Assembly (NCBI GenBank): GCA_020536535.1 | Contig: JAHLWZ010000158.1 | Span: 1 to 64,000 of the forward strand | Origin: Pelomyxa schiedti | Lineage: Eukaryota; Protista; Evosea | Direction of reading: 5' to 3' | DNA length: 64,000 nt | Part shown: in pieces, positions 1 through 64,000 of the stretch | Position numbering within the stretch: the first letter of the stretch is position 1 | Layout: each line of letters opens with the position of its first letter | Notes under the pieces: model-generated | The model's database searches: none | What the model was told of the DNA's origin: nothing | Seen by the model: the letters and a program-made list of their open reading frames with translations, nothing else | Made by a program: the position numbers and the translations under genes

Positions 1-21
1 TCTCTCTCTCTCTATTGAGAG

Positions 22-544
22 ACCTATGTTGCAAAAGCCATTGGAATGTATATCAACCCTTGGCCACGGTATTACAACTTTGATTTATTGTTTTGTTGCT
101 CTGATTTTCCTTTTCCCACCTCGGACTGGCCTTTTGCCGTTGCTTTCTTCTTATTTCTTTCATAAATAGCGGGACAGCAGTTGGATTCAAAAAATATGGA
201 TCAGAGGAAGAGCTGAGCTGGAATCCAGTCAAACATTTGACTGACACCTGTCCTATACCCATTTTACTTTCATGACTTTTACTACATACATATAAACACC
301 CAGGTGGTTCTATTCTTGCATTTCCTCAAAGTGGAAATCCATATCAAAGGAAACAAAGGTAACCACCCAAAAATGGGAAACATAAGTGAACCCCAGTCAA
401 AGTCTGTCATGGCGGGACCCCGCGACACTCTGAGCCATAAGCATCAGAGGGAGCAAGTCTATGTAAGCCAAGCTTCTACACTCACTCCTCAAACTAAATA
501 CTCCATTTCTCAGGTGAACCGGTTGTTCCGGCAAATGTACGTTG
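22..544 (+). repeat. Duplicated segment (copy 1) with chromodomain-like and EF-hand-like gene fragments
   Basis: Near-identical to 4845-5367 (ACCTATGTTGCAAAAGCC...GCAAATGTACGTTG). Encodes VGFKKYGSEEELSWNPVKHL and MGNISEPQS...VNRLFRQMYV. Runs into an N gap. Confidence 0.85.
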
Positions 545-644
545 NNNNNNNNNNNNNNNNNNNNNNNNNNNNNNNNNNNNNNNNNNNNNNNNNNNNNNNN
601 NNNNNNNNNNNNNNNNNNNNNNNNNNNNNNNNNNNNNNNNNNNN
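545..644. other. Assembly gap (100 N)
   Basis: Run of N. Confidence 1.
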
Positions 645-718
645 GCCAAGCACACATTGTTGCATAGTGTCATTGTAGATGGGCATAACAAATTGTGTTG
701 GGGTTGCTGCTCTCACGT

Positions 719-921
719 AGCCGTACCCGTCGCCGTCGCCGCAGCCGTCGCCGCAGCCGTCGCCGCAGCCGTCGCCGCAGCCGCAGCCGTAGCCGCAGCC
801 GTCGCCGCAGCCGTCGCCGCAGCCGTCGCCGTCGCCGTCGCCGTCGCCGCAGCCGCAGCCGTCGCCGTCGCCGCAGCCGCAGCCGTCGCCGTCGCCGTCG
901 CCGCAGCCGTCGCCGTCGCCG
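719..921. repeat. Mixed hexamer microsatellite (GCCGTC/GCCGCA)n
   Basis: About 33 tandem hexamers. Produces spurious GDGCG, AVAA and RSRR ORFs in several frames. Confidence 0.95.
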
Positions 922-1906
922 TTTGGCAACGTGGCCTCCGCACTCTTTTTTTGTTTTTGTTCCCTTGCAACTGTGTATTCGTGGGCACGAGTTCCCAACA
1001 GATCTCAGCTCTGAGCACTACTCAAGCAATGTCAGTCTGCCTGCACACCATCAGCACAAAGAATAACCAGAACACCGTACAACCTCCCAGTTAGAAAATC
1101 TACAGTATTTATGGGGGTTTCCGACGTTAATAAAAGCTCCTCCCATAAATATCAACGTCCACACCCAAAAATGGTTCCGAACCAAACGAGCCAAAACAAA
1201 ATGTGGCCCACTTGAACCGGCAGGCCAATAATTGATACCGGAAATACAAATTGAATCCTTGAAGTAAAACAGGGCATTGAATGCTCCAGGGATGTTCTTT
1301 GCTTTCCCCATGGATTTCAGGGTAAGAGTGCAACTACTGCAAGAAAGCGAAGCTGATATGTGTGGCTCAATTTCTTCGCGATATTGATTTGGGTCAAACA
1401 ATCAAATTGAATGGTGTTGCAATGTTCACTGGATACAACAAACCCAAGAAGGACTTTTTGACCCTGTGGGAGTTGGTCAAGCCAAAGTTTGTGACTGGGA
1501 TCGTTGACAACAGTTGTATGGAGTTGTCTTCAAAGTAAGTGTCTCTTTCTAGAAATCGGCATCACATTAAAACACTGCAACCAGATATTCTTCGCAGTCT
1601 ACCTTTCTGGACCACAGGTTGAATTCCATCTGGAAGCATAAAGCGGCGGAGTCTTTTTGGAAAACCAGTCACACATGTGGGCTATGGTGTACGCAACATT
1701 GTTCATGAATATGTACCGTGATTGCCCGAAGTTCCTTCTCCTGGAGGTGTGTGGATCCTTCCTTGGTTAAATGAGTTACCAACTCATTTCGCAGCTCATG
1801 GAGGCACACGAACCTAGTGGGATGGTGGTCACCGCAGTCGATGAGGGCTTGCACAGCTTTCTCAAAATTGGACTCACAATCCGTCCAGTGATGTCCAAGG
1901 AGATTA

Positions 1907-4594
1907 CACCGGAATGCGTTTGCCACTGGAAAAATTTGAACGCGAATGGTGTTTTTTTTTAAACACAAATCGGAACCGCGTAGTGTTTTTGAATGAGAGA
2001 GTTACAGATTTTTTTAAAAAAACGAACGAAACGAAGCCACCCGACGGAATTAAATTTTGTATTTTTTTTCCTTCCTACTTTTCCCCTTAAACTTCGGAGG
2101 GGATAGGCTCCGCTCCCTTGGGACAGTTTTTTGTAGGAGTGTTACAATCGTCATCACCTCAGAGAGTTCCACAATCTCATCTCCCCAGAAATGCGGAAAG
2201 AGACTTTGCTGGGATCTGAGCCGATCTGCTCCTGGTGCAAAGGGGGAAAAAAAAAAAAAAGAGGCAAAGTCACTTTACAACTGCGTTTTAACAAAAAAAC
2301 AAATAACCAACTGTGTTGCACTCTCCCGTGCCGGCTCCGTAGGTGACGAAACGACAACCACAGCCAACGCAACAGCTACCGCAACACCCAATTCTCTTGG
2401 CTGGGCTAGGCTCCGACTGTTATGACGATTGCGACTGCGACTACGAGTACAAACACAGGCGCAACCGCGATCGCAATCGCAAACGCAACCGCAATCACAA
2501 CCGAATAGCGGTCGCGAAGACCGCGACCACAACCTCGGCTACATCGACAATTCCCACCTCTTTAACTTTTTTTTTTACCAAAGCATTAATTGTCACTTGT
2601 GGGATACACGGCATTATCTCGTAAGTAAAGTACCCTCTTTTTACAGATAGTTTTTAGATTTTCCTGAACTGCCCCACCAACCTCTGTCGAGCCTCTGCCT
2701 TCTCCTAGTACACCGCACTCTCCTCACACCACAGTTCGTTGCACACAAGCCACACTACCGCCGTCCCTGTGCGCCGCGGTTAAACAAGAAACGCTTTTTT
2801 TCGCTCTCATTTTCGTTATCGGCGGTGTATTTTCTTCACCAAATCCCAAATCAATACATTTATTGGAAATCGCTGTGTGATCGAAATTATGTGAAATACC
2901 AGACAATGTCTGGATCTCAACAGAGCTCAGTCTCTGTTTATATTGGTTTTTTTCATTTTTGCGGACATGAGTTTGTAGAGCTCTCCGAGGCGATGACGAC
3001 TGGGAACCTCCCCCTGGAAACTGTCCCCAGGGAGCGGAGCCTATCCGAAGTTTAAGGGGGGAAAAAAAAAAGTTTCAAAAATCGCGAGTTGGCACTTTTT
3101 AAAAAAATCTGTAACTCTCTCATTGGGGCTCCTTTTAAGCGTTGGTTTTTTTTGAAAAAAAATATGACAAAGCAAGGGGTACCATGAGCGAAGTGGGCTG
3201 TGGAAAAGCGTGCTGGACTGCACCGTTTTTGAATCTTGTTTTTTTTGTTTTTTGATTACGGCCAGCATTGTTGACGGGAAACCTGGTGCACACCAGGCAT
3301 TGCTGCATAAGAGACTCTCCAGCAAGCCAAATACAGAAATTACAAGATGACTACGTTGTCCTGCGCCCCATATGTATAAAACCAACAAAACATGTACTTT
3401 ATGTCTATTATAACACCAAGCCAGCTACTTCTACTTTCGCAGCCCTTACAACACCAAGGTTTGGTTTTTTTCACGACCACAACCATGACATCACTACATT
3501 GAAGGTTGTTTTTTTTACTGGTTTTTTTATAATTAATTATATCAAAGATTTCCTTCTGATGCAAGTCCGCCATCACATAAGTAGAGACCCCGTTTATGCT
3601 TCCCTCCGCTTTCTCCCTTACACAACATTCTTTACAAAAAAAAAAGTCTATTCGTTTTGACAAGTGTTGCTATTGACATTGTGTCTCAGTGAAAAGGGAG
3701 ATAATAGAAATGGCTTTATTTCATTTTGACCGGTAGTGGAAGTGGTGAGTTCTGTGTGTCGTTGTGACTTAAAAGTCGGTGTGTGCAAGGTGTAAGTCAC
3801 ACTCCCGCTCCAGGTGTGGCAACTCAGACAAAATCGGGAGAGGATGTTGGTCTTGTTGGAATTAATTTGAAAGAGGCAGTAAGCACACATACCTACGCAA
3901 AAGTAAGTGGCCTCTCTGTTCTACTATAGCACCAATATTTGGGTGAAAATAAAATAATACACTTCGTACACAATAGAGACCTACACCTATTTCATCAACA
4001 GCAATATTGTGAGTCCTTTTTCAACAATAAGATACTCATTGTGATATATATAAAAGAGAAACCCTTTTAGGGATCGGCAGTTGTGTCTTGCCACCATAAT
4101 ATTCGCTGGGCCTTTTTTGTTGGTTTAGGTTGGTTTAGAGGAACATTTTTGTTTGGTAGAGAACCTCAATTTGCTCCAAAGGTGTTCTTTGTTGTCCGGC
4201 TTATATCAGGAACCTGGATAGTATTAGTACCTAACATAGGGAAAAAAAGGGAAGGTTTTCACAACCACCAGTAGAAGTTTCGAGCAACCGCATCCAATTA
4301 GTCAAACAAAACAACAACGCGCACTTCGGGGATGTCGCGGTGGTCGGCCAACTTGGTGTCGTCAAAGTCCTCGTTGTTTTTGCTGTGTGCACCACAACTC
4401 CAGTTCAAGCAGCCCAACACGCTTTTCCACAGCCCACTTCGCTCATGGTACCCCTTGCTTTGTCATATTTTTTTTCAAAAAAAACCAACGCTTAAAAGGA
4501 GCCCCATTCAAAAACACGACGCGGTTCCGATTTGTGTTTAAAAAAAAAACACCATTCGCGTTCAAATTTTTCTACGTTCATTCGCATTCCGGTG
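1907..4594. mobile_element. Non-autonomous DNA transposon with ~180-bp TIRs and TA flanks (Tc1/mariner-like ends)
   Basis: TA|CACCGGAATGCG at 1905 and CGCATTCCGGTG|TA at 4596. The left TIR (1907-1994 plus 3125-3212) is the reverse complement of ~4418-4594. Removing the element leaves an open frame across the junction. No transposase recognised. Confidence 0.8.
1995..3121. mobile_element. Nested ~1.13-kb TIR element inserted in the left TIR of the outer element
   Basis: Perfect 26-bp TIR GAGAGAGTTACAGATTTTTTTAAAAA (1995-2020 and 3096-3121). Subterminal IR ~2081-2129 / ~3018-3064. Flanks are AAT/ATT. The empty site (TTTTGAATGGGGCTCC) is present, as reverse complement, at ~4500 and ~6720. Confidence 0.85.
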
Positions 4595-4844
4595 TACCAT
4601 AATTCCGACCGTAGCGATTGACTGGATACACCTGCAAGCACACAGCAACAACCACGGCGGCGGCGATGGTGGAGCCGCGGCGCGTCGCCCCGGACGACAA
4701 CGCCAGCCGCGGGCCCACAACAGCCACCGGTGAGGCTGATGATTGTGCAATCCCACAATGGCGTAGTTGCTCCGGGCGTGTGCGTGTGCGTGTGCGCGTG
4801 CGCGTGCGCCGTAAACGTTAGTTATAACTTATGGGCGTATTATA

Positions 4845-5453
4845 ACCTATGTTGCAAAAGCCATTGGAATGTATATCAACCCTTGGCCACGGTATTACAA
4901 CTTTGATTTATTGTTTTGTTGTTCTGATTTTCCTTTTCCCACCTTTCTTCTTACTTCTTTCATAAATAGCGGGACAGCAGTTGGATTCAAAAAATATGGA
5001 TCAGAGGAAGAGCTGAGCTGGAATCCAGTCAAACATTTGACTGACACCTATCCTATACCCATTTTACTTTCATGACTTTTACTACATACATATAAACACC
5101 CAGGTTCACATAAAAGGTGGTTTTATTCTTAAATTATGCATTTCCTCAAAGTGGAAATCCATATCAAAGGAAACAAAGGTAACCACCCAAAAATGGGAAA
5201 CATAAGTGAACCCCAGTCAAAGTCTGTCATGGCGGGGTCCCGCCATGACACTCTGAGCCATAAGCATCAGAGGGAGCAAGTCTATGTAAGCCAAGCTTCT
5301 ACACTCACTCCTCAAACTAAATACTCCATTTCTCAGGTGAACCGGTTGTTCCGGCAAATGTACGTTGATTCCTCCGGAACCATCACCGCTGATGATTTGA
5401 AAGCCAGCCTGAACGCCTTCTCCATTATGAGTTTGATACCTACCCCTCAGTGA
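4845..5453 (+). pseudogene. Duplicated segment (copy 2): chromodomain-like fragment plus MG-start EF-hand fragment
   Basis: Copy of 22-544, continuing into LFRQMYVDSSGTITADDLKASL (EF-hand-like loop) and then an early stop. Confidence 0.5.
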
Positions 5454-6084
5454 AGAGCAGATAAAAAGGGGATGTTAATGTACCGCAACAACAATTCGAC
5501 TCAACACACTCACAAGTTCCCGAGTCCATGCATAACATAATCAATCCCCACACACATACATTTTTGTGATTGTAATGCCAAAGGGTATCTCTTCCATTTC
5601 AACATATATGATCCATTGTGTAGAAGAATCTTCAGATTGGACAAAAAAGCAAAAGAGTACACAACCAACATAACTCTAAAAAAAACCTCTCTGCTGTTAC
5701 AATCGAAATCACAACAAGCCGAATTCGAATCCTTGCCGCCTGTTACTTGGGAAAATACCATCATCAACCTGTCAACCACTGGCAGCAGTGCCCTGCTTAT
5801 CGCTCTTCCAAAAAAAAAAACACAAGCACGTAAAAACAGAAAAACGCAAAGATCTGCTGGGATCGGGAGTGTGCATCACTGACGGGGTGTCGGGTTTCCG
5901 GACGTCCAAGGTGCACATGGCATAAAACACACCCCCCGCTGTTGTGTCGGTTATCTCTGTGTAGTATAACCGACTGCGACCTGATGGGTCCCACCGCCAC
6001 CCTCGGGGGTGGTCGGTTCGGACAGTGCAGGCGGCGAGTATGCCCCCTTGTGACGTCCGTGCAAATCATGCCCCGCCGCAACTG

Positions 6085-6184
6085 NNNNNNNNNNNNNNNN
6101 NNNNNNNNNNNNNNNNNNNNNNNNNNNNNNNNNNNNNNNNNNNNNNNNNNNNNNNNNNNNNNNNNNNNNNNNNNNNNNNNNNNN
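6085..6184. other. Assembly gap (100 N)
   Basis: Run of N. Confidence 1.
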
Positions 6185-6815
6185 AGCAACACTTGTCAAA
6201 ACGAATAGACTTTTTTTTTTTGTAAAGAATGTTGTGTAAGGGAGAAAGCGGAGGGAAGCATAAACGGGGTATCTACTTATGTGATGGCGGACTTGCATCA
6301 GAAGGAAATCTTTGATATAATTAATTATAAAAAAACCAGTAAAAAAAACAACCTTCAATGTAGTGATGGCATGGTTGTGGTCGTGAAAAAAACCAAACCT
6401 TGGTGTTGTAAGGGCTGCGAAAGCAGAAGTAGCCGGCTTGGTGTTATAATAGACATAAAGTACATGTTTTGTTGGTTTTATACATATGGGGCGCAGGACA
6501 ACGTCGTCATCTTGAAGAGTCTCTTATGCAGCAATGCCTGGTGTGCACCAGGTTTCCCGTCAACAATGCTGGCCGTAATCAAAAAACAAAAAAAACAAGA
6601 TTCAAAAACACAACCCCATTCCAGTTCAAGCAGCCCAACACGCTTTTCCACAGCCCACTTCGCTCATGGTACCCCTTGCTTTGTCATATATTTTTTCAAA
6701 AAAAACCAACGCTTAAAAGGAGCCCCATTCAAAAACACGACGCGGTTCCGATTTGTGTTTAAAAATAAAACACCATTCGCGTTCAAATTTTTCTACGTTC
6801 AATCGCATTCCGGTG
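6185..6815. mobile_element. Second, inverted copy of the long-TIR element (truncated by the gap)
   Basis: 6185-6726 is the reverse complement of 3125-3671. Ends CGCATTCCGGTG|TA at 6815-6817. Confidence 0.8.
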
Positions 6816-6847
6816 TACATCAAACCCCAGTTTGTACAAAAGATTTG

Positions 6848-8110
6848 ATGAGCCTGGTAAAGATACCGTTGCGTATAACTAACGTATCCCAGCGGACTCA
6901 TGGCCAACTTTTGGCGTTGGTGATGGCATCCCACACTCGGTGTGGTGCAGGGAGCCCCGCGCGCCACTTTGTGTCTCTCCCTCCGCTCGTGACCGCACCA
7001 TTGTGGGACTGGTGCCTCCACGACACCGAAGTTGTCTTGTGTGTCGTTGCGTCACTTTCTCATCCCAAAGCATTGTGCTATTACACCTTTGGCGTCTCAT
7101 GTTCCCTGTTGAGTGTCACGAGGGAAATAAACGTGCACAACTGCTGCTGGGCCTGGAAGGGTACCATCCCCTGGTTGCATCCCATGACTCCCAGCCTGGC
7201 CATTGCGTCTGATGCTACCCTCTGGAGCCGTGAATACTCGCTGTTCAACGTTGTGACTCAGCAGAAGCGGGATTTGCTGAAGTCAACTTCCCGAAGCATG
7301 GCTAACATGTCGACTCAGAGTGGGAATGAAAAGTGGTGGATCCACTGTGATTCAATGAAAACACTGGAAATCGCTGACATGACTGCTGAGGGTGATAGTT
7401 CTGGCAGATTGATATCCTGTAGTGTTGTGACTGGGCTTGAGGCTAATTATGGAAGCGAGCATTTTACCGAGGTCGTGTGCAATAGAATCTCATTAAGCAG
7501 GAATATTCCTGATGAAGCTATGCTTGCGATGTCTGAAGTTTCACAGAGGTTCGATTTCCTCGTTGTGATTGATGTCCAGCAGAGCTACATCACAAAAAAG
7601 CTTGCCGTGTTGAGCTTCACAAAGTTACCTCCAAGCCAAGGCCCCATCATTGGATCGTGTGTTTTCATGAAGAAGTCCACTGGCCACCGTGCTTTGTTTG
7701 TCACTGACAAGACCAGGTTACCTCAGGGAGGTGTGATTCTGTATGAAGTTGCAGAGGGTGTTGGCACCATGAAATCAATTTCCAGTGGGGTTGTGAGAAT
7801 GTCACAGCTGAGCTCCTTTCTGCTTGGAATCTTAAAGAGTGAGGGTCATCTTGAAGTGTGGGACTGCAACAGCACATCAGCTCCCCTGAGAGTGATTAAC
7901 ACAGAGGAAAGGCTGGGTGTATTACCCGAAGCAACATCTGCACTCCCATTTTTGGTGGGGCCAAATTTCATCATTCGGAAACTACCCACAAGCCGCAAGG
8001 ATTGTCTCGAGGTGATGGCAGCAGCTTCCACTGACAGTACAATAGTCACTGTGGCCACAATCTCACTTACCTCAGAATTCACAACATTTACTGCCACCAG
8101 TTTGCTGTGA
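6848..8110 (+). CDS. Lineage-specific intronless protein of the 'QLLALxMASHxRCGAxSP' family, with a beta-rich C-terminus
   Basis: ATG at 6848 (MSLVKIP...). Shares QLxALxMASHxRCGAxSPARHFxSLP...LWDWCLHDTEVV and (H/V)(L/E)xxWDCN with 11816-13087. The upstream part of ORF 6281 is transposon sequence. Confidence 0.75.
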   Translation: MSLVKIPLRITNVSQRTHGQLLALVMASHTRCGAGSPARHFVSLPPLVTAPLWDWCLHDTEVVLCVVASLSHPKALCYYTFGVSCSLLSVTREINVHNCCWAWKGTIPWLHPMTPSLAIASDATLWSREYSLFNVVTQQKRDLLKSTSRSMANMSTQSGNEKWWIHCDSMKTLEIADMTAEGDSSGRLISCSVVTGLEANYGSEHFTEVVCNRISLSRNIPDEAMLAMSEVSQRFDFLVVIDVQQSYITKKLAVLSFTKLPPSQGPIIGSCVFMKKSTGHRALFVTDKTRLPQGGVILYEVAEGVGTMKSISSGVVRMSQLSSFLLGILKSEGHLEVWDCNSTSAPLRVINTEERLGVLPEATSALPFLVGPNFIIRKLPTSRKDCLEVMAAASTDSTIVTVATISLTSEFTTFTATSLL

Positions 8111-8160
8111 GAAAAGAAAAAACTGGAAAAGAAACAGTTAGGAAATACCGAACAGCCAGC

Positions 8161-10036
8161 ATGGCATCATCGTCGACGTCGACATCGACATCGGCACCAG
8201 GGGTGGTGGCGTGGCGCACGTGCGTGAGGAGGCAGATAGGCACGCTGCTGTGTTGCGCCGCGTCGATCCCCCGCCTCACGGGAGGCGCCCCCGCGGCGCC
8301 CTCGCTGCCGCACCCCCCGCCCCGCTCGCCGTCGGCACCGCTGCCCCTGGTCCCGTCGTTGGCCAACGGGAGCAGCCCCGGCTCCTCGTTGCACCGCGAG
8401 GAGGAGCGAGAGCGGGAGGGGCAGGGGCAGGGGCGAGGGGTGGTGAGGGAGGGGCTGCCGATTGGGGTTGTGCGTGGGGTGCTGGAATGGGCTTACCCCG
8501 CGGTATGACTCACTTGTAGTTATTGTTGCGTTGTGATGATGATTGTTTGTGTGTTGTTTATGGAGTCAGCTTGTTATTGCAATATCCAAAACAATTAATT
8601 AATTTGTTGAGGGGCAGCCACACAGGGTGGGATGGGCAGGGAGTGCTCCTGTTGGTTCTGTCACCACTCCTTCCAAGTGGAGTGAAGTTTTGTCGAGGGC
8701 ACTGGGTGATGCTTCTTCCAAGCCAACTTTCGAGGAAGCTGTCATGGCAACCGGAATGAAGAACCCAATGAAGGTTGGTACTTATTGTTGTGGAAGTTTG
8801 TTTGACAACAAGAACAGGTAATTGAGATGTGCCGGAATATTGTTGATGGAATTCCAGAGAGTGACAGGCATGATAGGGAGGCGTATTGTGCCGTTGCATT
8901 ATACACACTTGATTTGGGGAGAGGTGAGAGCAACCCAAATGCGCTTCTGAACAGGGCAATTTCCGAAGACAATGCCGACCTACTTGCGAAATGGCGCGGT
9001 GTAATTTCTCTTCTCGTTACAGCATTGACTGAAATGCAACCGTGCTTGGTGTTAACCATGTACATTGTTGCCCGCATCAATGTCACGGAAGAGGACAAGG
9101 CGTTGTTTTGGACAACATTCTCGTCAGCAACAACTGGTTTGGGCTGTTTTTTCGGCGTTTATTGAGAAATACCTAGCTAACGACGAAACAGATGTTACAT
9201 TTCTGAAATCCAACTCATTTGAAAACGACCCCAGGGAATCCATTCTCTCTCTTTCAGGTGTTGCCTTTGACTTGACGGAGTTCTCCTCTTCAGGGAAGAA
9301 AGGTTTTCTCTCTTTTTGTCTCTGGCAATAATTTTCACGCAGAACAACCTGACACTGCTGGTTGCTGCCGGCAAACGCAACAGAATTCTTGATTGTTCCC
9401 GGAAGGAAGTACTCCATCATCAGCAGGAGCACGTCATGCAACGCGCTTACACCCATTCTGAACCTGTTTGACACGCACTCCAATTCGCCCCTGACCAAGA
9501 TCCTCAATTCCTCCGGAACCTTCAAACGGACCCGCAAAGAAGTAATCAGTATCAACACCACTGAAACTGGGTGGCTTGTATGTGAGCCGGCAACACCCAA
9601 ATGGGACCCCAGTGCACCCAACGAGGTGAACGTGGAATTCCGGCCCCCAATACACCCCTATTCCCTTGGATTCTACGTTGTCACATTCAAGCTTCCCTGT
9701 GACTACCCGTTCAAGGCACCCATTGTCAAATTCAAAACTCCGATTCTACACCCCAACCTCAACAACCAATTCGGCCTTTGCTGCTGTGACTGCATGCTGC
9801 CGGTTCTAGGAAACCAGTGGATGCCAAACATCACCATCCAGTCAGTGATGAATTCCATATGCAGCTGGATGCAGACAGAAAGTTCATGGACTGAGAATGC
9901 ATGTGGTGGGAGACCAGATATCAGGCAGTTGTACCTCAACAACAAGGCTGAGTTTATGAGACAGGCTGAGAACCATGTAAGACTTCATGCCATACACCCT
10001 CAACTGGAGACTTCGGCTCTGTACTTCAACACATAA
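8161..10036 (+). CDS. Multi-exon fusion: family N-terminal module + degenerate ADP-ribosyltransferase-like domain + ubiquitin-conjugating E2 (UBC) domain
   Basis: UBC motifs: PYSLGFYVVTFKLPCDYPFKAPIVKFKTPILHPN...GLCCCDC...QWMPNITIQSVM. ART-like motifs: AVALYT...LLNRAI...KWRGVISLLVTAL...WTTFSSAT...FDLTEFS...EFLIVPG. GT-AG introns (e.g. 9138-9191) join these in frame. Confidence 0.7.
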
Positions 10037-10166
10037 AAAAAACCACTGGTGCTTACCGTGCTCCAAAAAAAGTTTCCATTTGAAGGGGTTGTCTCCTTTT
10101 TTTCCTTCCACATGTGTGGTCTGTTGTTGACAAAAAGTGTACAAGGCGTTGGGGATTGTGGTGGAA

Positions 10167-11262
10167 TTATTTGGCACTTGTTTCTACTTGCTCTCCTGAC
10201 GTAATAGCTGTAGTCAACTGCACAAAGGCAGCCTGCACGTTGTCTCCTGTCAGGGCGGAGCACTCTCTGTGATGCTGAATGAGGTGTTGTTTGTATAATT
10301 AACAACAGAGACACACATAAATGGAACATGCATTTCGCTGGCCAGTTGCCTTCCAGTGGAAGTTGGTATTTGGCGATGAGCTTCTTCGTCGCACTGTTTT
10401 TATTTTGAAATGAGGGTGAGAACCACAGTGACATGCGATATATTAATTACTACTTATGCTATTGTTAATTCAAACCATGTTGCCCACTAAGACCACAGAA
10501 GCTTCTGGCGAATTCTCTTTGAGCCTTGCATGCCACTTTCTGATATTGTCAAAAGAGCATTGGTTCCTGATGTCACTTGATGATGAAGTGAGTAAAATTG
10601 CAACACTCTCACCATAGGACTATTTCATACTAAACGAGGAGTGCTCCACTCTTGCTCCTAAAATCTAGGAAGTATTTTAGGATGGGAAAGTGATGAATCA
10701 ATGGCCATTATTATTACATGAAGCTGGAAGACACATGCGTCTTTGGTGGAGGGTGAAGGTGTTAGAGAGATTTCAATCAGGAATGATAATACGTTTCTCC
10801 GCCATCCCACTATGATTGAGAAGTGATTAGTATTTAAATCGGAAATAAAAAAGACAAATCAGTAGGTAACTACAATTTGAATATGCACAGGATTGTTATC
10901 GTCACCGAATGTATGCCTCACAAAATTCACGCCGAGAGTCGCATTATAAGTGCTTGAAAATGTATCTCCCTGAGAGGTAAATTATCACGGCCTCATTAAT
11001 CAAGATACGAAAAAAGGTCTCATCTCAGTACACACAGAAAGTCTTTCTGCCAGAGCCGCTTTCATGGGTAAGTAAAAAGACAACTCAATTTACAAAAGTA
11101 CATTTGCCACAGCGCGGATCTCCCAACATTGCAACTTGCAACAGTGGTGGCGCTGTGCCAAAAGGTAAAAAAGAACGAGGCAAGAAAAAAGTAACTTGGA
11201 GCGTGAGTGGCAGTCGTTTCTGTGCTCGCTGTCTCTCCTCCCGATCCAATAGCACCCCCCAT
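10167..11262 (-). CDS. Atypical Rab-like small GTPase (about 10 exons; not visible in the ORF track)
   Basis: Spliced translation: MGGAIGS...LQVAMLGDPRCGKSALAERLSGDTFSSTYNATLGVNFVRHTF...IQIWDGGET...SYFRSKSGALLVYDIRNQCSFDNIRKW...VVLVGNMCDEEAHRQIPTSTGRQLASEMHVPFIECSALTGDNVQAAFVQL...SAK*. Confidence 0.8.
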
Positions 11263-11419
11263 TTTTGATTTGATGGCTGTTGCGCAGTTCCATTGAAAAG
11301 CTGTTTGGCTTTCTTTTCTTGGCTTCTTCCAAGAAAAATAACCCCCAGACCGTTGGTGGCTGTGATGGAACAAAGTTTAACTGACTAAGGCACAAGGGAT
11401 AATGTGCAAGTCACCGTGA

Positions 11420-11520
11420 ACTGGTGGGAGACACAAAGTGGCGTGCCAAGGTCCTCGCACCCATTGTTGGATGCCATCAACAGGGCGAGAGTCTGGTAAC
11501 GTACACGCGAAAACGTGCTG
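11420..11520 (-). pseudogene. Degenerate fragment of the 'MASHxRCGA' family N-terminus
   Basis: RVRYQTLALLMASNNGC followed by frameshifted ARHFVS. DNA resembles 12960-13030. Confidence 0.5.
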
Positions 11521-11815
11521 GTGTAGATAAACAGTTTTCGTAGCCCTTAATTTTTAAACTGTTCCCCGTCGACGATGCACAACACCAGTGAAAACAGCAC
11601 TGCAACTAGTAGTAGTTGCAACACACAGTGGGTGGAGAGTGGTCACGTGGACAAGATGGACGAAGGAAAATGAGATTTATTGTGACGAGGCTGAGGCTCG
11701 TGTGTATCTCCGCAAACCTTGAAAAACTTCTATGTGGAGATTCTTGTGTTTTGGTTTGAGCATTTTGTGTTACCTTCATTTACATTAAAAAATAAAACGA
11801 AAGCAACCACCTTGT

Positions 11816-13087
11816 TTATCTGTGAGTTGTCGAAGTTGCTATGGAGGAGGTTACAGTGAAAGTGTATACCTCTGTGGAAAAATCAATTTTGCAGATTGAA
11901 TTGGCACCAGTTGGGCCTGTAACCTCCACAGATTTGCCAATTTTGTAAAATATGCACCCTGAACATGCAATGACAAGATACAGTGACTCATTTGGCCAAA
12001 TGGGCTGAAGAACCCTTAGTGGTTTCATCATCATTGCCCCAGATGAAACGACGTTATTGCAGTCCCAGATTTCAACTGTTTTGTCAACCTTAAAGATACA
12101 GTACGAGAAAGTGCCAAGCCGTGACAGGCACTTCACTTCTGTGGCTAGAAGCTGGCAGGTGCCTGTACTTTCTGCAACTTCCAGCACTGTGCTGTAGGTT
12201 TGGCACTCCAGGTATTCATAAAGGAAAACACGCTCACCATTGGTTCTGTTCAGGACAAGGGTGGTGAGAAACGTTGGCAGCATGCTTCGTGTTACTTCAC
12301 ATGCTGTCTCGCTCAGCACAGTAAGTGTACCTGTGTTGAGGGTCTCTTTGACATCAATCACATTGAAGAAGAGGCGAAAACGGTCTTGACGTGATGTAGA
12401 TGAAGCCAGAACAATCAGTGCTTCATCAGGATCAAAGTTGCTCAATGTGATTGCCTGTAAAACCTTGTCAGGCGTCTTCAGAATGTTGACATCGGCGGTG
12501 GTACACCGCCTTTGAGGCAGTTCCTGGTCTGGGTCTGGAACCTTCGGTACCAGTAAGTCGACAACAGTCAGTGCGCAGTAATCAGGATTGCGCTCGTCGT
12601 CATAGTGCAGCCACCACTTGTGATTCGAGCAATTGTAGTGCTCCGAACCGCTGTTCTCATCAGTGAACAGCAGCCGGGGCTTCTGAGACCCCAAGTGCTT
12701 TAGCGATACACCTTTGGTGTGCCCGGCAGTGTGCGAAATGACCACGAAGGCATCCGGGTCCACCACATCCACGTCGATCGGCAAAACGGTCCATCTAGCA
12801 ACCAGCTCGAGGCCTCTTGTAATGCTCATCAAAGCAGCGGAGACTCCAATTGTGAAGTAGGAGCAGGGTGAGCATGGGAACCCGAGCTGGGCCGAGACAT
12901 CAAACACGACCTCGGTGTCGTGGAGGCACCAGTCCCACAATTGTGAAGTGGTGAGTGGGAGAGACGCGAAGTGGCGTGCCGGGCTCGACGCACCGCATCG
13001 ATTGTGGGATGCCATCATCAATGCCATAAGTTGTTCCCGTGCGTTGAGTTGCATCCCCATCTCCAAAAATGTGTTTGCTGACATCAC
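11816..13087 (-). CDS. Lineage-specific intronless protein, paralog of 6848-8110
   Basis: 423-aa ORF with NAREQLMALMMASHNRCGASSPARHFASLP...LWDWCLHDTEVV, NHKWW, PDEAL, VIDV, EVAE and VEIWDCN blocks shared with the paralog. Confidence 0.8.
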   Translation of the reverse strand: MMSANTFLEMGMQLNAREQLMALMMASHNRCGASSPARHFASLPLTTSQLWDWCLHDTEVVFDVSAQLGFPCSPCSYFTIGVSAALMSITRGLELVARWTVLPIDVDVVDPDAFVVISHTAGHTKGVSLKHLGSQKPRLLFTDENSGSEHYNCSNHKWWLHYDDERNPDYCALTVVDLLVPKVPDPDQELPQRRCTTADVNILKTPDKVLQAITLSNFDPDEALIVLASSTSRQDRFRLFFNVIDVKETLNTGTLTVLSETACEVTRSMLPTFLTTLVLNRTNGERVFLYEYLECQTYSTVLEVAESTGTCQLLATEVKCLSRLGTFSYCIFKVDKTVEIWDCNNVVSSGAMMMKPLRVLQPIWPNESLYLVIACSGCIFYKIGKSVEVTGPTGANSICKIDFSTEVYTFTVTSSIATSTTHR

Positions 13088-13212
13088 TGGATGATTTGAA
13101 TGAGGCGGGGACTATGCAAAGTGTGCGTCGCAAAAGAATTTTGATTGACAACCGCGAGATTTCCGATACTCCCTTTTCCAGTGATTTGAACGGTTACAGA
13201 GAACCTCTGCTG

Positions 13213-15253
13213 ATGAACTGTAAATGCGTAGTCATTGGGGACAGCGTAGGGAGCAAGACAGATTTATTGGTTAGCTATGTGGATGGGGGACTACGTACTG
13301 AATGCCCGACTACCGTTTTTGACAACACGACCAAGACAGTGGCAGTTGATGGCCGGTGTATTGATCTCACTCTATGGGATACATCTGGGCTGGAGGACGC
13401 CCCCAACGTCGTTTGCTTCCTTTCCTCTTCCTTTCTTTTTTCTTTCTATTTCCTTCTTTTTCCAAGACTTTTTGCTTGCACAGAGAGTACTTGCGTACGC
13501 AAGGAACACCAGTGTTTTCATTGTTGTCTTCTCAGTGGGGCACAGACAGTCCTTTGAGAGTGTGAGCAGAGTATTTCACCCTGAAATTACGAAGCACTCC
13601 CCTGAAACTCCCTACATCCTTGTTGGCACAAGAACTGAGTTGGGAGCACGGAGATTAATAACTTATGAGCAAGGTGTTGCCAAAGCCAAAGAGATAAATG
13701 CAGCTAAATACATGGAGTGCTCAGCAGTGACACATGAGGGCGTGAGGGAGGTGTTTGAGGAAGCTGCAAGGTGTGCCAAGGCTTATGAGCAGGAATGCAG
13801 AATCAAACAGTTGGAAGAAGAGGTGAGTGCACTGAAGAAAGAGCTAACTGCATCTTTAAATGGTTGAAATACTCATGTTGCCACCTAACAAATAATCAAA
13901 AAAAAAAGAAGTGAGCACTATCACAGAACGGAACCAAACACTAAACGCAGAGGTTGAGCACTGTATGCTAGACAATGCCTTACTTTAGGTTCTTAATTAA
14001 GATGAAAATAGTGAAAGAGGGAAACATGAACCTTGAGGCCAGATTTTCAGCACTCACTGATGAAATCCAGAAACAACAGGTTTCTCCAAATCAAATTGAC
14101 ACTTAAACTTAATTAAGTGCCCCCTAATACAGAAACAAGTTGAACAAATGATTTCATTGATTCCGGCTGATGTTTCTGACTTCACCTTGGAGAAGCTCCT
14201 CGGAACTGGTGCCAGTGCCGCTGCATTCAAAGTAAGGTTCTCCAACAGCCCTTATCCAGGAAGCACCACAACCACAAGCAAGTCCACCATGGTAATGAAA
14301 GTCCTGTTCAACTGGGAGAGCACTCCAAGGCATACAAGGCTCAGGCAGAAGTACATGGCAGAGTGTGTGATACTATCTTCCATCCCTCCCCATCCAAATA
14401 TTATTCATCCCCTTGGTGCACTGGTCATTCCCAGGTGATTGACCCTCTTCAATCTTCTCAATTTTTTTGACAGGTTGTACTTTGAAGGTTGTCTGATGAA
14501 TTTATTGAGCAGATTCCAGTCACCCAACTGGCTTTTCGTGAAATGGCACTGAACAAGTCACTTGCACTGATCATGCCCTTTGGGGGTATCCCTCTGTCCG
14601 CCTTCCTCCAATCCCTTCTTCACTCTCCCTCTTCTCGACCCCCATGGGATGCAACTCTGAACCTATTCTTACAAGCAGTTAAGGCAGTGCACCACCTTGA
14701 AAACAGCAAGGTCGTTCACAGGTTGCCATTTCTCTCTCACAAGAAACACTCAAAAAAAAAAAGGGACATCAAAGAGGACAATCTGTTGGTGGACCCAGAG
14801 ACACACAAACTGTCTCTGATTGACTTTGGGGAGGCCACACAATGCCGCAAAGCTGACCTTGAAGTGACTGTTGCTGCAGACATGCAACTCTGGGGGAATA
14901 CAGGGACGATGCCCCCAGAGCTGAGTTCACTGCTGAGGACACTCAGGGCCACTGGACCAACACCGTTCTCGTATTCCAAGTGCGATTCCTTTGCAGTTGC
15001 GGTCACGCTCTGGGATGCACTCCTGCCACCAGATAACAAGTTCATTGGGAGCACACTCAACAACAACATGGCCGCATTCACACCCGTCAAGCTATCAAGC
15101 ATGCTCCCGGACCCCCTTGAGTTCTTCCCTCCCTGCCAAGGCACACACAGCCGCCTAGCAACCATGAAAGAGGTCATGATCGCGATGATGGCTCCTGAGA
15201 AACACGCCAGGATGTCCTGCTCGGAGGCCATTCAGTGTCTCTCTTCGTACTGA
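13213..15253 (+). CDS. Rho/Rac-like GTPase - coiled coil - PINK1-like Ser/Thr kinase fusion
   Basis: Rho motifs: KCVVIGDSVGSKT, PTTVFDN, LTLWDTSGLED, KYMECSA. Introns 13863-13908, 13963-14011 and 14080-14132 keep frame into the kinase (LGTGASA, MVMKVLFNW, PPHPNII, HRDIKEDN after removing 14722-14763, IDFG, GNTGTMPPE, YSKCD). Confidence 0.75.
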
Positions 15254-15309
15254 CGTCAGCGCCTTCGCAGAAAACATAATAATAATAAATTTGGCTGAGC
15301 AAACCCACA

Positions 15310-16407
15310 ATGAAGCGACGCAGACGTGAAACCACAGTGAAATCAACATCGATACCTGCCTATACACCTTGTGATGACGTCATCCACAGCACGACACCCT
15401 CCTCGATGTCGTTGCCGCCGTCCTCCTCTCTGGACCAAATGGTTCCTCCCTCAGTCATGGAACTCATTGTTGCTTTCTTATTTTGCCCTCCTTTCCCGAC
15501 TTCATCAACAACAACAGCAACAACAACTTCCTCCCACAAACTTGGCAGGACCAACTGTGTGATCAACTTTGCACTGTGTTCGAGAGCATGCCTTGCTGCG
15601 TGCGATAGGGTCAGCATGACGATGCGTGTGAGGTCGTTCGTGAGGCCATACCTCAGGCTGGTGATGATGACTGGTGACAGGAATGATGACACAGTGTCTG
15701 AAGAGCTTGTGGAGAGGGACAGTGATGATGAGAGGGAGCTGGAGGAAGCCGCTCGCGGGATACGGAAGGCACTGAGGATAAAGAGCTGGGTAAAGGCGGT
15801 GCACAATTCGGTGCTGGTGTCCATGAGGAACAAAGTGCCTCGACACAGTGCTCACTTCATCTCATGTGACGTGAAGGAGTGTGCAAACTGCCAACAGAAC
15901 TGCACTGAAGTTGCACAACAGGGAGAAGCGTGGTTCTTCCCCACAACAGCAGCAACAGCAACAACAAAAGCAGTGGTGAGAAGGGACCAGAGGGTATATG
16001 TGCATATCCTTGGGGAGATGATAATCCCGATGCAAAATGAGGATGACGACGACCGTGAGGAAGAAGAAAACGAACCACATGCCACCGTGTGGTACTGCAT
16101 TGCTGACACTGGGAATGTTCCACAACCACCACCATTCTGGGAGACCAGACTGGAAATGCAAGATCAGATTCAGGTGCTGAGGCAAGAAAGGGATTCAGGT
16201 GCTGAGGCAAGCGCCTTTGCACCCTGGGTCAAAGTGTATGACACATGGAGTGCATACCCGAAACACCTTCTTGATAAACATGCAGAGGAAGTGAGCCAAC
16301 TGGCAGGTGTGGCAGCGTTGTGTGCCCTTGCTGGATTACCAGCAGATCAGGGCAGTAATTTGCTTAAAACTTTGGCAGACGCTGCTGATTGTGCCTGTCT
16401 TCTTTGA
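15310..16407 (+). CDS. Hypothetical intronless protein with an F-box-like N-terminal motif
   Basis: 365-aa ORF. LDQMVPPSVMELIVAFL...VINFALCSRACL resembles an F-box with a low-complexity insert. Confidence 0.55.
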   Translation: MKRRRRETTVKSTSIPAYTPCDDVIHSTTPSSMSLPPSSSLDQMVPPSVMELIVAFLFCPPFPTSSTTTATTTSSHKLGRTNCVINFALCSRACLAACDRVSMTMRVRSFVRPYLRLVMMTGDRNDDTVSEELVERDSDDERELEEAARGIRKALRIKSWVKAVHNSVLVSMRNKVPRHSAHFISCDVKECANCQQNCTEVAQQGEAWFFPTTAATATTKAVVRRDQRVYVHILGEMIIPMQNEDDDDREEEENEPHATVWYCIADTGNVPQPPPFWETRLEMQDQIQVLRQERDSGAEASAFAPWVKVYDTWSAYPKHLLDKHAEEVSQLAGVAALCALAGLPADQGSNLLKTLADAADCACLL

Positions 16408-16692
16408 AGTCTACCATTTGACCATGCTCAAACATATGTTGTGCCACAACACCTCATTATTATTCTTATTTCGTGAACAAAAACGAATGGTGGCAGGAAC
16501 CCTGGTCCAGGCCCAACGCCCGCGATATCAACTGCATTTGATGATGCGTCACGATTGATTGCAGATGCTCAGCAGAGGTACTTCGATACAAAAAAAAAGT
16601 GAGTGAATTCTAGAAAAAAGGTGAATTGATTCTTTTCTACCTTGTACACAAAAGTTCTTTTAGGCAACAAAAACAAAAAGCCACAAGTGGGA

Positions 16693-19103
16693 TCAGTTGT
16701 TTGCTTTGGGTTCATCAGTGGAGACGGGTTCCTTTTGCTCTCCAGGCTTTGCTTCAATTGTGATGGGATTGGGAGTTGATTCTGGTTGCGCTGTTGTTGT
16801 TACTACTTCCTGTTGGGTAGCTGTTGGTGTAGTCGTTTCTATTGTACTTGGCGATTCCGTGTGAACAGTGGCATCATTGATTGTTGGGGGCTCTGTGTGA
16901 GAGGATGTCCCAGTAATAGAAGAGGATGAGGCTGCAACGCTTGGTTGGGTTGTTGGTGTGGTAGAAGTGGTAGTAGTGGTGGTTGTTGCTGTGGTCGAGG
17001 CTTCGGCTGCTGGGGTGGTTGCGGTTGCTGTGGGTGTGGGGGTGGGGGTTGTGATGGGCGCAGAAAGCGCGGGTGCGGCGGTGGCGGTGGAAGTCGGCGC
17101 GGATGAGGCTGGTGCGGCAGCGTGGTGTATTGTCTCTTGAACAAAGGTGCGGATTTGTTGGATGAAAGTGGGCATGAAGCGCCTATCATGTGTGAAGAAG
17201 TGGTCACCGTCTTGGTGGACAAACAGGTGCCCGTTCTGTGAGGAAATTAGTGGAAAGCGTGGTGTGCCTTGTTGTTGCTGGAAACCTTAGAAACTTGCAT
17301 CCACAAATCTTGTGAGTCGTGGTGGTCTTTGCCTCCATTTAGGAAAAGAAGAGGACCAGAATACTTCGGTAGTTGGATAGCGGGATTAATCGTTTTGAGA
17401 ATCTACGTGTGATGAGGGGACGGATCAAAAAGGGAAAAAGTGGAAAAACCCGAATTTGATCTTCAGCACAATCGAAATAGAGGCCACACCGCAAATTGCA
17501 TTCATCAATGAGATCCTCAGATATGTTGGTCAGATCCATAGAAGCAACGAGTTGTTGAACTACGGTCTAAGCGATGATCAACGAATTTCCCAGAAGGAGA
17601 TACCCACCTTTCGAGGTGCAAGTTTTGTGACACCTTCAAGAACAACTAATCCTAACCGTGCAGCCAGACTTGAACCTGGACCAACATTTTGCCCTGAAAA
17701 ATACATATGACTATCATGGTAAAAAGAAACGAGGAATACATACCAGCACTACAGATAACAGCACCAGCAAATAAATGCGGATGTTCACCCACAATGTGCA
17801 TTCCCAAATAGCCACCCAAACTATCACCAACATATATGACTACTTGTCCATCAAGGTTCTGTTCTACAAATTGAGTAACAGTGTCCACTGCCGAGGCAAG
17901 GGATAGAGGCTGAAATAGAAACAAAATGAGAAAGTCACGGATCAAGGATAGAAGGCAAGACCTCATTCATTCGGCTCCCATGTCCAGGTAAGTCAATAGC
18001 ATAACAACGGAACTCAGTTGATAAAGCACGTATCTGAGGGCCCCACATGGAACGGCAGCCACCTCCACCATGAACAAACAACAAAGCAGGAATGGCTGTA
18101 AATTGGAAGTGAGAAATCGCAACGTGAGTGTATTCCCGCATACCGGGATCATTTGAGGGGCCAAAGAAGTCATAGAACTTTGAGTGATCGAGGGAGCTTT
18201 GTTCCTTGAAGCACTTCTTACAGACACGAACCACATTATTGGCACCTTTCTTTCCCTCTGGAAGAATCACGTTCTGGAAGCATTGCGCACATACAACTTT
18301 GTGACATCCACATATATGCCTGTGAGTTCATTTCAGACAGATACAAAAATATATTCTTAAATAGGTTTTGCCAGGGGGGAAAAAAAAAACAATAAAATGT
18401 TGGAACATTTAACTAGAAGTGGATGAGAGCAAAAGCCAAAAACATGATACGTAGTAACATACTTCCAATAGAGTAAACCAAACGCCTTGTTGCACAACTG
18501 GCACGCACTCACTGACGATTTGTCAACAGCCGCTGTACCAGCAGAAGACGTCGACGCCGACGAAGAAGCAGAAGCGGAAGTGGAAGTGGAAGTGGAAGTA
18601 GCAGTAGAAGAAGCTGAAGGCGAAGAAGCTGAGGTAGAAGGTGAGGATGAAGCTGAAGACGAAGCAGAAGCAGGAGAATCAGCGGGAGCCGAAGAAGCAG
18701 AGCTCGAGGCAGTCGAAGCTACTGTACTTTCAAGAGGTGAGGTCGCGACCGCGCCACTTGCAGCAGACTCGGTCGCCGCCGCAGAAGCAGAAGCATAAGC
18801 ATAAGCAGAAGCAGAAGCATTATCAGAATCAGTAACGTGGGCAGAGGCCTCGGGCTCGATCACGATCACGGTCGCGGTGCCATGGGGTGCCTCCTCCTTC
18901 GCCCCCGACCCCTCTCCCTCCCCTTTCTTGTCGCCCTCCACCACAGGCACCGGCGCTGGCGACGGCATGGGATCTGCGCTGGGCGCTGCCGCGGTCGTGG
19001 TGGTGGCGCTGGGGGAGGGCTGCGGCTCCGCGTGGTCGCCTGGGGCTGCTGCGTCGCTCGACGCGGTTGTTGTCGCGCGCTCTGTCTGCTGGTCGGTGGC
19101 CAT
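16693..19103 (-). CDS. FYVE-like zinc finger + alpha/beta-hydrolase with S/T/A/P-rich termini
   Basis: CQLCNKAFGLLYWKHICGCHKVVCAQC...VRVCKKCF; LLFVHGGG, YAIDLPGHG, GDSLGG nucleophile elbow and a late GDHFF His. Confidence 0.8.
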
Positions 19104-19255
19104 CGCCCAATTGATTGTTTTTTTTTTTTTGCGGGGGGGGTGGAATTTCCAGATCTTCGTCTCTTCTTCTCCGAGTCGAAAAAAACCGTGTGCAACAGAC
19201 GCCTTTTGGTCTCGGTCAGTGAGGGAAGACCCACAGTGGCACTACCTCCCCCGTA

Positions 19256-21346
19256 ATGGACGAACGAAGCAGCGCGTGCGCAGCCTCCGAGGGCCTCCCA
19301 AATAGCCACCACAGTGGTGACACCCGAAACGCGGTGGTGCACTCGAATTATGGGGCTGCTGATGCTGCTGCTTCTTCTCCTCCTCCTCCGCCTCTTTCTC
19401 CTGCCCAAAGCCCCCCTGCACTGAGCACAAACGAAATGAAACTCTACAGGAGCCAAGGGACTGAGGACCCTGAGCACGAGTTTGACAAATATCCCGTGGG
19501 CAATAACCTTCCTGGGTCACTTGACCAACCCTTGCATCAAAGAAGTACCTACCATCTTTTTTCCAATTCCTCAAATTAAAGTGGCGTTTCACTGACTGAC
19601 TGACCTACCCAACAAATCACATAACAATTAAACAAACAAACTCATTTTTTAACTGTGTGGTGGGGAAACCCTCACAGGTTGGTTTGACAAATTCAAGGAC
19701 ATGTTGTTTTGGAGTTCACCTACAGCCTCACTGCTCCCTGTGATTGATAACACAGTCAGAGAAGGGGAACCCCTTCTATCTGACACAACTGTGCGCCATG
19801 CACCTCGCCGCATAATTTTGTATCGCTTTTTGGCGGCCTGCATTTGTATGGCACTCACGATAGGCATGTCTAAAATCCAAAATAAAAAAAAAATACAAAA
19901 TACTGGACTGCCTCGTTATGTGTCTTAACATGTGAAATAGCACCTTGGGTAGTTCTTGCATTCATCATACAGGACGATATCCAGGACAACAACGAAAATC
20001 CATACTTTGTGTATGCACTGTTTTCCCACTTTGGCGATAAAAACAACCACCGCGCTGACCACTGTTTCTACAGAACCTGGTTTGTGAGGTCAATGCTATC
20101 ATGGATGACAATAGTTTGGGCGATCTGGTATTTCATAAGAGGGAAGAAGATGCTACGATTAAAACACCAGTTTACCTGGAAGAGATACCTGCTTTCTGCA
20201 TTTCTTATGTCCTTTATCATGTTTTTCAGCGCGCTTATGTGGTATGCCAGCCTGTCAGGAATTAGTGTTTCGGGTTCAACTGCTGGTAGATTTGGTTGTC
20301 AAGTCAGCACAACTAAGTTTCTTATTTAGTGTCTGCGTGCACACCAGTCTTTGTATATATATTTGTATGGACACAATACCTCCAGATTCTTTCTTATTCT
20401 TCATAGGCAGTACCCATACTGAAAGAGAGAATTGTGGCTACGAAACTGCTAGCTACTGTCCTATGTGTTGCTGGTGCCTTGATTGTAGCTCTTACTGGTA
20501 GGTAACTTATTTTTTTTTTTGGATGAATGACTTCCCAAAGCTGTGTCCACTAACGGAAGTGGAAGTTCCGGTGAGTACGTGCAAGACACTCCACTTGGCT
20601 ATATTGAAGTGTTTATCAACACTATACTGTGGTCTCTATTTCTGGTATAATCTCGCCACGCAACTCTATATTTGATGGATATTATGAAGGTTTTGTACCA
20701 GCGATTTGGTGTGGATCATATATTCGAAACTGAACCAACGATAGAGAGAATGATTTTTTATCCTTTCTTATTTGTTGGTGTCTGTGGCCTTATAATGTTT
20801 GGTCTTATGTGGGTCGGTATACCGGTAAAACTCTCCCCCAACCATGTTTGATCCAACAATCGATAGATTCTTTATCTTATCAAAGGGTCTGATACTTTTG
20901 CCTGGCCTTCCTGGAATACGGTGCGGGATTTAATTGGAAGCGCCATTCTATCAGTTTTTGGGGAGATGTACACTTATGTACTTCTCTGTAAACCTCCCTG
21001 ATCACTGTCTAGTACCACTCTCGTTGGCATAGCGTGCTCCTCGGCACTATTCATTTCTATTGGTTCGATATTGGCGTATGTGTTTTATCTTATGTAGACC
21101 ACGCCATACACACCCTCTTCCTAGATTACCCATATCTTCCATATCCGAAGTATACGCATACCACTATCATTTTCCAGGTAAAGCAATCCACACCCGCAAT
21201 TCGCCGAGTTCCTCATTCTTTTCCTAGCATGGTCTTATATTGGTATTGTTCTAGTTGTTGTTGGAACAGGGATTCTGTACCTCGACCAAATCAAAGTAAT
21301 ATGGCTATTCTACAAAAACAGAGCCTACCAACCTGTATGCAATTGA
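19256..21346 (+). CDS. DMT/EamA-type transporter (SLC35F-like)
   Basis: Multi-exon with many hydrophobic helices; ENPYF, WYASLSGISVSGSTA and ILKERIVATKLLATVLCVAG motifs. One probable GC-AG intron at 19864-19940. Confidence 0.7.
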
Positions 21347-21479
21347 TTGTGGCCAAACCCCACAACAAGTCCCAATAGAAAACAAAAATTCAGTACCCCA
21401 AACAACCCGAAAACAAAGATGATCTCAGATTGGAAAAACCCAAGTTGTCCCTTGTTGTTTCATTTCTGCGAAGAAGAAA

Positions 21480-23462
21480 ATGGGCCGTTCGTCTTGGCTT
21501 ATTGGGTTTTGTTCGTGCACAACGTGCAGGTGCTGCGTAGGTGAGATGTCAATTTTGACATTAATTGATTCCCCTGCTAACACTTCTTGTTGTTTCCACG
21601 CGTTGTTCGTTTTTTTTTATTTTTTCCAAATTTTAATTTCTTGTTGCCTTGGGGTGATTATGCAGGGTTCTCCTTTTCACTTTGTGGGAAAAGGATTCCC
21701 GTCAATGTTTCGGCACTTATTTATGTAATTACATTTTTATCTGTGAGCTCTCTTGCTTGGGCTCTGAGTTCCTATGCGCCAACGTCTGCACTCAGCAACT
21801 TCTCCCCAGGTTTCTGTTGTTAGTGCCAAAACTTTTTTTTTTTTTTAACATTCCACCTCAAGAGTTCTCCAAGTGTGCATCAGATGACAGGTCGTGCTTG
21901 CGAACTTTACTTGTTGATAGGATGTTGTTTTCATTAGCAGTATGGTTATATTGCTTTACATTGCATCTTCAAAATATGGGCATAATTTTTTTCAACAGCT
22001 GTACCATGCCATTCACGCAATTCTTCTTGTAAGAGTTCGAACCACCGCAGATTGGAGGAATCAAATTCAAATTGGATGGTGGTTTGTGAAGATATTTATA
22101 CTAGTCTTGTGTATTATCATTTCTCTGTTCATACCAAATGAATTTTTCATGGGCTATGGTCAGTAGTGCAAGTACTTTTTTTTTTCGTTCACGAAGAGAA
22201 GATTGGATTGCCATGCTTGGTGCTTCACTTTTTATTCTCCTACAAATTGTAATTCTTATCGATTCTGCTTGTAGCTGGGGAGGTTTTTTTCCCCTCCAGG
22301 TTTTAGTTCTAATCCCCCACAGCCCAATGGGTCAAAAATATGGATGAAACTGACAATAATCCTTATCGCAGCCACTACTGCAATAAGTGGTTGGTATACT
22401 CACATTGTTCTTCTTTTCTAACAAAATAAGGAAAACGCTACTACTAATTTTTACCTTTGGGCTGTATACCTTTTCCCTTGTTTTGACTGTGCTACTTTAT
22501 GTAAGATTTTTTTTCTATTTCCACCATCCTCCAATGGTTTCAGGTATATTTTACCAATGATTATATTCCTGGAGAGTGCAGTGGTTCACCGTATAATATT
22601 ACTTTCATAACGTTGAACATTGTATTTTCCATTGTCGTTGCCGCCATATCTGTTGCTCCAAAGGTTCCTTTCTTTCCCTAGCATACGTTTTTGACTCAAG
22701 AAGGTGAGAGAGAAAAAGCCTGACTCGGGTTTAATGCAGTCGTCAGTTGTCACTGCCTATACAACTTTCCTTGTTCTAAGTTCAATTTCCAGGTGATGTA
22801 AGTATTAGAACCTAACATGTATCTAACGTCCAGTGTAGTGAGCCGTATTCATGGATGGAGGGTTGCAATAAGTGGACGACAGACTCTAATGGTAGTTCCA
22901 AGGCAGCAACAGTCACTTTAATATTGGTTTGCCAAAAAAACACTTCCCTTTCTGCACTCTTATTCTTTCAGGGAGCTATTCTCACCATTTTGACTGTTGT
23001 GTACACAACAACAAGTACATCCTATGGGTTGACCTCTTGGGAAAGAATTGCGGCGTACTCCGTAATCAATACAAGTGACCACGAGGAACCGGAAGACTCC
23101 TTGGCTATTACCACGAACGTAGCGTATAATTATTGCATTTTCCACATTGTGTTCGCGCTGGTATTTTCTTAGCGTCACTACAGTTCTTTTTATAACAATT
23201 TTGCAGGGGGCAATGTATGTTGGTCAACTCCTCACCAACTGGCAAGTGCTAACCAAAGACGATTCCTCGTGGGTGCCCTTTACTTTCTACGTGACCACTT
23301 ACTTATTTGTTCAGGATGATGGTAGATAGTGGGGTTGCGGCTGTCTGGATCAAAATGACTTCTGGTTGGTTAGTTATTTGTCTTTACATATGGACTCTGG
23401 TTTCTCCTGTTTTGTTCCCTGACAAGGACTTCACTGCACTTTTCTGTTGTCTTCAACTGTAA
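21480..23462 (+). CDS. SERINC: Serine incorporator (Serinc/TMS1) family membrane protein
   Basis: Cys-rich N-terminus; RNQIQIGWWFVK, GASLFILLQIVILID, SGLMQSSVV, YNYCIFHIVFAL, MYVGQLLTNW, VWIKMTSGW...LYIWTLVSPVLFPDKDF. Confidence 0.9.
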
Positions 23463-23613
23463 ATTGGATAAACAAAACCCTTTCACAAAAAAATATTTCT
23501 TGTGAAACCGGATTTGAAAAAAATTAACACATACAGCTTACACAGGAGGAAGACTACTTCATCTGTTGGGATGTTAGAAGTCTCGTATGAATGGAGAAGG
23601 GGAAAACCAAGAT

Positions 23614-25035
23614 TTAAGATCCATGTTGGTTCTCAAGTACACTACGGATGATGATGTCGGTAACAGCCTCAAACACGGCAGTCACGCTCTTGGTGTCGGT
23701 GGCACATGTAATATGTGCATACAAAGGTTTCTTCTGGTTTTCCACCAGAGAGAAGAATTTATCCCGGATGAAGTTAGCAGCAGTCTCCCAGTTGGGTCCA
23801 CCTTTTTGCATTAGTTAGAACAAGGTAACATAGAATCAAGGTAACAGCTTGGAATCAACCATTGTAATCGGGGAATGTTGCTTCAAGGGGGCTCTTCAGA
23901 ATTTTTTTTTGGAATAGGTCACTCTTGTTAAGGAACAAGAGGAATGGGGTCGATCCGAACCACTTATTGTTGGTAGTCTCCTTGAATAGTCTCAAGGATT
24001 CCGTCATTCTATTGGTGACACCATCTTCGTATCTGATAAATTGGTAAACAAAGCAAAAAAAAAGCAAGGCCTATTACAGTTTCAGGTCATATTCACTGAG
24101 AGCAATAACAAAAACTACTGCAGTTACATCATCAAAACAATTCATCCATTTTTTCCTTTCACTTCGTTGGCCTCCAACATCAACAACTCTTTGTCAAATG
24201 GTGAACACCTCACAAGGCTTGAAGGAGTTGATTACCTAAACCGCGTGTTTCGGTATACAAAATCTATTTCATTTACACCACTAGTTTTCACTCTGCTAGC
24301 TAGCACATCATCTACAGATGGCACATAAGCAGGTTGAGAAATTCTGTCAATGTTTTCAAAAAAGCTAGACTGTGTCACAGAAGAGAAGACAAACTAATAA
24401 CAATAACAGAAGCAACATACTATGCAGCACAATCAAATAACTGGAATTCGTTCCTCCTTTCATATGCTGCTCTGATGCCTGGGTCCGTCCAAAGAGTCTT
24501 TTTCCCGTTGTATTTAATAAGACTAGCACAAGAAAGTGTTTATTGGGATGAATTATACCTTGATTGCCGCAGCAACATCAGGAGTATATGGCTCATGAAG
24601 AATTTCATATTCTGGCCTCTTCACAATCTCTGCTTGTGCCTGGAAAAAGTTGGAGAAGCACACGAGTCGTATGATATACCGTGGCGGCAATAGGAACCCC
24701 AAAATCGCCAGCAGCTCGAACAAGGTTGCGCATACTCCCCAAGGCATTGTTGAGAATCGCCAGCTTATATGCATTACGTTCTTCAGTAGTGAAACCGTCC
24801 AAATGAATAAGCTTCAATTGTTTGGCTATTGTGCTTTTTCCAGATTCCCCAGCCCCTTCATGCAAGTCATAAAAAAAAAAACGAGAAGACAACAATGAAA
24901 CAAACAAAACACTCGATCCCTACCCAACAACAAGAGCTTGATTGTTTGGTTCCTGTCGTTTCTAGTCTTTTCATCGTGGAGTGCCTTGTCAATTTCCAGA
25001 GTTCGTTTTGCTTCCACACTTTGACCACAACCCAT
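23614..25035 (-). CDS. Heterotrimeric G-protein alpha subunit
   Basis: MGCGQS (myristoyl/palmitoyl-type N-terminus), [44 protein letters not shown]; canonical introns. Confidence 0.95.
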
Positions 25036-25322
25036 CTACGTGTGTCGTTTTCTCGTTTGTGTCGTCTTTACCAACCCCGCACGTGCTGCCCCCTGCCGCT
25101 TTTTCTCGTATTTTTTTTGTTTTGTGTACACACAGGTTTATTTTTCTCTTTTCCACATGCAGGGAAGTTAATGCTGTCAGTTTATGGAAATCAGACTAAA
25201 ACATCCAGATCGCAGAATGATAGAACGTTAGATTAACCAAAAGTTTCTTTCGAGTTTTTGTTTCCCAAACTGGGTTAATAGGTTGGCGATAGAGTCACTG
25301 ATGTTGGTTTTGGTTGAGGGAT

Positions 25323-27165
25323 TTAGGAACGCATTACTGTTTGGAAATAGGGAGGTGGTGTTGGGGGCTTGGAAAAGGCTAGGCGGAGGGTAATAAGTGG
25401 TGTGACTTTAGTGTTATTTGCTATGCAGAGTGCATTAGTGGCAGTGGGTGCATCAGCGAACTCAATAAGCCCTTCTCGGGTGCTGCGGAAATGTTAGAAA
25501 TTGGAAAGCCGGTTAGTGGGCCGGTCTTACTTGCGATCGTCCTTGACGGGTGTGAGTGGTTCTTTTTTGGTGAAGAATTTCACAGTGGTTGGAAGGGGTG
25601 CATGAAGATTTTGGAAAACCGCAAGCATGTTTTCCTCAGTGAAGTCATTTGGGATATTGTTGAAATAAAGACTATGTGATGGGCGATACACGTCTGTGCA
25701 GACCATTAAAAGAAAACTCGGAAAACGGAAAGCGGCTCACGGCGAAGTGGATTGGATGTCTTGCATCTGTTGAGAGGTGAAGAAGAAAAGTCTTTACACA
25801 ATGGAATAGGTTGCACTTCAGCAGAAAGATCATCCTAATCAATGTATGAGTGAAATGTCTCAAGTATGAGAACCTTACACTTGGAGATGTCCTGCTGTCC
25901 AAAATGTAGGGGTGACGTGAAAAAACGATTTGCAGTTGTTGTGAGAAAAGGGTGGCGCCATTCAAAAAGGTCTTTGCCGTTTCAGCCATCATACTGTCTC
26001 CCATTTGAACCATGGCCACACCTTTTTTCGTACCTAAACACTTGATCTAAAAAGGAGATTGGTTCATCCAAAAAAAAACCATAATAAGAAACCTTGAGAA
26101 CATTGCCATAGAGACAGAATAAGTTGAAAAGCCTCTCTGGAGTGAAAGCTTTTTCGTCGACATTATAAACCATAAGGACAGTGTGTGGTTCTACTCCCAC
26201 ACTTCTGTAGAAATCCATTGCTGCTGCTACATACAAGTTAAAATTTCCGGTTAACACTTCTCGAATTACCTTGAACTTGGGCAACAGCAACGTTAGGGTC
26301 TACATAGCCAACCAGTGAAGGCATTCCCATACCTGGGTACTGTTCCCTCATTGGTTGGAGTGAGGGTTGCATAACTTGACCTTTTTTAGTAAGTCAGATA
26401 TCAAAAGCTATTTATCGTTTTAGGTTTCTTATTGTATTAATACCAGGCGAGAACATGCCAGGTAGAGGGCCAGTAGGGATTGCCGGATTGGTGAAGTCAC
26501 GTGTAGTTTCAGTGTTGGCAGTAACATTGAGTTTCTCCGTACGAGAAAATTCAATTTTGAGCGTGCAGGCTCCGGTGTAAATGTCTTTGCCTTCCAGTGC
26601 TGTTTTGGCAATAGATGCGCTTTGGGCAGAGTCAAACCTGTACACAATGAATACCCAGCCAGAAAAGAAAAACAGTGCATACTCAACGAGAGCCTGCACT
26701 CCATTTTTCGAAAATATCACAATGCGTTGTACGGCACCATAGGGAGACATAATTGCATACAGAACGTCGATTGTGATGGAGTATAGTGGATTAATTATAG
26801 AGAGGAGAAGAACGCGATTTGGTTGCTGTGGTTGCCTGGTAGGAATTAGCTTGTAAGGGCATTGGCATGGGGGATGATACCTTTTCATGGGTTGTTGATT
26901 TATTTTCTGGCTTTTGCTGTAACTGAATTGGAGTTCTGTGTCCTTGAGATAAACGGGGCGCTGGCGTGTTAAATTAATCAGACTGGAAGCAGCATTAACG
27001 TCTTCCATTTCAATGAGTGCTTGATTGAATTTTGCCAAGTGAACGTCTAGAAAAGGAGAAAGAAGTTACTCAATCGCGAACCCTACAAGTCAAAGAAATG
27101 TTGTGTGATGTGCCAGGTGACCCGTCTTCTTCATATAGGAATAAGACGGAAGTGCAATCAATTAA

Positions 27166-27204
<39 letters not shown>

Positions 27205-28015
27205 TACAGGCAACAACGTTGCCAAACTGAGAGGCGAAAGTGACCAGCTCCTCGTTCATGGATTCGAGTACGTTGCGAACGTGGATGACTTTTGACGACG
27301 GTGCGGGGCCCGAATCGACCAACACCACTGATTGAGGTGCGCTCGTGGGGGAACCGACGACGCCGATTGGTTGTTGAGGGGTCGTGGCTTGTGATGAGAC
27401 CGAGACCGCGGGGGGAGAAGCGGATTGTGGGATGTTGGAGGAGGAGGGGGAGGAGGAGGAAGGCTGGGAGGCGCGGCCGCGTGGGTGCTGTTGTTGTGTG
27501 GATTCGGTGGGCGACGTCGAAATGGAGATTGTGGGGCCGGCCCTGCCAGAGGTGGTGTTGCTGGAGGAGGCAGTGTTGGTGGGGCTGTTGTTGTTGGAAG
27601 CAGACGAAACAGGAGAAGATGAAGATGGTCCGGTTTGTTGTTGCTGTTGTTGTGGCGAGGGAGTAGTGACCGTGGTGATGATGGTTCCCGGCGCCTGTGG
27701 CGCAGCCTGCGACGCCGACGAAGAAGAAGAAGAACAAGAAGGCGCGGTAGTGGCGGCAGAAGAGGCAGGGGAGGCAGACGAGGTGGAAGAGGCAGAGGGC
27801 GTAGCGGAGGCGGAGGAGGAGCCGCTGGAAGAAGAGGAGGAGGGGGGCGGGGCGGCGGCGACGGCGACGGAGGGGCTTGTGGTGCCGGCGCCGGAAACTA
27901 CGCTGCGGGCGTTGCTGGGTGCCCCGCGCGCGGCGCCCGTGGTCGCGTGGGAGGAGGCCGTGTGTGGTTGCTGGGGATGCGTGGTGGGCGTGCTTTTTGC
28001 TTGGTTTCGGGGCGT
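25323..28015 (-). CDS. PTB/hnRNP L-like four-RRM RNA-binding protein (start uncertain)
   Basis: PSSKVIHVRNV, NQALIEMED, PNRVLLLSIINPLYSITIDVLY, GVQALVEF, DIYTGACTLKIEFS, TVLMVYNV...LFNLFCLYGNVLK, ITLRLAFSK. Confidence 0.9.
27168..27203 (-). repeat. (TCTG)n microsatellite directly after the 5' splice site of the RRM1 intron
   Basis: About 9 GACA repeats on +, inside intron 27207-27047. Confidence 0.9.
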
Positions 28016-28746
28016 TTTTTTTTTTTCTAATTTCGAAGGGACGGTAGGCTTGCAAGTTCGGCCTACGACTTTTTTAGTTTGTTTTCTCGTACGTAGAAGG
28101 ATTCGATGTCAAAACGCAATTGGTTTTGAAGCTGGAGACTGAGAACCAAGACTACCCCCGTGCCCTCCCTCGAGATACAGAGGGGCTCCAATGATGGCGT
28201 CCGTATTCTGTACCGGAGATTGTCGGGGGAGCTGATGAACCGAACCATCCAGTTTCGCTACAATAATGGGTAGCGGGACTTGGAGCAAGTCATGCACTTC
28301 TTTGTGGGCGCCGGAAAATTGACGCTCCTCTCGAAGAGTTGATCCTGTGGTGGCGAAGAACTTTTTCCTGATGTCCCTTCCCTTCTCACTGGTGTGTGAT
28401 GGATTTCTTCATCACGGAAATGGTTGGCTGATCATCACAGAGGGTCCCTGACCCATTACCAGAGAGGGCTGAAGTGCTCCTGCCCCACGAAGATCAAGTC
28501 TCCGTGCTGCTTTTGTTATGAATTCCCGCTTCCTTAACGGGAAATAAATTGATTTTTCGCGATTTTACATTCTCCGCTGTCCTACGGACCGAAAACTTGA
28601 GCTGAACAAAGCGAAATCGACACCCACGAAAAACAGAGAAAAAGACCACGGCACCCCTTTGTTTGTAAAAAAATATACATAAAAAAAACAAAAAACTTCC
28701 TCAAGCAACCCACAACAAGCACCACCTCCACACCACAGGGGAAAAA

Positions 28747-31700
28747 ATGAAAGGAGAACCTTCTTCTAAGTTGGACGAGGAAGAAGACCCCGGAGCCAGC
28801 ACAACCAACACAACCAACACAACACGAAGTCGGAGCACGAGTATGAGCAGCTCAATGACTCCGAGGCAGCTCTCGAGACCCAAAAAGGCCATGGACTGGC
28901 TGTCAAAGTGCGCCAAAAGCCACACTCTTCGGAGCGTACTTTTGGCCGCCGCGCTCGTGGTCTGCACAGCCGTGCCTGTTTTCGTGGTCTGGGAGATCAA
29001 CACCAATGATTCGGTAGACAACATGGTTTCGCGTACAATCACGGAGGCCAGTGCCCGTAAGTTACCAGAATCTAATCAGCTTTTTTCTTTTTCTTTTTCT
29101 TTTTCTCCCTTCTTCCGAACAGTTATTGTTAACGCCGTTTTTCAGTCGTGTCGTATAAGATCCTTAGTACTTTATCGGTGAGTTCCAAGTCCTTTTCTTT
29201 CCCCGCCCCACTTAAGTGTGTTATCAGGTCCTCGATGAACAAGTTGAAGCCATATTTGATGCATTTAGGCTCGACCGCAGTTTGTTGCAACCTGGACATT
29301 TAACCTCTCTTTGGAATCGACAAGCAAGCGCCATGCTACGGGTAAACACTCGCACTTGTGGGGTGGTGTTTGTTCTTACAAATAGTCAGGATAGCACATA
29401 CTTGTCAACTATAGTGGTTCCATCTAATCCAGACACCTTCGACCCATATATGGCTGCGGGAATGATCTCTCAGGCCAACGTGGTTTGTGACTCATAGCAT
29501 TCTGGCAAAGTTCTAACTTCAAAAAAGACTTTCAGTATGGTAACGCCTCGAACTGTCAATATCAGTCTTGTCGCCTATAAGGATCCCTTTATTGCCAATG
29601 GGACTTTGTGTCTGAGTACAGTTTCATTTGCAAAGCCAGGGCTCTCTCGGCTCATGTGCTCTGATCGACTGATAAGATGGAATATGATTTTCCCACCACC
29701 TCTGCTGAATGGTGGTTCCCTATTAAGTGAGCCAACGGAGCAAGATGGGAGGCTCCTTATTGATGTATCCAAGGTAAACTCTAAAAATCTCTCTCTCTTT
29801 TTTTTTTTTTTTTGACAAGGAAAGGTACTCTTTTTGTCCAACCGGCCTGTAGCCTGGGCAATAAGTGGAATAGAAGTTACAATTGTAAGACACATATATT
29901 TTTTATGCCCTTAACAGTCAAAAGTTGACTGAAATACTTTCTGAAATCGATTTTCCGGAGAATGGATTTGGCTACTTGATGGATAAAACTGGCCATGTTG
30001 TTGCCACCCTTGGTTCTGCTTCTGTTAATTCCACGGAACTTGGGTACCATTCTGCATCAACGACCTTTCTTTCTCAACCTTGTTTTTAGGCGAGCTTTCC
30101 CCCATAACTGCTCCGATCTCCGAGTCGTGAATTCCTGGAATTTTATTAAAAAGCGCATCGGTCGTACTGCTTTGGCAACAACAGAACAACTTTCTTACAA
30201 TGATGAGCTTGGCGGCTACAAACTGTGTGATCATTATCCTTATTATTTTTTTCTCATTTTCCTTTTTCCAGGAATGGTATCTTTTTAGTCTACCCAATTG
30301 CAAGCACTAACCTCCATTCAAGTTGACGTATTGGAACCCTTTCCTGGTGTCAACTGGACTATTGTTTTAGCCATCTCTACTAGGTAATATCTAAAGTTAC
30401 TTGGTAGTGATAAACTGAGTTGACTTTTTTTTTCAGAATGTACACCGAAAATGTTACTCAGAGTGTCCAAAGTACAGCTCTGATCACTGCAGCAATTGTG
30501 GCCACTGTTCTTCTTCTTGGGTATTATATTATACATATTTTACCATTTCCTTACGTATGCAGTATTCTATCGTCGATATCCCTCACAAGGAAAGGTCCTA
30601 CTGTTTTCCCTGAAACAAAACTCGACTTGGATGCGGGAATCACCAAGGTGCCATAATTGACCCAGTTTAGGTCAACATTTACTCCTCCTAGATCATAGAC
30701 AAGCTAAAGGAATTACGTAAAACAGCTGACAACCAGAACAAAATTACCATTGACGAAATCATTCAGAATATTACCCATACCACAGGGCTTTTCATGCCAG
30801 ACTTGAGAAAGCAAACAGGCCTATTGGACTCTGACATACAAAAATGGTTGTAAATATGACTAGTTCGCAAATAGCTTATAGTACTGTATATTTTAGGTTA
30901 AATGACGAGATAGCTCCCGCGGTTCTACAAGATTCTCCTCATGGGAAGCATAAGAGTAAGAAACTCCACACTATAGCTGTTATGCCCCCTTGTGACCTGA
31001 ACCTCGACACATTTGGATTCGATGTAAGTGCCTTTTTTATTTATCTCTATTTCCCTTGCCCACCTTTTTGGACAGGTATTTGATATTCCATCAGAAGGAA
31101 TTTTGGAAAGAGTGGCCATGCAGGTTGCACAGTCACTTATAGTAAGACACTTTTTCACCCTCACAAAGGCTTTGTCTTCGCTTGGTGTTCTGCCCCGGCT
31201 GAAAATCTCCAGTGAATCTGTTCGCGCATTCATTGCAGAAATAGAGACCCACTATAAGGTACTTAGTATACTTCTTTCACCCAATTTCTTACTCTGGTAA
31301 CTGCCATAGAACAATGCATATCACAATAGCATTCACGCCGCGGATGTTGTTCAATGCCTGTATTTTCTCCTAACAAATGGATTACGCCACATTCTCGGTT
31401 CAAACAATGACTGGGATATTTTCACTCTCATCATTGCCGGTGTAGTACATGATGTGGGCCACCCAGGCGTTAACAATGTATACACTTCAGAAATCTTCCT
31501 TATGTTAAACTATCACAGGCATTTCTTGTTTCAACTGGCGATGAGCTAGCCCTACATTACAACGGTATCTTGTTGCAATAGGTGGTATTTAATTCATCAA
31601 TCTGCTTAGATCGTAGTGTACTGGAAAATTTCCATGCCAGTTTTTCTGGCAAGCTCATCATCACTAAGTACGCTGCAGAGTGGGGTCTATCTCTTTCAGA

Positions 31701-32378
31701 TTTGAAATATGGTGAGTTTTTTTTTTCACTTTCATGTATTCTGATGTTTCTCAAAAGTGCGAGGCCTACTGATCAGTTTAGTTCTTGCAACTGATGTGTC
31801 TTTGCACTTCGAAATTGTTTCCAAATTCAAGGTATCGCCAACGACCGTACTTTTACACCTTATTTATTTTTGCATGTTTTTGCAGACCCTCTTGGAAGAT
31901 TCAAAGTGCAACTTTAAAGATAACAAGGATCACCGCTCTCAGCTGCTTTGTATGGCCATGAAAACCGCCGACATCTCCAATGTGAGTAGTAACATAAAAA
32001 GCTGTTCGACTAACAAATGCAGGTAATGCGCCCCCATAAGCAGATGCTACGTTGGGTGAAGCAACTGACTGATGAGTTCTTTGCTCAAGGAGACCAGGAG
32101 AGACAACGCGGCCTTCCCTTGAGTCCCTTCACTGATCGTGAAGATGGACTGGTCAAGCTACCAAAGCTTCAGACTAACTTTATCTCGTATGCTGTTCACC
32201 TATTTCTTCTTTTTTGTTGATCTATGCCAGTCTTATCGCCGATCCTTTGTTACAAACCATAGACCGAGTTTTCCCCCTACCAGCACTCAAAGATAATTTG
32301 GCTGAAAACTCTCAATTCTGGGGCACAAATCCGATTCTTAGTTTCGATATTTCCGGGTATGGTCCCAATCAAACTTAA
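28747..32378 (+). CDS. Membrane-anchored class I cyclic nucleotide phosphodiesterase with a Cache-like sensor region
   Basis: PDE motifs YHNSIHAADVVQ, HDVGHPGVNN, SVLENFH, LATDVSLHF, KTADISN, EFFAQGDQER. Two TM helices flank a region with GFGYLMDKTGHVVA and PGVNWTIVL. Confidence 0.85.
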
Positions 32379-33579
32379 AACACTAGAAGCCGTGACTTCA
32401 GCTAACTGGAATCCCAACAGAAAGTAGAAATCAAGAAGAGCTCCTATGCAAAATGCAAACACTAGACAGCTGCATTGCATGCATATGTTGTACATAACAA
32501 CATCTTTCAGGGTAGTGTCCAGTGGCCTTTATCAGCTCACCAACAAGACCCTGCACCTACACGCAAACTCCAATAATCAAAACCTTTATTTGTTTTGATG
32601 TTCGCACTATTTTTTTTATCGATGATTAGCTTAACCCGTGTTGTTTATTTTCCCTTTGATATCGGGGAGCAGAAATAGGGAAGTCTGTCCTTTGAAAATG
32701 CAGCTCCCGGTGCTCCTGTGTGGAAAGCAATCGAGTGTTCTCGTATTCCTTTGTATTGTCATGCTCTCTATTACAGCATATCACACGTCCAGTTCCAGTT
32801 TCTCCAAGGATGGCTTGCAGTGACTTCTCCTTAAGTGTCAACAACATCTGGGTCCGGCAATAGGACCAGCAGTGTGCTCGCAAAACTCCAAGCTGAGCTC
32901 CAGCAAAAAGACAACAACAATATTGAAGTTGCCATCTGCATGGGGATCGCTCATGCTTACCACTTGTCACAAGTCAAAGAAGCAGCTGAGTCCAAGGCTC
33001 AGTCATGTGGAACATCTCCTTCATGTCCTCATCCGCAATACCTCATTGAAGAGTGGTGATTTACGACACTTGCAAGCCATTGCCAGTGGAACGGAGCCCT
33101 TCCAGTCGTGGCGACCACCCTTGAAATGGGTGAGAGGTGTCGGGAGTATTATGAATACCGCGATAATGGAGATTGAATGGCTACCTGGCGTGCGCTGCTG
33201 CCGGAGGACACCCTGATATTTGCAGAACAGCAAGTGGAATGTTGCCCAGACCAGCTCCTTACAGAAGGTACACCTTTAAAGCCTTCAGTGCTGCAGTTTA
33301 TTCTAAAGCTGTGTCGCCGGAAAAACGCATTGCACTCACGTCACAAGCAAAGGTGAGAGAGTGAAGGTGTCTAGAGAGCTAGTAACTCGTCACATGGACA
33401 CAGGTATCAAAGTAATTCAAAAGTTCGTTGTTAGATGGGGCGGACGATAGTGGTGGTTGTTTTCCGCCAATGGGCGCCACAGGGGTAGCGGAATGGCGGT
33501 AGAGTGATTAAAAAAAATACACTTTCCGAATCAACAGAAACGAAAAAACAAAGCTTTGTTGAAGATTAATTCTCGTTAA

Positions 33580-36500
33580 ATGTCGCGCCCGAAACAGCCA
33601 CCGTGTTGGTCAGTCTTCATGGTACGTTCGTTTCCTCGTTCGTTGGTTGTATTGGTCTGTTGTCTCCCTTTTTTTCCTTTTTTTTCCTTTTTTTTTTTTT
33701 TTTTTTTTTTGTGTGTGTATTGTAAAACCAAATAAAGGTTGGGGCCAACGTAAATGGGAGGCTGGGGCTTGGGGACAATGTGGACAAGCCTCAGTTCACA
33801 AAGGTGGCATATTTTTCTGAAACGCCAATTTCGGCTGTTTCGTGTGGGGCCTACAACACTCTCTTCGTTTCTGGTATTCTTTCATGTTTATGGCTTTGCC
33901 TCTCTTTTTCCCTTTTTTTTTTTTTTTTTGCTTCCGTCTTTGCTCTGCTCTTGCTGCGGCATTCATTCAAATTCGTAGTTGATGGCCAGCTCTATTTGAG
34001 CGGTGCCACAAAATGTCGTGATGGCAGCAGCCTGTTTATGGGGGCTAGTTCTCAGTCCCCTGTTGCACCACCTCAAACACCACATGTTGCACCTCCTACC
34101 TCAAGTGTTACATCCCAAAGTTCTGCTGTACTCCGTACTTCATCTGAGGATGCTACTGGCGATACTCCCTCTCGCCCTCCATCTCGCCCACCACCACCAA
34201 TACCCTCTCGACCCACACGCCACAAAACTACTGCAGAGTCTTCCACTAGTGGTGCCTCTCCTGACACCCTGGCACACTCCACTAGCACCGCAGTTACACC
34301 CACCACAAACACCACACCTGCCCAGCCGAAACCTTACGAAGTTGTTCCAGTTCCACTACCATTCAAACTTCCCCAGGGCAGAGTGAAACAGGTTGCCCTT
34401 GGCACATATCATGCCATGCTACTCACAGGTTTCCTTCTGTAGAGCCTCGGTGTGATATTGATTTTGTGTGCAAATAGATGAAGGTTGGGTTCATGCTTGG
34501 GGTAGTGCCAGCTTTGGCCAACTGGGACTGGGGACTACATCCTCTGTTCTGGTACCACAACAGATCCCAGGCCTAGCTGGTAGCCCACTGTTCCTGTTAC
34601 TCTCTTCTTAGTTTCCTGCAGGTGTGGTTCAAATCGCTGCTGGCACGTCACATTCTGCAGCGGTGACAGGTTACTTGAAGTTCCTCGTAACCAAAATATA
34701 ATTGTTTTTCTACAGAACTGGGTGAACTGTATACCTGGGGTAAAAATACTACATATCAGGTATGCAATTTCCTCTAACACACTATATTAAAAGCCAGTTC
34801 CAGCTTGGACATGGAGACCCATTCCCAAGAAAAAGTCCCTTCAATGTCAAAATTTCGTAAGTAACACACTTTGAGATTTTCCTCATGATGCGTTCAAGAT
34901 CTACATCAGACACAGGAATTAAAACCAGGGAGTTCATCAAACAAGTAGCTTGTGGGGATTCCCATACAGTCTGCCTGACTGGTACCAAGGAAGCAGAATT
35001 TTTCATAAAAATTGATGGAAAAATAGACAACCATAAAGTGTTTCTCTGGGGACAATGCAATGACTCTGGAGCAGTAACGCCAACCCCTGAAGAATTCCAT
35101 TTAGAAGCCTTCTTTGAATACCCAGTCATTGCCACACAGGTTTACCCCTTTTGAGATATGTCAACTACATATCTGATACCCACAATAAAATAGCTTGCTT
35201 GTGGACAATGGCACACGGTGTTAGTAACCAACACTGGTGTTGTTCTGCAGTGGAAACTTGGAGAACAACCTCTTGTGGTTCGTGGGGAGTTGAGTGGTAA
35301 ATGTGCTATTCACGTTGCTTGTGGAAGCTTCCACACTACGTGTGTCACTGGTTTGTGCTTGTAGTTTCGTGGGAGGGAGTTGGACTGTACAATATCACTC
35401 ACTACACCAATTTCGCTCCCTAACAGATGAGGGAGCCGTATATTCTTTTGGAGAAAAAAATTCTTCATGTCAACTTGGCCGCCCCACTCCAACTTCTTCT
35501 GGGGACTTATCACCAGTATTAGAGTTCATTTCTACAATTTGGAGCTTATCATATTATCTAAGGGGCTTGTGGAGGGACTTCCTTTAAATCAAGGATTTCA
35601 TGTTTCTTCAGGAGAGTACCATACTGCAGTAATAACGGGTTTTTTTCCTTGTTCCGACATTTTTATCAGCTCAACAACAACAGTCACACACCCAAAGTAT
35701 CTGATCTCTCAAAAAATGCTACGTTGCTTTAGGCGCTTTTTCTTGGACCTGCTTGCTGTTGTGAAAGTTGTTGTCATCCACTTCCTTCCTGTATTAATAA
35801 GAAACAAGGGATACATGTACCCTATTCGAGAAGCAATGGCTCAACTCCTTGAAAAGAAGCCAAGACCCCTCTCCCTCACTGTCAAGAGAGGATCTTTTTC
35901 TGAGGTAACTAGCCCTTTTTTTTAGATTCACAAACTGCCCACAAAACAAACAAACTAAAAAGACATCCAATTCAAGCTTCTGTAGAGTGGAAGTACCATC
36001 ACTCATTCCAACATCACCAGCTGCAAATCGCTTTCCCACACTCCGGGGTGATAAAAGAAAGCTTGTGCAAGAAGATGTCCTAATGACAGATGAGGTGTGC
36101 AAACAACTGAATCCCACTTTTTTTTATGGGCACACAGGACTTCAATCTCATTTTCCAGAATTTTGAACCCATGTTGCGCACTGCTGTAACTCTTCTGCAG
36201 TGCATTGATGACTACTTGTCCCTCCACTCACAAAAAACTCTGGGGGAGATAATTCTCAATAATGTACCCCATGCCCCTTTTGTATGCTGTTAACTGGGAA
36301 CTAGTTTTCTTCGTTCAGGCATCTCATAGATTATATTGATCTTTACAATGATACACAACAGGGCCTTTTTAATGCTAAGAAGAAATCCGAGCAGTTCTCT
36401 GCCTTACTAAGGGTTGGTTTCTGCCTTGCTATCTTGTAATCTAATTTTGAACATATTTAGGAGATTGAGGGTGGTGTCACAAATAAATTTACCAATATTT

Positions 36501-38480
36501 CTGCACCAGATTTAAAATCGTTGCTTTTTTCCCCAGGTTAGACAGAGTTTCTTATTATTTCCTTACAACAACCCAGTTCAATTTCTTCCAAAATTGTTTG
36601 TTCTCTTGAGGGTGTGCAAACCTTTGGCCTTTTTCTCTCTTACCGTGGCCAGGACATTTCAAGCTCTTTAGAGCCACAAGACGCAGATTATCCTTCTCTT
36701 AACTCTGCCCTCAATAAGACTGGCCTTCTACTTACAAGAATAAATGAAAACTTCCAGGTTTGCAGTTGACTTCGTATTCTTTTTAACTGTCTTCAGTTCG
36801 TGAATCCCTTAGATATTTTGAACTGTACATCTGATGAATCTGGCCAATTACAGTCAGTGAATAAATTATCAATAAGGTGTAACACACATTAGGATAATGG
36901 GAGCCACCTTAGAGGGCCTTGTTGACAAGCTGACCCACCACAATATCACAGGTAGATAATCTTTAAAAGCAGTTTTCCTTTACGTTCGACAGATCCAGGA
37001 TTCCGGGAGGTGTTTTTGCTCACTTTCCGCACTTTCACCACTCCTACTATACTCATGAAGATGCTCATAGAAAAGTAATTTTCATTGCTGATTACCTTAT
37101 TGACTATAATAACTTTTACTGGTAGAGCCAAGACCTCTGGTTCCATTTGGACTCCTAAACAACGGTGTGCATCCCTGTTTGAATATCTTTGCTCACCTTC
37201 CTAAGCATATATCATGTCCTTGACTCCTGGGTTGTAACCCATTTTTACGATTTCGTCAAAGACAAAGAAGTATTGGCGCTGCTTACCGAGTTCCTGGAGG
37301 ATACTGATGTCGTGGAAGAAAATGAAACAAATTTCAAGCAACATTTGCGGACTTTGATAACACAATTGCAGGTTCCTGCTTTTTTGCACTCATTCAGTGG
37401 CGTCACGTTGACTTTTAACTCTCAACGTACAGAATGACAATTCCAGCTCTGACAACGAGCCACCAGAACTTCCTGTAACTACCCCTGGATTCGACTTTGC
37501 TGCAATTTCTCCGGAGGAGGTAATTGGACAAATGTATTTCTTTACATTTACTTTCCCAAGGTTGCCTGTGGCCTGGCCCTTATAAGTCATGAACTTTTTT
37601 CACGTATCGGTGTTCAAGAATTCTTTGGAAAAGCATGGGAAAAATCCGATGCTGCACAACGTTGCCCAAATTTGCTGACCTTTACGGCTCGTTTCAATAT
37701 GGTTGTTCTCAAATCTTGCTTTGGTGAAACTAAGCTCCTCAGATGTCATCCTGGTCATCAACTGAAATTACAAGTCGCTCCAACAAGAACCTTCAGGTCT
37801 CCGAGCTTTGTCACATGCTAGACATTGCATCTGTAGACTTCCAGTTAGAAATCATAACATAACTAACTCTTCTTCAGCAATGTGAAAAACTCAACGATTA
37901 CTATTCTCTCACTGCAATCATTTACGGGCTCCTTTCAATTTCTGATAAATTCCGGAAACAAGTAATTTCTCCCACACTTGACACAACACTTACGAATTCC
38001 AACAGATCCCTAAGGAGCATTTAGCCCTGCTTGAGCGTATGGAGGAGTTAGTATCACCATTACGCAACTACAAAAACATGAGACAAAAAGTACAGGCCAC
38101 AAAGCCACCATGTGTACCATTTTTGGGTATGTCGAGGGTGTCAACATTTAGTACTAAGTCTGTTTGCAGCACTCACAATCAAAGACCTCACTTTCATTGA
38201 AGGTAACAAACCAAACTTTCTCTAAACTGTCCCAACTTCCCAAATCAGATGGAAACCAGGATTACATAAGGGAAGACCTCAAAGTTATCAACTTTTTCAA
38301 GCGTCGCAAGGTATCAGAAGTAATTCTGCCCATCCGGCAATACCAACAAATCAAGTACACTTGACCATATGTGTTTGCACTGCCTTTAACACCTCTAAAA
38401 GATACTCAAACATAGAGGAACCAGACTCAAATGTAATGGCCTACTTACGAATATTGAATTCTCATGCAAAAAAATCTTGA
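33580..38480 (+). CDS. RCC1-repeat + DH-like + REM + CDC25 RasGEF protein
   Basis: RCC1: GANVNGRLGLG, VSCGAYNT, VALGTYH, VACGDSH. DH C-terminus: DLKSLLFSPVQ...DADYPSLNSAL...INEN. REM: GATLEGLVDKLT...DPGFREVFLLTFRTF. CDC25: PPCVPFL...DLTFIE...INFFKRR. Confidence 0.85.
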
Positions 38481-38538
38481 TAAAAGTAGTGTATCCCCGC
38501 ACTTTATTTGGTCAAAAATGGTGTGCCGTACTAGCACA

Positions 38539-41500
38539 TCACAGCCCTTGTAAAAATGCAAAATATTTTTGTAGCACAGCCGCAGTGATTGGAGGGCTGA
38601 GGCCAGCCACTTTCTGTGTGTTGTCACTCTGAACCGTTTCTTGTTCCTTTGTTGAATCAAATGGCAGAAGCACAAGTGGTTGTCCAGTCCCATTTCCTTC
38701 TTCTTCCTGTTGCTGACTGTTGTTGTCCCTTGTGCTGTGGTGGTGGGCCAACAGAGGCCACAGGGCACAGTCTTCACAACACGAAACGGCACGGCACCAT
38801 TGGTGGTATGATGAGGATATGGCACAGGGTGTGAGTTGCTGGGGTGAATTTGCCTCTGTTGGTGATATAGAAGAAGCTGCAGAGGCCAGGGTGGACAATG
38901 ACACGGCTGGGCCTACAAAGTGGAACGACTGGTACTGGGATTGGCGGGGCCTGCTGGGTGATTCTTCAGCGTCCCGGGTCGTTGTGGTTGTGGCGGTTGT
39001 TTCTTGTTCTGGCTCCGCATTGGATTCAGACTCGATAAGCGGAGGAGTGTTATTTGCATTTGTTGTCATGTAATCGGGAAGAGCGGCCAATAAGCAACCC
39101 TGAGCGACCCAGTCCACTGGCGCCATGGATGTAAATACAGCTTCGCAATCGGCTCCAGAGGGAGGTGGTATCTTGCCTTTCAAATGCAGTAAGGTAGCTA
39201 AAAGTCTATTCACGGAATCAGAAGGGTTAAGAGCCCCTGTTTGTGTACTGCCGGCAATAGTCCCAGGTCTAATAACTAAGGGGAAAGGTTATTTCTTAAA
39301 GTGCTGAAATTTGTACCTACCAACCACGTTCATTCCTAGCCTGAATGCTTCGAGTAGCATCATTTCAGCTATCCGCTTTGATCTGGAGTATGGATCCATT
39401 TCAGATAAGGATACTCGTCCCAGTTGAAAGTCCTCTGGTATTGGTCCATTGGCTGTTTCATCACGGTGGAATACAGAGATAGAAGATATGTACACTAGCC
39501 TTTTTGGGCAACCTTTACAGCAAATTCGTATTGCTTCCAGGGTACCGTTTACATTTGGTTGTCGAATCTGGTTATAGGTAAGTGCACTCGATGTGGAGGC
39601 TGCACTATGTATCACTAGGCTGGTTCTTTCAGTAACTTCAACCCATTCCTCACGTGGAAGACCCATCTTGTTTTGGGAAATGTCTCCGGGAACGCAGTGT
39701 ATACGTGAAAACAGTTCCTCCTCTAAACTTACCCTATATTTTGCAAGACTATTTTTCAAAACATCGATTGCAGTGGAGTTACAGGGAACCCTCACTAGGC
39801 ACCAAACATCACAGTTTGTGAGCAAGAGAATTTGTTGCAGAATATGTGCTCCAAGAAGGCCAGTTCCACCAGTAAGGAATATACCTCCGTTTCCTTCATA
39901 GTCTGAATTGTTGACTATCCCAGACTTAATTTTGGATGGAAGTTCCCACTCCAAATCCCATCCAAAGGGGCTGGGAGGTTGTTCAGTTGCTATCATACCT
40001 GGATGGTGTCGCCCTTTTCTTGTGGCATCCACTACACTGCGAAGCGTAGGACCAAGCCCATTTTGGCCAATAAGAGCATGTGGTTCAACACGAACACCAA
40101 GCGCTTTAGAAAGGGCGGCAGAGAGCTTGATTGCACGAATACTGTCCACACCAACACTGGAAAGTGGTGCATCCACATCTGCCTTCCCTTCGTTTATGTG
40201 GAAATTAGCCATAAAAATCTGCCGTGCCAACTCCAAATCACCACTGATATCATCTGTATCTTTTGGAACTGCCAATGGGATATCCACAAATTCTTCTGCA
40301 AGCTTCTCACATTCAGACCCAAATCTCGCAGACAGGGCATGTCTATTGACTTTCATGCTTGGTGTGAGGTAGTTGTGCTTGGTCCAGTCCTCTGTATTGA
40401 GAATGACGGTGTGGGGAATTTCATGGGGTTGAAGCCTATGGGCCTCAGCTATGGCACAGACCTCCTCTCTAATGAGTTGTACCAGCTCATTGGACTGGCC
40501 TATAAGTTGTATTTTAGACTCCAGTGAATCTGGAATCTGTGCAGTAAGTGCACCTCTACTGAAAGCTCTTGAAAGCAGAACGTCAATATTCGGGACAACA
40601 ACAGCAGCAACGCAGGTCATCAAACCACTTGCATAAATAAAGATATTAGAAACTAATGGTGATGCCGAGTACAGCTGCTGCAAGTATTCAGGCGCCACCC
40701 AGATGCTCTGAGAAAGTTTTATGGCAAAACCAGTGCGGTCAATTATTTTAATTCTCCTAGTAGATTGATCATATTCAACAATATCTCCAGTGCAAAAATA
40801 GCCATCAGGGGAAAATTTGTCATTAGTGGCACTTTCATCAGTATAGTAACCTGCAGCCATATCATCTGTTTTCACCCACAACACACCTCGGGGAGGAACA
40901 TCGGTCGAGAAATACCCAAGATTAGGGCAGTCTTGCAGCCGGACATTCACACCAGGTTTTACTTTTCCATTTTTTGCTATATTTCCGGCTTCAGTTGTGC
41001 CATATCCTTCAGTAACTTCACACTGAGAGAAACACTTTCTCAGCCATTCCACTAAATGTGGGGGTGTTAGAGCACCACCAACAGAGATTCCATCAACACG
41101 ACTCCCGAGCGAAGTACCGTAGTCTTGTAAAAGTCTTTCTTCTACTTGCTCGTATCTATCTGGGAGTGTGGCCAACTTGAGTTTATCTAAGTCAGATATA
41201 AATTTGGAATACAGAACATTCCAAATCACTGGGGGGGCTTGCAGGAATGTAGGCTCAAGTTTTTTCACTTCTTCAAAGAAGTTGCCCATGTTTCCGGTAG
41301 AAAACCCCAGTCTCCCTCCGCCAGCCAGAACTGCTATCATTCTGTGGTATTGCGAGCTGTAGGGCAAGGGCATGTAAATAAGTTCCACATTTAATGCACT
41401 GGGATATACAAATACAATCTCTTTATTGAACACATGGCTTGGAATTGCTGCCGCTTTTGGAGACCCCGAACTCCCAGACGTATAAAGAAGTGCACATACA

Positions 41501-42531
41501 GCTTCAGGGTCATCTTCAATTACAGGTCTCCATGTTGAAGAGGCCTTGTACCTGTTTTGAATGTCCGACCACAAGAACTGTTCACAGGTTTGAATCGGAT
41601 CAGGAGGAATTGCTTGCGGTGTGCTGGAGGGATCGGGCATAATAACCAGTAATTTGATACCATTGCATTGGATGTACGGCACAACAAACTTGGAAAGAGA
41701 TACCGAACAGAAAACAATGGTGGAACCAGAGTGATGCAGAATCTCCGGCAAAGCAGAAGTGGGAGAATTCCCCGATAGAGCGATCGGCACAAAGACCGCA
41801 CCAGAGAAAATGCATGCAAAATTCGCTATGCACCACAGGGGACTGTTGGGAGCCAAAATCACAGCTTTCACCCTCCCCTGCCTCTCAAAGGCCGCACGCT
41901 CGCCTCCTATTTTTTCCACCAGGAAGCTTCCCAGTGCCCTGGACTGCCTATAGACATCATCATACAGCATCCAGTCATACCCCTGCACCACGGCCCCATC
42001 GCCGCCGTCGCCACCGCAGTTGCAACTTGAAACAGGCAAGTTCCGGCTCAAAACAGGGGTTCCAAACAGTGGCCTGTGCCTGTACTTGAGCAGCCGGGAG
42101 CACAGGGAGCGAGCAAGTGACTGGTGTACGGCATGCCGGGCACCCACAACTGACGGAATGAGCTCCAATGCACAATGACTAATGTCTCCCACATTCACAT
42201 TATGGGTGTGGCTCTGAGCGGGACCGGCGAGGCAGTGTGCGTCCCAAACAGAAGGAGAGGCCCAGCAGGATCCACACAGGTCGTAGCTGACATTGGACCT
42301 CGCAGAGCATGTGGCACAGTGATACCTCGCCGCGTCATTGTCTATATTGTTTCTGTTTTTGAGAGTCAAATGCCAAAACAAAAAAAAAAGGATGGGGAGT
42401 TGCTGTTTTCACTCTTACTTGCAACCGTCACAGCGATACAACGCAGAAGTTCCCCTCTCAGCTGCTGAGAATTTGGAAGTGAACAGATCGCAATTTGGAG
42501 GTGGCGAGAGGCACCTTACGGTCCTCATCAT
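38539..42531 (-). CDS. ZZ zinc finger - adenylation - carrier (T) - thioester reductase; carboxylic acid reductase/NRPS-like enzyme
   Basis: Exon 1 from ATG 42531, intron 42418-42353, gives CDGC...RYHCATC...YDLCGSC...H...H. A domain: YTSGSSGSPK, EGYGTTEAG, LGYFSTDVPPRG, GYFCTGD. T domain: GVDS. R domain: LTGGTGLLG, HSAA, PNVNGT, YSRSK, then IRPGTIAG after a short intron near 39320-39276. Confidence 0.9.
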
Positions 42532-42585
42532 TTTTTCTCGATTTTTCCAGGAACAAGCTCTGCTGTTAAATCAGGCAAAATCTTA

Positions 42586-42840
42586 CACCAGAATTTTGCA
42601 GTGTTGATATTGGACGTTTCAGTCAAAAAACGGCATAATGAATGAAAAATAAAAACAACCAACAAAAAACAAGTTTATCCACTGGGCGCACCCAGTGCAT
42701 TTCGTTTGATTTTGATGATAGTTTTCGTTTTTTGTTTGTGTGGCTGGTTTTTGACTGAAACGTCCAATAGATGAGTGGAATACCCGGGAAGCAAAAAAAA
42801 GTGTTTCCCGGCCAACACTGGAATTTTGTAAATTCCGGTG
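42586..42840. mobile_element. Nested MITE-like inverted repeats upstream of the CAR-like gene
   Basis: Perfect 22-bp IR TATTGGACGTTTCAGTCAAAAA (42608-42629 / 42748-42769), central hairpin CACTGGG-cgca-CCCAGTG, and an outer imperfect IR with CACCRGAAT ends. Confidence 0.7.
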
Positions 42841-42922
42841 TGAATAAATAGTTTTTACATTCCTACTGCCAAAGTGGGAGTTGGTTTTAGAACTGTGTTT
42901 GGTGGTTGTTGCTTGTTCGAAT

Positions 42923-45900
42923 TCAGAGAGCTGCTGGAGGCCGTAATGCTTTGCGTAGTGCCCTGCGGTTTCGAATGGTAACTACTTGCACATAAAGATA
43001 AAAAAGCCCAATAAGACCCAGCACTAATCCAGGTACCCCGATGCAGAATCCAATGACCCACTTCTTCCAGGTTGCATCAGGGCCTAGGTTATGGGAGTGT
43101 CACATTATTGCTTATGTTGTTTGTGGTGTTTGATTTCAAGAAGCTTACATGTTTTTGTGATGGAGACTGTATAAAGCCATGTTTCACTTGCATCCAGTGT
43201 ACAGTTCTGGGCTACTACAACAACATATGTTACATTCACAGTAGGTGTGAATCTCTTTTCCTGCCCACACTTTTTGTTTTAGTAAGCAGTTAGATGTTTT
43301 CTTTTCTTTGAAGACATACAGGCCAGACATCAATGCATGTACCATTCTCAGTGGAGAGCTCTATCAAACATGTAAAAGTTTTTCCAATGGAAACAAGTTC
43401 TATACAGTCTCCATCACCAACGAATTTGAAGAAGTTCGCTTCAGTAAAAAATGAGAAATGAAGCAAATACCACATTCTTACCAAATCGGGAACTGGAGCA
43501 TGGAGTGGGTAAGAAGAGAGAACCAGCAACCCCTTGGTTATTATTTTTTAGGTAATTTGTCGCAGTGTACGGGATGAACACAAGCTGGGCATCAGAAAAA
43601 ACATTGTTTGAAGGAAGCGAGATCTTCTCAACTACAGTGAGGGTATAGTAACCATAGTTAATTGGCTCTTTCTGGAGAACTCCAACTATGCACACTTGGT
43701 CCGGCAAGCAGTATGTATCATGCGGTTCATCGTTGCACTTTAATTTATTGAGTCATGTTGGCGGCAAAACATCAAACTTACTGGGAAGTAGTTCCAACAA
43801 GTGCAGTCATCTCGATAAATTTCAATATAACAATCAAAGTCAGAAACCACCGCAAATGAAAAAAAAAAAACGGAATCAGTTTCTTTAAGTACTTGATAGA
43901 ACTTTCCTTTTTCTTCTTTAGTGATCACCGTAAGAAGTTAGTTCTTACCACTGACAAGATTGCTTGTGCAATGAGACTCGATCTGATAAATATCTGGCAT
44001 AATTGTGGAAGATACCACAAAGGGAAGGTTTTTGAACTCCGCTGTTTCACATAGGACATTGTAAAAGGCACCTTCAAAGGAGGTCAGATTTGAGCTTCAA
44101 TGATGTTTGGGCATCCAAACTTTGTTGGGACTCTACTGCCAAGCTATATGCCCCTGCTTCCAACTCGTAGGTTTGTGTAACTCCAATAATGTACTGAAAT
44201 CCATCTAGTGATTGGAAACTGTACAACTCTCCGTAGTCCTAAGTAAAGGAATTCGGAAGTGGCCTAGACAAAATGGAAAGGGTAGAAATACCTGTGGGTT
44301 CCAGGTATTCATGCATCCACACAAAGTTGTGTATAGACCAATCTTTACTGTATAATCGGAGAGAAAATAAATGTATATCAAGGAGCCATCCCCCTTGAAA
44401 CTGAAGAAATGAGCTGCAGGTTATTCATCAGTTCGTGTTGGATGTTGGTTAAAGTACTTCTGACTAGGTCATCAAAGCAAGATGAGATTGTGGCGTTAGT
44501 TAAAGGACCCATTTCTTCGGTGACAGTAAAGGGGAGTGCTAGTCGTTTAGGAGTAGAACATGTAGTAAAATTTGGGGTTGTTTCCACGTCTTTTTTTTTG
44601 TCATGAAATTAGGGTCACTGGAACAAAGAAAATCTACAAATTACCAATTGAAATGGTGTACTGCCCCCAATCAGTGAGAGCATATTGACCCACTACGAGA
44701 TACAACTCTTCTCCGGGGGTTGTCTGATAGGAGGCAGGCTCGTCCCTCTGCTGAGGAGTAAAGATTTGTCACAATTGGATAGCTGAGGGGTAGACTACAT
44801 TCCAATAGGCCATACACGTGCAATCAGAGGTGGTGAGCATTCCACGAGAAAAGAAATTCGAAGTCAATGTGAAGGACAATAAATCGCCCGTTCCAACAAT
44901 CCTATAATAGTCGGCTAAAATCAACAGGGAGAATTAGCAGTGAAGGCATCACAGCACGTACTCACCATATTGGTAACCAAAACAAGGCGTAGGAAGAAGT
45001 TGATCCTTTATTTCTAACACATGTGTAATCACAGCAGGGACTGTGAGGTTCACTGCTGTACTTCTATCGCAACCAGTTTCGTCTTGAACGCAAATTTAGG
45101 AAATAAATTCTAGTGCGCTGTGCTAGTGAACATACTGGCAGGAATAACACTAAGATTCCATTGATAGTTACCAGTGGAGATGCCATCTAACGTAGATATC
45201 AGAAATACAAACTCAGTACCCACTTCAGGTATGGGATATGTGAGAGTTTTCGGCTACTTAATGTTACAACCAAATCAGGAAGAAAGAAGGAATACCCGAA
45301 AGCCAACATCGCACTCGCAATCAGGAGTCAAAACCTCGGCATAACAAAGGTAATCACACCAGAGAGTAACCTGCAGAACTCCTATCGACGATGTTCTGAA
45401 TCTATAGTAGTAGCCTGAAGAGAAAATAAACAACACTTTAACTGGACGAGCGATTACCAGATCGAGAGTCCGTTTTGGCACATTGATCAGGAAGTAATGG
45501 AAGGCCACTTACTAAGGTGCCCTCAATAATAACATTGTTCCCTGAAATAAGTTCTGCATTTCCACAAGTAGCATGGGAAGTGGGGGTATCTCCAGTGAGT
45601 GCCACATTTACTTCGAAAAACCCATAGTCCTCCTGCGAATACTGTGCAATCACCAAATCAACTAAGTCGTTTTCCCTCACAACCAGAGATTGTGTGCCTG
45701 AGCACTAAATATTTATTATAATGTGAAGTGATCAAATTAGAAACGTGCATTCCACGAAACTCTACATTGGCATGCAGGAGTTGCAATCTCAGCCCTGCAT
45801 TCGAAATTTGCGGTAACTGAAATTTTCAGGGTACCAGGTGCAGTCAATGAAAGCTGATACAAATTCCCTTTCAAAGCCGAAGTGAGTATACGTTATGTTA

Positions 45901-46304
45901 ACTTATGTTTCCTAACATTATGAATAAATTTTTAATGGTGTTGTCTCCGGGGAAAAACCAGAAAGTAGTTCTCCAGGATGACAAGGAGTGGATGTGTTTC
46001 TCACAGAATCGGCAAGAAAAGAGCCCCTGTCACAAAATGGGAAAGTGGCCACTTGGAAACCTTGTCCATTACATATAGGCTGCAAGACAGACTTTCCCTC
46101 AACACCCAATCTACGTTACAGGGGTAATAAAATAAAATAATATAAAATAACATAAAATAAAATAAAAACCAGAGAGAGGGCATGAACATAAAGTAAGGAA
46201 AACGACAACCATTCGCCACCATACCCGTATAAAATACAACATGAAGTGCACGCAGCGACGCACACGAGCAGCCACTGCAATGCACCACTACCGTACACCC
46301 TCAT
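42923..46304 (-). CDS. Type I membrane surface protein with Cys-containing beta repeats (SprB-like)
   Basis: Hydrophobic N-terminus (LQWLLVCVAAC); repeats such as QPICNG, HATCG, VQDETGC and LEAGAYSLAV; C-terminal TM WVIGFCIGVPGLVLGLIGLFYLYV followed by RNRRALRK. Exons only partly resolved. Confidence 0.6.
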
Positions 46305-46553
46305 CGTCGTCGTACTCTCGTCTCCCCAGTTGCCTCCCGTGCCCCACGACCCACACAAACCGAAATAAATAGCCTGCCTGTCCACTGGCACGTTTGGATA
46401 AAATTAAACGGCGATGAAAGTGTTTATTGTTGTTCAGTAAACGTGCAGGAACTGAGCTCCTGCACGCCAAATGGGCTGGTTGAAGTTTGACGTGGATGTG
46501 CGTGCCTGTGTTGAACGGTGAGGGACCGTGGGGGGGGGGGGATGAAACCTTAG

Positions 46554-56959
<10,406 letters not shown>

Positions 56960-57213
56960 CGGTGCCGCACGTGTGTTAGACGAGGTGGCTAGAGCGAGAT
57001 TAAAGACGTTGAAAAGTTGGGCCAAATAGATATCAGATCTGAGCCGCCACCTGCCTCAAGACTCAGACCTGCCAGCAAGGCTCAGCAGAATCTATTGGCC
57101 GACGGAATAAAGCCCCTCAGGTGTGGGTTGACAGGCGAAAGATTGGCAGGAGTAAGTCCCCTGCCCGGAAAAGCGGCCACCCTTCAATCGGAGATTTGTA
57201 TTTTTTTTTAACA

Positions 57214-60200
57214 ATGTCACTGCTGCCCAAGAATGGTACCACTCTTTGTGCGAGCGTCTTTTGCTTTTGTCCTGTCCCTTCTTCTGTTTTTCCCTGCATG
57301 CACAACTTCTACTACACAACCGTGTTAACAAATCCCCTTTGTTGCAGCAGCGGCGGAGTTGACTGTTAAAAATGCGCGGCTCATTTTTGAGCCAAAGTCA
57401 CCTCCTGTGTCTATTGTTCCACCGCTCAAGGCGAGCAGTCCATCTCCACAACCCTCTCAGGTACCCCTTTGTGGTCATTCATTCATTTCCAGTTTTTTCC
57501 CTCACCTGTGCTGCTATAATTTCCTCTTGGTGTGCACTTATTTGCTACTTCTCAGACACGATATACTGAGAAACTAAAAGAAGTGGAAGCCCACTTGAAA
57601 GAAGAAGTTAGATCGACTTCGCAGTGAAATTGATACTCACACACAAAAAAGCAATCCAAGAATCTCATTTTGAAGAGAGAAAAACAACTTCTCCAAACTG
57701 AGGTTGAAAACCTCAAGTCGTTGTTGACTGCAAATAGCATTCCAGTCCCTGCTAGTCCCACAATGACCATTTCACTTTCAAGTTCATCTTCCCTTGGTCC
57801 ATCAGATTGTTATGCTGAAGAGCAGCACAGAAGAAGGGTTGAGACTTTTCTTTTTTTTGTTTGGCTTGAAGTTTACTCCGAATACAGGCATCTGAAACAG
57901 AAGATAAAACTCTCCTTCTGAAATTGTCTCTTTAATGTAGATATTCTATTTCCTTACATTTCTGCAGGCTTGAATCGAAGAGGTCAACAGAACTAGGAAA
58001 TGAAATCACCTCACTAAAAAAAGAGCTGAGTCAGGTATTCCGAGGTTCCTTGCACATTTCTTACACTAAGAGTCAGGCTGAAGACAAGATAAATGAGGTC
58101 AATAAGCAGTTGTACCAAGCCATTGAAGAAAAAAATTTATTGCTAAGTCTCATGAACGAAAAAATGACTAAACTGGATAAAACTAAGAAGAAAATGGACG
58201 AACTTGAGTTGCAAGTTGAAGAACACAAGGTAATCTGTTGTCTATTGGAGTTCATTCCAATTACTTCACAGAAATCCCTTCAAAATGAAGGTAGTAGAAC
58301 AGCTTCCGCTGTAGCTGAAAGAGAAGAGCTTCATTCAACTATTACCAACCTAAAAAACTCTGTTGAAAATCTGGAAAACGAAAACAAACTCCTGGTAACT
58401 ATCAACGAATACTATTTGATCTCAAAAAGTTCTTTCTTCACTCAGAGAGAACAAGAAAGTGTACTTCTTGAGAGAATCAAAGCTGAAACTAGTAAGAGGT
58501 CTGCTCCTCCTGTGATAAGGTTAGGGTAACAAATCTCCAGGATTGATCTTGAAAAGAATAGAGAATCAGACCAACAAAAAATTTTCCAACAACACCAAAT
58601 AATTCAAGACCTGGAATCAAAAAATGAGTCCCCACAGACTGCCTCTAACCCTGAAGCACTGATGTCCGCATAAATCTTCTCTTCTTCATGTAATATATTT
58701 TAGTCAACCAAGAAATCTTGAGCAAATCCTTGACCAGAACAACAGTTCTAGCTCTGCTTTGAAGGAAGAAATAAAAGTTCTAAAGGAAGAACTGGAGGCT
58801 AAATCCAAGCTCGAACAAGAAGTCATTGTGTGCAGATGGAAGTATTTAATTCATTCCTCAATTCCATTAGATGGCAACACAAAATTTCATGCAAGCAGTT
58901 CAAAAACAGAAGGAAGCCCATGAAAGTGAAAGACAGGAGTTGTACAAAAAATTAACCGAACAAAAACAAGAGTACACTGATTTGAAATCTCGATACAAGT
59001 ACCAACGAATTCCCTTACCTACATCTAAGTATATCATACTGTTATAAGTACTTACATTTCAACAAGAGCATTGATGAGACAACACTCAGCTGCTGAAAAT
59101 TCAGCGCCAGTGGAGTCTACCACAACGGAAAGAGAACTGGTGTGTATTTTTCCCTGACTACATTTCAGTTACATTCGTGTAGCGCCGAAAACACTCCAGT
59201 CGATCTGGGTTCTCCCTCTCCCCTGATCCAGTCTAAACTTACTTGCTATAGATCTGAGTCCTCCTCACTCTGTAGCAGTGAAGTTAATTACAATTCCCGT
59301 TCAAGTAGCCCCTGTGTGGAAGCTGCGGCGGCAACCATCAGCGGGCTTGTGAACGAGCTTATTGTAAGTGGTATGTAAGATATTAACCCGTTGTCGTTCT
59401 TACATTATGAAGAGGATACTTTTATACGGCAACTATATATACTTCGAATCGAATTTCTCAAACCAATGGTCAGTTTCCCAGATGATACATGCCCTATTAC
59501 TGAGTGTCACAATGTAAGTGTAAACAAAACTTCCTGGAACTGAAACTTTTTTGGAAGGTTCACAATTCTGTTGATGTACTCATTACTGCAAATTCACATT
59601 TCAAAGAATTGATGACCTGCGTAGCTCAAAAAACATTGCCTCTGAATTCTGCTTTCACGTTTCTTGTATTTACCTTCCATTTTGGCACCAACTTCTAACT
59701 TTTTCCTCCCTCCCTCATCCTTGGGCAGTGTGATAGCTTCAAGGTTTTCAGCCCCTCCTTTTTTCCCTCCTAAATTTTCCAAGGCATACAGAACATATTA
59801 CACCAGTTACGACTCAGCTGTAATCCATCTTAAAAATGGGTACAGAACAAATAAAAATTTCAGAAGAAGTCTAAGTGAGGTATGAAAAACCCATTGCATG
59901 CTGTGTAAATTGATCATTTACAAGTTAGAAGCAAAGGCAGCACCAAATTTGCCTTCTCCTGTCACTTCTCCCACCAAAACAGGAAAAATTTTCTTTGGTC
60001 TACTTCGGCTTCCCCTTTCAAGTAATTATGTTATTACATAGCACCTCACCCAACAAATAAAAGGAATTTCCGAATACTTATCATTCATGGAAAAAATTTT
60101 TCATGTTGACATTCAGAAACCTGAGCCACTCGTACAAGCACACAACTCTCTCAAATCGTTTGTAACTGAAGTTTCTTCAAAGGTTTTTTCCCTCCCCCTC

Positions 60201-60832
60201 TCCTCCTTGCTTCCCTCGGTTTAGGTAGTGGAAATCAAACATAAACTCAAAGTCGGGAAGATAGAGCAAAAGCTTGTTTCGTATCAAGTTAGCCTTTTTC
60301 ACTTTGCTACAAGAAACTCACTTCAAGGTAGGACCCGATACTACCCTCTGCGAAGGTTCGTCTCCCACTTCCTTTGTGCAACCTGAAGCTATCTAAATGA
60401 ACCCAGTTGAGTCAACCACAAAGAAGTTGGGTCTACGATGGTTCTCTGAAGGTAAAAACTAACACAGAGAAGAAACCCCGAGATAGATGGGTGTTTTTGT
60501 TCTCAGATCTTCTCCTGGAAACCAAAGTTCTGAAAAAAAGCAATCCCGGTAAGTAAGCCAAACAGCGTCTTGCACTAATTCACCTCATTCTTTTCGTTCT
60601 TTGCAACTGCACAGATGACAGCAAGTATGAATGCAAACACTGTGTAATGCTATCAACTCTAGACCTCAAAGACACCACCAACACAAACGAGTTCACCCTT
60701 ACCACAAGTGGCAAGGGCTCTTCCACAAGCATCACCTTTGCCTTCCTGTGTAATACCACATCAGATAAGGAAGTGTGGCTCAATTCACTAAATGGTGCAT
60801 TGGCCCTTGTTCAATCAAAGAGATCACTGTAA
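57214..60832 (+). CDS. Coiled-coil + DH-PH RhoGEF
   Basis: Long E/K-rich coiled coils; GLVNELIVS.EDTFIRQL, FSKAYRTYYTSYDSAV, LLRLPL; PH: RWVFLFSDLLLETK...DKEVWLNSL. Confidence 0.8.
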
Positions 60833-60919
60833 AAAAAAAAACAACAACAAAAAAAAATACAAAGGTAATAAATAGGATTTGTTATTTCTAAATCCCTTTT
60901 TTGCTTTTCTGTCAAATTA

Positions 60920-62393
60920 TTAGTGGGCTCGCCACCAAACACCCAATAAAAAGAGTGTCTCCACAGCACACCCAATGAGAATTGCTGAATGGTTTGTAAG
61001 CCAGAGTGGGGCTAGAGTACCATGTGAACAAGGATGGGTTTCAGAATCACTCGGGTGTGTGGTTGTACTGCTTGATTCTGCTGAAGAACAAGCTGTGTTT
61101 GTAGTTGCGGGTGTTGTGTTTGGAACCTCCGCAGCAGGTGGAACTTCTTGGGGTTCATGTTGGGAGGGTGTTGTGGTTTCTGTTCCGGTGCTCTCAGGAA
61201 GAATGGGTGCTGTTTCTACTACATCACATTTTGGCTTTTCTTCTTTTGCTGGCTCGGGTGGAGGTCCATCCAGCCGAACCCCAGTGATTTTGTCAACCCG
61301 AAACATGAGGTGCGCACCGCGGCTGTGTGCGTAGAATGTTTTGTCTTTCTGTACCCATCTTGTTTTGATTTGTTATTCATAGTATCTTAATGCTAATCAT
61401 ACTTGGTTGGGGCAATCTGTCGCCAAGCTCCTGGCGTGGATCCTCCAGTGTAGCAAATCCAGAATGCTTTCCGGCTGTTAATTCCATTTTCAATATATGT
61501 AGCTGTGCTTGTTTCGCTTGTGTTTTGGGTGCACGAAGTCACAGATGAAGATGCTGCTACAGAGGAAGACACCTGAGGGTTGGACTTCGGTGGGTTTTCT
61601 GAGGGAGAGGTGCCACTAGGGGTGGTAGAAAAATGCTGTTCGAGGACGACAGTGGTACAACAATTCTTCAATACTTGTAGGGTCATACGAGCATCAGCTT
61701 CACCACGGTGCTCTTCGTCACCCAGGTCAAAGTATTTTCCCAAGGTGTTCATTTTCATATTATCCACATGGGTACTGTAAACTTTAAATGAAGAAAGAGA
61801 CCAAAACAAGAATCACCTGAAAATTTTTCGTAGTAGAGGGAGTGTATCGATAACACCGATTGGCTGTGGAGGTTCTCGTTTCAATTTCTTAAATTCCTGC
61901 AGGTATTGAGCCATCAGATGGGTTTGTACAAAGCACGTACATCAAATATGATTGGGTTGTCGAATTTCTCAATGTTATGGCCAGCCCATATCCTGCCATG
62001 AAGAATAGTATAAATCCTATCAGCCACATCAGCGAAACTTGGCTGCCCCTGCAGCATTTCCTTTGTAATTTTGTTGCACTCTACACTCCTAGCAGTGACG
62101 TTGGGGGAAAACACTAGTGTTGAAAACGAGTCAACTTCGCGTAGTGTCTTCTTATTAACCACAACAGCTCCGAACTCTAGTACATCCCTTTCCTGGAAAC
62201 GTTGAGGTGAAAGGGGAAAAAAAAAAAACAAAACAAAAAAAAACCATAAAAACTCCGCGGCGAGCAGGGAACGGAAAAGAAAACGCACTTTGTAGGTTGA
62301 AGAAGGAATGGTAGTCTCAAGATCGTAAAACGCAATTTCTTCGGCTTTCGTGTCGGCAAAAGACCAACTGCCACCCCCATCACCTCGGTCCAT
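60920..62393 (-). CDS. DEDDh 3'-5' exonuclease (NEN/DnaQ-like) + WYL-like domain + C-terminal TM anchor
   Basis: ExoI FYDLETT, ExoII GHNIEKFD, ExoIII HRGEAD. Intron 61402-61359 joins FWICYTGGSTPGAWRQIAPTK to WVQKDKTFYAH...MFRVDKI. Terminal hydrophobic AILIGCAVETLFLLGVWWRAH. Confidence 0.85.
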
Positions 62394-62547
62394 TTGTTTT
62401 CTTTTTTTTTTCAAACGACCTGGTAATAAAAATCTGTTATCTCCAAATAGAAATGAGCCCGTCGTTTCGTATTTTTTAATTTAGAATTCGGTTATTTTCC
62501 TGTACAAATCAAACAAGGAGTGGCCCAGCAACAGAGGTGCATCACAA

Positions 62548-64000
62548 TCATAGTAACATAATAAGGATCATAGCGAGAGCAATGAGAGCAACGGCGGCGC
62601 GCGGCGCTGAACATGTCATGATCATCCCTTGTTCACATACATCGGGAGTGAAGCTCTGTTGCATGCATTCTGTGCAGTTGTCCCCGCAAAAGCCCACTTG
62701 GACTTGAGTGCCAACGCACGTGACGGTAAGAGAATAGCCGGCCTCGATGTAGGCACAGTCGTCACTGTACCACTCGAAGCCCATTAAAGAGTCTGCATTG
62801 CATGCCTCCATATCACTGTAGTACCAGATAACAACTCTTGAAACCCAATTAGACTCATATGCACAATGCTTGAGAGGGCAGAGGACCTACCCATAATCGG
62901 GTAGTACAACATCGCTAAGAAGCATGCATTGATAATCGTAAAATAGTGGTGTGAAGTATTCACAGCTTTGACCTACACAGCCCAGTTCTGGGTACCCATA
63001 AAAATAGGACTCACTTGTTGCGCAACCTTGCTCACAATTAAAACATCACTTAAGTCGTGAAAACGCACCATAATCATTATATGACTTCATCACTGTCCAA
63101 TTCATACTGGATGATGTAGCACACTGGGAAAGATCCCACGTTAATTTCCGAATCAAGGAAACTGTGGGAATTACCCGAATAATTGTGTACAATTCGGAGT
63201 AGGGATCGTATGTACATTTAAACGTTTCATCTACAAGGGAGTATGCGCATTTCTGGCAGTCTAGCCCGTCACACATTTCCCTTTGAACTTCACCACCAAC
63301 ACATTGGTAGGAGCCACTACGGGTGCGTTTTAAATTGTTGAAGCAAGTCTGTGAAAATCCGTCCCAAGCAACAACTTCTCCCTCACAGGTGCTAGAAGTA
63401 TAGTGGTTGTAGACTACAAAGCTGAAAGAAATTACTCTAAGATAAATAAGACACAAGTTACCTTGTGGTGAAGTTCTCCGGGTAAGGTTTTTCATCCCAG
63501 CACTCAAAGGACTGTTGATTGGTTACGTCACAACCCAGGTCAACACAACTGCTAGAATAGTATATAGAAACAGATACGATATCTCCGCCACATTCTGTTC
63601 GCATTAAATTTGTCATGTTATGGTTCAGTTATAATACCATTTGCAGTTGTCGGGCTGTGCTCATATTTTACTTGCCACCCCTCTACCCTCACAACACCAC
63701 AAGTCACACTGTAGTATGCACCTATATCACTTGCATCTGCCTGACGGCACGCCCCACTTAAATAACCTATTGTTGTTTCCTCACACTCCCCTGTGGTGTC
63801 ACAGTCTTCACAGGAAACAGAAATGACATTTCCAGTTTCGCCATCACATGCATAAAAACCATTGTTTGAGGTAGAAGAAATATCTCCGCAGGAAGACACA
63901 AGCAATCTCCAACTATCTCGAGTACCCCCACAACCAGAGCTACTATAAAATTCAATCATTGTGTATAACCTTTTTTTGTAACAAAAAATCAGCCAAAAAA
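62548..64000 (-). CDS. Cys-rich repeat surface protein with a C-terminal GPI-signal-like tail (5' end outside the window)
   Basis: Repeated Y-x-S-x-x-C...C modules (FYSSSGCGG, HYTSSTCEG, YSDMEACNA); ends SAPRAAVALIALAMILIMLL*. Confidence 0.7.

What the first reader, a model, noticed from the sequence alone, without database searches (positions are those of the whole stretch)
8161..10036. ADP-ribosyltransferase-like domain fused to an E2 enzyme with a Cys-cluster active site
Seen: a domain following the R-S-E ART layout (LYT...LNRA...W..FSSAT...FS....E.LIVPG..Y.I) splices in frame to a UBC domain. HPN is retained, and the catalytic region reads GLCCCDCML, with four Cys instead of one. The ART Arg is replaced (MYIV) and position -2 to the catalytic Glu is Lys. 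Known: ADP-ribosylation/ubiquitin crosstalk exists (Legionella SidE, DTX-PARP). Inference: an NAD- or ADP-ribose-responsive E2, or a divergent ART acting on ubiquitin.
Basis: partly seen in the sequence, partly recalled or inferred. Interest (0 to 1): 0.7.

Follow-up and report, generated by a model that had tools for sequence, protein, structure and literature searches.

The report
Pseudo-ART fused to cysteine-rich E2 enzyme
An amoeba gene with two related copies is predicted to splice into one protein that joins a likely inactive ADP-ribosyltransferase domain to a ubiquitin-conjugating (E2) domain whose active site carries cysteines where E2s normally carry acidic residues, so it likely works as a partner-binding ubiquitin carrier that would be gated by metal or oxidation.

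Summary
Window 8161-10036 is a five-exon GT-AG gene model of 526 aa. It matches the Pelomyxa schiedti record Pelo_1808 and has two paralogs with the same architecture. The middle domain is an R-S-E (ARTC) ADP-ribosyltransferase: 29 of 30 other hits carry PF01129, and the paralog's model matches solved ARTCs at Z 15.6. All three copies lack the NAD-binding Arg-Gly, have a shortened ARTT loop and Lys at E-2, yet the domain is at least as conserved as the E2. It is most likely a pseudoenzyme binding module. The E2 keeps helix 1, HPN and the catalytic Cys442. The positions of its two flanking Asp residues hold Cys (C444, C483), seen in none of about 118 control E2s. That predicts weak lysine transfer and thiol or metal control. 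NAD or ADP-ribose sensing is possible but has no direct support. Nothing is shown biochemically and the splicing is not cDNA-confirmed.

The parts
8161..8502 (+). Exon 1 (aa 1-114): ATG, a two-block motif shared with both paralogs (aa 19-40 and about 98-113) and a Pro/Gly/Arg-rich insert found only in this copy
8503..8617 (+). Intron 1, 115 nt, GT-AG, phase 0
   Evidence: the paralog aligns across the junction without a gap
8618..8773 (+). Exon 2 (aa 115-166): linker and start of the ART helical lobe
8774..8817 (+). Intron 2, 44 nt, GT-AG
   Evidence: same junction in database model P0001
8818..9136 (+). Exon 3 (aa 167-272): ART helical lobe, beta-1 and the S-S-A-T motif
9064..9069 (+). I249-V250 at the beta-1 Arg-Gly site (relatives: R 26 of 30, G 27 of 30; paralogs I-S and M-T)
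9118..9135 (+). FSSATT, the retained serine motif of R-S-E ARTs
9137..9191 (+). Intron 3, 55 nt, GT-AG, phase 1 (the database model uses an acceptor 15 nt upstream, adding 5 aa that the paralog lacks)
9192..9302 (+). Exon 4 (aa 273-310): ART core with shortened ARTT loop; K308 at E-2 (9296-9298)
9303..9383 (+). Intron 4, 81 nt, GT-AG, phase 1; splits the codon of the ART catalytic Glu310
   Evidence: same junction in P0001
9384..10036 (+). Exon 5 (aa 310-526): last ART strands, linker, whole UBC domain, stop codon
8720..9439 (+). ART-like (ARTC, R-S-E class) domain, aa 149-328, predicted catalytically inactive
9515..9991 (+). UBC (E2) domain, aa 354-512, PF00179 E 3.5e-18
9749..9757 (+). HPN motif (aa 432-434)
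9779..9793 (+). Cys cluster: C442 (catalytic column), C443, C444 (C+2, Asp in 113 of 118 controls), C446
9902..9904 (+). C483 in the gateway column (Asp 103, Ser 16, Cys 0 of 119 controls); Cys also in P0002, Glu in P0003

Best explanation
This gene is predicted to encode a Pelomyxa E2 with an N-terminal extension, in which a likely inactive R-S-E ADP-ribosyltransferase domain would act as a built-in partner- or substrate-binding module and the E2 would be charged with ubiquitin at Cys442 under likely thiol (metal or disulfide) control. Shown by sequence and model: ART fold, loss of Arg-Gly and ARTT-loop features in 3 of 3 copies, a UBC with its catalytic Cys and helix-1 basic residues, and Cys at the two positions where control E2s have Asp. 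Inferred steps: (1) E1 loads ubiquitin on C442. (2) With Asp replaced at C+2 and at the gateway, discharge to lysine is poor, so transfer goes mainly to a thiol (a HECT/RBR E3 or a substrate Cys) or needs a dedicated activator. (3) C442, C444, C446 and C483 lie around the active site and can bind Zn or form disulfides that mask C442, giving a metal or oxygen switch in an anaerobe. (4) The pseudo-ART recruits the target by protein contact rather than by NAD chemistry.
For: ART homology: 33 phmmer hits, 29 of the 30 non-fusion hits pass the PF01129 cut-off; Atlas score 0.94 to PF01129 clusters; the P0002 model matches 6drh_B at Z 15.6 (rmsd 2.7, 159 aligned) and ART2.2 at Z 13.8 (rmsd 3.2, 177 aligned). 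Catalytic loss in 3 of 3: Arg site I/I/M, Gly site V/S/T, E-2 K/K/K, loop 6/4/4 residues against 7 in 28 of 30 and 8 in 2 of 30. PMC7827354 (passages) assigns NAD binding to the Arg and target choice to the loop. Constraint despite this: the ART domain is 119 of 178 identical to P0002 and 95 of 175 to P0003, against 103 of 157 and 61 of 153 for the UBC and 10 of 25 and 3 of 24 for the linker. E2: C442 falls in a column that is Cys in 119 of 119 controls, 7 residues after HPN as in 116 of 119; helix-1 R358 is kept (110 of 119); F419 and P457 are kept. C+2 is Cys in 3 of 3 against Asp in 113 of 118 and Cys in 0. Gateway column Cys/Cys/Glu against Asp 103, Ser 16. PMC4822130 (passages) reports that mutating the gateway Asp of Ube2D severely reduces transfer to lysine, that Ube2L3 is reactive only to cysteine, and that E2 active sites are redox-modified.
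Against: No activity, ligand or partner is shown. The UBC part of the only model is low-confidence (pLDDT under 50 over residues 284-337 and 343-412), so the cysteine geometry is inferred from alignment columns. P0003 has Ile for the HPN Asn, lacks C446 and has Glu in the gateway column, with a Cys only in a nearby insertion, so a four-Cys site is not shared by all copies. A Gly present in 119 of 119 controls is lost in 3 of 3, which fits a degenerate E2 as well. The ART catalytic Glu, the S-S-x-T motif and N211 are kept in 3 of 3, which a purely protein-binding module need not keep. The control E2s came from viral contigs and were picked by a YPF..HPN pattern, so they understate E2 diversity. 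The length of the post-Cys loop resembles human UBE2T, so the length itself is not new.
Confidence: 0.45

Rival explanations
1. The ART domain cannot transfer ADP-ribose but still binds NAD+, ADP-ribose or ADP-ribosylated proteins. The fused E2 then ubiquitylates the marked protein or the ADP-ribose itself without an E3, in the manner of DELTEX RING-DTC modules.
For: Glu310, S-S-x-T and N211 are kept in 3 of 3, and a new invariant Lys at E-2 (3 of 3 against 0 of 30) puts a positive charge in the cleft. The same species encodes other ART proteins that keep Arg and E-x-E, which could write the marks (P0005, P0008). DTC domains bind ADP-ribose and promote ubiquitylation (PMC7442474, PMC10810221; search listing and abstract start only).
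Against: The beta-1 Arg and the following Gly are lost in 3 of 3, and the Arg is described as important for NAD binding (PMC7827354, passages). A second basic position (Arg in 16 of 30 relatives) reads D/G/gap. No RING domain was found.
Confidence: 0.2
2. Both domains are non-catalytic. The UBC is a pseudo-E2 whose cysteines form a permanent structural metal site, and the protein is a scaffold or decoy that binds E1, E3s or ubiquitin.
For: Three conserved E2 active-site features are altered together (Gly before the Cys, Asp at C+2, gateway Asp). P0003 has also lost the HPN Asn, and its UBC (61 of 153 identical) has drifted further than its ART (95 of 175). C-x-C-x-C plus a distal Cys is a common metal-ligand pattern (own knowledge).
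Against: The catalytic-column Cys is kept in 3 of 3 at the canonical 7-residue spacing; HPN is intact in 2 of 3; helix-1 R-x-x-K/R-E/D and the loop-4 and loop-7 residues of the E1/E3 surface are kept. Known pseudo-E2s usually lose the Cys (own knowledge).
Confidence: 0.22
3. The ART domain is an active but divergent transferase that ADP-ribosylates ubiquitin, the E2-bound ubiquitin or an acidic acceptor, with Lys308 taking over a catalytic or acceptor-binding role.
For: The catalytic Glu is kept (3 of 3, as in 30 of 30 relatives) and the Lys at E-2 is invariant. The fold is intact, with pLDDT 72-98 over residues 101-280 of the P0002 model. Some ARTs lack the canonical triad (PMC7827354, passages).
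Against: Arg, Gly, the ARTT aromatic residue and the E-2 acid are all lost, the loop is 1-3 residues shorter, and the three domains sit on a very long stem (3.06 changes per column), as expected after loss of the ancestral activity.
Confidence: 0.08
4. It is a decaying duplicate or a gene-prediction artefact with no function.
For: Found in one species only. The database model of this locus is wrong at its 5' end, so prediction here is error-prone.
Against: Three diverged copies (39-61% identical) keep open frames and the same architecture, and the domains are more conserved than the linker. The ART end and the UBC share one exon.
Confidence: 0.05

Closest known systems
Fungal PARP-Ubc (clade 6A PARP, fPARP2; PMC2964712, PMC13720257, bioRxiv 10.64898/2026.07.25.740670; passages read)
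   Same: An ART domain followed by a C-terminal E2 domain that keeps its active-site cysteine, in one eukaryotic protein; function of the pairing unresolved.
   Different: The fungal ART is H-Y-E/PARP class, the E2 is UBE2Q-type and the proteins average about 1150 aa with RWD and Zn domains. Here the ART is R-S-E class and degenerate, the E2 is closest to UBE2D/E/T-type sequences, and the protein is 480-526 aa. The fusions are independent.
Eukaryotic R-S-E (ARTC) ADP-ribosyltransferases, PF01129; solved relatives rat ART2.2 (1gxy) and the toxin chain of 6drh
   Same: Same fold (Z 13.8 and 15.6), helical lobe with the YT..N motif, serine motif and catalytic Glu.
   Different: Beta-1 Arg-Gly lost, ARTT loop shortened, Lys at E-2; fused to an E2; none of the 30 other hits has a UBC domain.
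Ubc4/UBE2D, UBE2E and UBE2T E2 enzymes
   Same: PF00179, helix 1, YPF loop, HPN, catalytic Cys at 7-residue spacing, W-x-P loop. UBE2T shares the TPI-x-HPN stretch and a long Cys-to-Trp loop with L-P-x-x-G.
   Different: About 33% identity at best to the control set; Cys at C+2 and at the gateway; extra Cys; N-terminal pseudo-ART.
UBE2L3 (cysteine-only E2) and redox-regulated E2s such as yeast Pex4p
   Same: A working analogy: altered acidic residues around the catalytic Cys predict thiol-directed transfer; intramolecular disulfide control is reported for Pex4p (PMC6505396, listing and abstract start only).
   Different: No sequence evidence of orthology; that UBE2L3 lacks these two Asp residues is recalled, not checked in a call.
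DELTEX RING-DTC ligases and Legionella SidE
   Same: Couple ADP-ribose chemistry or binding to ubiquitin.
   Different: No RING, DTC or PDE domain found here; SidE has an active R-S-E ART with E-x-E, which this protein lacks.

Membership tests
R-S-E (ARTC) ADP-ribosyltransferases | ART fold with helical lobe and beta core | tested here: met
   Model of paralog P0002: Z 15.6, rmsd 2.7, 159 aligned to 6drh_B; the top 17 rows are all ARTC-type folds. The alignment behind the model held ART relatives, so this is not fully independent. Atlas 0.94.
R-S-E (ARTC) ADP-ribosyltransferases | Beta-1 Arg (NAD binding) | tested here: not met
   I/I/M in the three copies; R in 26 of 30 relatives
R-S-E (ARTC) ADP-ribosyltransferases | Serine motif on beta-2 | tested here: met
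   F-S-S-A-T in 3 of 3; S in 29 of 30 relatives
R-S-E (ARTC) ADP-ribosyltransferases | Catalytic Glu on beta-5 | tested here: met
   E in 3 of 3 and 30 of 30; the codon spans predicted intron 4
R-S-E (ARTC) ADP-ribosyltransferases | ARTT loop x-x-aromatic-x-x-E/Q-x-E | tested here: not met
   K at E-2 in 3 of 3 (E 25, D 3, Y 1, N 1 of 30); loop 6/4/4 residues against 7-8
R-S-E (ARTC) ADP-ribosyltransferases | PF01129 profile score above cut-off | tested here: not met
   No PF01129 hit for P0001 or P0002 at E up to 10 or P0003 at E up to 0.01; 29 of 30 relatives pass
R-S-E (ARTC) ADP-ribosyltransferases | NAD+ binding and ADP-ribose transfer | not testable with these tools
   Needs biochemistry
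E2 ubiquitin-conjugating enzymes (PF00179) | Profile match above cut-off | tested here: met
   66 bits against cut-off 27, E 3.5e-18; P0002 64.4 and P0003 45.2 bits
E2 ubiquitin-conjugating enzymes (PF00179) | Catalytic Cys 7 residues after HPN | tested here: met
   C442, C396, C401 with spacer 7 in 3 of 3; column Cys in 119 of 119 controls
E2 ubiquitin-conjugating enzymes (PF00179) | HPN motif | tested here: met
   HPN in the window protein and P0002; HPI in P0003
E2 ubiquitin-conjugating enzymes (PF00179) | Asp at C+2 and Asp/Ser gateway residue (lysine-reactive E2s) | tested here: not met
   Cys at C+2 in 3 of 3 (Asp 113 of 118); gateway C/C/E (Asp 103, Ser 16 of 119)
E2 ubiquitin-conjugating enzymes (PF00179) | UBC fold in a confident model | tested here: inconclusive
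   UBC region of the P0002 model mostly under pLDDT 50-60; only weak Foldseek rows to E2 chains
E2 ubiquitin-conjugating enzymes (PF00179) | E1-dependent thioester with ubiquitin | not testable with these tools
   Needs biochemistry
Fungal PARP-Ubc (clade 6A) | PARP (H-Y-E class) catalytic domain | tested here: not met
   No PARP Pfam hit; sequence relatives are PF01129; PARP structures score Z 5.2 or less against 15.6 for ARTC
Fungal PARP-Ubc (clade 6A) | C-terminal UBC with active Cys | tested here: met
Fungal PARP-Ubc (clade 6A) | UBE2Q-type E2, N-terminal RWD and Zn domains, about 1150 aa | tested here: not met
   The 60 best PDB sequence hits shown are UBE2D/E/T, Ubc1/4/13 types; 480-526 aa; no Pfam hit in the N-terminal part
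UBE2T subfamily | TPI-x-HPN and long Cys-to-Trp loop with L-P-x-x-G | tested here: inconclusive
   P0003's six best PDB hits are UBE2T (E about 3e-10 to 5e-10), but the window protein and P0002 rank UBE2D/E types first; TP also occurs in 12 of 119 controls; no E2 tree was built
DELTEX RING-DTC ligases | RING plus DTC domain | tested here: not met
   No such Pfam hit

The most novel reading that the evidence does not exclude
An E3-independent E2 that reads ADP-ribose marks (laid by the amoeba's own R-S-E transferases) through a dead ART pocket rewired with a lysine, and whose catalytic cysteine is held in a Cys4 metal or redox cage (C442, C444, C446, C483) built from the two positions that are normally acidic. 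It would be an oxygen- or metal-gated coupler of ADP-ribosylation to ubiquitylation in an anaerobic amoeba, evolved independently of fungal PARP-Ubc and DELTEX.
Probability: 0.12. Interest if true: 0.82.

Novelty: new variant of a known kind. Interest (0 to 1): 0.5.

Why it matters
It is a second, independent joining of an ART domain to an E2, this time from the R-S-E class, which suggests repeated selection for physically linking the two systems. The E2 active site is a natural experiment: both acidic residues that support lysine transfer are replaced by cysteine in two copies. A roughly 170-residue recombinant domain would let one test directly whether an E2 can be gated by a metal or disulfide site that includes its own catalytic cysteine. 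The limits are real: one species, three genes, no activity shown, and the ART is probably dead.

Tried and rejected
RNA support: two single-cell RNA contig sets (X3, X4; one sample) have zero depth over 8206-10081, although they cover 21 and 19 of 30 bins of 6500-26000 and show GT-AG joints of 40-61 nt in neighbouring genes. Contigs show presence, not absence, so expression and splicing stay open. X1 has one contig over 7672-10543 with no differences, but it may be the source sample. No whole genome was held. Relatives outside this species: none with both domains in three searches of the 90% clusters (each limited by length range and word seeds, and one search scored only the top 7996 candidates) or among the 33 representative hits; none in viral or metagenome contigs with single-protein patterns, which find close relatives only. 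Pfam does not detect the ART domain in the fusions. The profile built from the 30 relatives scores the three fusions at 95, 83 and 58 bits, but it is circular for the window protein, so I do not rest on it. The database model P0001 (945 aa), which joins the upstream ORF to this gene, was rejected: it reads exon 1 in another frame, and the paralogs match my frame. Acceptors at 8625 and 9342 were rejected on frame. A register with C443 as catalytic Cys was considered and judged less likely: P0002 and P0003 have Ser there and 8-residue spacing occurs in 2 of 119 controls. An F-box-like reading of the N-terminal motif (a resemblance recalled from memory) found no support: no Pfam hit, Atlas best 0.80, no other match in the window below E 0.96. 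A UBE2L3 origin, suggested by the L-P-V run and one weak Foldseek row, was not supported by PDB sequence ranks. No deep-alignment model of the UBC domain was obtained, so cysteine geometry is open. No complex prediction was run. Literature: no paper with Pelomyxa plus ADP-ribosyltransferase (0 papers); none with E2, zinc, CxC and active-site cysteine together (0 papers); searches listed nothing describing an R-S-E ART-E2 fusion (judged from listings, plus passages of PMC11354881). The library lacks most subscription papers and no supplements were read, so domain-architecture surveys could mention it.

Full report
Gene. The window reads as a eukaryotic genome with short introns. A search with the last exon returned a 100% identical record named Pelo_1808 of Pelomyxa schiedti and a paralog Pelo_4194 (P0001, P0002). 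A third, Pelo_13260 (P0003), came from the representative search. Joining exons 8161-8502, 8618-8773, 8818-9136, 9192-9302 and 9384-10036 gives 526 codons without an internal stop; all four introns are GT-AG, 44-115 nt. RNA-confirmed introns of neighbouring genes are 40-61 nt among the joints listed and up to 82 nt, and the genome paper reports 98.41% GT-AG introns (PMC8887013, passages). P0002 aligns to this model at 55% identity across every junction. The database model P0001 agrees from exon 2 on, except for five extra residues at intron 3. It wrongly prefixes the upstream ORF (6848-8110) and reads exon 1 in another frame. Exon 5 holds the ART's last strands, the linker and the whole UBC in one frame, so the fusion does not rest on splicing alone. 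The junctions themselves are not cDNA-confirmed.

ART domain (aa 149-328). Pfam does not see it in the three fusions. phmmer against 1.84 billion representatives gave 33 hits: the three fusions and 30 others, best E 7.2e-11. Of those 30, 29 pass the PF01129 cut-off and none has a UBC domain. The Atlas placed the region with PF01129 clusters at 0.94. An AlphaFold2 model of P0002, built on a 24-row alignment that included 20 ART relatives, has block pLDDT 72-98 over residues 101-280. It matches 6drh_B at Z 15.6 (rmsd 2.7, 159 aligned), ART2.2 at 13.8 and HopU1 at 13.0, while PARP-type domains score 5.2 or less. Foldseek on the whole 480-residue model had no hit at E 0.001 or better, but its top 11 rows were all ARTC structures. 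I modelled the paralog, not the window protein; the two are 119 of 178 identical in this domain.

The domain is degenerate in the same way in all three copies. The beta-1 Arg (26 of 30 relatives) is I, I, M; the next Gly (27 of 30) is V, S, T. The stretch before the catalytic Glu is 6, 4 and 4 residues instead of 7 (28 of 30) or 8 (2 of 30). E-2 is Lys in 3 of 3, against E 25, D 3, Y 1, N 1. The catalytic Glu, S-S-x-T, Y195-T196 and N211 are kept. PMC7827354 (passages) gives the Arg a role in NAD binding and the ARTT loop a role in target choice. The three domains form one clade (100/100) on a stem of 3.06 changes per column; their position among the relatives is unresolved. Yet they are conserved among themselves: 119 of 178 identical to P0002 and 95 of 175 to P0003, against 103 of 157 and 61 of 153 for the UBC and 10 of 25 and 3 of 24 for the linker. 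Loss of catalytic residues followed by renewed constraint is the pattern expected of a pseudoenzyme with a new binding job (inference).

E2 domain (aa 354-512). PF00179 E 3.5e-18; best PDB sequence hits are Ubc4/UBE2D-type, E 6.6e-17. As a control I took 119 E2 segments from the 119 viral-contig loci that matched a YPF..HPN pattern; this set is biased towards canonical E2s and is redundant (80 remain below 75% identity). C442 lies in the column that is Cys in 119 of 119, seven residues after HPN as in 116 of 119, and is Cys in all three copies. [quoted passage not shown] Departures: no control has a second Cys within six residues of the catalytic Cys (0 of 118); C+2 is Asp in 113 of 118 controls but Cys in 3 of 3 copies; the gateway column is Asp 103 and Ser 16 of 119 but Cys in the window protein (C483) and P0002, Glu in P0003; 2 of 119 controls have any Cys in that loop; a Gly invariant in controls is lost in 3 of 3. 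The Cys-to-Trp distance is 13, 13 and 10 against 8 in 108 of 118. Human UBE2T has a similar long loop and is P0003's best PDB hit, so the loop may be inherited from a UBE2T-like E2 with cysteines substituted into it; the other two copies rank UBE2D/E types first, so the subfamily is unsettled.

Mechanism. The review PMC4822130 (passages) states that loss of the gateway Asp in Ube2D severely reduces transfer to lysine, that transthiolation needs less, that Ube2L3 reacts only with cysteine, and that E2 active sites are modified by oxidation. From this I infer an E2 that E1 can charge at C442, that discharges poorly to lysine, and whose ring of cysteines can bind Zn or form disulfides and so switch the catalytic thiol. 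That C+2 and the gateway residue both flank the catalytic Cys in space is established E2 structure (own knowledge), not measured here: the UBC part of the model is low-confidence. The pseudo-ART would bring in the target. I put this at 0.45; a doubly dead scaffold at 0.22; an NAD or ADP-ribose reader at 0.20; an active divergent ART at 0.08; a non-functional relic at 0.05.

Comparison and novelty. ART-E2 fusions are known: fungal clade 6A PARP-Ubc (PMC2964712, passages; bioRxiv 10.64898/2026.07.25.740670, passages, 322 of 534 genomes; PMC13720257, passages). The scan met one such gene in another genome and had no look-alike of this protein. That family uses a PARP-class ART and a UBE2Q-type E2, so this gene fails membership and is an independent fusion. 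It fails the active R-S-E test on two of four motif features and passes the E2 test except for the two acidic residues. DELTEX and SidE are functional analogies only (listings, passages). Searches that found no description of this family. The family is confined to three genes of one species in every search made.

Verdict. Real, correctly observed, a new variant of a known kind. Interest 0.5: two unusual features in one protein and a clean bench test, set against narrow distribution and no functional data.

Noticed in passing
window 6848-8110 (+) and 11816-13111 (-): Two intronless ORFs of about 420 aa, 31% identical to each other, both starting with a shared 'LMASH.RCGA.SPARHF.SLP' motif and with no Pfam hit. 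The database record P0001 wrongly fuses the first to the ART-E2 gene.
   Followed up: partly
window 10113-10960 (-): A spliced, RNA-supported gene (joints with CT..AC ends in X3 and X4) whose partial translation looks like a Rab-type small GTPase (by eye, exon bounds approximate). It converges on the ART-E2 gene and RNA cover reaches 77 nt from its stop codon.
   Followed up: partly
window 39289-42408 (-) and 38539-39288 (-): A 1039-aa open frame that by eye has an adenylation domain, a carrier-protein-like GVDSI motif and a terminal reductase-like GGTGLLG motif, like a carboxylic acid reductase or NRPS-like enzyme. Not scanned.
   Followed up: no
window 14486-15253 (+): Protein kinase-like exon (RDIKEDN, DFG) with RNA-confirmed introns.
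   Followed up: no
P0004-P0033: A family of mostly intact eukaryote-like R-S-E ARTs fused to varied domains: Listeria-Bacteroides repeats with what look like membrane segments, SH3, armadillo repeats, LRR, tandem ARTs. Three are named Pelomyxa; many of those looked up are unnamed records.
   Followed up: partly
window 8215-8280 and 8455-8499 (+): A two-block N-terminal motif conserved in all three paralogs, ending L/V-P-x-x-(V/F)-(V/I)-R-x-(V/A)-(L/I)-(E/D)-x-A-(Y/F)-P; no family assigned.
   Followed up: partly

What the first reader, a model, noticed from the sequence alone, without database searches (positions are those of the whole stretch)
13213..15253. Hidden Rho GTPase - coiled coil - PINK1-like kinase fusion
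Seen: three consecutive GT-AG introns (46, 49 and 53 nt) bypass the apparent Rho stop at 13867, and all phases match. The result is a continuous heptad linker (...KELTASLNEVSTITERNQTLNAEVEHLKEGNMNLEARFSALTDEIQKQQKQVEQM) leading into a kinase with intact K, HRD and DFG. The kinase shows PINK1-family-like features (MKVLFNW, PPHPNII followed by an insert, GN..TMPPE, YSKCD). There is no CAAX motif. Inference: a GTPase-gated kinase analogous to, but independent of, Roco/LRRK proteins (no COR domain).
Basis: partly seen in the sequence, partly recalled or inferred. Interest (0 to 1): 0.75.

Follow-up and report, generated by a model that had tools for sequence, protein, structure and literature searches.

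The report
Broken Rac fused to PINK1-related kinase
An anaerobic amoeba splices a worn-down Rac-type GTPase, a coiled coil and a kinase related to the Parkinson's enzyme PINK1 into one message; it is one of dozens of sister genes that put different binding modules on the same kinase, and the GTPase part is likely a fixed binding module, not an on/off switch.

Summary
The fusion is real. RNA contigs splice out the three named introns (46, 49, 53 nt) and three more; one contig runs from inside the GTPase exon to the end of the kinase. It is not hidden: an NCBI Pelomyxa schiedti model, 'Rho GTPase', has the same 574 residues plus 33 upstream. The kinase is PINK1-related: PINK1 chains take the top 12 of 60 PDB hits, and trees group it with PINK1 and many insert-bearing kinases. 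It is not PINK1 proper: the Ser228 site is Pro, the Arg that reads it is Leu, and the C-terminal extension is missing. The coiled coil plus kinase is a cassette found in 59 relatives, with ankyrin (13), Sel1 (19), Ras-type (3) or other front ends. The GTPase fusions do not form one clade (AU rejected). The Rac domain carries G15S, F28L, P29R, Q61L, K116R, D118E and lacks the Rho insert, so GTP gating is doubtful. Best reading: a shuffled, catalytically dead Rac-like binding module on a PINK1-superfamily kinase. Not a Roco. Searches found no paper on the family.

The parts
13213..13410 (+). Exon 1: probable start ATG and N-half of the Rac-like domain (G1 to G3). An in-frame ATG at 13114 is used by the NCBI model.
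   Evidence: (Pfam Ras 8.7e-12); RNA cover from 13290 only
13411..13483 (+).
   Evidence: X1 record 1 covers 13290-13410 then 13484-13659 (table 8)
13484..13862 (+). Exon 2: C-half of the Rac-like domain (G4 reads TRTE, Rho insert deleted) running without an intron into the coiled coil; the fusion junction lies here, near 13775-13800
13863..13908 (+). Intron 2, 46 nt; holds the apparent stop TGA 13865-13867
   Evidence: joint in X1 and X2
13909..13962 (+). Exon 3, coiled coil
13963..14011 (+). Intron 3, 49 nt
   Evidence: joint in X1, X2, X3
14012..14079 (+). Exon 4, coiled coil
14080..14132 (+). Intron 4, 53 nt
   Evidence: joint in X1, X2, X3
14133..14434 (+). Exon 5: end of coiled coil; kinase N-lobe with catalytic Lys (14298-14300), PINK1-length beta3-alphaC loop (Thr then Pro where PINK1 has Ser228), start of the insert-3-like loop
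14435..14487 (+). Intron 5, 53 nt
   Evidence: joint in X1, X2, X3
14488..14721 (+). Exon 6: rest of the insert-3-like loop (to about 14554), hinge, alpha-E, start of HRD
14722..14763 (+). Intron 6, 42 nt, in frame without a stop, splitting the HRD motif
   Evidence: joint in X1, X2, X3
14764..15253 (+). Exon 7: kinase C-lobe (DFG, activation segment), stop TGA 15251-15253; no CAAX, no PINK1 C-terminal extension

Best explanation
This is one spliced gene in which a degenerate Rac-like domain sits in front of a coiled-coil-plus-kinase cassette shared by dozens of Pelomyxa paralogs; the domain was likely shuffled in recently and likely acts as a fixed binding module, not a cycling GTP switch. 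Shown: the splicing, the domain order, the shared cassette, the intact catalytic motifs and the substitutions in the GTPase boxes. Inferred: the Rac-like domain cannot hydrolyse GTP and binds it weakly or not at all. It would bind a partner of the Rho system, such as an effector, GEF or GAP, through its partly kept switch I, and so place or cluster the kinase. Inferred with less support: the coiled coil brings two kinases together, which phosphorylate each other in the beta3-alphaC loop (the conserved Thr beside PINK1's site). The insert-3-like loop would then select a folded protein substrate, probably not ubiquitin.
For: Splicing. Cassette: similarity to ankyrin paralog P0005 starts at residue 196, right after the GTPase, at 66% over 424 columns. 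Of 59 family proteins, 19 carry Sel1, 13 ankyrin, 3 Ras-type, 6 single other domains, 18 none recognised. Front-end type is not clustered on the kinase tree (16 changes, shuffled mean 17.5, as low in 34 of 200). One clade is rejected for P0001+P0035 (p-AU 3e-30), P0001+P0008 (0.001), the ankyrin set (1e-4) and the Sel1 set (3e-47). GTPase, by Rac numbering against a canonical Rac: G12S, G15S, F28L, P29R, Y32C, A59S, Q61L, K116R, D118E, and 12 residues of the insert helix missing. Q61L is GTPase-defective, and F28L, P29S and D118N raise exchange, in Rac1/Cdc42 (PMC6678527, passages and Table 1). The second Rho fusion, P0035, is also degenerate (T17R, G60P, Q61I). Both models give one helix from 183 to 273-274. 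Thr at Lys+8 occurs in 51 of 62 motif matches.
Against: K16, T17, T35, F37, D57, G60 and the G5 SA are kept, so GTP-Mg binding may survive. Effects of single mutations in mammalian Rac need not add up in this domain. No partner is known. The GTPase part was modelled poorly (pLDDT under 50 for residues 44-106). All RNA support comes from one sample. No ortholog from a second species was found, so selection on the Rac part could not be measured.
Confidence: 0.5

Rival explanations
1. GTP-gated kinase: the Rac-like domain cycles between GDP and GTP and turns the kinase on in cis or through dimerisation, as a Roco analogue.
For: Mg/phosphate residues K16, T17, T35, D57, G60 are kept. Small GTPase domains were joined to this kinase family three times, which may reflect selection.
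Against: Q61L, G12S, G15S, K116R, D118E, F28L; the other Rho fusion has lost T17 and G60. A helix of about 90 residues separates the domains. Nearest sister kinases carry ankyrin or Sel1 front ends.
Confidence: 0.18
2. Neutral shuffling product: the cassette landed behind a Rac copy, and the Rac part is decaying while the kinase works on its own.
For: Many substitutions at normally invariant sites (47% identity to canonical Rac, 77 of 164). No relative of the GTPase region among 544 candidates of 333-1063 aa. Many family models are truncated or doubled.
Against: The frame is open over the whole domain with intact splicing. Core strands and helices are kept (Pfam Ras 121 bits, profile 1-159 of 162). 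The kinase branch is short (0.12).
Confidence: 0.2
3. Decoy receptor: the dead Rac domain is bait for microbial proteins that target host Rho GTPases, and their binding clusters and activates the kinase, as part of a large, fast-shuffling surveillance repertoire.
For: Repeat-type front ends (ankyrin, Sel1, TPR, LRR, ARM) on one signalling cassette, and frequent swaps. The host lives with several prokaryotic endosymbionts (PMC10579272, search listing only). The integrated-decoy idea is recalled from plant immunity, not from a call.
Against: No ligand, expression response or selection data. Such repeat domains are common in many protist kinases.
Confidence: 0.12

Closest known systems
PINK1 (metazoan ubiquitin kinase; NKF2 family, label recalled)
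   Same: Nearest solved kinase by sequence (top 12 of 60 hits, best 57.4 bits against 44.1 for Pim-1) and by Foldseek (ranks 1-6). Same Lys-to-Glu spacing and Asn at Lys+4; an insert-3-like loop; Asn matching Tc Asn287.
   Different: Pro at the Ser205/228 position, Leu at Tc Arg286, no C-terminal extension, no targeting sequence or membrane helix ahead of the kinase; a Rac-like domain and coiled coil instead. Falls outside the PINK1 clade (100/99).
Roco / LRRK proteins
   Same: A Ras-superfamily domain and a kinase in one chain, GTPase first.
   Different: GTPase is Rac-derived (best PDB hits Rac1/RhoG; Pfam Ras 121 bits against Roc 40). No COR hit; the linker is a coiled coil. The kinase is PINK1-related, not TKL.
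Rac/Rho GTPases, and the atypical or pseudo-GTPase Rho domains (Rnd, RhoH, RhoBTB, p190 pseudoGTPases; names recalled)
   Same: Rac fold and 47% identity to a canonical Rac; lost catalytic Gln61 and Gly12 like the GTPase-deficient atypical members (recalled).
   Different: Rho insert deleted, hypervariable tail and CAAX replaced by a coiled coil, fused to a kinase.
Pelomyxa paralogs P0035 and P0008 (NCBI hypothetical proteins)
   Same: Small-GTPase-like domain ahead of the same coiled coil and kinase.
   Different: GTPase domains share only 57 of 168 and 28 of 139 residues with this one; the kinases do not form a clade with it.

Membership tests
PINK1 proper | Kinase groups inside the PINK1 clade | tested here: not met
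   PINK1 rows form a 100/99 clade of 10 without it. An exclusive sister relation is neither shown nor rejected (p-AU 0.38).
PINK1 proper | Autophosphorylated Ser228 (Tc Ser205) at Lys+9 | tested here: not met
   Pro in this protein and in 45 of 62 family matches (Ser in 5 of 62); Ser in 9 of 9 parsed PINK1 rows, 1 of 10 not parsed; site defined in bioRxiv 2023.03.31.534916 passages.
PINK1 proper | Arg-Asn pair that binds the phosphoserine (Tc Arg286/Asn287) | tested here: not met
   Asn kept, Arg is Leu. Arg in 1 of 39 family matches against 9 of 10 PINK1 rows. Pair defined in bioRxiv 2021.08.05.455304 passages.
PINK1 proper | C-terminal extension and mitochondrial targeting/membrane segment | tested here: not met
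   The last residue (607) aligns to Tc 483 of a construct that runs to 570. The N-terminus is a Rac-like domain. No targeting predictor was run.
PINK1 proper | Phosphorylates ubiquitin Ser65 | not testable with these tools
   Needs an enzyme assay.
PINK1-related (insert-3-bearing) kinase superfamily | Long insert between the HPN motif and beta5 | tested here: met
   Motif span 40-41 residues in 39 family matches and 43-47 in 10 PINK1 rows; absent in the 2 outgroup rows displayed.
PINK1-related (insert-3-bearing) kinase superfamily | Groups with PINK1 to the exclusion of other kinases | tested here: met
   100/99 with 18 outgroup rows; SH-aLRT 99 with all 27 and insert columns dropped. Weaker, 85 with one outgroup row inside, under LG+G4. 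Outgroup is unnamed and not a systematic kinome sample.
Roco / LRRK | Roc domain followed by COR | tested here: not met
   Pfam on P0001 gives Ras, Pkinase, PK_Tyr_Ser-Thr and a weaker Roc match on the same stretch, no COR; only about 75 helical residues lie between the domains. Definition from PMC8923023 passages.
Canonical Rho/Rac switch | Intact G1 (GxxxxGKT), G3 (DxxGQ), G4 (TKxD) | tested here: not met
   G15S, Q61L, K116R, D118E; G2 Thr35 and G5 kept.
Canonical Rho/Rac switch | Rho insert helix and C-terminal CAAX | tested here: not met
   12-residue gap at the insert; the chain ends in LSSY.
Canonical Rho/Rac switch | Binds and hydrolyses GTP | not testable with these tools
   Needs biochemistry.
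Active protein kinase | beta3 Lys, alphaC Glu, HRD, DFG | tested here: met
   K322, E343, H444-D446, D465-G467 in P0001 numbering; K322, E343, H444, D446, D465, F466 and G467 invariant in 24 of 24 aligned paralogs.

The most novel reading that the evidence does not exclude
PINK1, listed as a metazoan innovation, is one offshoot of an old, undescribed eukaryotic family of insert-bearing kinases. Anaerobic amoebae use it as a plug-and-play receptor system: swappable sensor, coiled coil, PINK1-type kinase. This gene is a member that captured a dead Rac as bait or docking module, and the family may still phosphorylate ubiquitin-fold proteins, since two distant members carry a fused ubiquitin-like domain.
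Probability: 0.2. Interest if true: 0.8.

Novelty: new variant of a known kind. Interest (0 to 1): 0.5.

Why it matters
It gives a transcript-supported GTPase-kinase fusion that is not a Roco protein, and shows it is a by-product of a larger pattern. At least 59 Pelomyxa proteins share one PINK1-related kinase, most behind a coiled coil, with exchangeable front ends. Relatives occur in Mastigamoeba, a Trimastix record, Gefionella, a sponge and an octopod. PINK1 has been listed as metazoan-specific (PMC3789837, one passage), and a recent evolutionary study searched metazoans only (bioRxiv 2026.09.05.749644, passages). These non-mitochondrial cousins make a standing question testable: what the insert-3 kinase did before animals tied it to ubiquitin, Parkin and the TOM complex. 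The single gene is a modest finding; the family is the larger lead.

Tried and rejected
Whole-genome paralog scan: no genome is held for this window, so the family count rests on database hits and is a lower bound. Homodimer prediction of residues 205-607: no answer, score 0.11 against a mark of 0.32, alignment not used; not evidence either way. ESM Atlas by features, kinase part and whole protein: only generic kinase clusters, no PINK1 label. VIA-align: PINK1 6eqi ranks first (Z 21.4, rmsd 5.5, 294 aligned) but ties with Syk (Z 21.2, rmsd 3.8, 254 aligned), so Z alone does not single out PINK1. Viral structures: generic kinases only, 12-19% identity. Search for other fusions through the GTPase region: only P0001 itself among 544 candidates of 333-1063 aa; a word-based search, weak evidence of absence. 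Metagenome scan: 1 of 71 pattern matches confirmed, a plain Rac locus L001. Alignment A3 misplaced the Rac rows onto the kinase and was not used for folding. The second fold left the kinase and the N-half of the GTPase unresolved (mean pLDDT 43.9). Earlier scan findings: none. Rejected: two separate genes (the stop is spliced out); a Roco; an orthologue of PINK1; one origin of the GTPase fusions. RNA gives no cover upstream of 13290, so the start codon (13114 or 13213) is open.

Full report
Observation. The window holds a seven-exon gene on the + strand, 13213-15253. All six are GT-AG and give a 574-residue frame. Three RNA runs of one sample hold the stretch. Their contigs skip 46, 49, 53, 53 and 42 nt at these places: the first in 2 of 3 runs, the others in 3 of 3. 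Contig X2-3 runs 13533-15213 and X1-2 runs 13705-15222 without a mismatch; X1-1 bridges intron 1 (the five joints recur). The apparent Rho stop lies inside intron 2. These are assembled contigs from one study, and none spans exon 1 to the kinase. The gene is already modelled: P0001, named 'Rho GTPase [Pelomyxa schiedti]', matches all 574 residues and adds 33 upstream. The ATG at 13213 lines up with the start of Rac1 and seems the likelier start; RNA does not decide it.

Anatomy. Pfam gives Ras at 37-196 (121 bits) and Pkinase at 312-602, a weaker Roc match on the Ras stretch, and no COR. The best PDB matches are Rac1 and RhoG. Residues 201-273 have a heptad reached by 0 of 10,000 shuffles. Both AlphaFold models make 183-273 one helix that starts in the last GTPase helix. 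The kinase keeps Lys322, Glu343, HRD and DFG.

The GTPase is degenerate. Against a canonical Rac from locus L001, and by Rac numbering, it has G12S, A13V, V14G, G15S, F28L, P29R, Y32C, A59S, Q61L, K116R and D118E, and keeps K16, T17, T35, F37, D57, G60 and G5. Twelve residues of the insert helix are missing, and the tail and CAAX are replaced by the coiled coil. In Rac1/Cdc42, Q61L is GTPase-defective and F28L, P29S and D118N raise exchange (PMC6678527, passages and Table 1). That G15 and K116 matter for nucleotide binding is recalled. I infer a domain that does not cycle. RNA confirms the letters at G2, G3 and G4; the P-loop is covered only by DNA run X4, which may not be independent.

The kinase is PINK1-related. 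A single paralog (P0053) finds PINK1 chains as its top 8 of 36 PDB hits. A 14-sequence profile finds them as the top 12 of 60, best 57.4 bits against 44.1 for Pim-1, and the louse chain aligns over both lobes. Foldseek ranks PINK1 first to sixth, with Abl seventh; VIA-align ties PINK1 with Syk. A profile search of 1.84 billion representatives gave 55 hits at 1e-30 and 323 at 1e-10. The best 150 include metazoan PINK1 (3 rows named so by their clusters) and other insert-bearing kinases. Named ones come from Mastigamoeba, a Trimastix record, Gefionella, Sycon and Argonauta; 30 proteins were looked up. One Pelomyxa relative, P0073, already carries the automatic name 'PTEN induced putative kinase 1'.

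Trees. I chose 104 rows; 12 lacked a parsable catalytic motif and were dropped, among them the Mastigamoeba, Sycon and P0073 rows. With 92 rows under LG+G4, the split between insert-bearing kinases and the outgroup had support 85, with one outgroup row inside. With 63 rows (14 redundant family rows and 15 long or redundant rows left out) under the mixture model it was 100/99. With 78 rows, all 27 outgroup rows and the insert columns dropped, SH-aLRT was 99. PINK1 and the Pelomyxa core family are separate clades (each 100/99). Their order is unresolved: an exclusive sister relation has p-AU 0.38, and the Pelomyxa group may branch first (support 10); holding the core family with the outgroup is barely rejected, p-AU 0.043 (38 rows). 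The outgroup is unnamed and I set the groups by motif, so the superfamily needs a test against a named kinome.

It is not PINK1. In the beetle chain (455 residues, taken as a 5-residue tag plus 121-570), the Ser nine places after the catalytic Lys is Ser205, and the Arg-Asn aligned to the family's Leu-Asn is 286-287. Papers define these as the activating site and its reader (bioRxiv 2023.03.31.534916 and 2021.08.05.455304, passages). Here Lys+9 is Pro, as in 45 of 62 family matches; Lys+8 is Thr in 51 of 62; the Arg occurs in 1 of 39 matches. PINK1 rows have Ser in 9 of 9 parsed and Arg in 9 of 10. The chain ends at the equivalent of beetle 483, so the C-terminal extension is absent.

The fusion is one case of module swapping. 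Two searches returned 59 close relatives: 58 named Pelomyxa and one unnamed whose cluster holds a Pelomyxa record. By precomputed Pfam lists, 19 have Sel1, 13 ankyrin, 3 Ras-type, 6 single other domains and 18 none (some models are truncated). A heptad-rich segment precedes the kinase in most of the 42 of 60 proteins where the anchor motif was found (judged by eye). Similarity to ankyrin paralog P0005 begins at residue 196, inside exon 2. Front-end type is not clustered on the kinase tree, and one clade is rejected for each GTPase pair and for the ankyrin and Sel1 sets (28 rows). More distant members add TPR, LRR, ARM, PARP, SPRY and ubiquitin-like domains.

Mechanism. Shown: splicing, architecture, shared cassette, motif states. 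Inferred (0.5): the Rac-like domain is a fixed binding module that places or clusters the kinase; the coiled coil pairs kinases for trans-phosphorylation near the conserved Thr; the insert picks a folded substrate. Rivals: neutral decay of the Rac part (0.2), true GTP gating (0.18), decoy receptor for microbial Rho-targeting proteins (0.12). I put ubiquitin as substrate at about 0.15.

Literature. Seven searches listed no paper on this fusion or family. The genome paper PMC8887013 has 0 hits for 'PINK' and 'GTPase' in its main text, and 0 for PINK terms in the 2 supplementary files held; it reports 7.43 introns per gene, so six introns are ordinary. PMC10711303 has 0 hits for 'PINK', and the Dictyostelium kinome paper PMC1420674 has 0 for 'PINK1'. 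PMC8923023 says most small GTPases consist of the GTPase domain alone, Roco being the exception (passages). PMC3789837 lists PINK1 among metazoan-specific genes (one passage). bioRxiv 2026.09.05.749644 searched metazoans only (passages). PMC10104450 gave nothing relevant. Subscription papers, kinase databases and bioRxiv supplements were not seen and may already note such kinases.

Verdict. Real, spliced, already modelled but undescribed; a new variant of GTPase-kinase fusion inside an expanded PINK1-related family. Interest 0.5.

Noticed in passing
P0148 residues 714-782 and P0111 residues 466-543 (unnamed metagenome proteins): Two PINK1-related kinases carry a fused ubiquitin-like domain. 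Both keep a Ser in an ES-x-LHLV motif, which by recall is the position of ubiquitin Ser65. This hints that the wider family acts on ubiquitin-fold proteins.
   Followed up: partly
P0008 (Pelo_9117) and P0035 (Pelo_2233): Two more small-GTPase plus coiled coil plus kinase fusions of the same family, of separate origin. P0035 has a degenerate Rho domain and a long Ser/Lys-rich spacer of about 500 residues.
   Followed up: partly
P0094 (Mastigamoeba) and P0084 (Trimastix record): ARM-repeat proteins with the same kinase type in two other anaerobic protists, so the sensor-plus-kinase layout is not confined to Pelomyxa.
   Followed up: partly
P0123 (Sycon) and P0154 (Argonauta, ankyrin plus kinase): Animals also hold insert-bearing kinases that score like the non-PINK1 members; P0154 falls outside the PINK1 clade, P0123 was not placed on a tree.
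   Followed up: partly
window 9353-10036 (+): Intronless-looking ORF with a ubiquitin-conjugating enzyme domain (Pfam UQ_con 3.5e-18), 3 kb upstream; no RNA cover in three runs. Adjacency is no evidence of a link.
   Followed up: no
window 11816-13111 (-): 431-codon open frame with no Pfam hit, head to head with this gene and only about 30-150 bp from its possible start codons; partly covered by RNA contigs.
   Followed up: no
window 15289-16407 (+): 372-codon open frame without a Pfam hit, starting within 60 bp of the kinase stop; one RNA contig at 15576-16015.
   Followed up: no
L001 142-717 and 776-1194: Two tandem Rac genes about 60 bp apart on a 1.2 kb AT-rich metagenome contig; the first ends in a CAAX motif.
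   Followed up: partly

Follow-up and report, generated by a model that had tools for sequence, protein, structure and literature searches.

Does the amoeboid protist Pelomyxa schiedti carry a bacterial carboxylic acid reductase (CAR) that it acquired and placed under the control of a eukaryotic zinc finger? The question was raised by a first-pass annotation of a 64,000-nucleotide window of its genome, which proposed an adenylation-carrier-thioester reductase (A-T-R) enzyme with an N-terminal ZZ finger that had probably been gained by horizontal transfer. The answer that we consider probable is a different one, namely that the locus is an expressed gene for a 1293-residue ZZ-A-T-R protein, is one of about 18-20 paralogous loci in the genome, and is a member of an ancient family of CAR-like protist enzymes whose presumed activity is the reduction of acids.

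The gene was assembled around an open reading frame of 1030 residues (39289-42381, reverse strand), in which Pfam recognizes AMP-binding, PP-binding and NAD_binding_4 domains. In the joined model the gene runs from 42531 to 38539 on the reverse strand and consists of three exons (Table 1). Exon 1, whose start codon is identical to that of the NCBI protein P0001, ends in phase 2 (...TGC AA/GTAAGA), and removal of intron 1 keeps the frame and completes the ZZ pattern C-x2-C...C-x2-C...C-x2-C followed by His. Single-cell RNA contigs cover 38402-40894 only, so that 40992-42575, and with it the joint between exons 1 and 2, lies outside their range; this joint is a prediction, backed by introns in the same codon and phase in two related genes, the paralogue C795 and the 38%-identical metagenome homologue L001. 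The joint across intron 2 (39275/39321) is present in RNA contigs from two single-cell runs, X1 and X2, and the position of this intron also recurs in L001. The C-terminal part encoded by exon 3 contains low-complexity inserts, Thr-rich and Gln/Glu-rich, that L001 is without. The protein terminates in QGL and not in a signal of the SKL type, and peroxisomal targeting was rejected on this ground. The joined model and P0001 are equal but for 15 residues, which the NCBI model takes out as an intron. As contig X1 record 4 extends 25 nt into this stretch, and the residues are conserved in a homologue, the stretch is most likely coding and the NCBI intron false, and the public gene model, from which 15 conserved residues were probably dropped in error, can be corrected. 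The locus is thus a real gene of the P. schiedti nucleus, and it is expressed.

Table 1. Features of the ZZ-A-T-R gene, with positions numbered within the window
Feature	Position	Strand	Remarks
Exon 1	42419..42531	-	Start codon and first C-x2-C (CDGC, residues 34-37) of the ZZ finger
Intron 1	42353..42418	-	66 nt, GTAAGA...AACAG, with in-frame stop; splits the ZZ finger
Exon 2	39321..42352	-	3032 nt; remainder of the ZZ finger, A and T domains, larger part of the R domain
Intron 2	39276..39320	-	45 nt, GTAGGT...CTTAG, phase 1
Exon 3	38539..39275	-	End of the R domain and C-terminal part; stop codon 38541-38539; covered by RNA contigs
ZZ zinc finger	42202..42432	-	Across intron 1; C34, C37, C50, C53, C64, C67; candidate His ligands H77, H86/H88
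Adenylation (ANL) domain	40342..42000	-	From Pfam start to A10 Lys (K705); AMP-binding E 2e-38
PLPY, the PxxH motif of CARs	41359..41370	-	Tyr369 where the essential His is expected
LSQSIW, the LSxGE(F) hinge motif of CARs	40699..40716	-	Ser-Ile (I588) where Gly-Glu is expected
Disputed 45-nt stretch	40628..40672	-	Taken out as intron in the NCBI model; 15 residues conserved in homologue
Carrier (PP-binding) domain	40063..40221	-	Pfam PP-binding; phosphopantetheine Ser775 in GVDS, 40152-40141
Thioester reductase domain (NAD_binding_4)	39100..39876	-	Across intron 2; TGGTGLLG, Y1026/K1030, GALNPSD

Within this single polypeptide, AMP-binding is followed by PP-binding and then NAD_binding_4, which is the A-T-R order of CARs. 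The motifs YTSGSSGSPK, GYGTTE and TGD, the A10 Lys, GVDS, TGGTGLLG and YSRSK are all present and fall in columns that do not vary across an alignment of 53 family sequences, where the Pelomyxa protein retains 21 of the 21 invariant columns (among them A3 Ser/Gly, E464, D533, K677, carrier Ser, Rossmann glycines and Tyr/Lys, in ORF numbering). The core of the ANL superfamily is also in place, with A3, A5, A7, A8 (IIDR...KL) and the A10 Lys K705, the Gly-Glu of A8 being altered. Ser775 in GVDS, and Y1026 and K1030 in YSRSK, are invariant across the family and provide the carrier Ser and the R-domain Tyr and Lys expected of a CAR, and the segment that had first been singled out as CAR-like agrees with the family consensus KLxDVPELGYxxTDxPxPRGELxVK. 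The R domain matches PF07993 over its full length at 160.7 bits (P0001); on exon 2 alone TIGR01746 scores 148.9 bits, below its cut-off of 213, because intron 2 splits the domain. When the R domain is searched by itself, its best solved match is MxaA (PDB 4u7w, E 1e-30), ahead of the reductase domains of CARs, and sequence therefore leaves aldehyde and alcohol side by side as candidate products.

The Pfam match of the ZZ finger (PF00569) is borderline, at 22.8-23.0 bits (E 7e-5) with the N-terminus alone and 20.8 bits with the whole protein, against a gathering cut-off of 21.4. The same profile matches 29 of 37 family N-termini, and the six Cys are invariant in all 37. An AlphaFold model has a pLDDT of ~91 in the core of the finger, and the top PDB matches to it in Foldseek are all ZZ domains, with probabilities of 0.98-1.00 and E values of only 0.04-0.1. 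Profile and model together indicate that the N-terminal ZZ finger is genuine, and the protist family has had this module from its ancestor onwards. The earlier proposal that a small upstream exon completes an eight-ligand finger stands as far as the in-frame joint, the six Cys and a His pair are concerned, while an insertion in the His-ligand region, where the model has lower confidence, leaves the choice of zinc-binding His uncertain. The finger lies some 60 residues ahead of a conserved N-terminal motif of the A domain. Prediction of a complex of the finger (residues 26-100), the A domain (100-720) and zinc gave a score of 0.00, which is evidence neither way on contact between them.

Could this finger be a ligand reader, like those of p62, p300, HERC2 and PRT1, that recognizes a free N-terminus on a partner protein or peptide and thereby directs or controls the reductase, instead of simply capping the A domain? 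The best structural matches are indeed ZZ domains that bind N-termini, and two features recur in much of the family: the residue after the first Cys is Asp or Asn in 24 of the 37 members, and 26 of them retain an Asp ahead of Leu-Cys. Yet these residues are features of the general ZZ consensus and not one of them is constant throughout the family, and the insertion among the His ligands of the Pelomyxa finger also speaks against this role, which we hold to be unlikely. The narrower argument, that Asp residues of p62 type serve to bind N-degrons, is weak. CDGC and YDLC are present, and of the acidic triad that holds the N-terminal residue in p62 (D129, D147 and D149) the first and last have equivalents; the equivalent of D147 is Ser, and no more than 15 of the 37 family members have an Asp after the first Cys.

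We asked how closely the protein approaches a CAR. Its best-matching family, NF041592, and its best-matching structures (PDB 5msc, 5mso and 5msp, E 1e-59 to 1e-54) are CARs, and the structural alignments run in a single stretch over residues 283-1015. These matches, along with Pfam, the motifs and the ZZ fold, confirm the first-pass annotation in its central claim of a CAR-like A-T-R enzyme with an N-terminal ZZ finger. The NF041592 score, however, is 296.8 bits over residues 175-1012 against a curated cut-off of 1300 bits, and on this sequence evidence we class the protein as CAR-like and not as a bona fide CAR (EC 1.2.1.30).

The module had also been called complete, which holds for the carrier Ser, the Rossmann motif and YxxxK but not for a His and a Glu that are essential in the Neurospora crassa enzyme NcCAR and are here Tyr and Ile. 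H237 of NcCAR lies in PxxH and corresponds to H300 of NiCAR, E433 lies in L(F)S(A)xGE, and the substitutions H237A and E433A each abolish activity (PMC5826065). Across the family the His is kept in 36 of 53 members, the Glu in 43, and the canonical His and Gly-Glu together in 33. In the Archamoebae subclade to which the Pelomyxa protein belongs the His is replaced by Tyr or Phe, and the changes from His to Tyr and from Glu to Ile are correlated across the subclade. With both residues absent, it cannot be taken for granted that the A domain adenylates free acids, and in this subclade the acid substrate, or the mode in which it is held, probably differs from that of the CARs studied so far.

A more radical reading of the same replacements is that the A domain does not adenylate free acids at all, and that the protein either reduces acyl chains that are loaded in trans, a synthase being one conceivable source, or is a scaffold of diminished catalytic capacity. 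Both sites that inactivate NcCAR when mutated (PMC5826065) are changed in the whole subclade, and the R domain alone resembles the terminal reductases of PKS and NRPS systems. Against this, the remaining ANL core motifs (A3, A5, A7 and the A10 Lys) are intact, and the residues found instead of His and Glu are conserved in their turn, YSSQ being invariant between the Pelomyxa protein and P0002. Moreover, other ANL enzymes function with an aromatic residue at the position of the His and without the Glu, and we judge a protein devoid of free-acid adenylation to be rather improbable.

Where, then, did the gene come from? Relatives were gathered by an exhaustive profile search of 1.84 billion representatives and by a search with the Tieghemostelium protein, word-based searches having yielded few. 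The nearest are eukaryotic, comprising Pelomyxa paralogues and proteins of Mastigamoeba, dictyostelids including D. discoideum, other Amoebozoa, Anaeramoeba and Platysulcus, and the ZZ-A-T-R fusion itself recurs in all of these groups outside Pelomyxa. Bacterial CARs were obtained through a Streptomyces synthase query followed by a genome search, and no related loci were found in bacterial genomes with family-specific patterns taken from a two-sequence alignment. Trees were built with FastTree (131 rows) and IQ-TREE under LG+C20 (45 rows); both stem from quick or FastTree searches, are rooted arbitrarily on actinobacterial CARs and include many rows of biased composition, and in both every ZZ-bearing and eukaryotic row falls into one clade with support of 100. 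Within it, the Pelomyxa protein groups with C795 and L001 (support 100) and is joined next by Mastigamoeba and the sequence C798 (98-99). The actinobacterial CARs and two checked sequences of bacterial context, P0147 and P0125, lie outside the clade, and P0054, whose neighbours in its assembly are bacterial-like, branches within it. From these comparisons we infer that the A-T-R core has ancestry in common with bacterial CARs, that any transfer between domains of life is older than the split of Pelomyxa and Mastigamoeba, and that the family is an old protist clade of ZZ-finger CAR-like enzymes.

Recent transfer of a bacterial CAR into Pelomyxa, followed by addition of a eukaryotic ZZ exon for p62-like N-degron control, is hard to reconcile with this picture. 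Bacterial CARs are the closest to the A-T-R core among characterised proteins, and exon 2 forms an uninterrupted block of 3 kb, as the first-pass annotation had pointed out; but the closest relatives of all are eukaryotic, the ZZ intron is common to a paralogue and the 38%-identical homologue, and some of the paralogous loci are rich in introns. The lack of introns in the core is, moreover, not a family trait, as the paralogue C852 is in at least six blocks. The recent-transfer reading is largely refuted and in our view very unlikely, and the gene provides no evidence for recent import of a bacterial gene into Pelomyxa. Bacterial contaminant DNA or a gene-prediction artefact, a concern because the assembly was made from single cells with bacterial symbionts (PMC8887013, PMC10579272), has a negligible chance of accounting for the locus and is refuted by RNA contigs in which a spliceosomal intron is spliced out, the same locus being found also in a DNA run.

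Returning to an old, CAR-like protist enzyme, it is likely to use ATP and NAD(P)H to reduce an acid held on its carrier, with an aldehyde or an alcohol as the product, the reaction, cofactors, product and substrate class all being proposed by analogy with CARs. An Sfp-type phosphopantetheinyl transferase, for which a search had been recommended and of which we found a candidate in the P. schiedti genome, would attach phosphopantetheine to Ser775. The A domain would then adenylate a carboxylic acid with ATP and load it as a thioester onto the carrier, and the R domain would reduce the thioester with NAD(P)H to the aldehyde, or to the alcohol after a second reduction. The conserved Tyr/aliphatic pair and the approximately 20 Pelomyxa copies also raise the possibility of diversification onto new acids or a new loading mode. 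Taken further, in a reading of low probability, the Archamoebae subclade may not consist of CARs in the known sense, and its finger may read a free amino terminus, be it that of a partner protein or that of an amine-bearing substrate; a finger for protein recognition would then be tied to aldehyde-forming chemistry in a way not described before.

The architecture proved to be widespread in protists, but our literature search for ZZ domains with CARs, adenylation or thioester reductase domains, and for CARs in Dictyostelium or amoebae, returned no paper on the fusion, nor does the Pelomyxa genome paper discuss the gene. CARs are sought-after biocatalysts, and those studied are bacterial or fungal; documented here is a separate and widespread protist clade that carries the ZZ finger as a fixed additional module and has one subclade in which a supposedly CAR-essential active-site pair is replaced. 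One member of the clade is found in D. discoideum, a tractable model, and the roughly 20 copies that the anaerobic Pelomyxa possesses suggest a metabolism of aldehydes, alcohols or lipids that has yet to be explored.

Compared with the bacterial CARs of Nocardia, Mycobacterium and Segniliparus, and with FadD9, the Pelomyxa protein has the same A-T-R order, is 28-31% identical over the continuously aligned region, and has A3, A5, A7, A10, the carrier Ser, the Rossmann motif and the Tyr/Lys pair in common. It differs in having a ZZ finger where these enzymes have a non-ZZ N-terminal extension, Tyr and Ser-Ile in place of the PxxH His and the LSxGE Gly-Glu, and low-complexity C-terminal inserts, and a long branch sets the eukaryotic clade apart. 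Fungal NcCAR has the same reaction architecture, and its essential S595, Y844 and K848 are kept, whereas the equivalents of His237 and Glu433 are not; where the Pelomyxa protein has the A10 Lys, fungal CARs are reported to have a hydroxylic residue (PMC5826065). The same four domains occur, in the same clade, in proteins of D. discoideum (P0195), Tieghemostelium (P0042), Mastigamoeba (P0014), Anaeramoeba (P0058/P0084) and Platysulcus (P0067/P0074); these protist ZZ-A-T-R "hypothetical proteins" are 25-38% identical to the Pelomyxa protein and, unlike it, mostly carry the canonical His and Gly-Glu. The MxaA reductase terminates a synthetase assembly line, whereas the R domain here follows a single fatty-acyl-ligase-like A domain. 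Finally, the finger has the fold and zinc-ligand pattern of the ZZ domains of p62/SQSTM1, CBP/p300, HERC2, Ada2, PRT1 and BIG, but is unlike them in being fused to a metabolic enzyme, in keeping the ligand-contacting acidic residues only in part, and in having an insertion before the His ligands.

The window comes from contig C158 of the anaerobic amoeba Pelomyxa schiedti, and its minus-strand gene for an adenylation-carrier-reductase (A-T-R) protein belongs to an uncharacterised family of protist ZZ-finger proteins resembling carboxylic acid reductases (CARs), within which its subclade has an altered acid-activating site. The DNA reads as three exons with two short introns between them (GT..AG; 66 and 45 nt), and the predicted product has 1293 aa. 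This joined model was checked for frame and compared with the NCBI protein of the gene (P0001, 'fattyacid-CoA ligase [Pelomyxa schiedti]', 1278 aa), to which a 1030-aa ORF is 98% identical; searches were run on the separate exons or on P0001. RNA contigs from two single-cell libraries of one study map to the gene with full identity and skip intron 2 exactly, indicating that the gene is transcribed and that this intron is real. Their coverage is of the 3' half, and the 5' half, including the intron that splits the ZZ finger, lies outside it. That predicted intron is strongly, if indirectly, supported by its position: a phase-2 intron in the codon directly after the second Cys is also found in the paralogue on C795 and in L001, a homologue on a eukaryotic metagenome contig that is 38% identical and also shares intron 2. 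The finger is contiguous with the A domain in the C798 and C22 paralogues and in transcriptome-derived proteins from other amoebae.

The P0001 model has a third, 45-nt intron that drops 15 residues (YSASPLVSNIFIYAS). The homologue P0002 conserves these residues, and one RNA contig extends into the stretch by 25 nt; the intron is most likely a prediction error. Within a Gly-Gly-Asp repeat at the A-domain N-terminus, a contig from a DNA run is longer than the window by 12 bases (CCATCGCCGCCG), which reflects either a length variant or an assembly difference. Deeper RNA contigs that cross the stop codon mark either a long 3' UTR of the gene or the tail of a neighbouring transcript that runs towards it.

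Coordinates of the gene, its transcripts and associated assembly features
Feature	Contig	Position	Strand	Basis or remark
Exon 1	C158	42531-42419	-	DNA reading
Exon 2	C158	42352-39321	-	DNA reading
Exon 3	C158	39275-38539	-	DNA reading
Intron 2	C158	39276-39320	-	
1030-aa ORF	C158	39289-42381	-	
Third intron of P0001, most likely false	C158	40672-40628	-	
RNA contigs	C158	38402-40894		
Deeper RNA contigs	C158	38402-38602		start below 38402
12-base excess	C158	41995		
Assembly gaps	C158	545-644; 6085-6184		100 N each
Pfam ACPS matches (L010, L011)	C561	21307-21441; 24953-25231		3.6 kb apart

Pfam identifies AMP-binding, PP-binding and full NAD_binding_4 domains in the query, and a ZZ domain at its N-terminus (22.8 bits, cut-off 21.4). 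Six ZZ cysteines are invariant across 37 aligned family N-termini, 29 of which have a Pfam ZZ match, and the finger reaches a pLDDT of about 91 in an AlphaFold model of residues 26-125. The best PDB matches of this model are ZZ domains only (Ada2, CBP/p300, HERC2, BIG, p62 and PRT1), with probabilities of 0.98-1.00 and E-values that are weak, as expected at about 50 residues. A family alignment of 53 members has 21 invariant columns, and the query retains them all, including the A3 motif, A5 Glu, A7 Asp, A10 Lys, carrier Ser, Rossmann glycines and reductase Tyr/Lys. The first-pass annotation is right in its description of a CAR-like A-T-R enzyme with an N-terminal ZZ finger. For the Sfp-type PPTase that it suggested seeking, a candidate of the Sfp/AASDHPPT type is present on contig C561, with Pfam ACPS matches of 35.6 and 37.8 bits and an ORF that carries the motifs FNFNVSHHG and VGVDVM. 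An identical stretch flanks a run of N there, and the two matches are probably one gene duplicated by the assembly gap.

The p62-like control also proposed for the finger is not supported. The residues with which p62 holds a bound N-terminus, D147 among them, are only partly kept in the family: the first Cys is followed by Asp in 15 and by Asn in 9 of the 37 N-termini, Asp precedes Leu-Cys in 26, and the D147 equivalent in the query is Ser. Which His residues bind zinc in the query is uncertain, because an insertion precedes the His ligands. The finger may serve structurally, as a cap, or may recognise a partner.

Approximately 18-20 paralogous loci with A and R domains of the query type were identified in the Pelomyxa genome (A-(T)-R loci L009 and L012-L028, on C795, C798, C530, C852, C22, C292, C1068, C889, C816, C822, C648, C1009, C406, C1016, C929, C564, C885 and C928), and at least seven loci have a ZZ-type N-terminus (C158, C795, C798, C530, C852, C22 and C292). 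Intron number varies greatly among the paralogues; C530 aligns as one block and C852 as at least six. When 1.84 billion representatives were searched with a profile, 1625 matched at E 1e-30 or better, and the ZZ pattern was present in 38 of 159 proteins, chiefly the best 150 of these matches. The named owners comprise Archamoebae (Pelomyxa, Mastigamoeba), dictyostelids (Dictyostelium discoideum, D. purpureum, other Dictyostelium, Heterostelium, Cavenderia, Polysphondylium, Acytostelium and Tieghemostelium, every member annotated as a hypothetical protein), other Amoebozoa (Cavostelium, Clastostelium, Stenamoeba, Rhizamoeba, Balamuthia) and, beyond Amoebozoa, the metamonads Anaeramoeba ignava and A. 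flamelloides and the stramenopile Platysulcus. No paper describing a CAR or A-T-R enzyme that bears a ZZ finger turned up in full-text searches, which were not exhaustive, and the Pelomyxa genome paper leaves this gene undiscussed. Four metagenome relatives (P0191, P0207, P0208 and P0213) combine AMP-binding and NAD_binding_4 with a fused small GTPase domain of Ras/Roc type (PF00071, PF08477), a second regulatory-looking N-terminal addition to the same core.

Trees from FastTree (131 rows) and a quick IQ-TREE run (LG+C20, 45 rows) agree, and both place every ZZ-bearing and eukaryotic row in one long-stemmed clade with support of 100. Within it, the query falls together with C795 and L001 (100); Mastigamoeba and C798 join next (98-99), followed by the C530 group (99). 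Outside it are actinobacterial CARs and the metagenomic proteins P0147 and P0125, both with bacterial gene neighbourhoods on checking. This placement indicates that the gene was already in Archamoebae before Pelomyxa and Mastigamoeba split and that fusion to a ZZ finger characterises the family rather than being a local graft. As a recent transfer, the horizontal acquisition first suggested is not supported. It is plausible that the A-T-R core came from bacteria long ago, which lies beyond the reach of these trees because of their arbitrary root, thin sampling and biased composition. One A-T-R homologue, P0054 (L122, assembly GCA_030430565.1), has a roughly 300-residue unannotated N-terminus and bacterial-type neighbour genes, and branches within the eukaryotic ZZ clade beside Balamuthia; it could be a eukaryote-to-bacterium transfer or a binning error.

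Mutagenesis of the Neurospora crassa CAR identified five essential residues, namely His237 (PxxH), Glu433 (LSxGE), the carrier Ser, and the reductase Tyr and Lys (PMC5826065). The query retains the last three. Its counterpart of PxxH reads PLPY, with Tyr369, and that of LSxGE reads LSQSIW, with Ser587-Ile588. Both the His and the Gly-Glu are kept in 33 of 53 family members; their replacement is correlated and mainly limited to the Archamoebae subclade of the query.

Residues at the acid-activating site in the query's subclade
Member	His position	Gly-Glu position
C158 (query)	Tyr	Ser-Ile
L001	Tyr	Ser-Val
C795	Phe	Ser-Leu
C530	Tyr	Ala-Val
Mastigamoeba	Tyr	Gly-Cys
C798	Gln	Gly-Gln

The residues that took their place are conserved in turn; this speaks against decay and argues for a site that has been remodelled under persisting selection.

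Among NCBIfam families the query scores best against carboxylic acid reductase, with 297 bits where the cut-off is 1300, and the best solved structures are three bacterial CARs, matched in a single stretch (residues 283-1015; E 1e-59 to 1e-54). Identity between the query and the CARs of Nocardia and other actinobacteria is 28-31%. The finger lies about 60 residues upstream of a conserved N-terminal A-domain motif (RHRPLFG in the query), a place taken in bacterial CARs by an N-terminal extension that is not a ZZ finger. The R domain alone is closest to the terminal reductase of MxaA (E 1e-30), so the sequence leaves the product as either an aldehyde or an alcohol. Given the replaced His and Glu, we class the query as CAR-like by architecture and probable mechanism, and as outside the CAR family.

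What the first reader, a model, noticed from the sequence alone, without database searches (positions are those of the whole stretch)
60920..62393. Eukaryotic DEDDh exonuclease fused to a WYL-like nucleic-acid sensor and a tail anchor (TREX1-like layout)
Seen: an intact DEDDh catalytic set resembling plant NEN/DnaQ exonucleases. Removing a 44-nt GT-AG intron reconstructs IENGINSRKAFWICYTGGSTPGAWRQIAPTKWVQKDKTFYAHSRGAHLMFRVDKITGVRL, followed by a S/T/P linker and a terminal hydrophobic helix. Known: I-x-Y...R-x-I-x-P...FRxD(R/K)I is the WYL pattern, and WYL domains are mostly prokaryotic ssDNA/RNA sensors in DNA-damage and anti-phage regulation. TREX1 is a tail-anchored DEDDh DNase that clears cytosolic DNA. 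Inference: a membrane-tethered, ligand-gated nuclease that handles foreign, prey or symbiont DNA. The ORF track splits it into three unrelated-looking ORFs.
Basis: partly seen in the sequence, partly recalled or inferred. Interest (0 to 1): 0.85.

Follow-up and report, generated by a model that had tools for sequence, protein, structure and literature searches.

The report
NEN nuclease with bacterial-type WYL domain
An anaerobic amoeba, like many other protists, has a real spliced gene that joins a DNA-trimming enzyme related to the plant NEN nucleases to a WYL domain, a single-stranded-DNA-binding module that published surveys reported as essentially absent from eukaryotes, and in this amoeba and its closest relative the protein ends in a probable membrane anchor.

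Summary
This single-copy, five-exon Pelomyxa schiedti gene encodes a 415-aa protein identical to KAH3766331.1 ('protein NEN1'). RNA contigs confirm three of four introns, including 61402/61359. The DEDDh site is intact (D24, E26, D113, H168, D173). Residues 237-299 are a WYL domain: Pfam 25.0 bits against a cut-off of 21.8, and the top fold matches are DriD, BrxR, CapW and PafBC.

The fusion is not a Pelomyxa oddity. It occurs in six named Amoebozoa, in chlorarachniophytes, and in a small, patchy bacterial clade. Plant NENs belong to the same nuclease family but lack WYL. Two surveys (2014, 2019) found WYL essentially absent from eukaryotes, and I found no paper on this family.

A hydrophobic tail occurs only in Pelomyxa (marginal, with a central Glu) and Mastigella (strong), so the TREX1 likeness is a local convergence. 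Ligand gating is not supported: there is no WCX domain and only three of six DriD ligand residues are kept. An accessory single-strand-binding tether, as in Pif1-WYL, fits better. No function was tested. The scan noted this same stretch once before, and no other DNA.

The parts
62289..62393 (-). Exon 1 (aa 1-35): start codon and ExoI motif with D24 and E26
   Evidence: not covered by RNA contigs
62193..62288 (-). Intron 1, 96 nt, GT-AG, phase 0, no in-frame stop
   Evidence: homology across the junction; not RNA-confirmed
61941..62192 (-). Exon 2 (aa 36-119): nuclease core, ExoII motif with D113
   Evidence: Pfam RNase_T E 9e-12 on its own
61897..61940 (-). Intron 2, 44 nt, GT-AG
   Evidence: skipped in RNA contig X1
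61817..61896 (-). Exon 3 (aa 120-146)
61775..61816 (-). Intron 3, 42 nt, GT-AG
   Evidence: skipped in RNA contig X1
61403..61774 (-). Exon 4 (aa 146-270): ExoIII motif (H168, D173), first S/T/P linker, first half of WYL
61359..61402 (-). Intron 4, 44 nt, GT-AG, splits the WYL domain
   Evidence: skipped in RNA contigs of X1 and X2, not in DNA run X4
60920..61358 (-). Exon 5 (aa 270-415 and stop): second half of WYL, acidic S/T/P linker, hydrophobic tail
61669..62330 (-). NEN-family DEDDh 3'-5' exonuclease domain (aa 22-181, across introns 1-3)
61504..61623 (-). Disordered S/T/P linker between nuclease and WYL (aa 197-236)
   Evidence: pLDDT 42-45; 62% S/T/P
61271..61503 (-). WYL domain (aa 237-299, across intron 4); keeps the equivalents of DriD Y168, S172, R178, W206 (as F) and R207
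60998..61270 (-). Second disordered, acidic S/T/P linker (aa 300-390)
60932..60988 (-). Moderately hydrophobic C-terminal helix (aa 394-412), candidate tail anchor, followed by three residues
60866..60919 (-). Transcribed 3' UTR (at least this far)
   Evidence: RNA contig of X2 reaches 60866

Best explanation
An active NEN-family DEDDh 3'-5' exonuclease whose WYL domain is an accessory binding module for single-stranded nucleic acid, most likely ssDNA. WYL holds the strand and raises its local concentration at the catalytic site through a flexible linker, as the WYL of Thermotoga Pif1 does for its helicase. The two-domain unit is old in eukaryotes and has one bacterial sister clade. The Pelomyxa-Mastigella lineage added a long spacer and a C-terminal helix that probably tethers the enzyme to the cytosolic face of a membrane, where it would degrade stray single-stranded DNA. 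SHOWN: gene structure, transcription of exons 3-5, catalytic residues, WYL fold, distribution. INFERRED: nuclease activity, substrate, the role of WYL, membrane insertion, compartment.
For: All five catalytic residues are present, and the best fold matches are DNases: Pol III epsilon, DinG exonuclease, TREX2, ExoI. The family WYL profile finds only WYL proteins in the PDB at E<0.6. The model (pLDDT 94) matches DriD, BrxR, CapW and PafBC first. The equivalent of DriD Y168 is invariant in 45 of 45 family members and that of R178 is R in 44 of 45; both contact the ssDNA backbone in DriD (PMC9186387). [quoted passage not shown] The linker is disordered. Plant NEN1-3 carry a different C-terminal domain in the same place. 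A hydrophobic tail sits at the same position in the sister protein from Mastigella (KD 2.78) and in none of the other 84 WYL-bearing sequences (maximum 1.36).
Against: No biochemical test. The Pelomyxa WYL has lost the equivalents of DriD R176, Y192 and R204; the last is K in 36 of 45 relatives but L here, so binding may be weaker. DEDDh enzymes include RNases, and the Sm-like fold can bind RNA (Hfq matches). The Pelomyxa tail is marginal (summed scale +0.7 to +1.9 kcal/mol, central Glu) and has no alignable similarity to the Mastigella tail. Domain-domain contacts could not be inspected (pTM 0.55).
Confidence: 0.5

Rival explanations
1. Ligand-gated sensor nuclease: WYL keeps the nuclease off until it binds ssDNA or another nucleotide signal, then releases it against foreign, prey or symbiont DNA, as an immune-type effector.
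For: WYL domains switch DriD, PafBC and CapW on ssDNA binding. Makarova 2014 proposed that WYL-enzyme fusions are ligand-regulated. Two bacterial relatives lie in defence-like or mobile islands: one directly behind an HTH-WYL-WCX gene near PD-(D/E)XK and Mrr-like genes, one next to AbiE.
Against: No WCX domain. In DriD and PafBC the ligand site is shared between WYL, linker and WCX. The linker is long, disordered and variable in length. Other bacterial copies lie among housekeeping genes with no conserved neighbour. The gene is single copy, with no sign of an immune-type expansion.
Confidence: 0.17
2. RNA 3'-trimming or decay enzyme: the Sm/Hfq-like WYL binds single-stranded RNA and the DEDDh domain trims it.
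For: The Pfam family (RNase_T) holds RNases and DNases; ERI1/ERI3 appear among fold matches; Hfq and Lsm follow the WYL proteins in the fold search. One member carries a Macro domain.
Against: The best sequence and fold matches of the nuclease are DNases. The WYL ligands read about here are ssDNA. Plant NENs act in nuclear degradation (PMC10489895).
Confidence: 0.17
3. Soluble housekeeping DNA-repair or nucleotide-salvage exonuclease; the Pelomyxa tail is an amphipathic or protein-binding helix, not an anchor.
For: All other family members lack an anchor. The Pelomyxa helix is marginal with a central Glu. One bacterial copy lies beside DNA polymerase III alpha fragments.
Against: Mastigella has a clearly transmembrane-like segment at the same place, after a spacer of the same length (113 against 116 residues). 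AlphaFold gives a 24-residue helix at pLDDT 80-85.
Confidence: 0.16

Closest known systems
[quoted passage not shown]
   Same: Same nuclease family: 40-50% identity, E about 1e-43 to 1e-48; NCBI names this protein NEN1. In the DEDDh tree plant NENs are one clade (100/99) joined to chlorarachniophyte-type NEN-WYL proteins (98/96).
   Different: No plant NEN examined has a WYL domain or this tail. NEN1-3 have an unrelated C-terminal domain. No intron position is shared with two plant genes. The phloem enucleation role cannot apply to an amoeba.
Prokaryotic WYL + 3'-5' exonuclease fusions (Makarova et al. 2014, PMC4012209; ESM Atlas cluster RNase_T + WYL, 147 members)
   Same: Same domain pair and order. 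A clade of about 270-aa bacterial proteins is 37-46% identical to the Pelomyxa DEDDh-WYL region.
   Different: Described only as a prokaryotic architecture, with no function tested that I found. The bacterial proteins have a short linker and no tail. That paper found no WYL in eukaryotes.
Thermotoga, Deferribacter and Sulfurihydrogenibium Pif1-WYL helicases
   Same: C-terminal WYL without WCX on a DNA-processing enzyme; second-best PDB hit of the family profile (8bns, E 2.9e-4). [quoted passage not shown]
   Different: Helicase, not nuclease; bacterial; no membrane anchor.
DriD, PafBC, CapW, BrxR (wHTH-WYL-WCX regulators)
   Same: WYL fold (TM 0.71-0.83; Z 8.5-9.8); the Y-x-GGSTPG-x-x-R loop matches DriD.
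   Different: No HTH and no WCX; three of six conserved DriD ligand residues are missing; not a transcription factor.
TREX1
   Same: N-terminal DEDDh domain, long S/T/P spacer and C-terminal hydrophobic helix; TREX1 is ER tail-anchored and clears cytosolic DNA (PMC11904002).
   Different: Only 17-20% identity to TREX1/2 in fold alignments, ranked below Pol III epsilon; TREX1 has no WYL. The anchor is limited to two sister genera, so the layout is convergent.

Membership tests
DEDDh exonuclease (PF00929) | Pfam score over cut-off and RNase H-like DnaQ fold | tested here: met
   87.9 bits against 24; Foldseek E 2.5e-11 to Pol III epsilon
DEDDh exonuclease (PF00929) | D-E, D, H and D catalytic residues | tested here: met
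   D24, E26, D113, H168, D173
DEDDh exonuclease (PF00929) | 3'-5' exonuclease activity and substrate | not testable with these tools
   needs an assay
NEN family | NEN-type nuclease domain, far closer to NEN than to DnaQ | tested here: met
   E 1e-43 to 1e-48 to plant NENs; DnaQ-like outgroup separated at SH 100
NEN family | Plant NEN1-3 C-terminal domain | tested here: not met
   hhalign of WYL against the plant C-termini: probability 0.15%
NEN family | NAC45/86-dependent expression and role in enucleation | not testable with these tools
   plant-specific; does not apply to an amoeba
WYL domain (PF13280) | Pfam gathering score | tested here: met
   25.0 bits against 21.8 for aa 232-302; 19.8 bits in the full protein
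WYL domain (PF13280) | Sm-like fold: one helix and five strands | tested here: met
WYL domain (PF13280) | Conserved ligand-groove residues (DriD Y168, R176, R178, Y192, R204, R207) | tested here: inconclusive
   Y168, R178 and R207 kept; R176, Y192 and R204 not
WYL domain (PF13280) | ssDNA binding | not testable with these tools
   needs a binding assay
wHTH-WYL-WCX sensor regulators | HTH and WCX domains | tested here: not met
   neither found
TREX1/TREX2 | Sequence membership of the TREX family | tested here: not met
   17-20% identity; homologue searches return NEN proteins
Tail-anchored proteins | One hydrophobic helix within about 30 residues of the C-terminus, no other transmembrane segment | tested here: inconclusive
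   position met; hydrophobicity marginal in Pelomyxa (KD 1.78, central Glu), clear in Mastigella (2.78)
Catalogued anti-phage systems (PADLOC) | Full-length match to a system and a conserved gene neighbourhood | tested here: not met
   only domain-level DEDDh and WYL matches; neighbourhoods differ

The most novel reading that the evidence does not exclude
Protists keep a prokaryote-type nucleic-acid sensor wired directly to a nuclease: WYL binding of ssDNA switches on a membrane-tethered DNase that polices foreign or symbiont DNA, a TREX1 analogue reached independently; and the plant phloem enucleation nucleases descend from this sensor-nuclease after exchange of the WYL domain.
Probability: 0.15. 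Interest if true: 0.88.

Novelty: new variant of a known kind. Interest (0 to 1): 0.62.

Why it matters
Two published surveys treat WYL as prokaryotic: Makarova 2014 found none in eukaryotes, and Mueller 2019 lists seven scattered eukaryotic entries, none from a protist. This is an intron-bearing, transcribed WYL family spread over Amoebozoa and chlorarachniophytes and missed because most members score under the Pfam cut-off. It gives the plant NEN nucleases, studied only in phloem, a likely WYL-fused ancestry and small 270-aa bacterial relatives that are easy to express. That makes two questions directly testable: what NEN enzymes cut, and whether a WYL on a nuclease gates it or only feeds it. 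The anchored Pelomyxa and Mastigella form may be an independent solution to clearing cytosolic DNA in amoebae; Pelomyxa is full of endosymbionts.

Tried and rejected
Recent transfer from a symbiont, or contamination: rejected. The gene has four spliceosomal introns and eukaryotic neighbours, is sister to Mastigella (96/94), and lies 1.2-1.5 substitutions per site from the nearest bacterial row. Unspliced stop at 61393: rejected. Paralogues or other WYL genes in the genome: none found; the search goes exon by exon, so this is a lower bound. WYL remnant in plant NEN C-termini: none. Shared intron positions with plants: none. Viral carriers: one weak, partial hit only. A WYL-only word search from a protist member found only itself, which is uninformative. 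The Atlas feature search of the WYL gave scores of about 0.8, a lead only. Direction of transfer between bacteria and eukaryotes: unresolved. The DEDDh-only tree mixes the groups without rejecting bacterial monophyly (p-AU 0.33); the DEDDh+WYL tree separates them (98/98); neither has a reliable root. One tree run failed. A paper recalled on giant-virus ssDNA-binding proteins was not held. By the operators' rule the spliced model was searched exon by exon and the joined step was left out; later full-length work used the public protein P0001 by id.

Full report
SOURCE AND GENE. The assembly has 52,367,397 bases in 5337 contigs, which matches the published Pelomyxa schiedti genome (52.4 Mb, 5337 scaffolds; PMC8887013). 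The gene lies on the minus strand in five exons (62393-62289, 62192-61941, 61896-61817, 61774-61403, 61358-60920) with four GT-AG introns of 96, 44, 42 and 44 nt, and reads 415 codons without an internal stop. Contigs from single-cell RNA runs skip introns 2, 3 and 4. Intron 1 is not covered; it is supported by gap-free alignment to the Mastigella protein. The exon 4 search returned a stored 415-aa protein, P0001, identical to the exon chain and named KAH3766331.1 'protein NEN1'. Later full-length work used that id.

NUCLEASE. Pfam RNase_T covers residues 22-181 at E 1.5e-24, and D24, E26, D113, H168 and D173 are present. Named relatives are plant NEN proteins at 40-50% identity. The model's best structural matches are Pol III epsilon, the DinG exonuclease, TREX2 and ExoI; TREX1/2 align at only 17-20% identity. 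It is a NEN, not a TREX.

WYL. Split by the intron, the halves barely score (E 0.09 for the second half), and a genome-wide Pfam scan misses the domain. Residues 232-302 score 25.0 bits against a cut-off of 21.8; 26 of 45 family members match Pfam WYL at E up to 0.1. A profile of the 45 finds, at E below 0.6, only WYL proteins in the PDB: BrxR, Pif1-WYL, DriD, PafBC. The AlphaFold model (pLDDT 94, one helix and five strands) matches DriD, BrxR, CapW and PafBC before Hfq (Z 8.5-9.8; a designed barrel ties at the top). DriD binds ssDNA through Y168, S172, R178, Y192, K202, R204 and W206, plus Y240 and R288 from outside the WYL, and its homologues conserve Y168, R176, R178, Y192, R204 and R207 (PMC9186387). 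By alignment Pelomyxa keeps Y254, S258, R264, F289, R290 and K293, but has A, T and L at the R176, Y192 and R204 positions. Across the family the first Tyr is invariant and the R178 equivalent is R in 44 of 45. There is no WCX domain, and the 40-residue linker to the nuclease is disordered.

DISTRIBUTION. The fusion is a family. Named eukaryotic carriers are Mastigella, Cavostelium, Phalansterium, Cochliopodium and Dermamoeba (Amoebozoa) and the chlorarachniophyte Lotharella. There are also unnamed MMETSP transcripts, one with a nuclease domain nearly identical to a Bigelowiella model, and metagenome genes on contigs with eukaryotic neighbours or introns. The closest hits after Mastigella are bacterial proteins of about 270 aa. 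A strict pattern scan found them in 5 of 185,579 species genomes, in five phyla; this is a lower bound, and one of the five ends before the WYL. Their neighbourhoods differ: one directly behind an HTH-WYL-WCX gene near PD-(D/E)XK and Mrr-like genes, one beside AbiE and insertion sequences, others among housekeeping genes. None of the plant NEN proteins retrieved has the domain. A profile of the bacterial WYLs scores Pelomyxa at 36 bits and two ordinary WYL regulators at 3 or less, so the fused WYLs form one subfamily and the fusion probably arose once.

TREES. On the nuclease domain, Pelomyxa and Mastigella are sisters (96/94), plant NENs are one clade (100/99) joined to chlorarachniophyte-type WYL-bearing proteins (98/96), and bacterial monophyly is not rejected (p-AU 0.33). 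On nuclease plus WYL, bacteria and eukaryotes fall on either side of one branch (98/98). There is no reliable root, so direction is open. Shallow, patchy bacteria against deep eukaryotic branches would fit a eukaryotic source, but that is inference. About half of the unnamed rows were labelled bacterial or eukaryotic by likeness only. Partial sequences were left out, and the LG+G4 model was used after a mixture-model run failed. Loss of WYL in plants is the simplest reading, since their nearest rows and the bacteria both carry it.

TAIL. Of 86 WYL-bearing sequences only Pelomyxa (KD 1.78) and Mastigella (2.78) have a hydrophobic C-terminus, 116 and 113 residues after the WYL; the next highest is 1.36. 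The Pelomyxa segment 394-412 has a central Glu and a summed insertion energy of +0.7 to +1.9 kcal/mol, against -2 to -3.7 for Mastigella (scale values recalled from memory, no position correction). AlphaFold predicts a helix at 391-414. I put membrane anchoring at about 65%. From general knowledge, a moderately hydrophobic tail with a basic end also fits peroxisomal or mitochondrial targeting, so the ER should not be assumed.

MECHANISM. Most likely an exonuclease for single-stranded DNA, with WYL as a substrate tether. The precedent is Pif1-WYL, where the domain binds ssDNA on its own and couples the enzyme to its substrate (10.1101/163188). Gating is less likely, because the known allosteric WYL proteins use a WCX partner. 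A role against prey or symbiont DNA is possible for the anchored form but is untested, and the anchor cannot explain the soluble majority of the family.

WHAT IS KNOWN. Makarova et al. 2014 list WYL fused to a 3'-5' exoRNase in prokaryotes and state that they failed to detect WYL in eukaryotes (PMC4012209). Mueller et al. 2019 call the domain limited to bacteria; their supplement lists seven eukaryotic entries, from two plants, a nematode and three fungi (PMC6789036), which I read as probable contaminants (not tested). My paper searches found no report of a NEN-WYL or protist WYL family; the library lacks most subscription journals. The scan's index holds only another reading of this same stretch.

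VERDICT. Real, and a new variant of a known kind: known domains and a known prokaryotic pairing, but an apparently undescribed eukaryotic family that links WYL to the NEN nucleases, with a lineage-specific probable anchor. Interest 0.62.

Noticed in passing
P0102:300-488 (plant NEN2 C-terminal domain): No Pfam or PDB sequence match, but the Atlas feature search gives giant-virus (Nucleocytoviricota) clusters at 0.92-0.94, some with DUF2738 or DUF5871. From memory such proteins are phage T7 gp2.5-like ssDNA-binding proteins; not verified. Plants may have swapped WYL for a viral-type ssDNA-binding domain.
   Followed up: partly
P0006 (MMETSP transcript, 592 aa): NEN-WYL with a C-terminal Macro domain (E 4e-33), a possible link to ADP-ribose signalling.
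   Followed up: no
window 60936: The RNA contig of run X1 has one extra base that would change the last residues of the tail while keeping it hydrophobic. Absent from X2 and the DNA run; probably an amplification error.
   Followed up: partly
L005:5759-16549 and L011 (Desulfocapsa): Bacterial NEN-WYL gene directly downstream of a WYL-WCX regulator, with a second regulator nearby, in an island with PD-(D/E)XK, DUF2779, Mrr-like and UvrD genes.
   Followed up: partly
L019:7339-10789: Bacterial NEN-WYL gene next to short DNA polymerase III alpha-like fragments (PHP, finger, HhH).
   Followed up: no
P0203, P0270, P0069, P0261: Long members with extensions of 130-370 residues that have no Pfam match; the Phalansterium protein has further WYL-like end motifs in its tail.
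   Followed up: no
P0105 (Bigelowiella gene model): The model appears to skip most of the WYL domain that the matching transcript protein P0016 has; mis-modelling may hide the domain in other genomes.
   Followed up: partly
window 59400-60832 (+): Convergent, spliced, transcribed neighbour ending in a PH domain of RhoGEF/GAP type; its RNA contigs end about 50 nt from this gene's 3' UTR.
   Followed up: partly
window 62504-63969 (-): Upstream neighbour: transcribed, multi-intron, cysteine-rich protein with a hydrophobic C-terminus and no Pfam match; looks like a surface protein.
   Followed up: no
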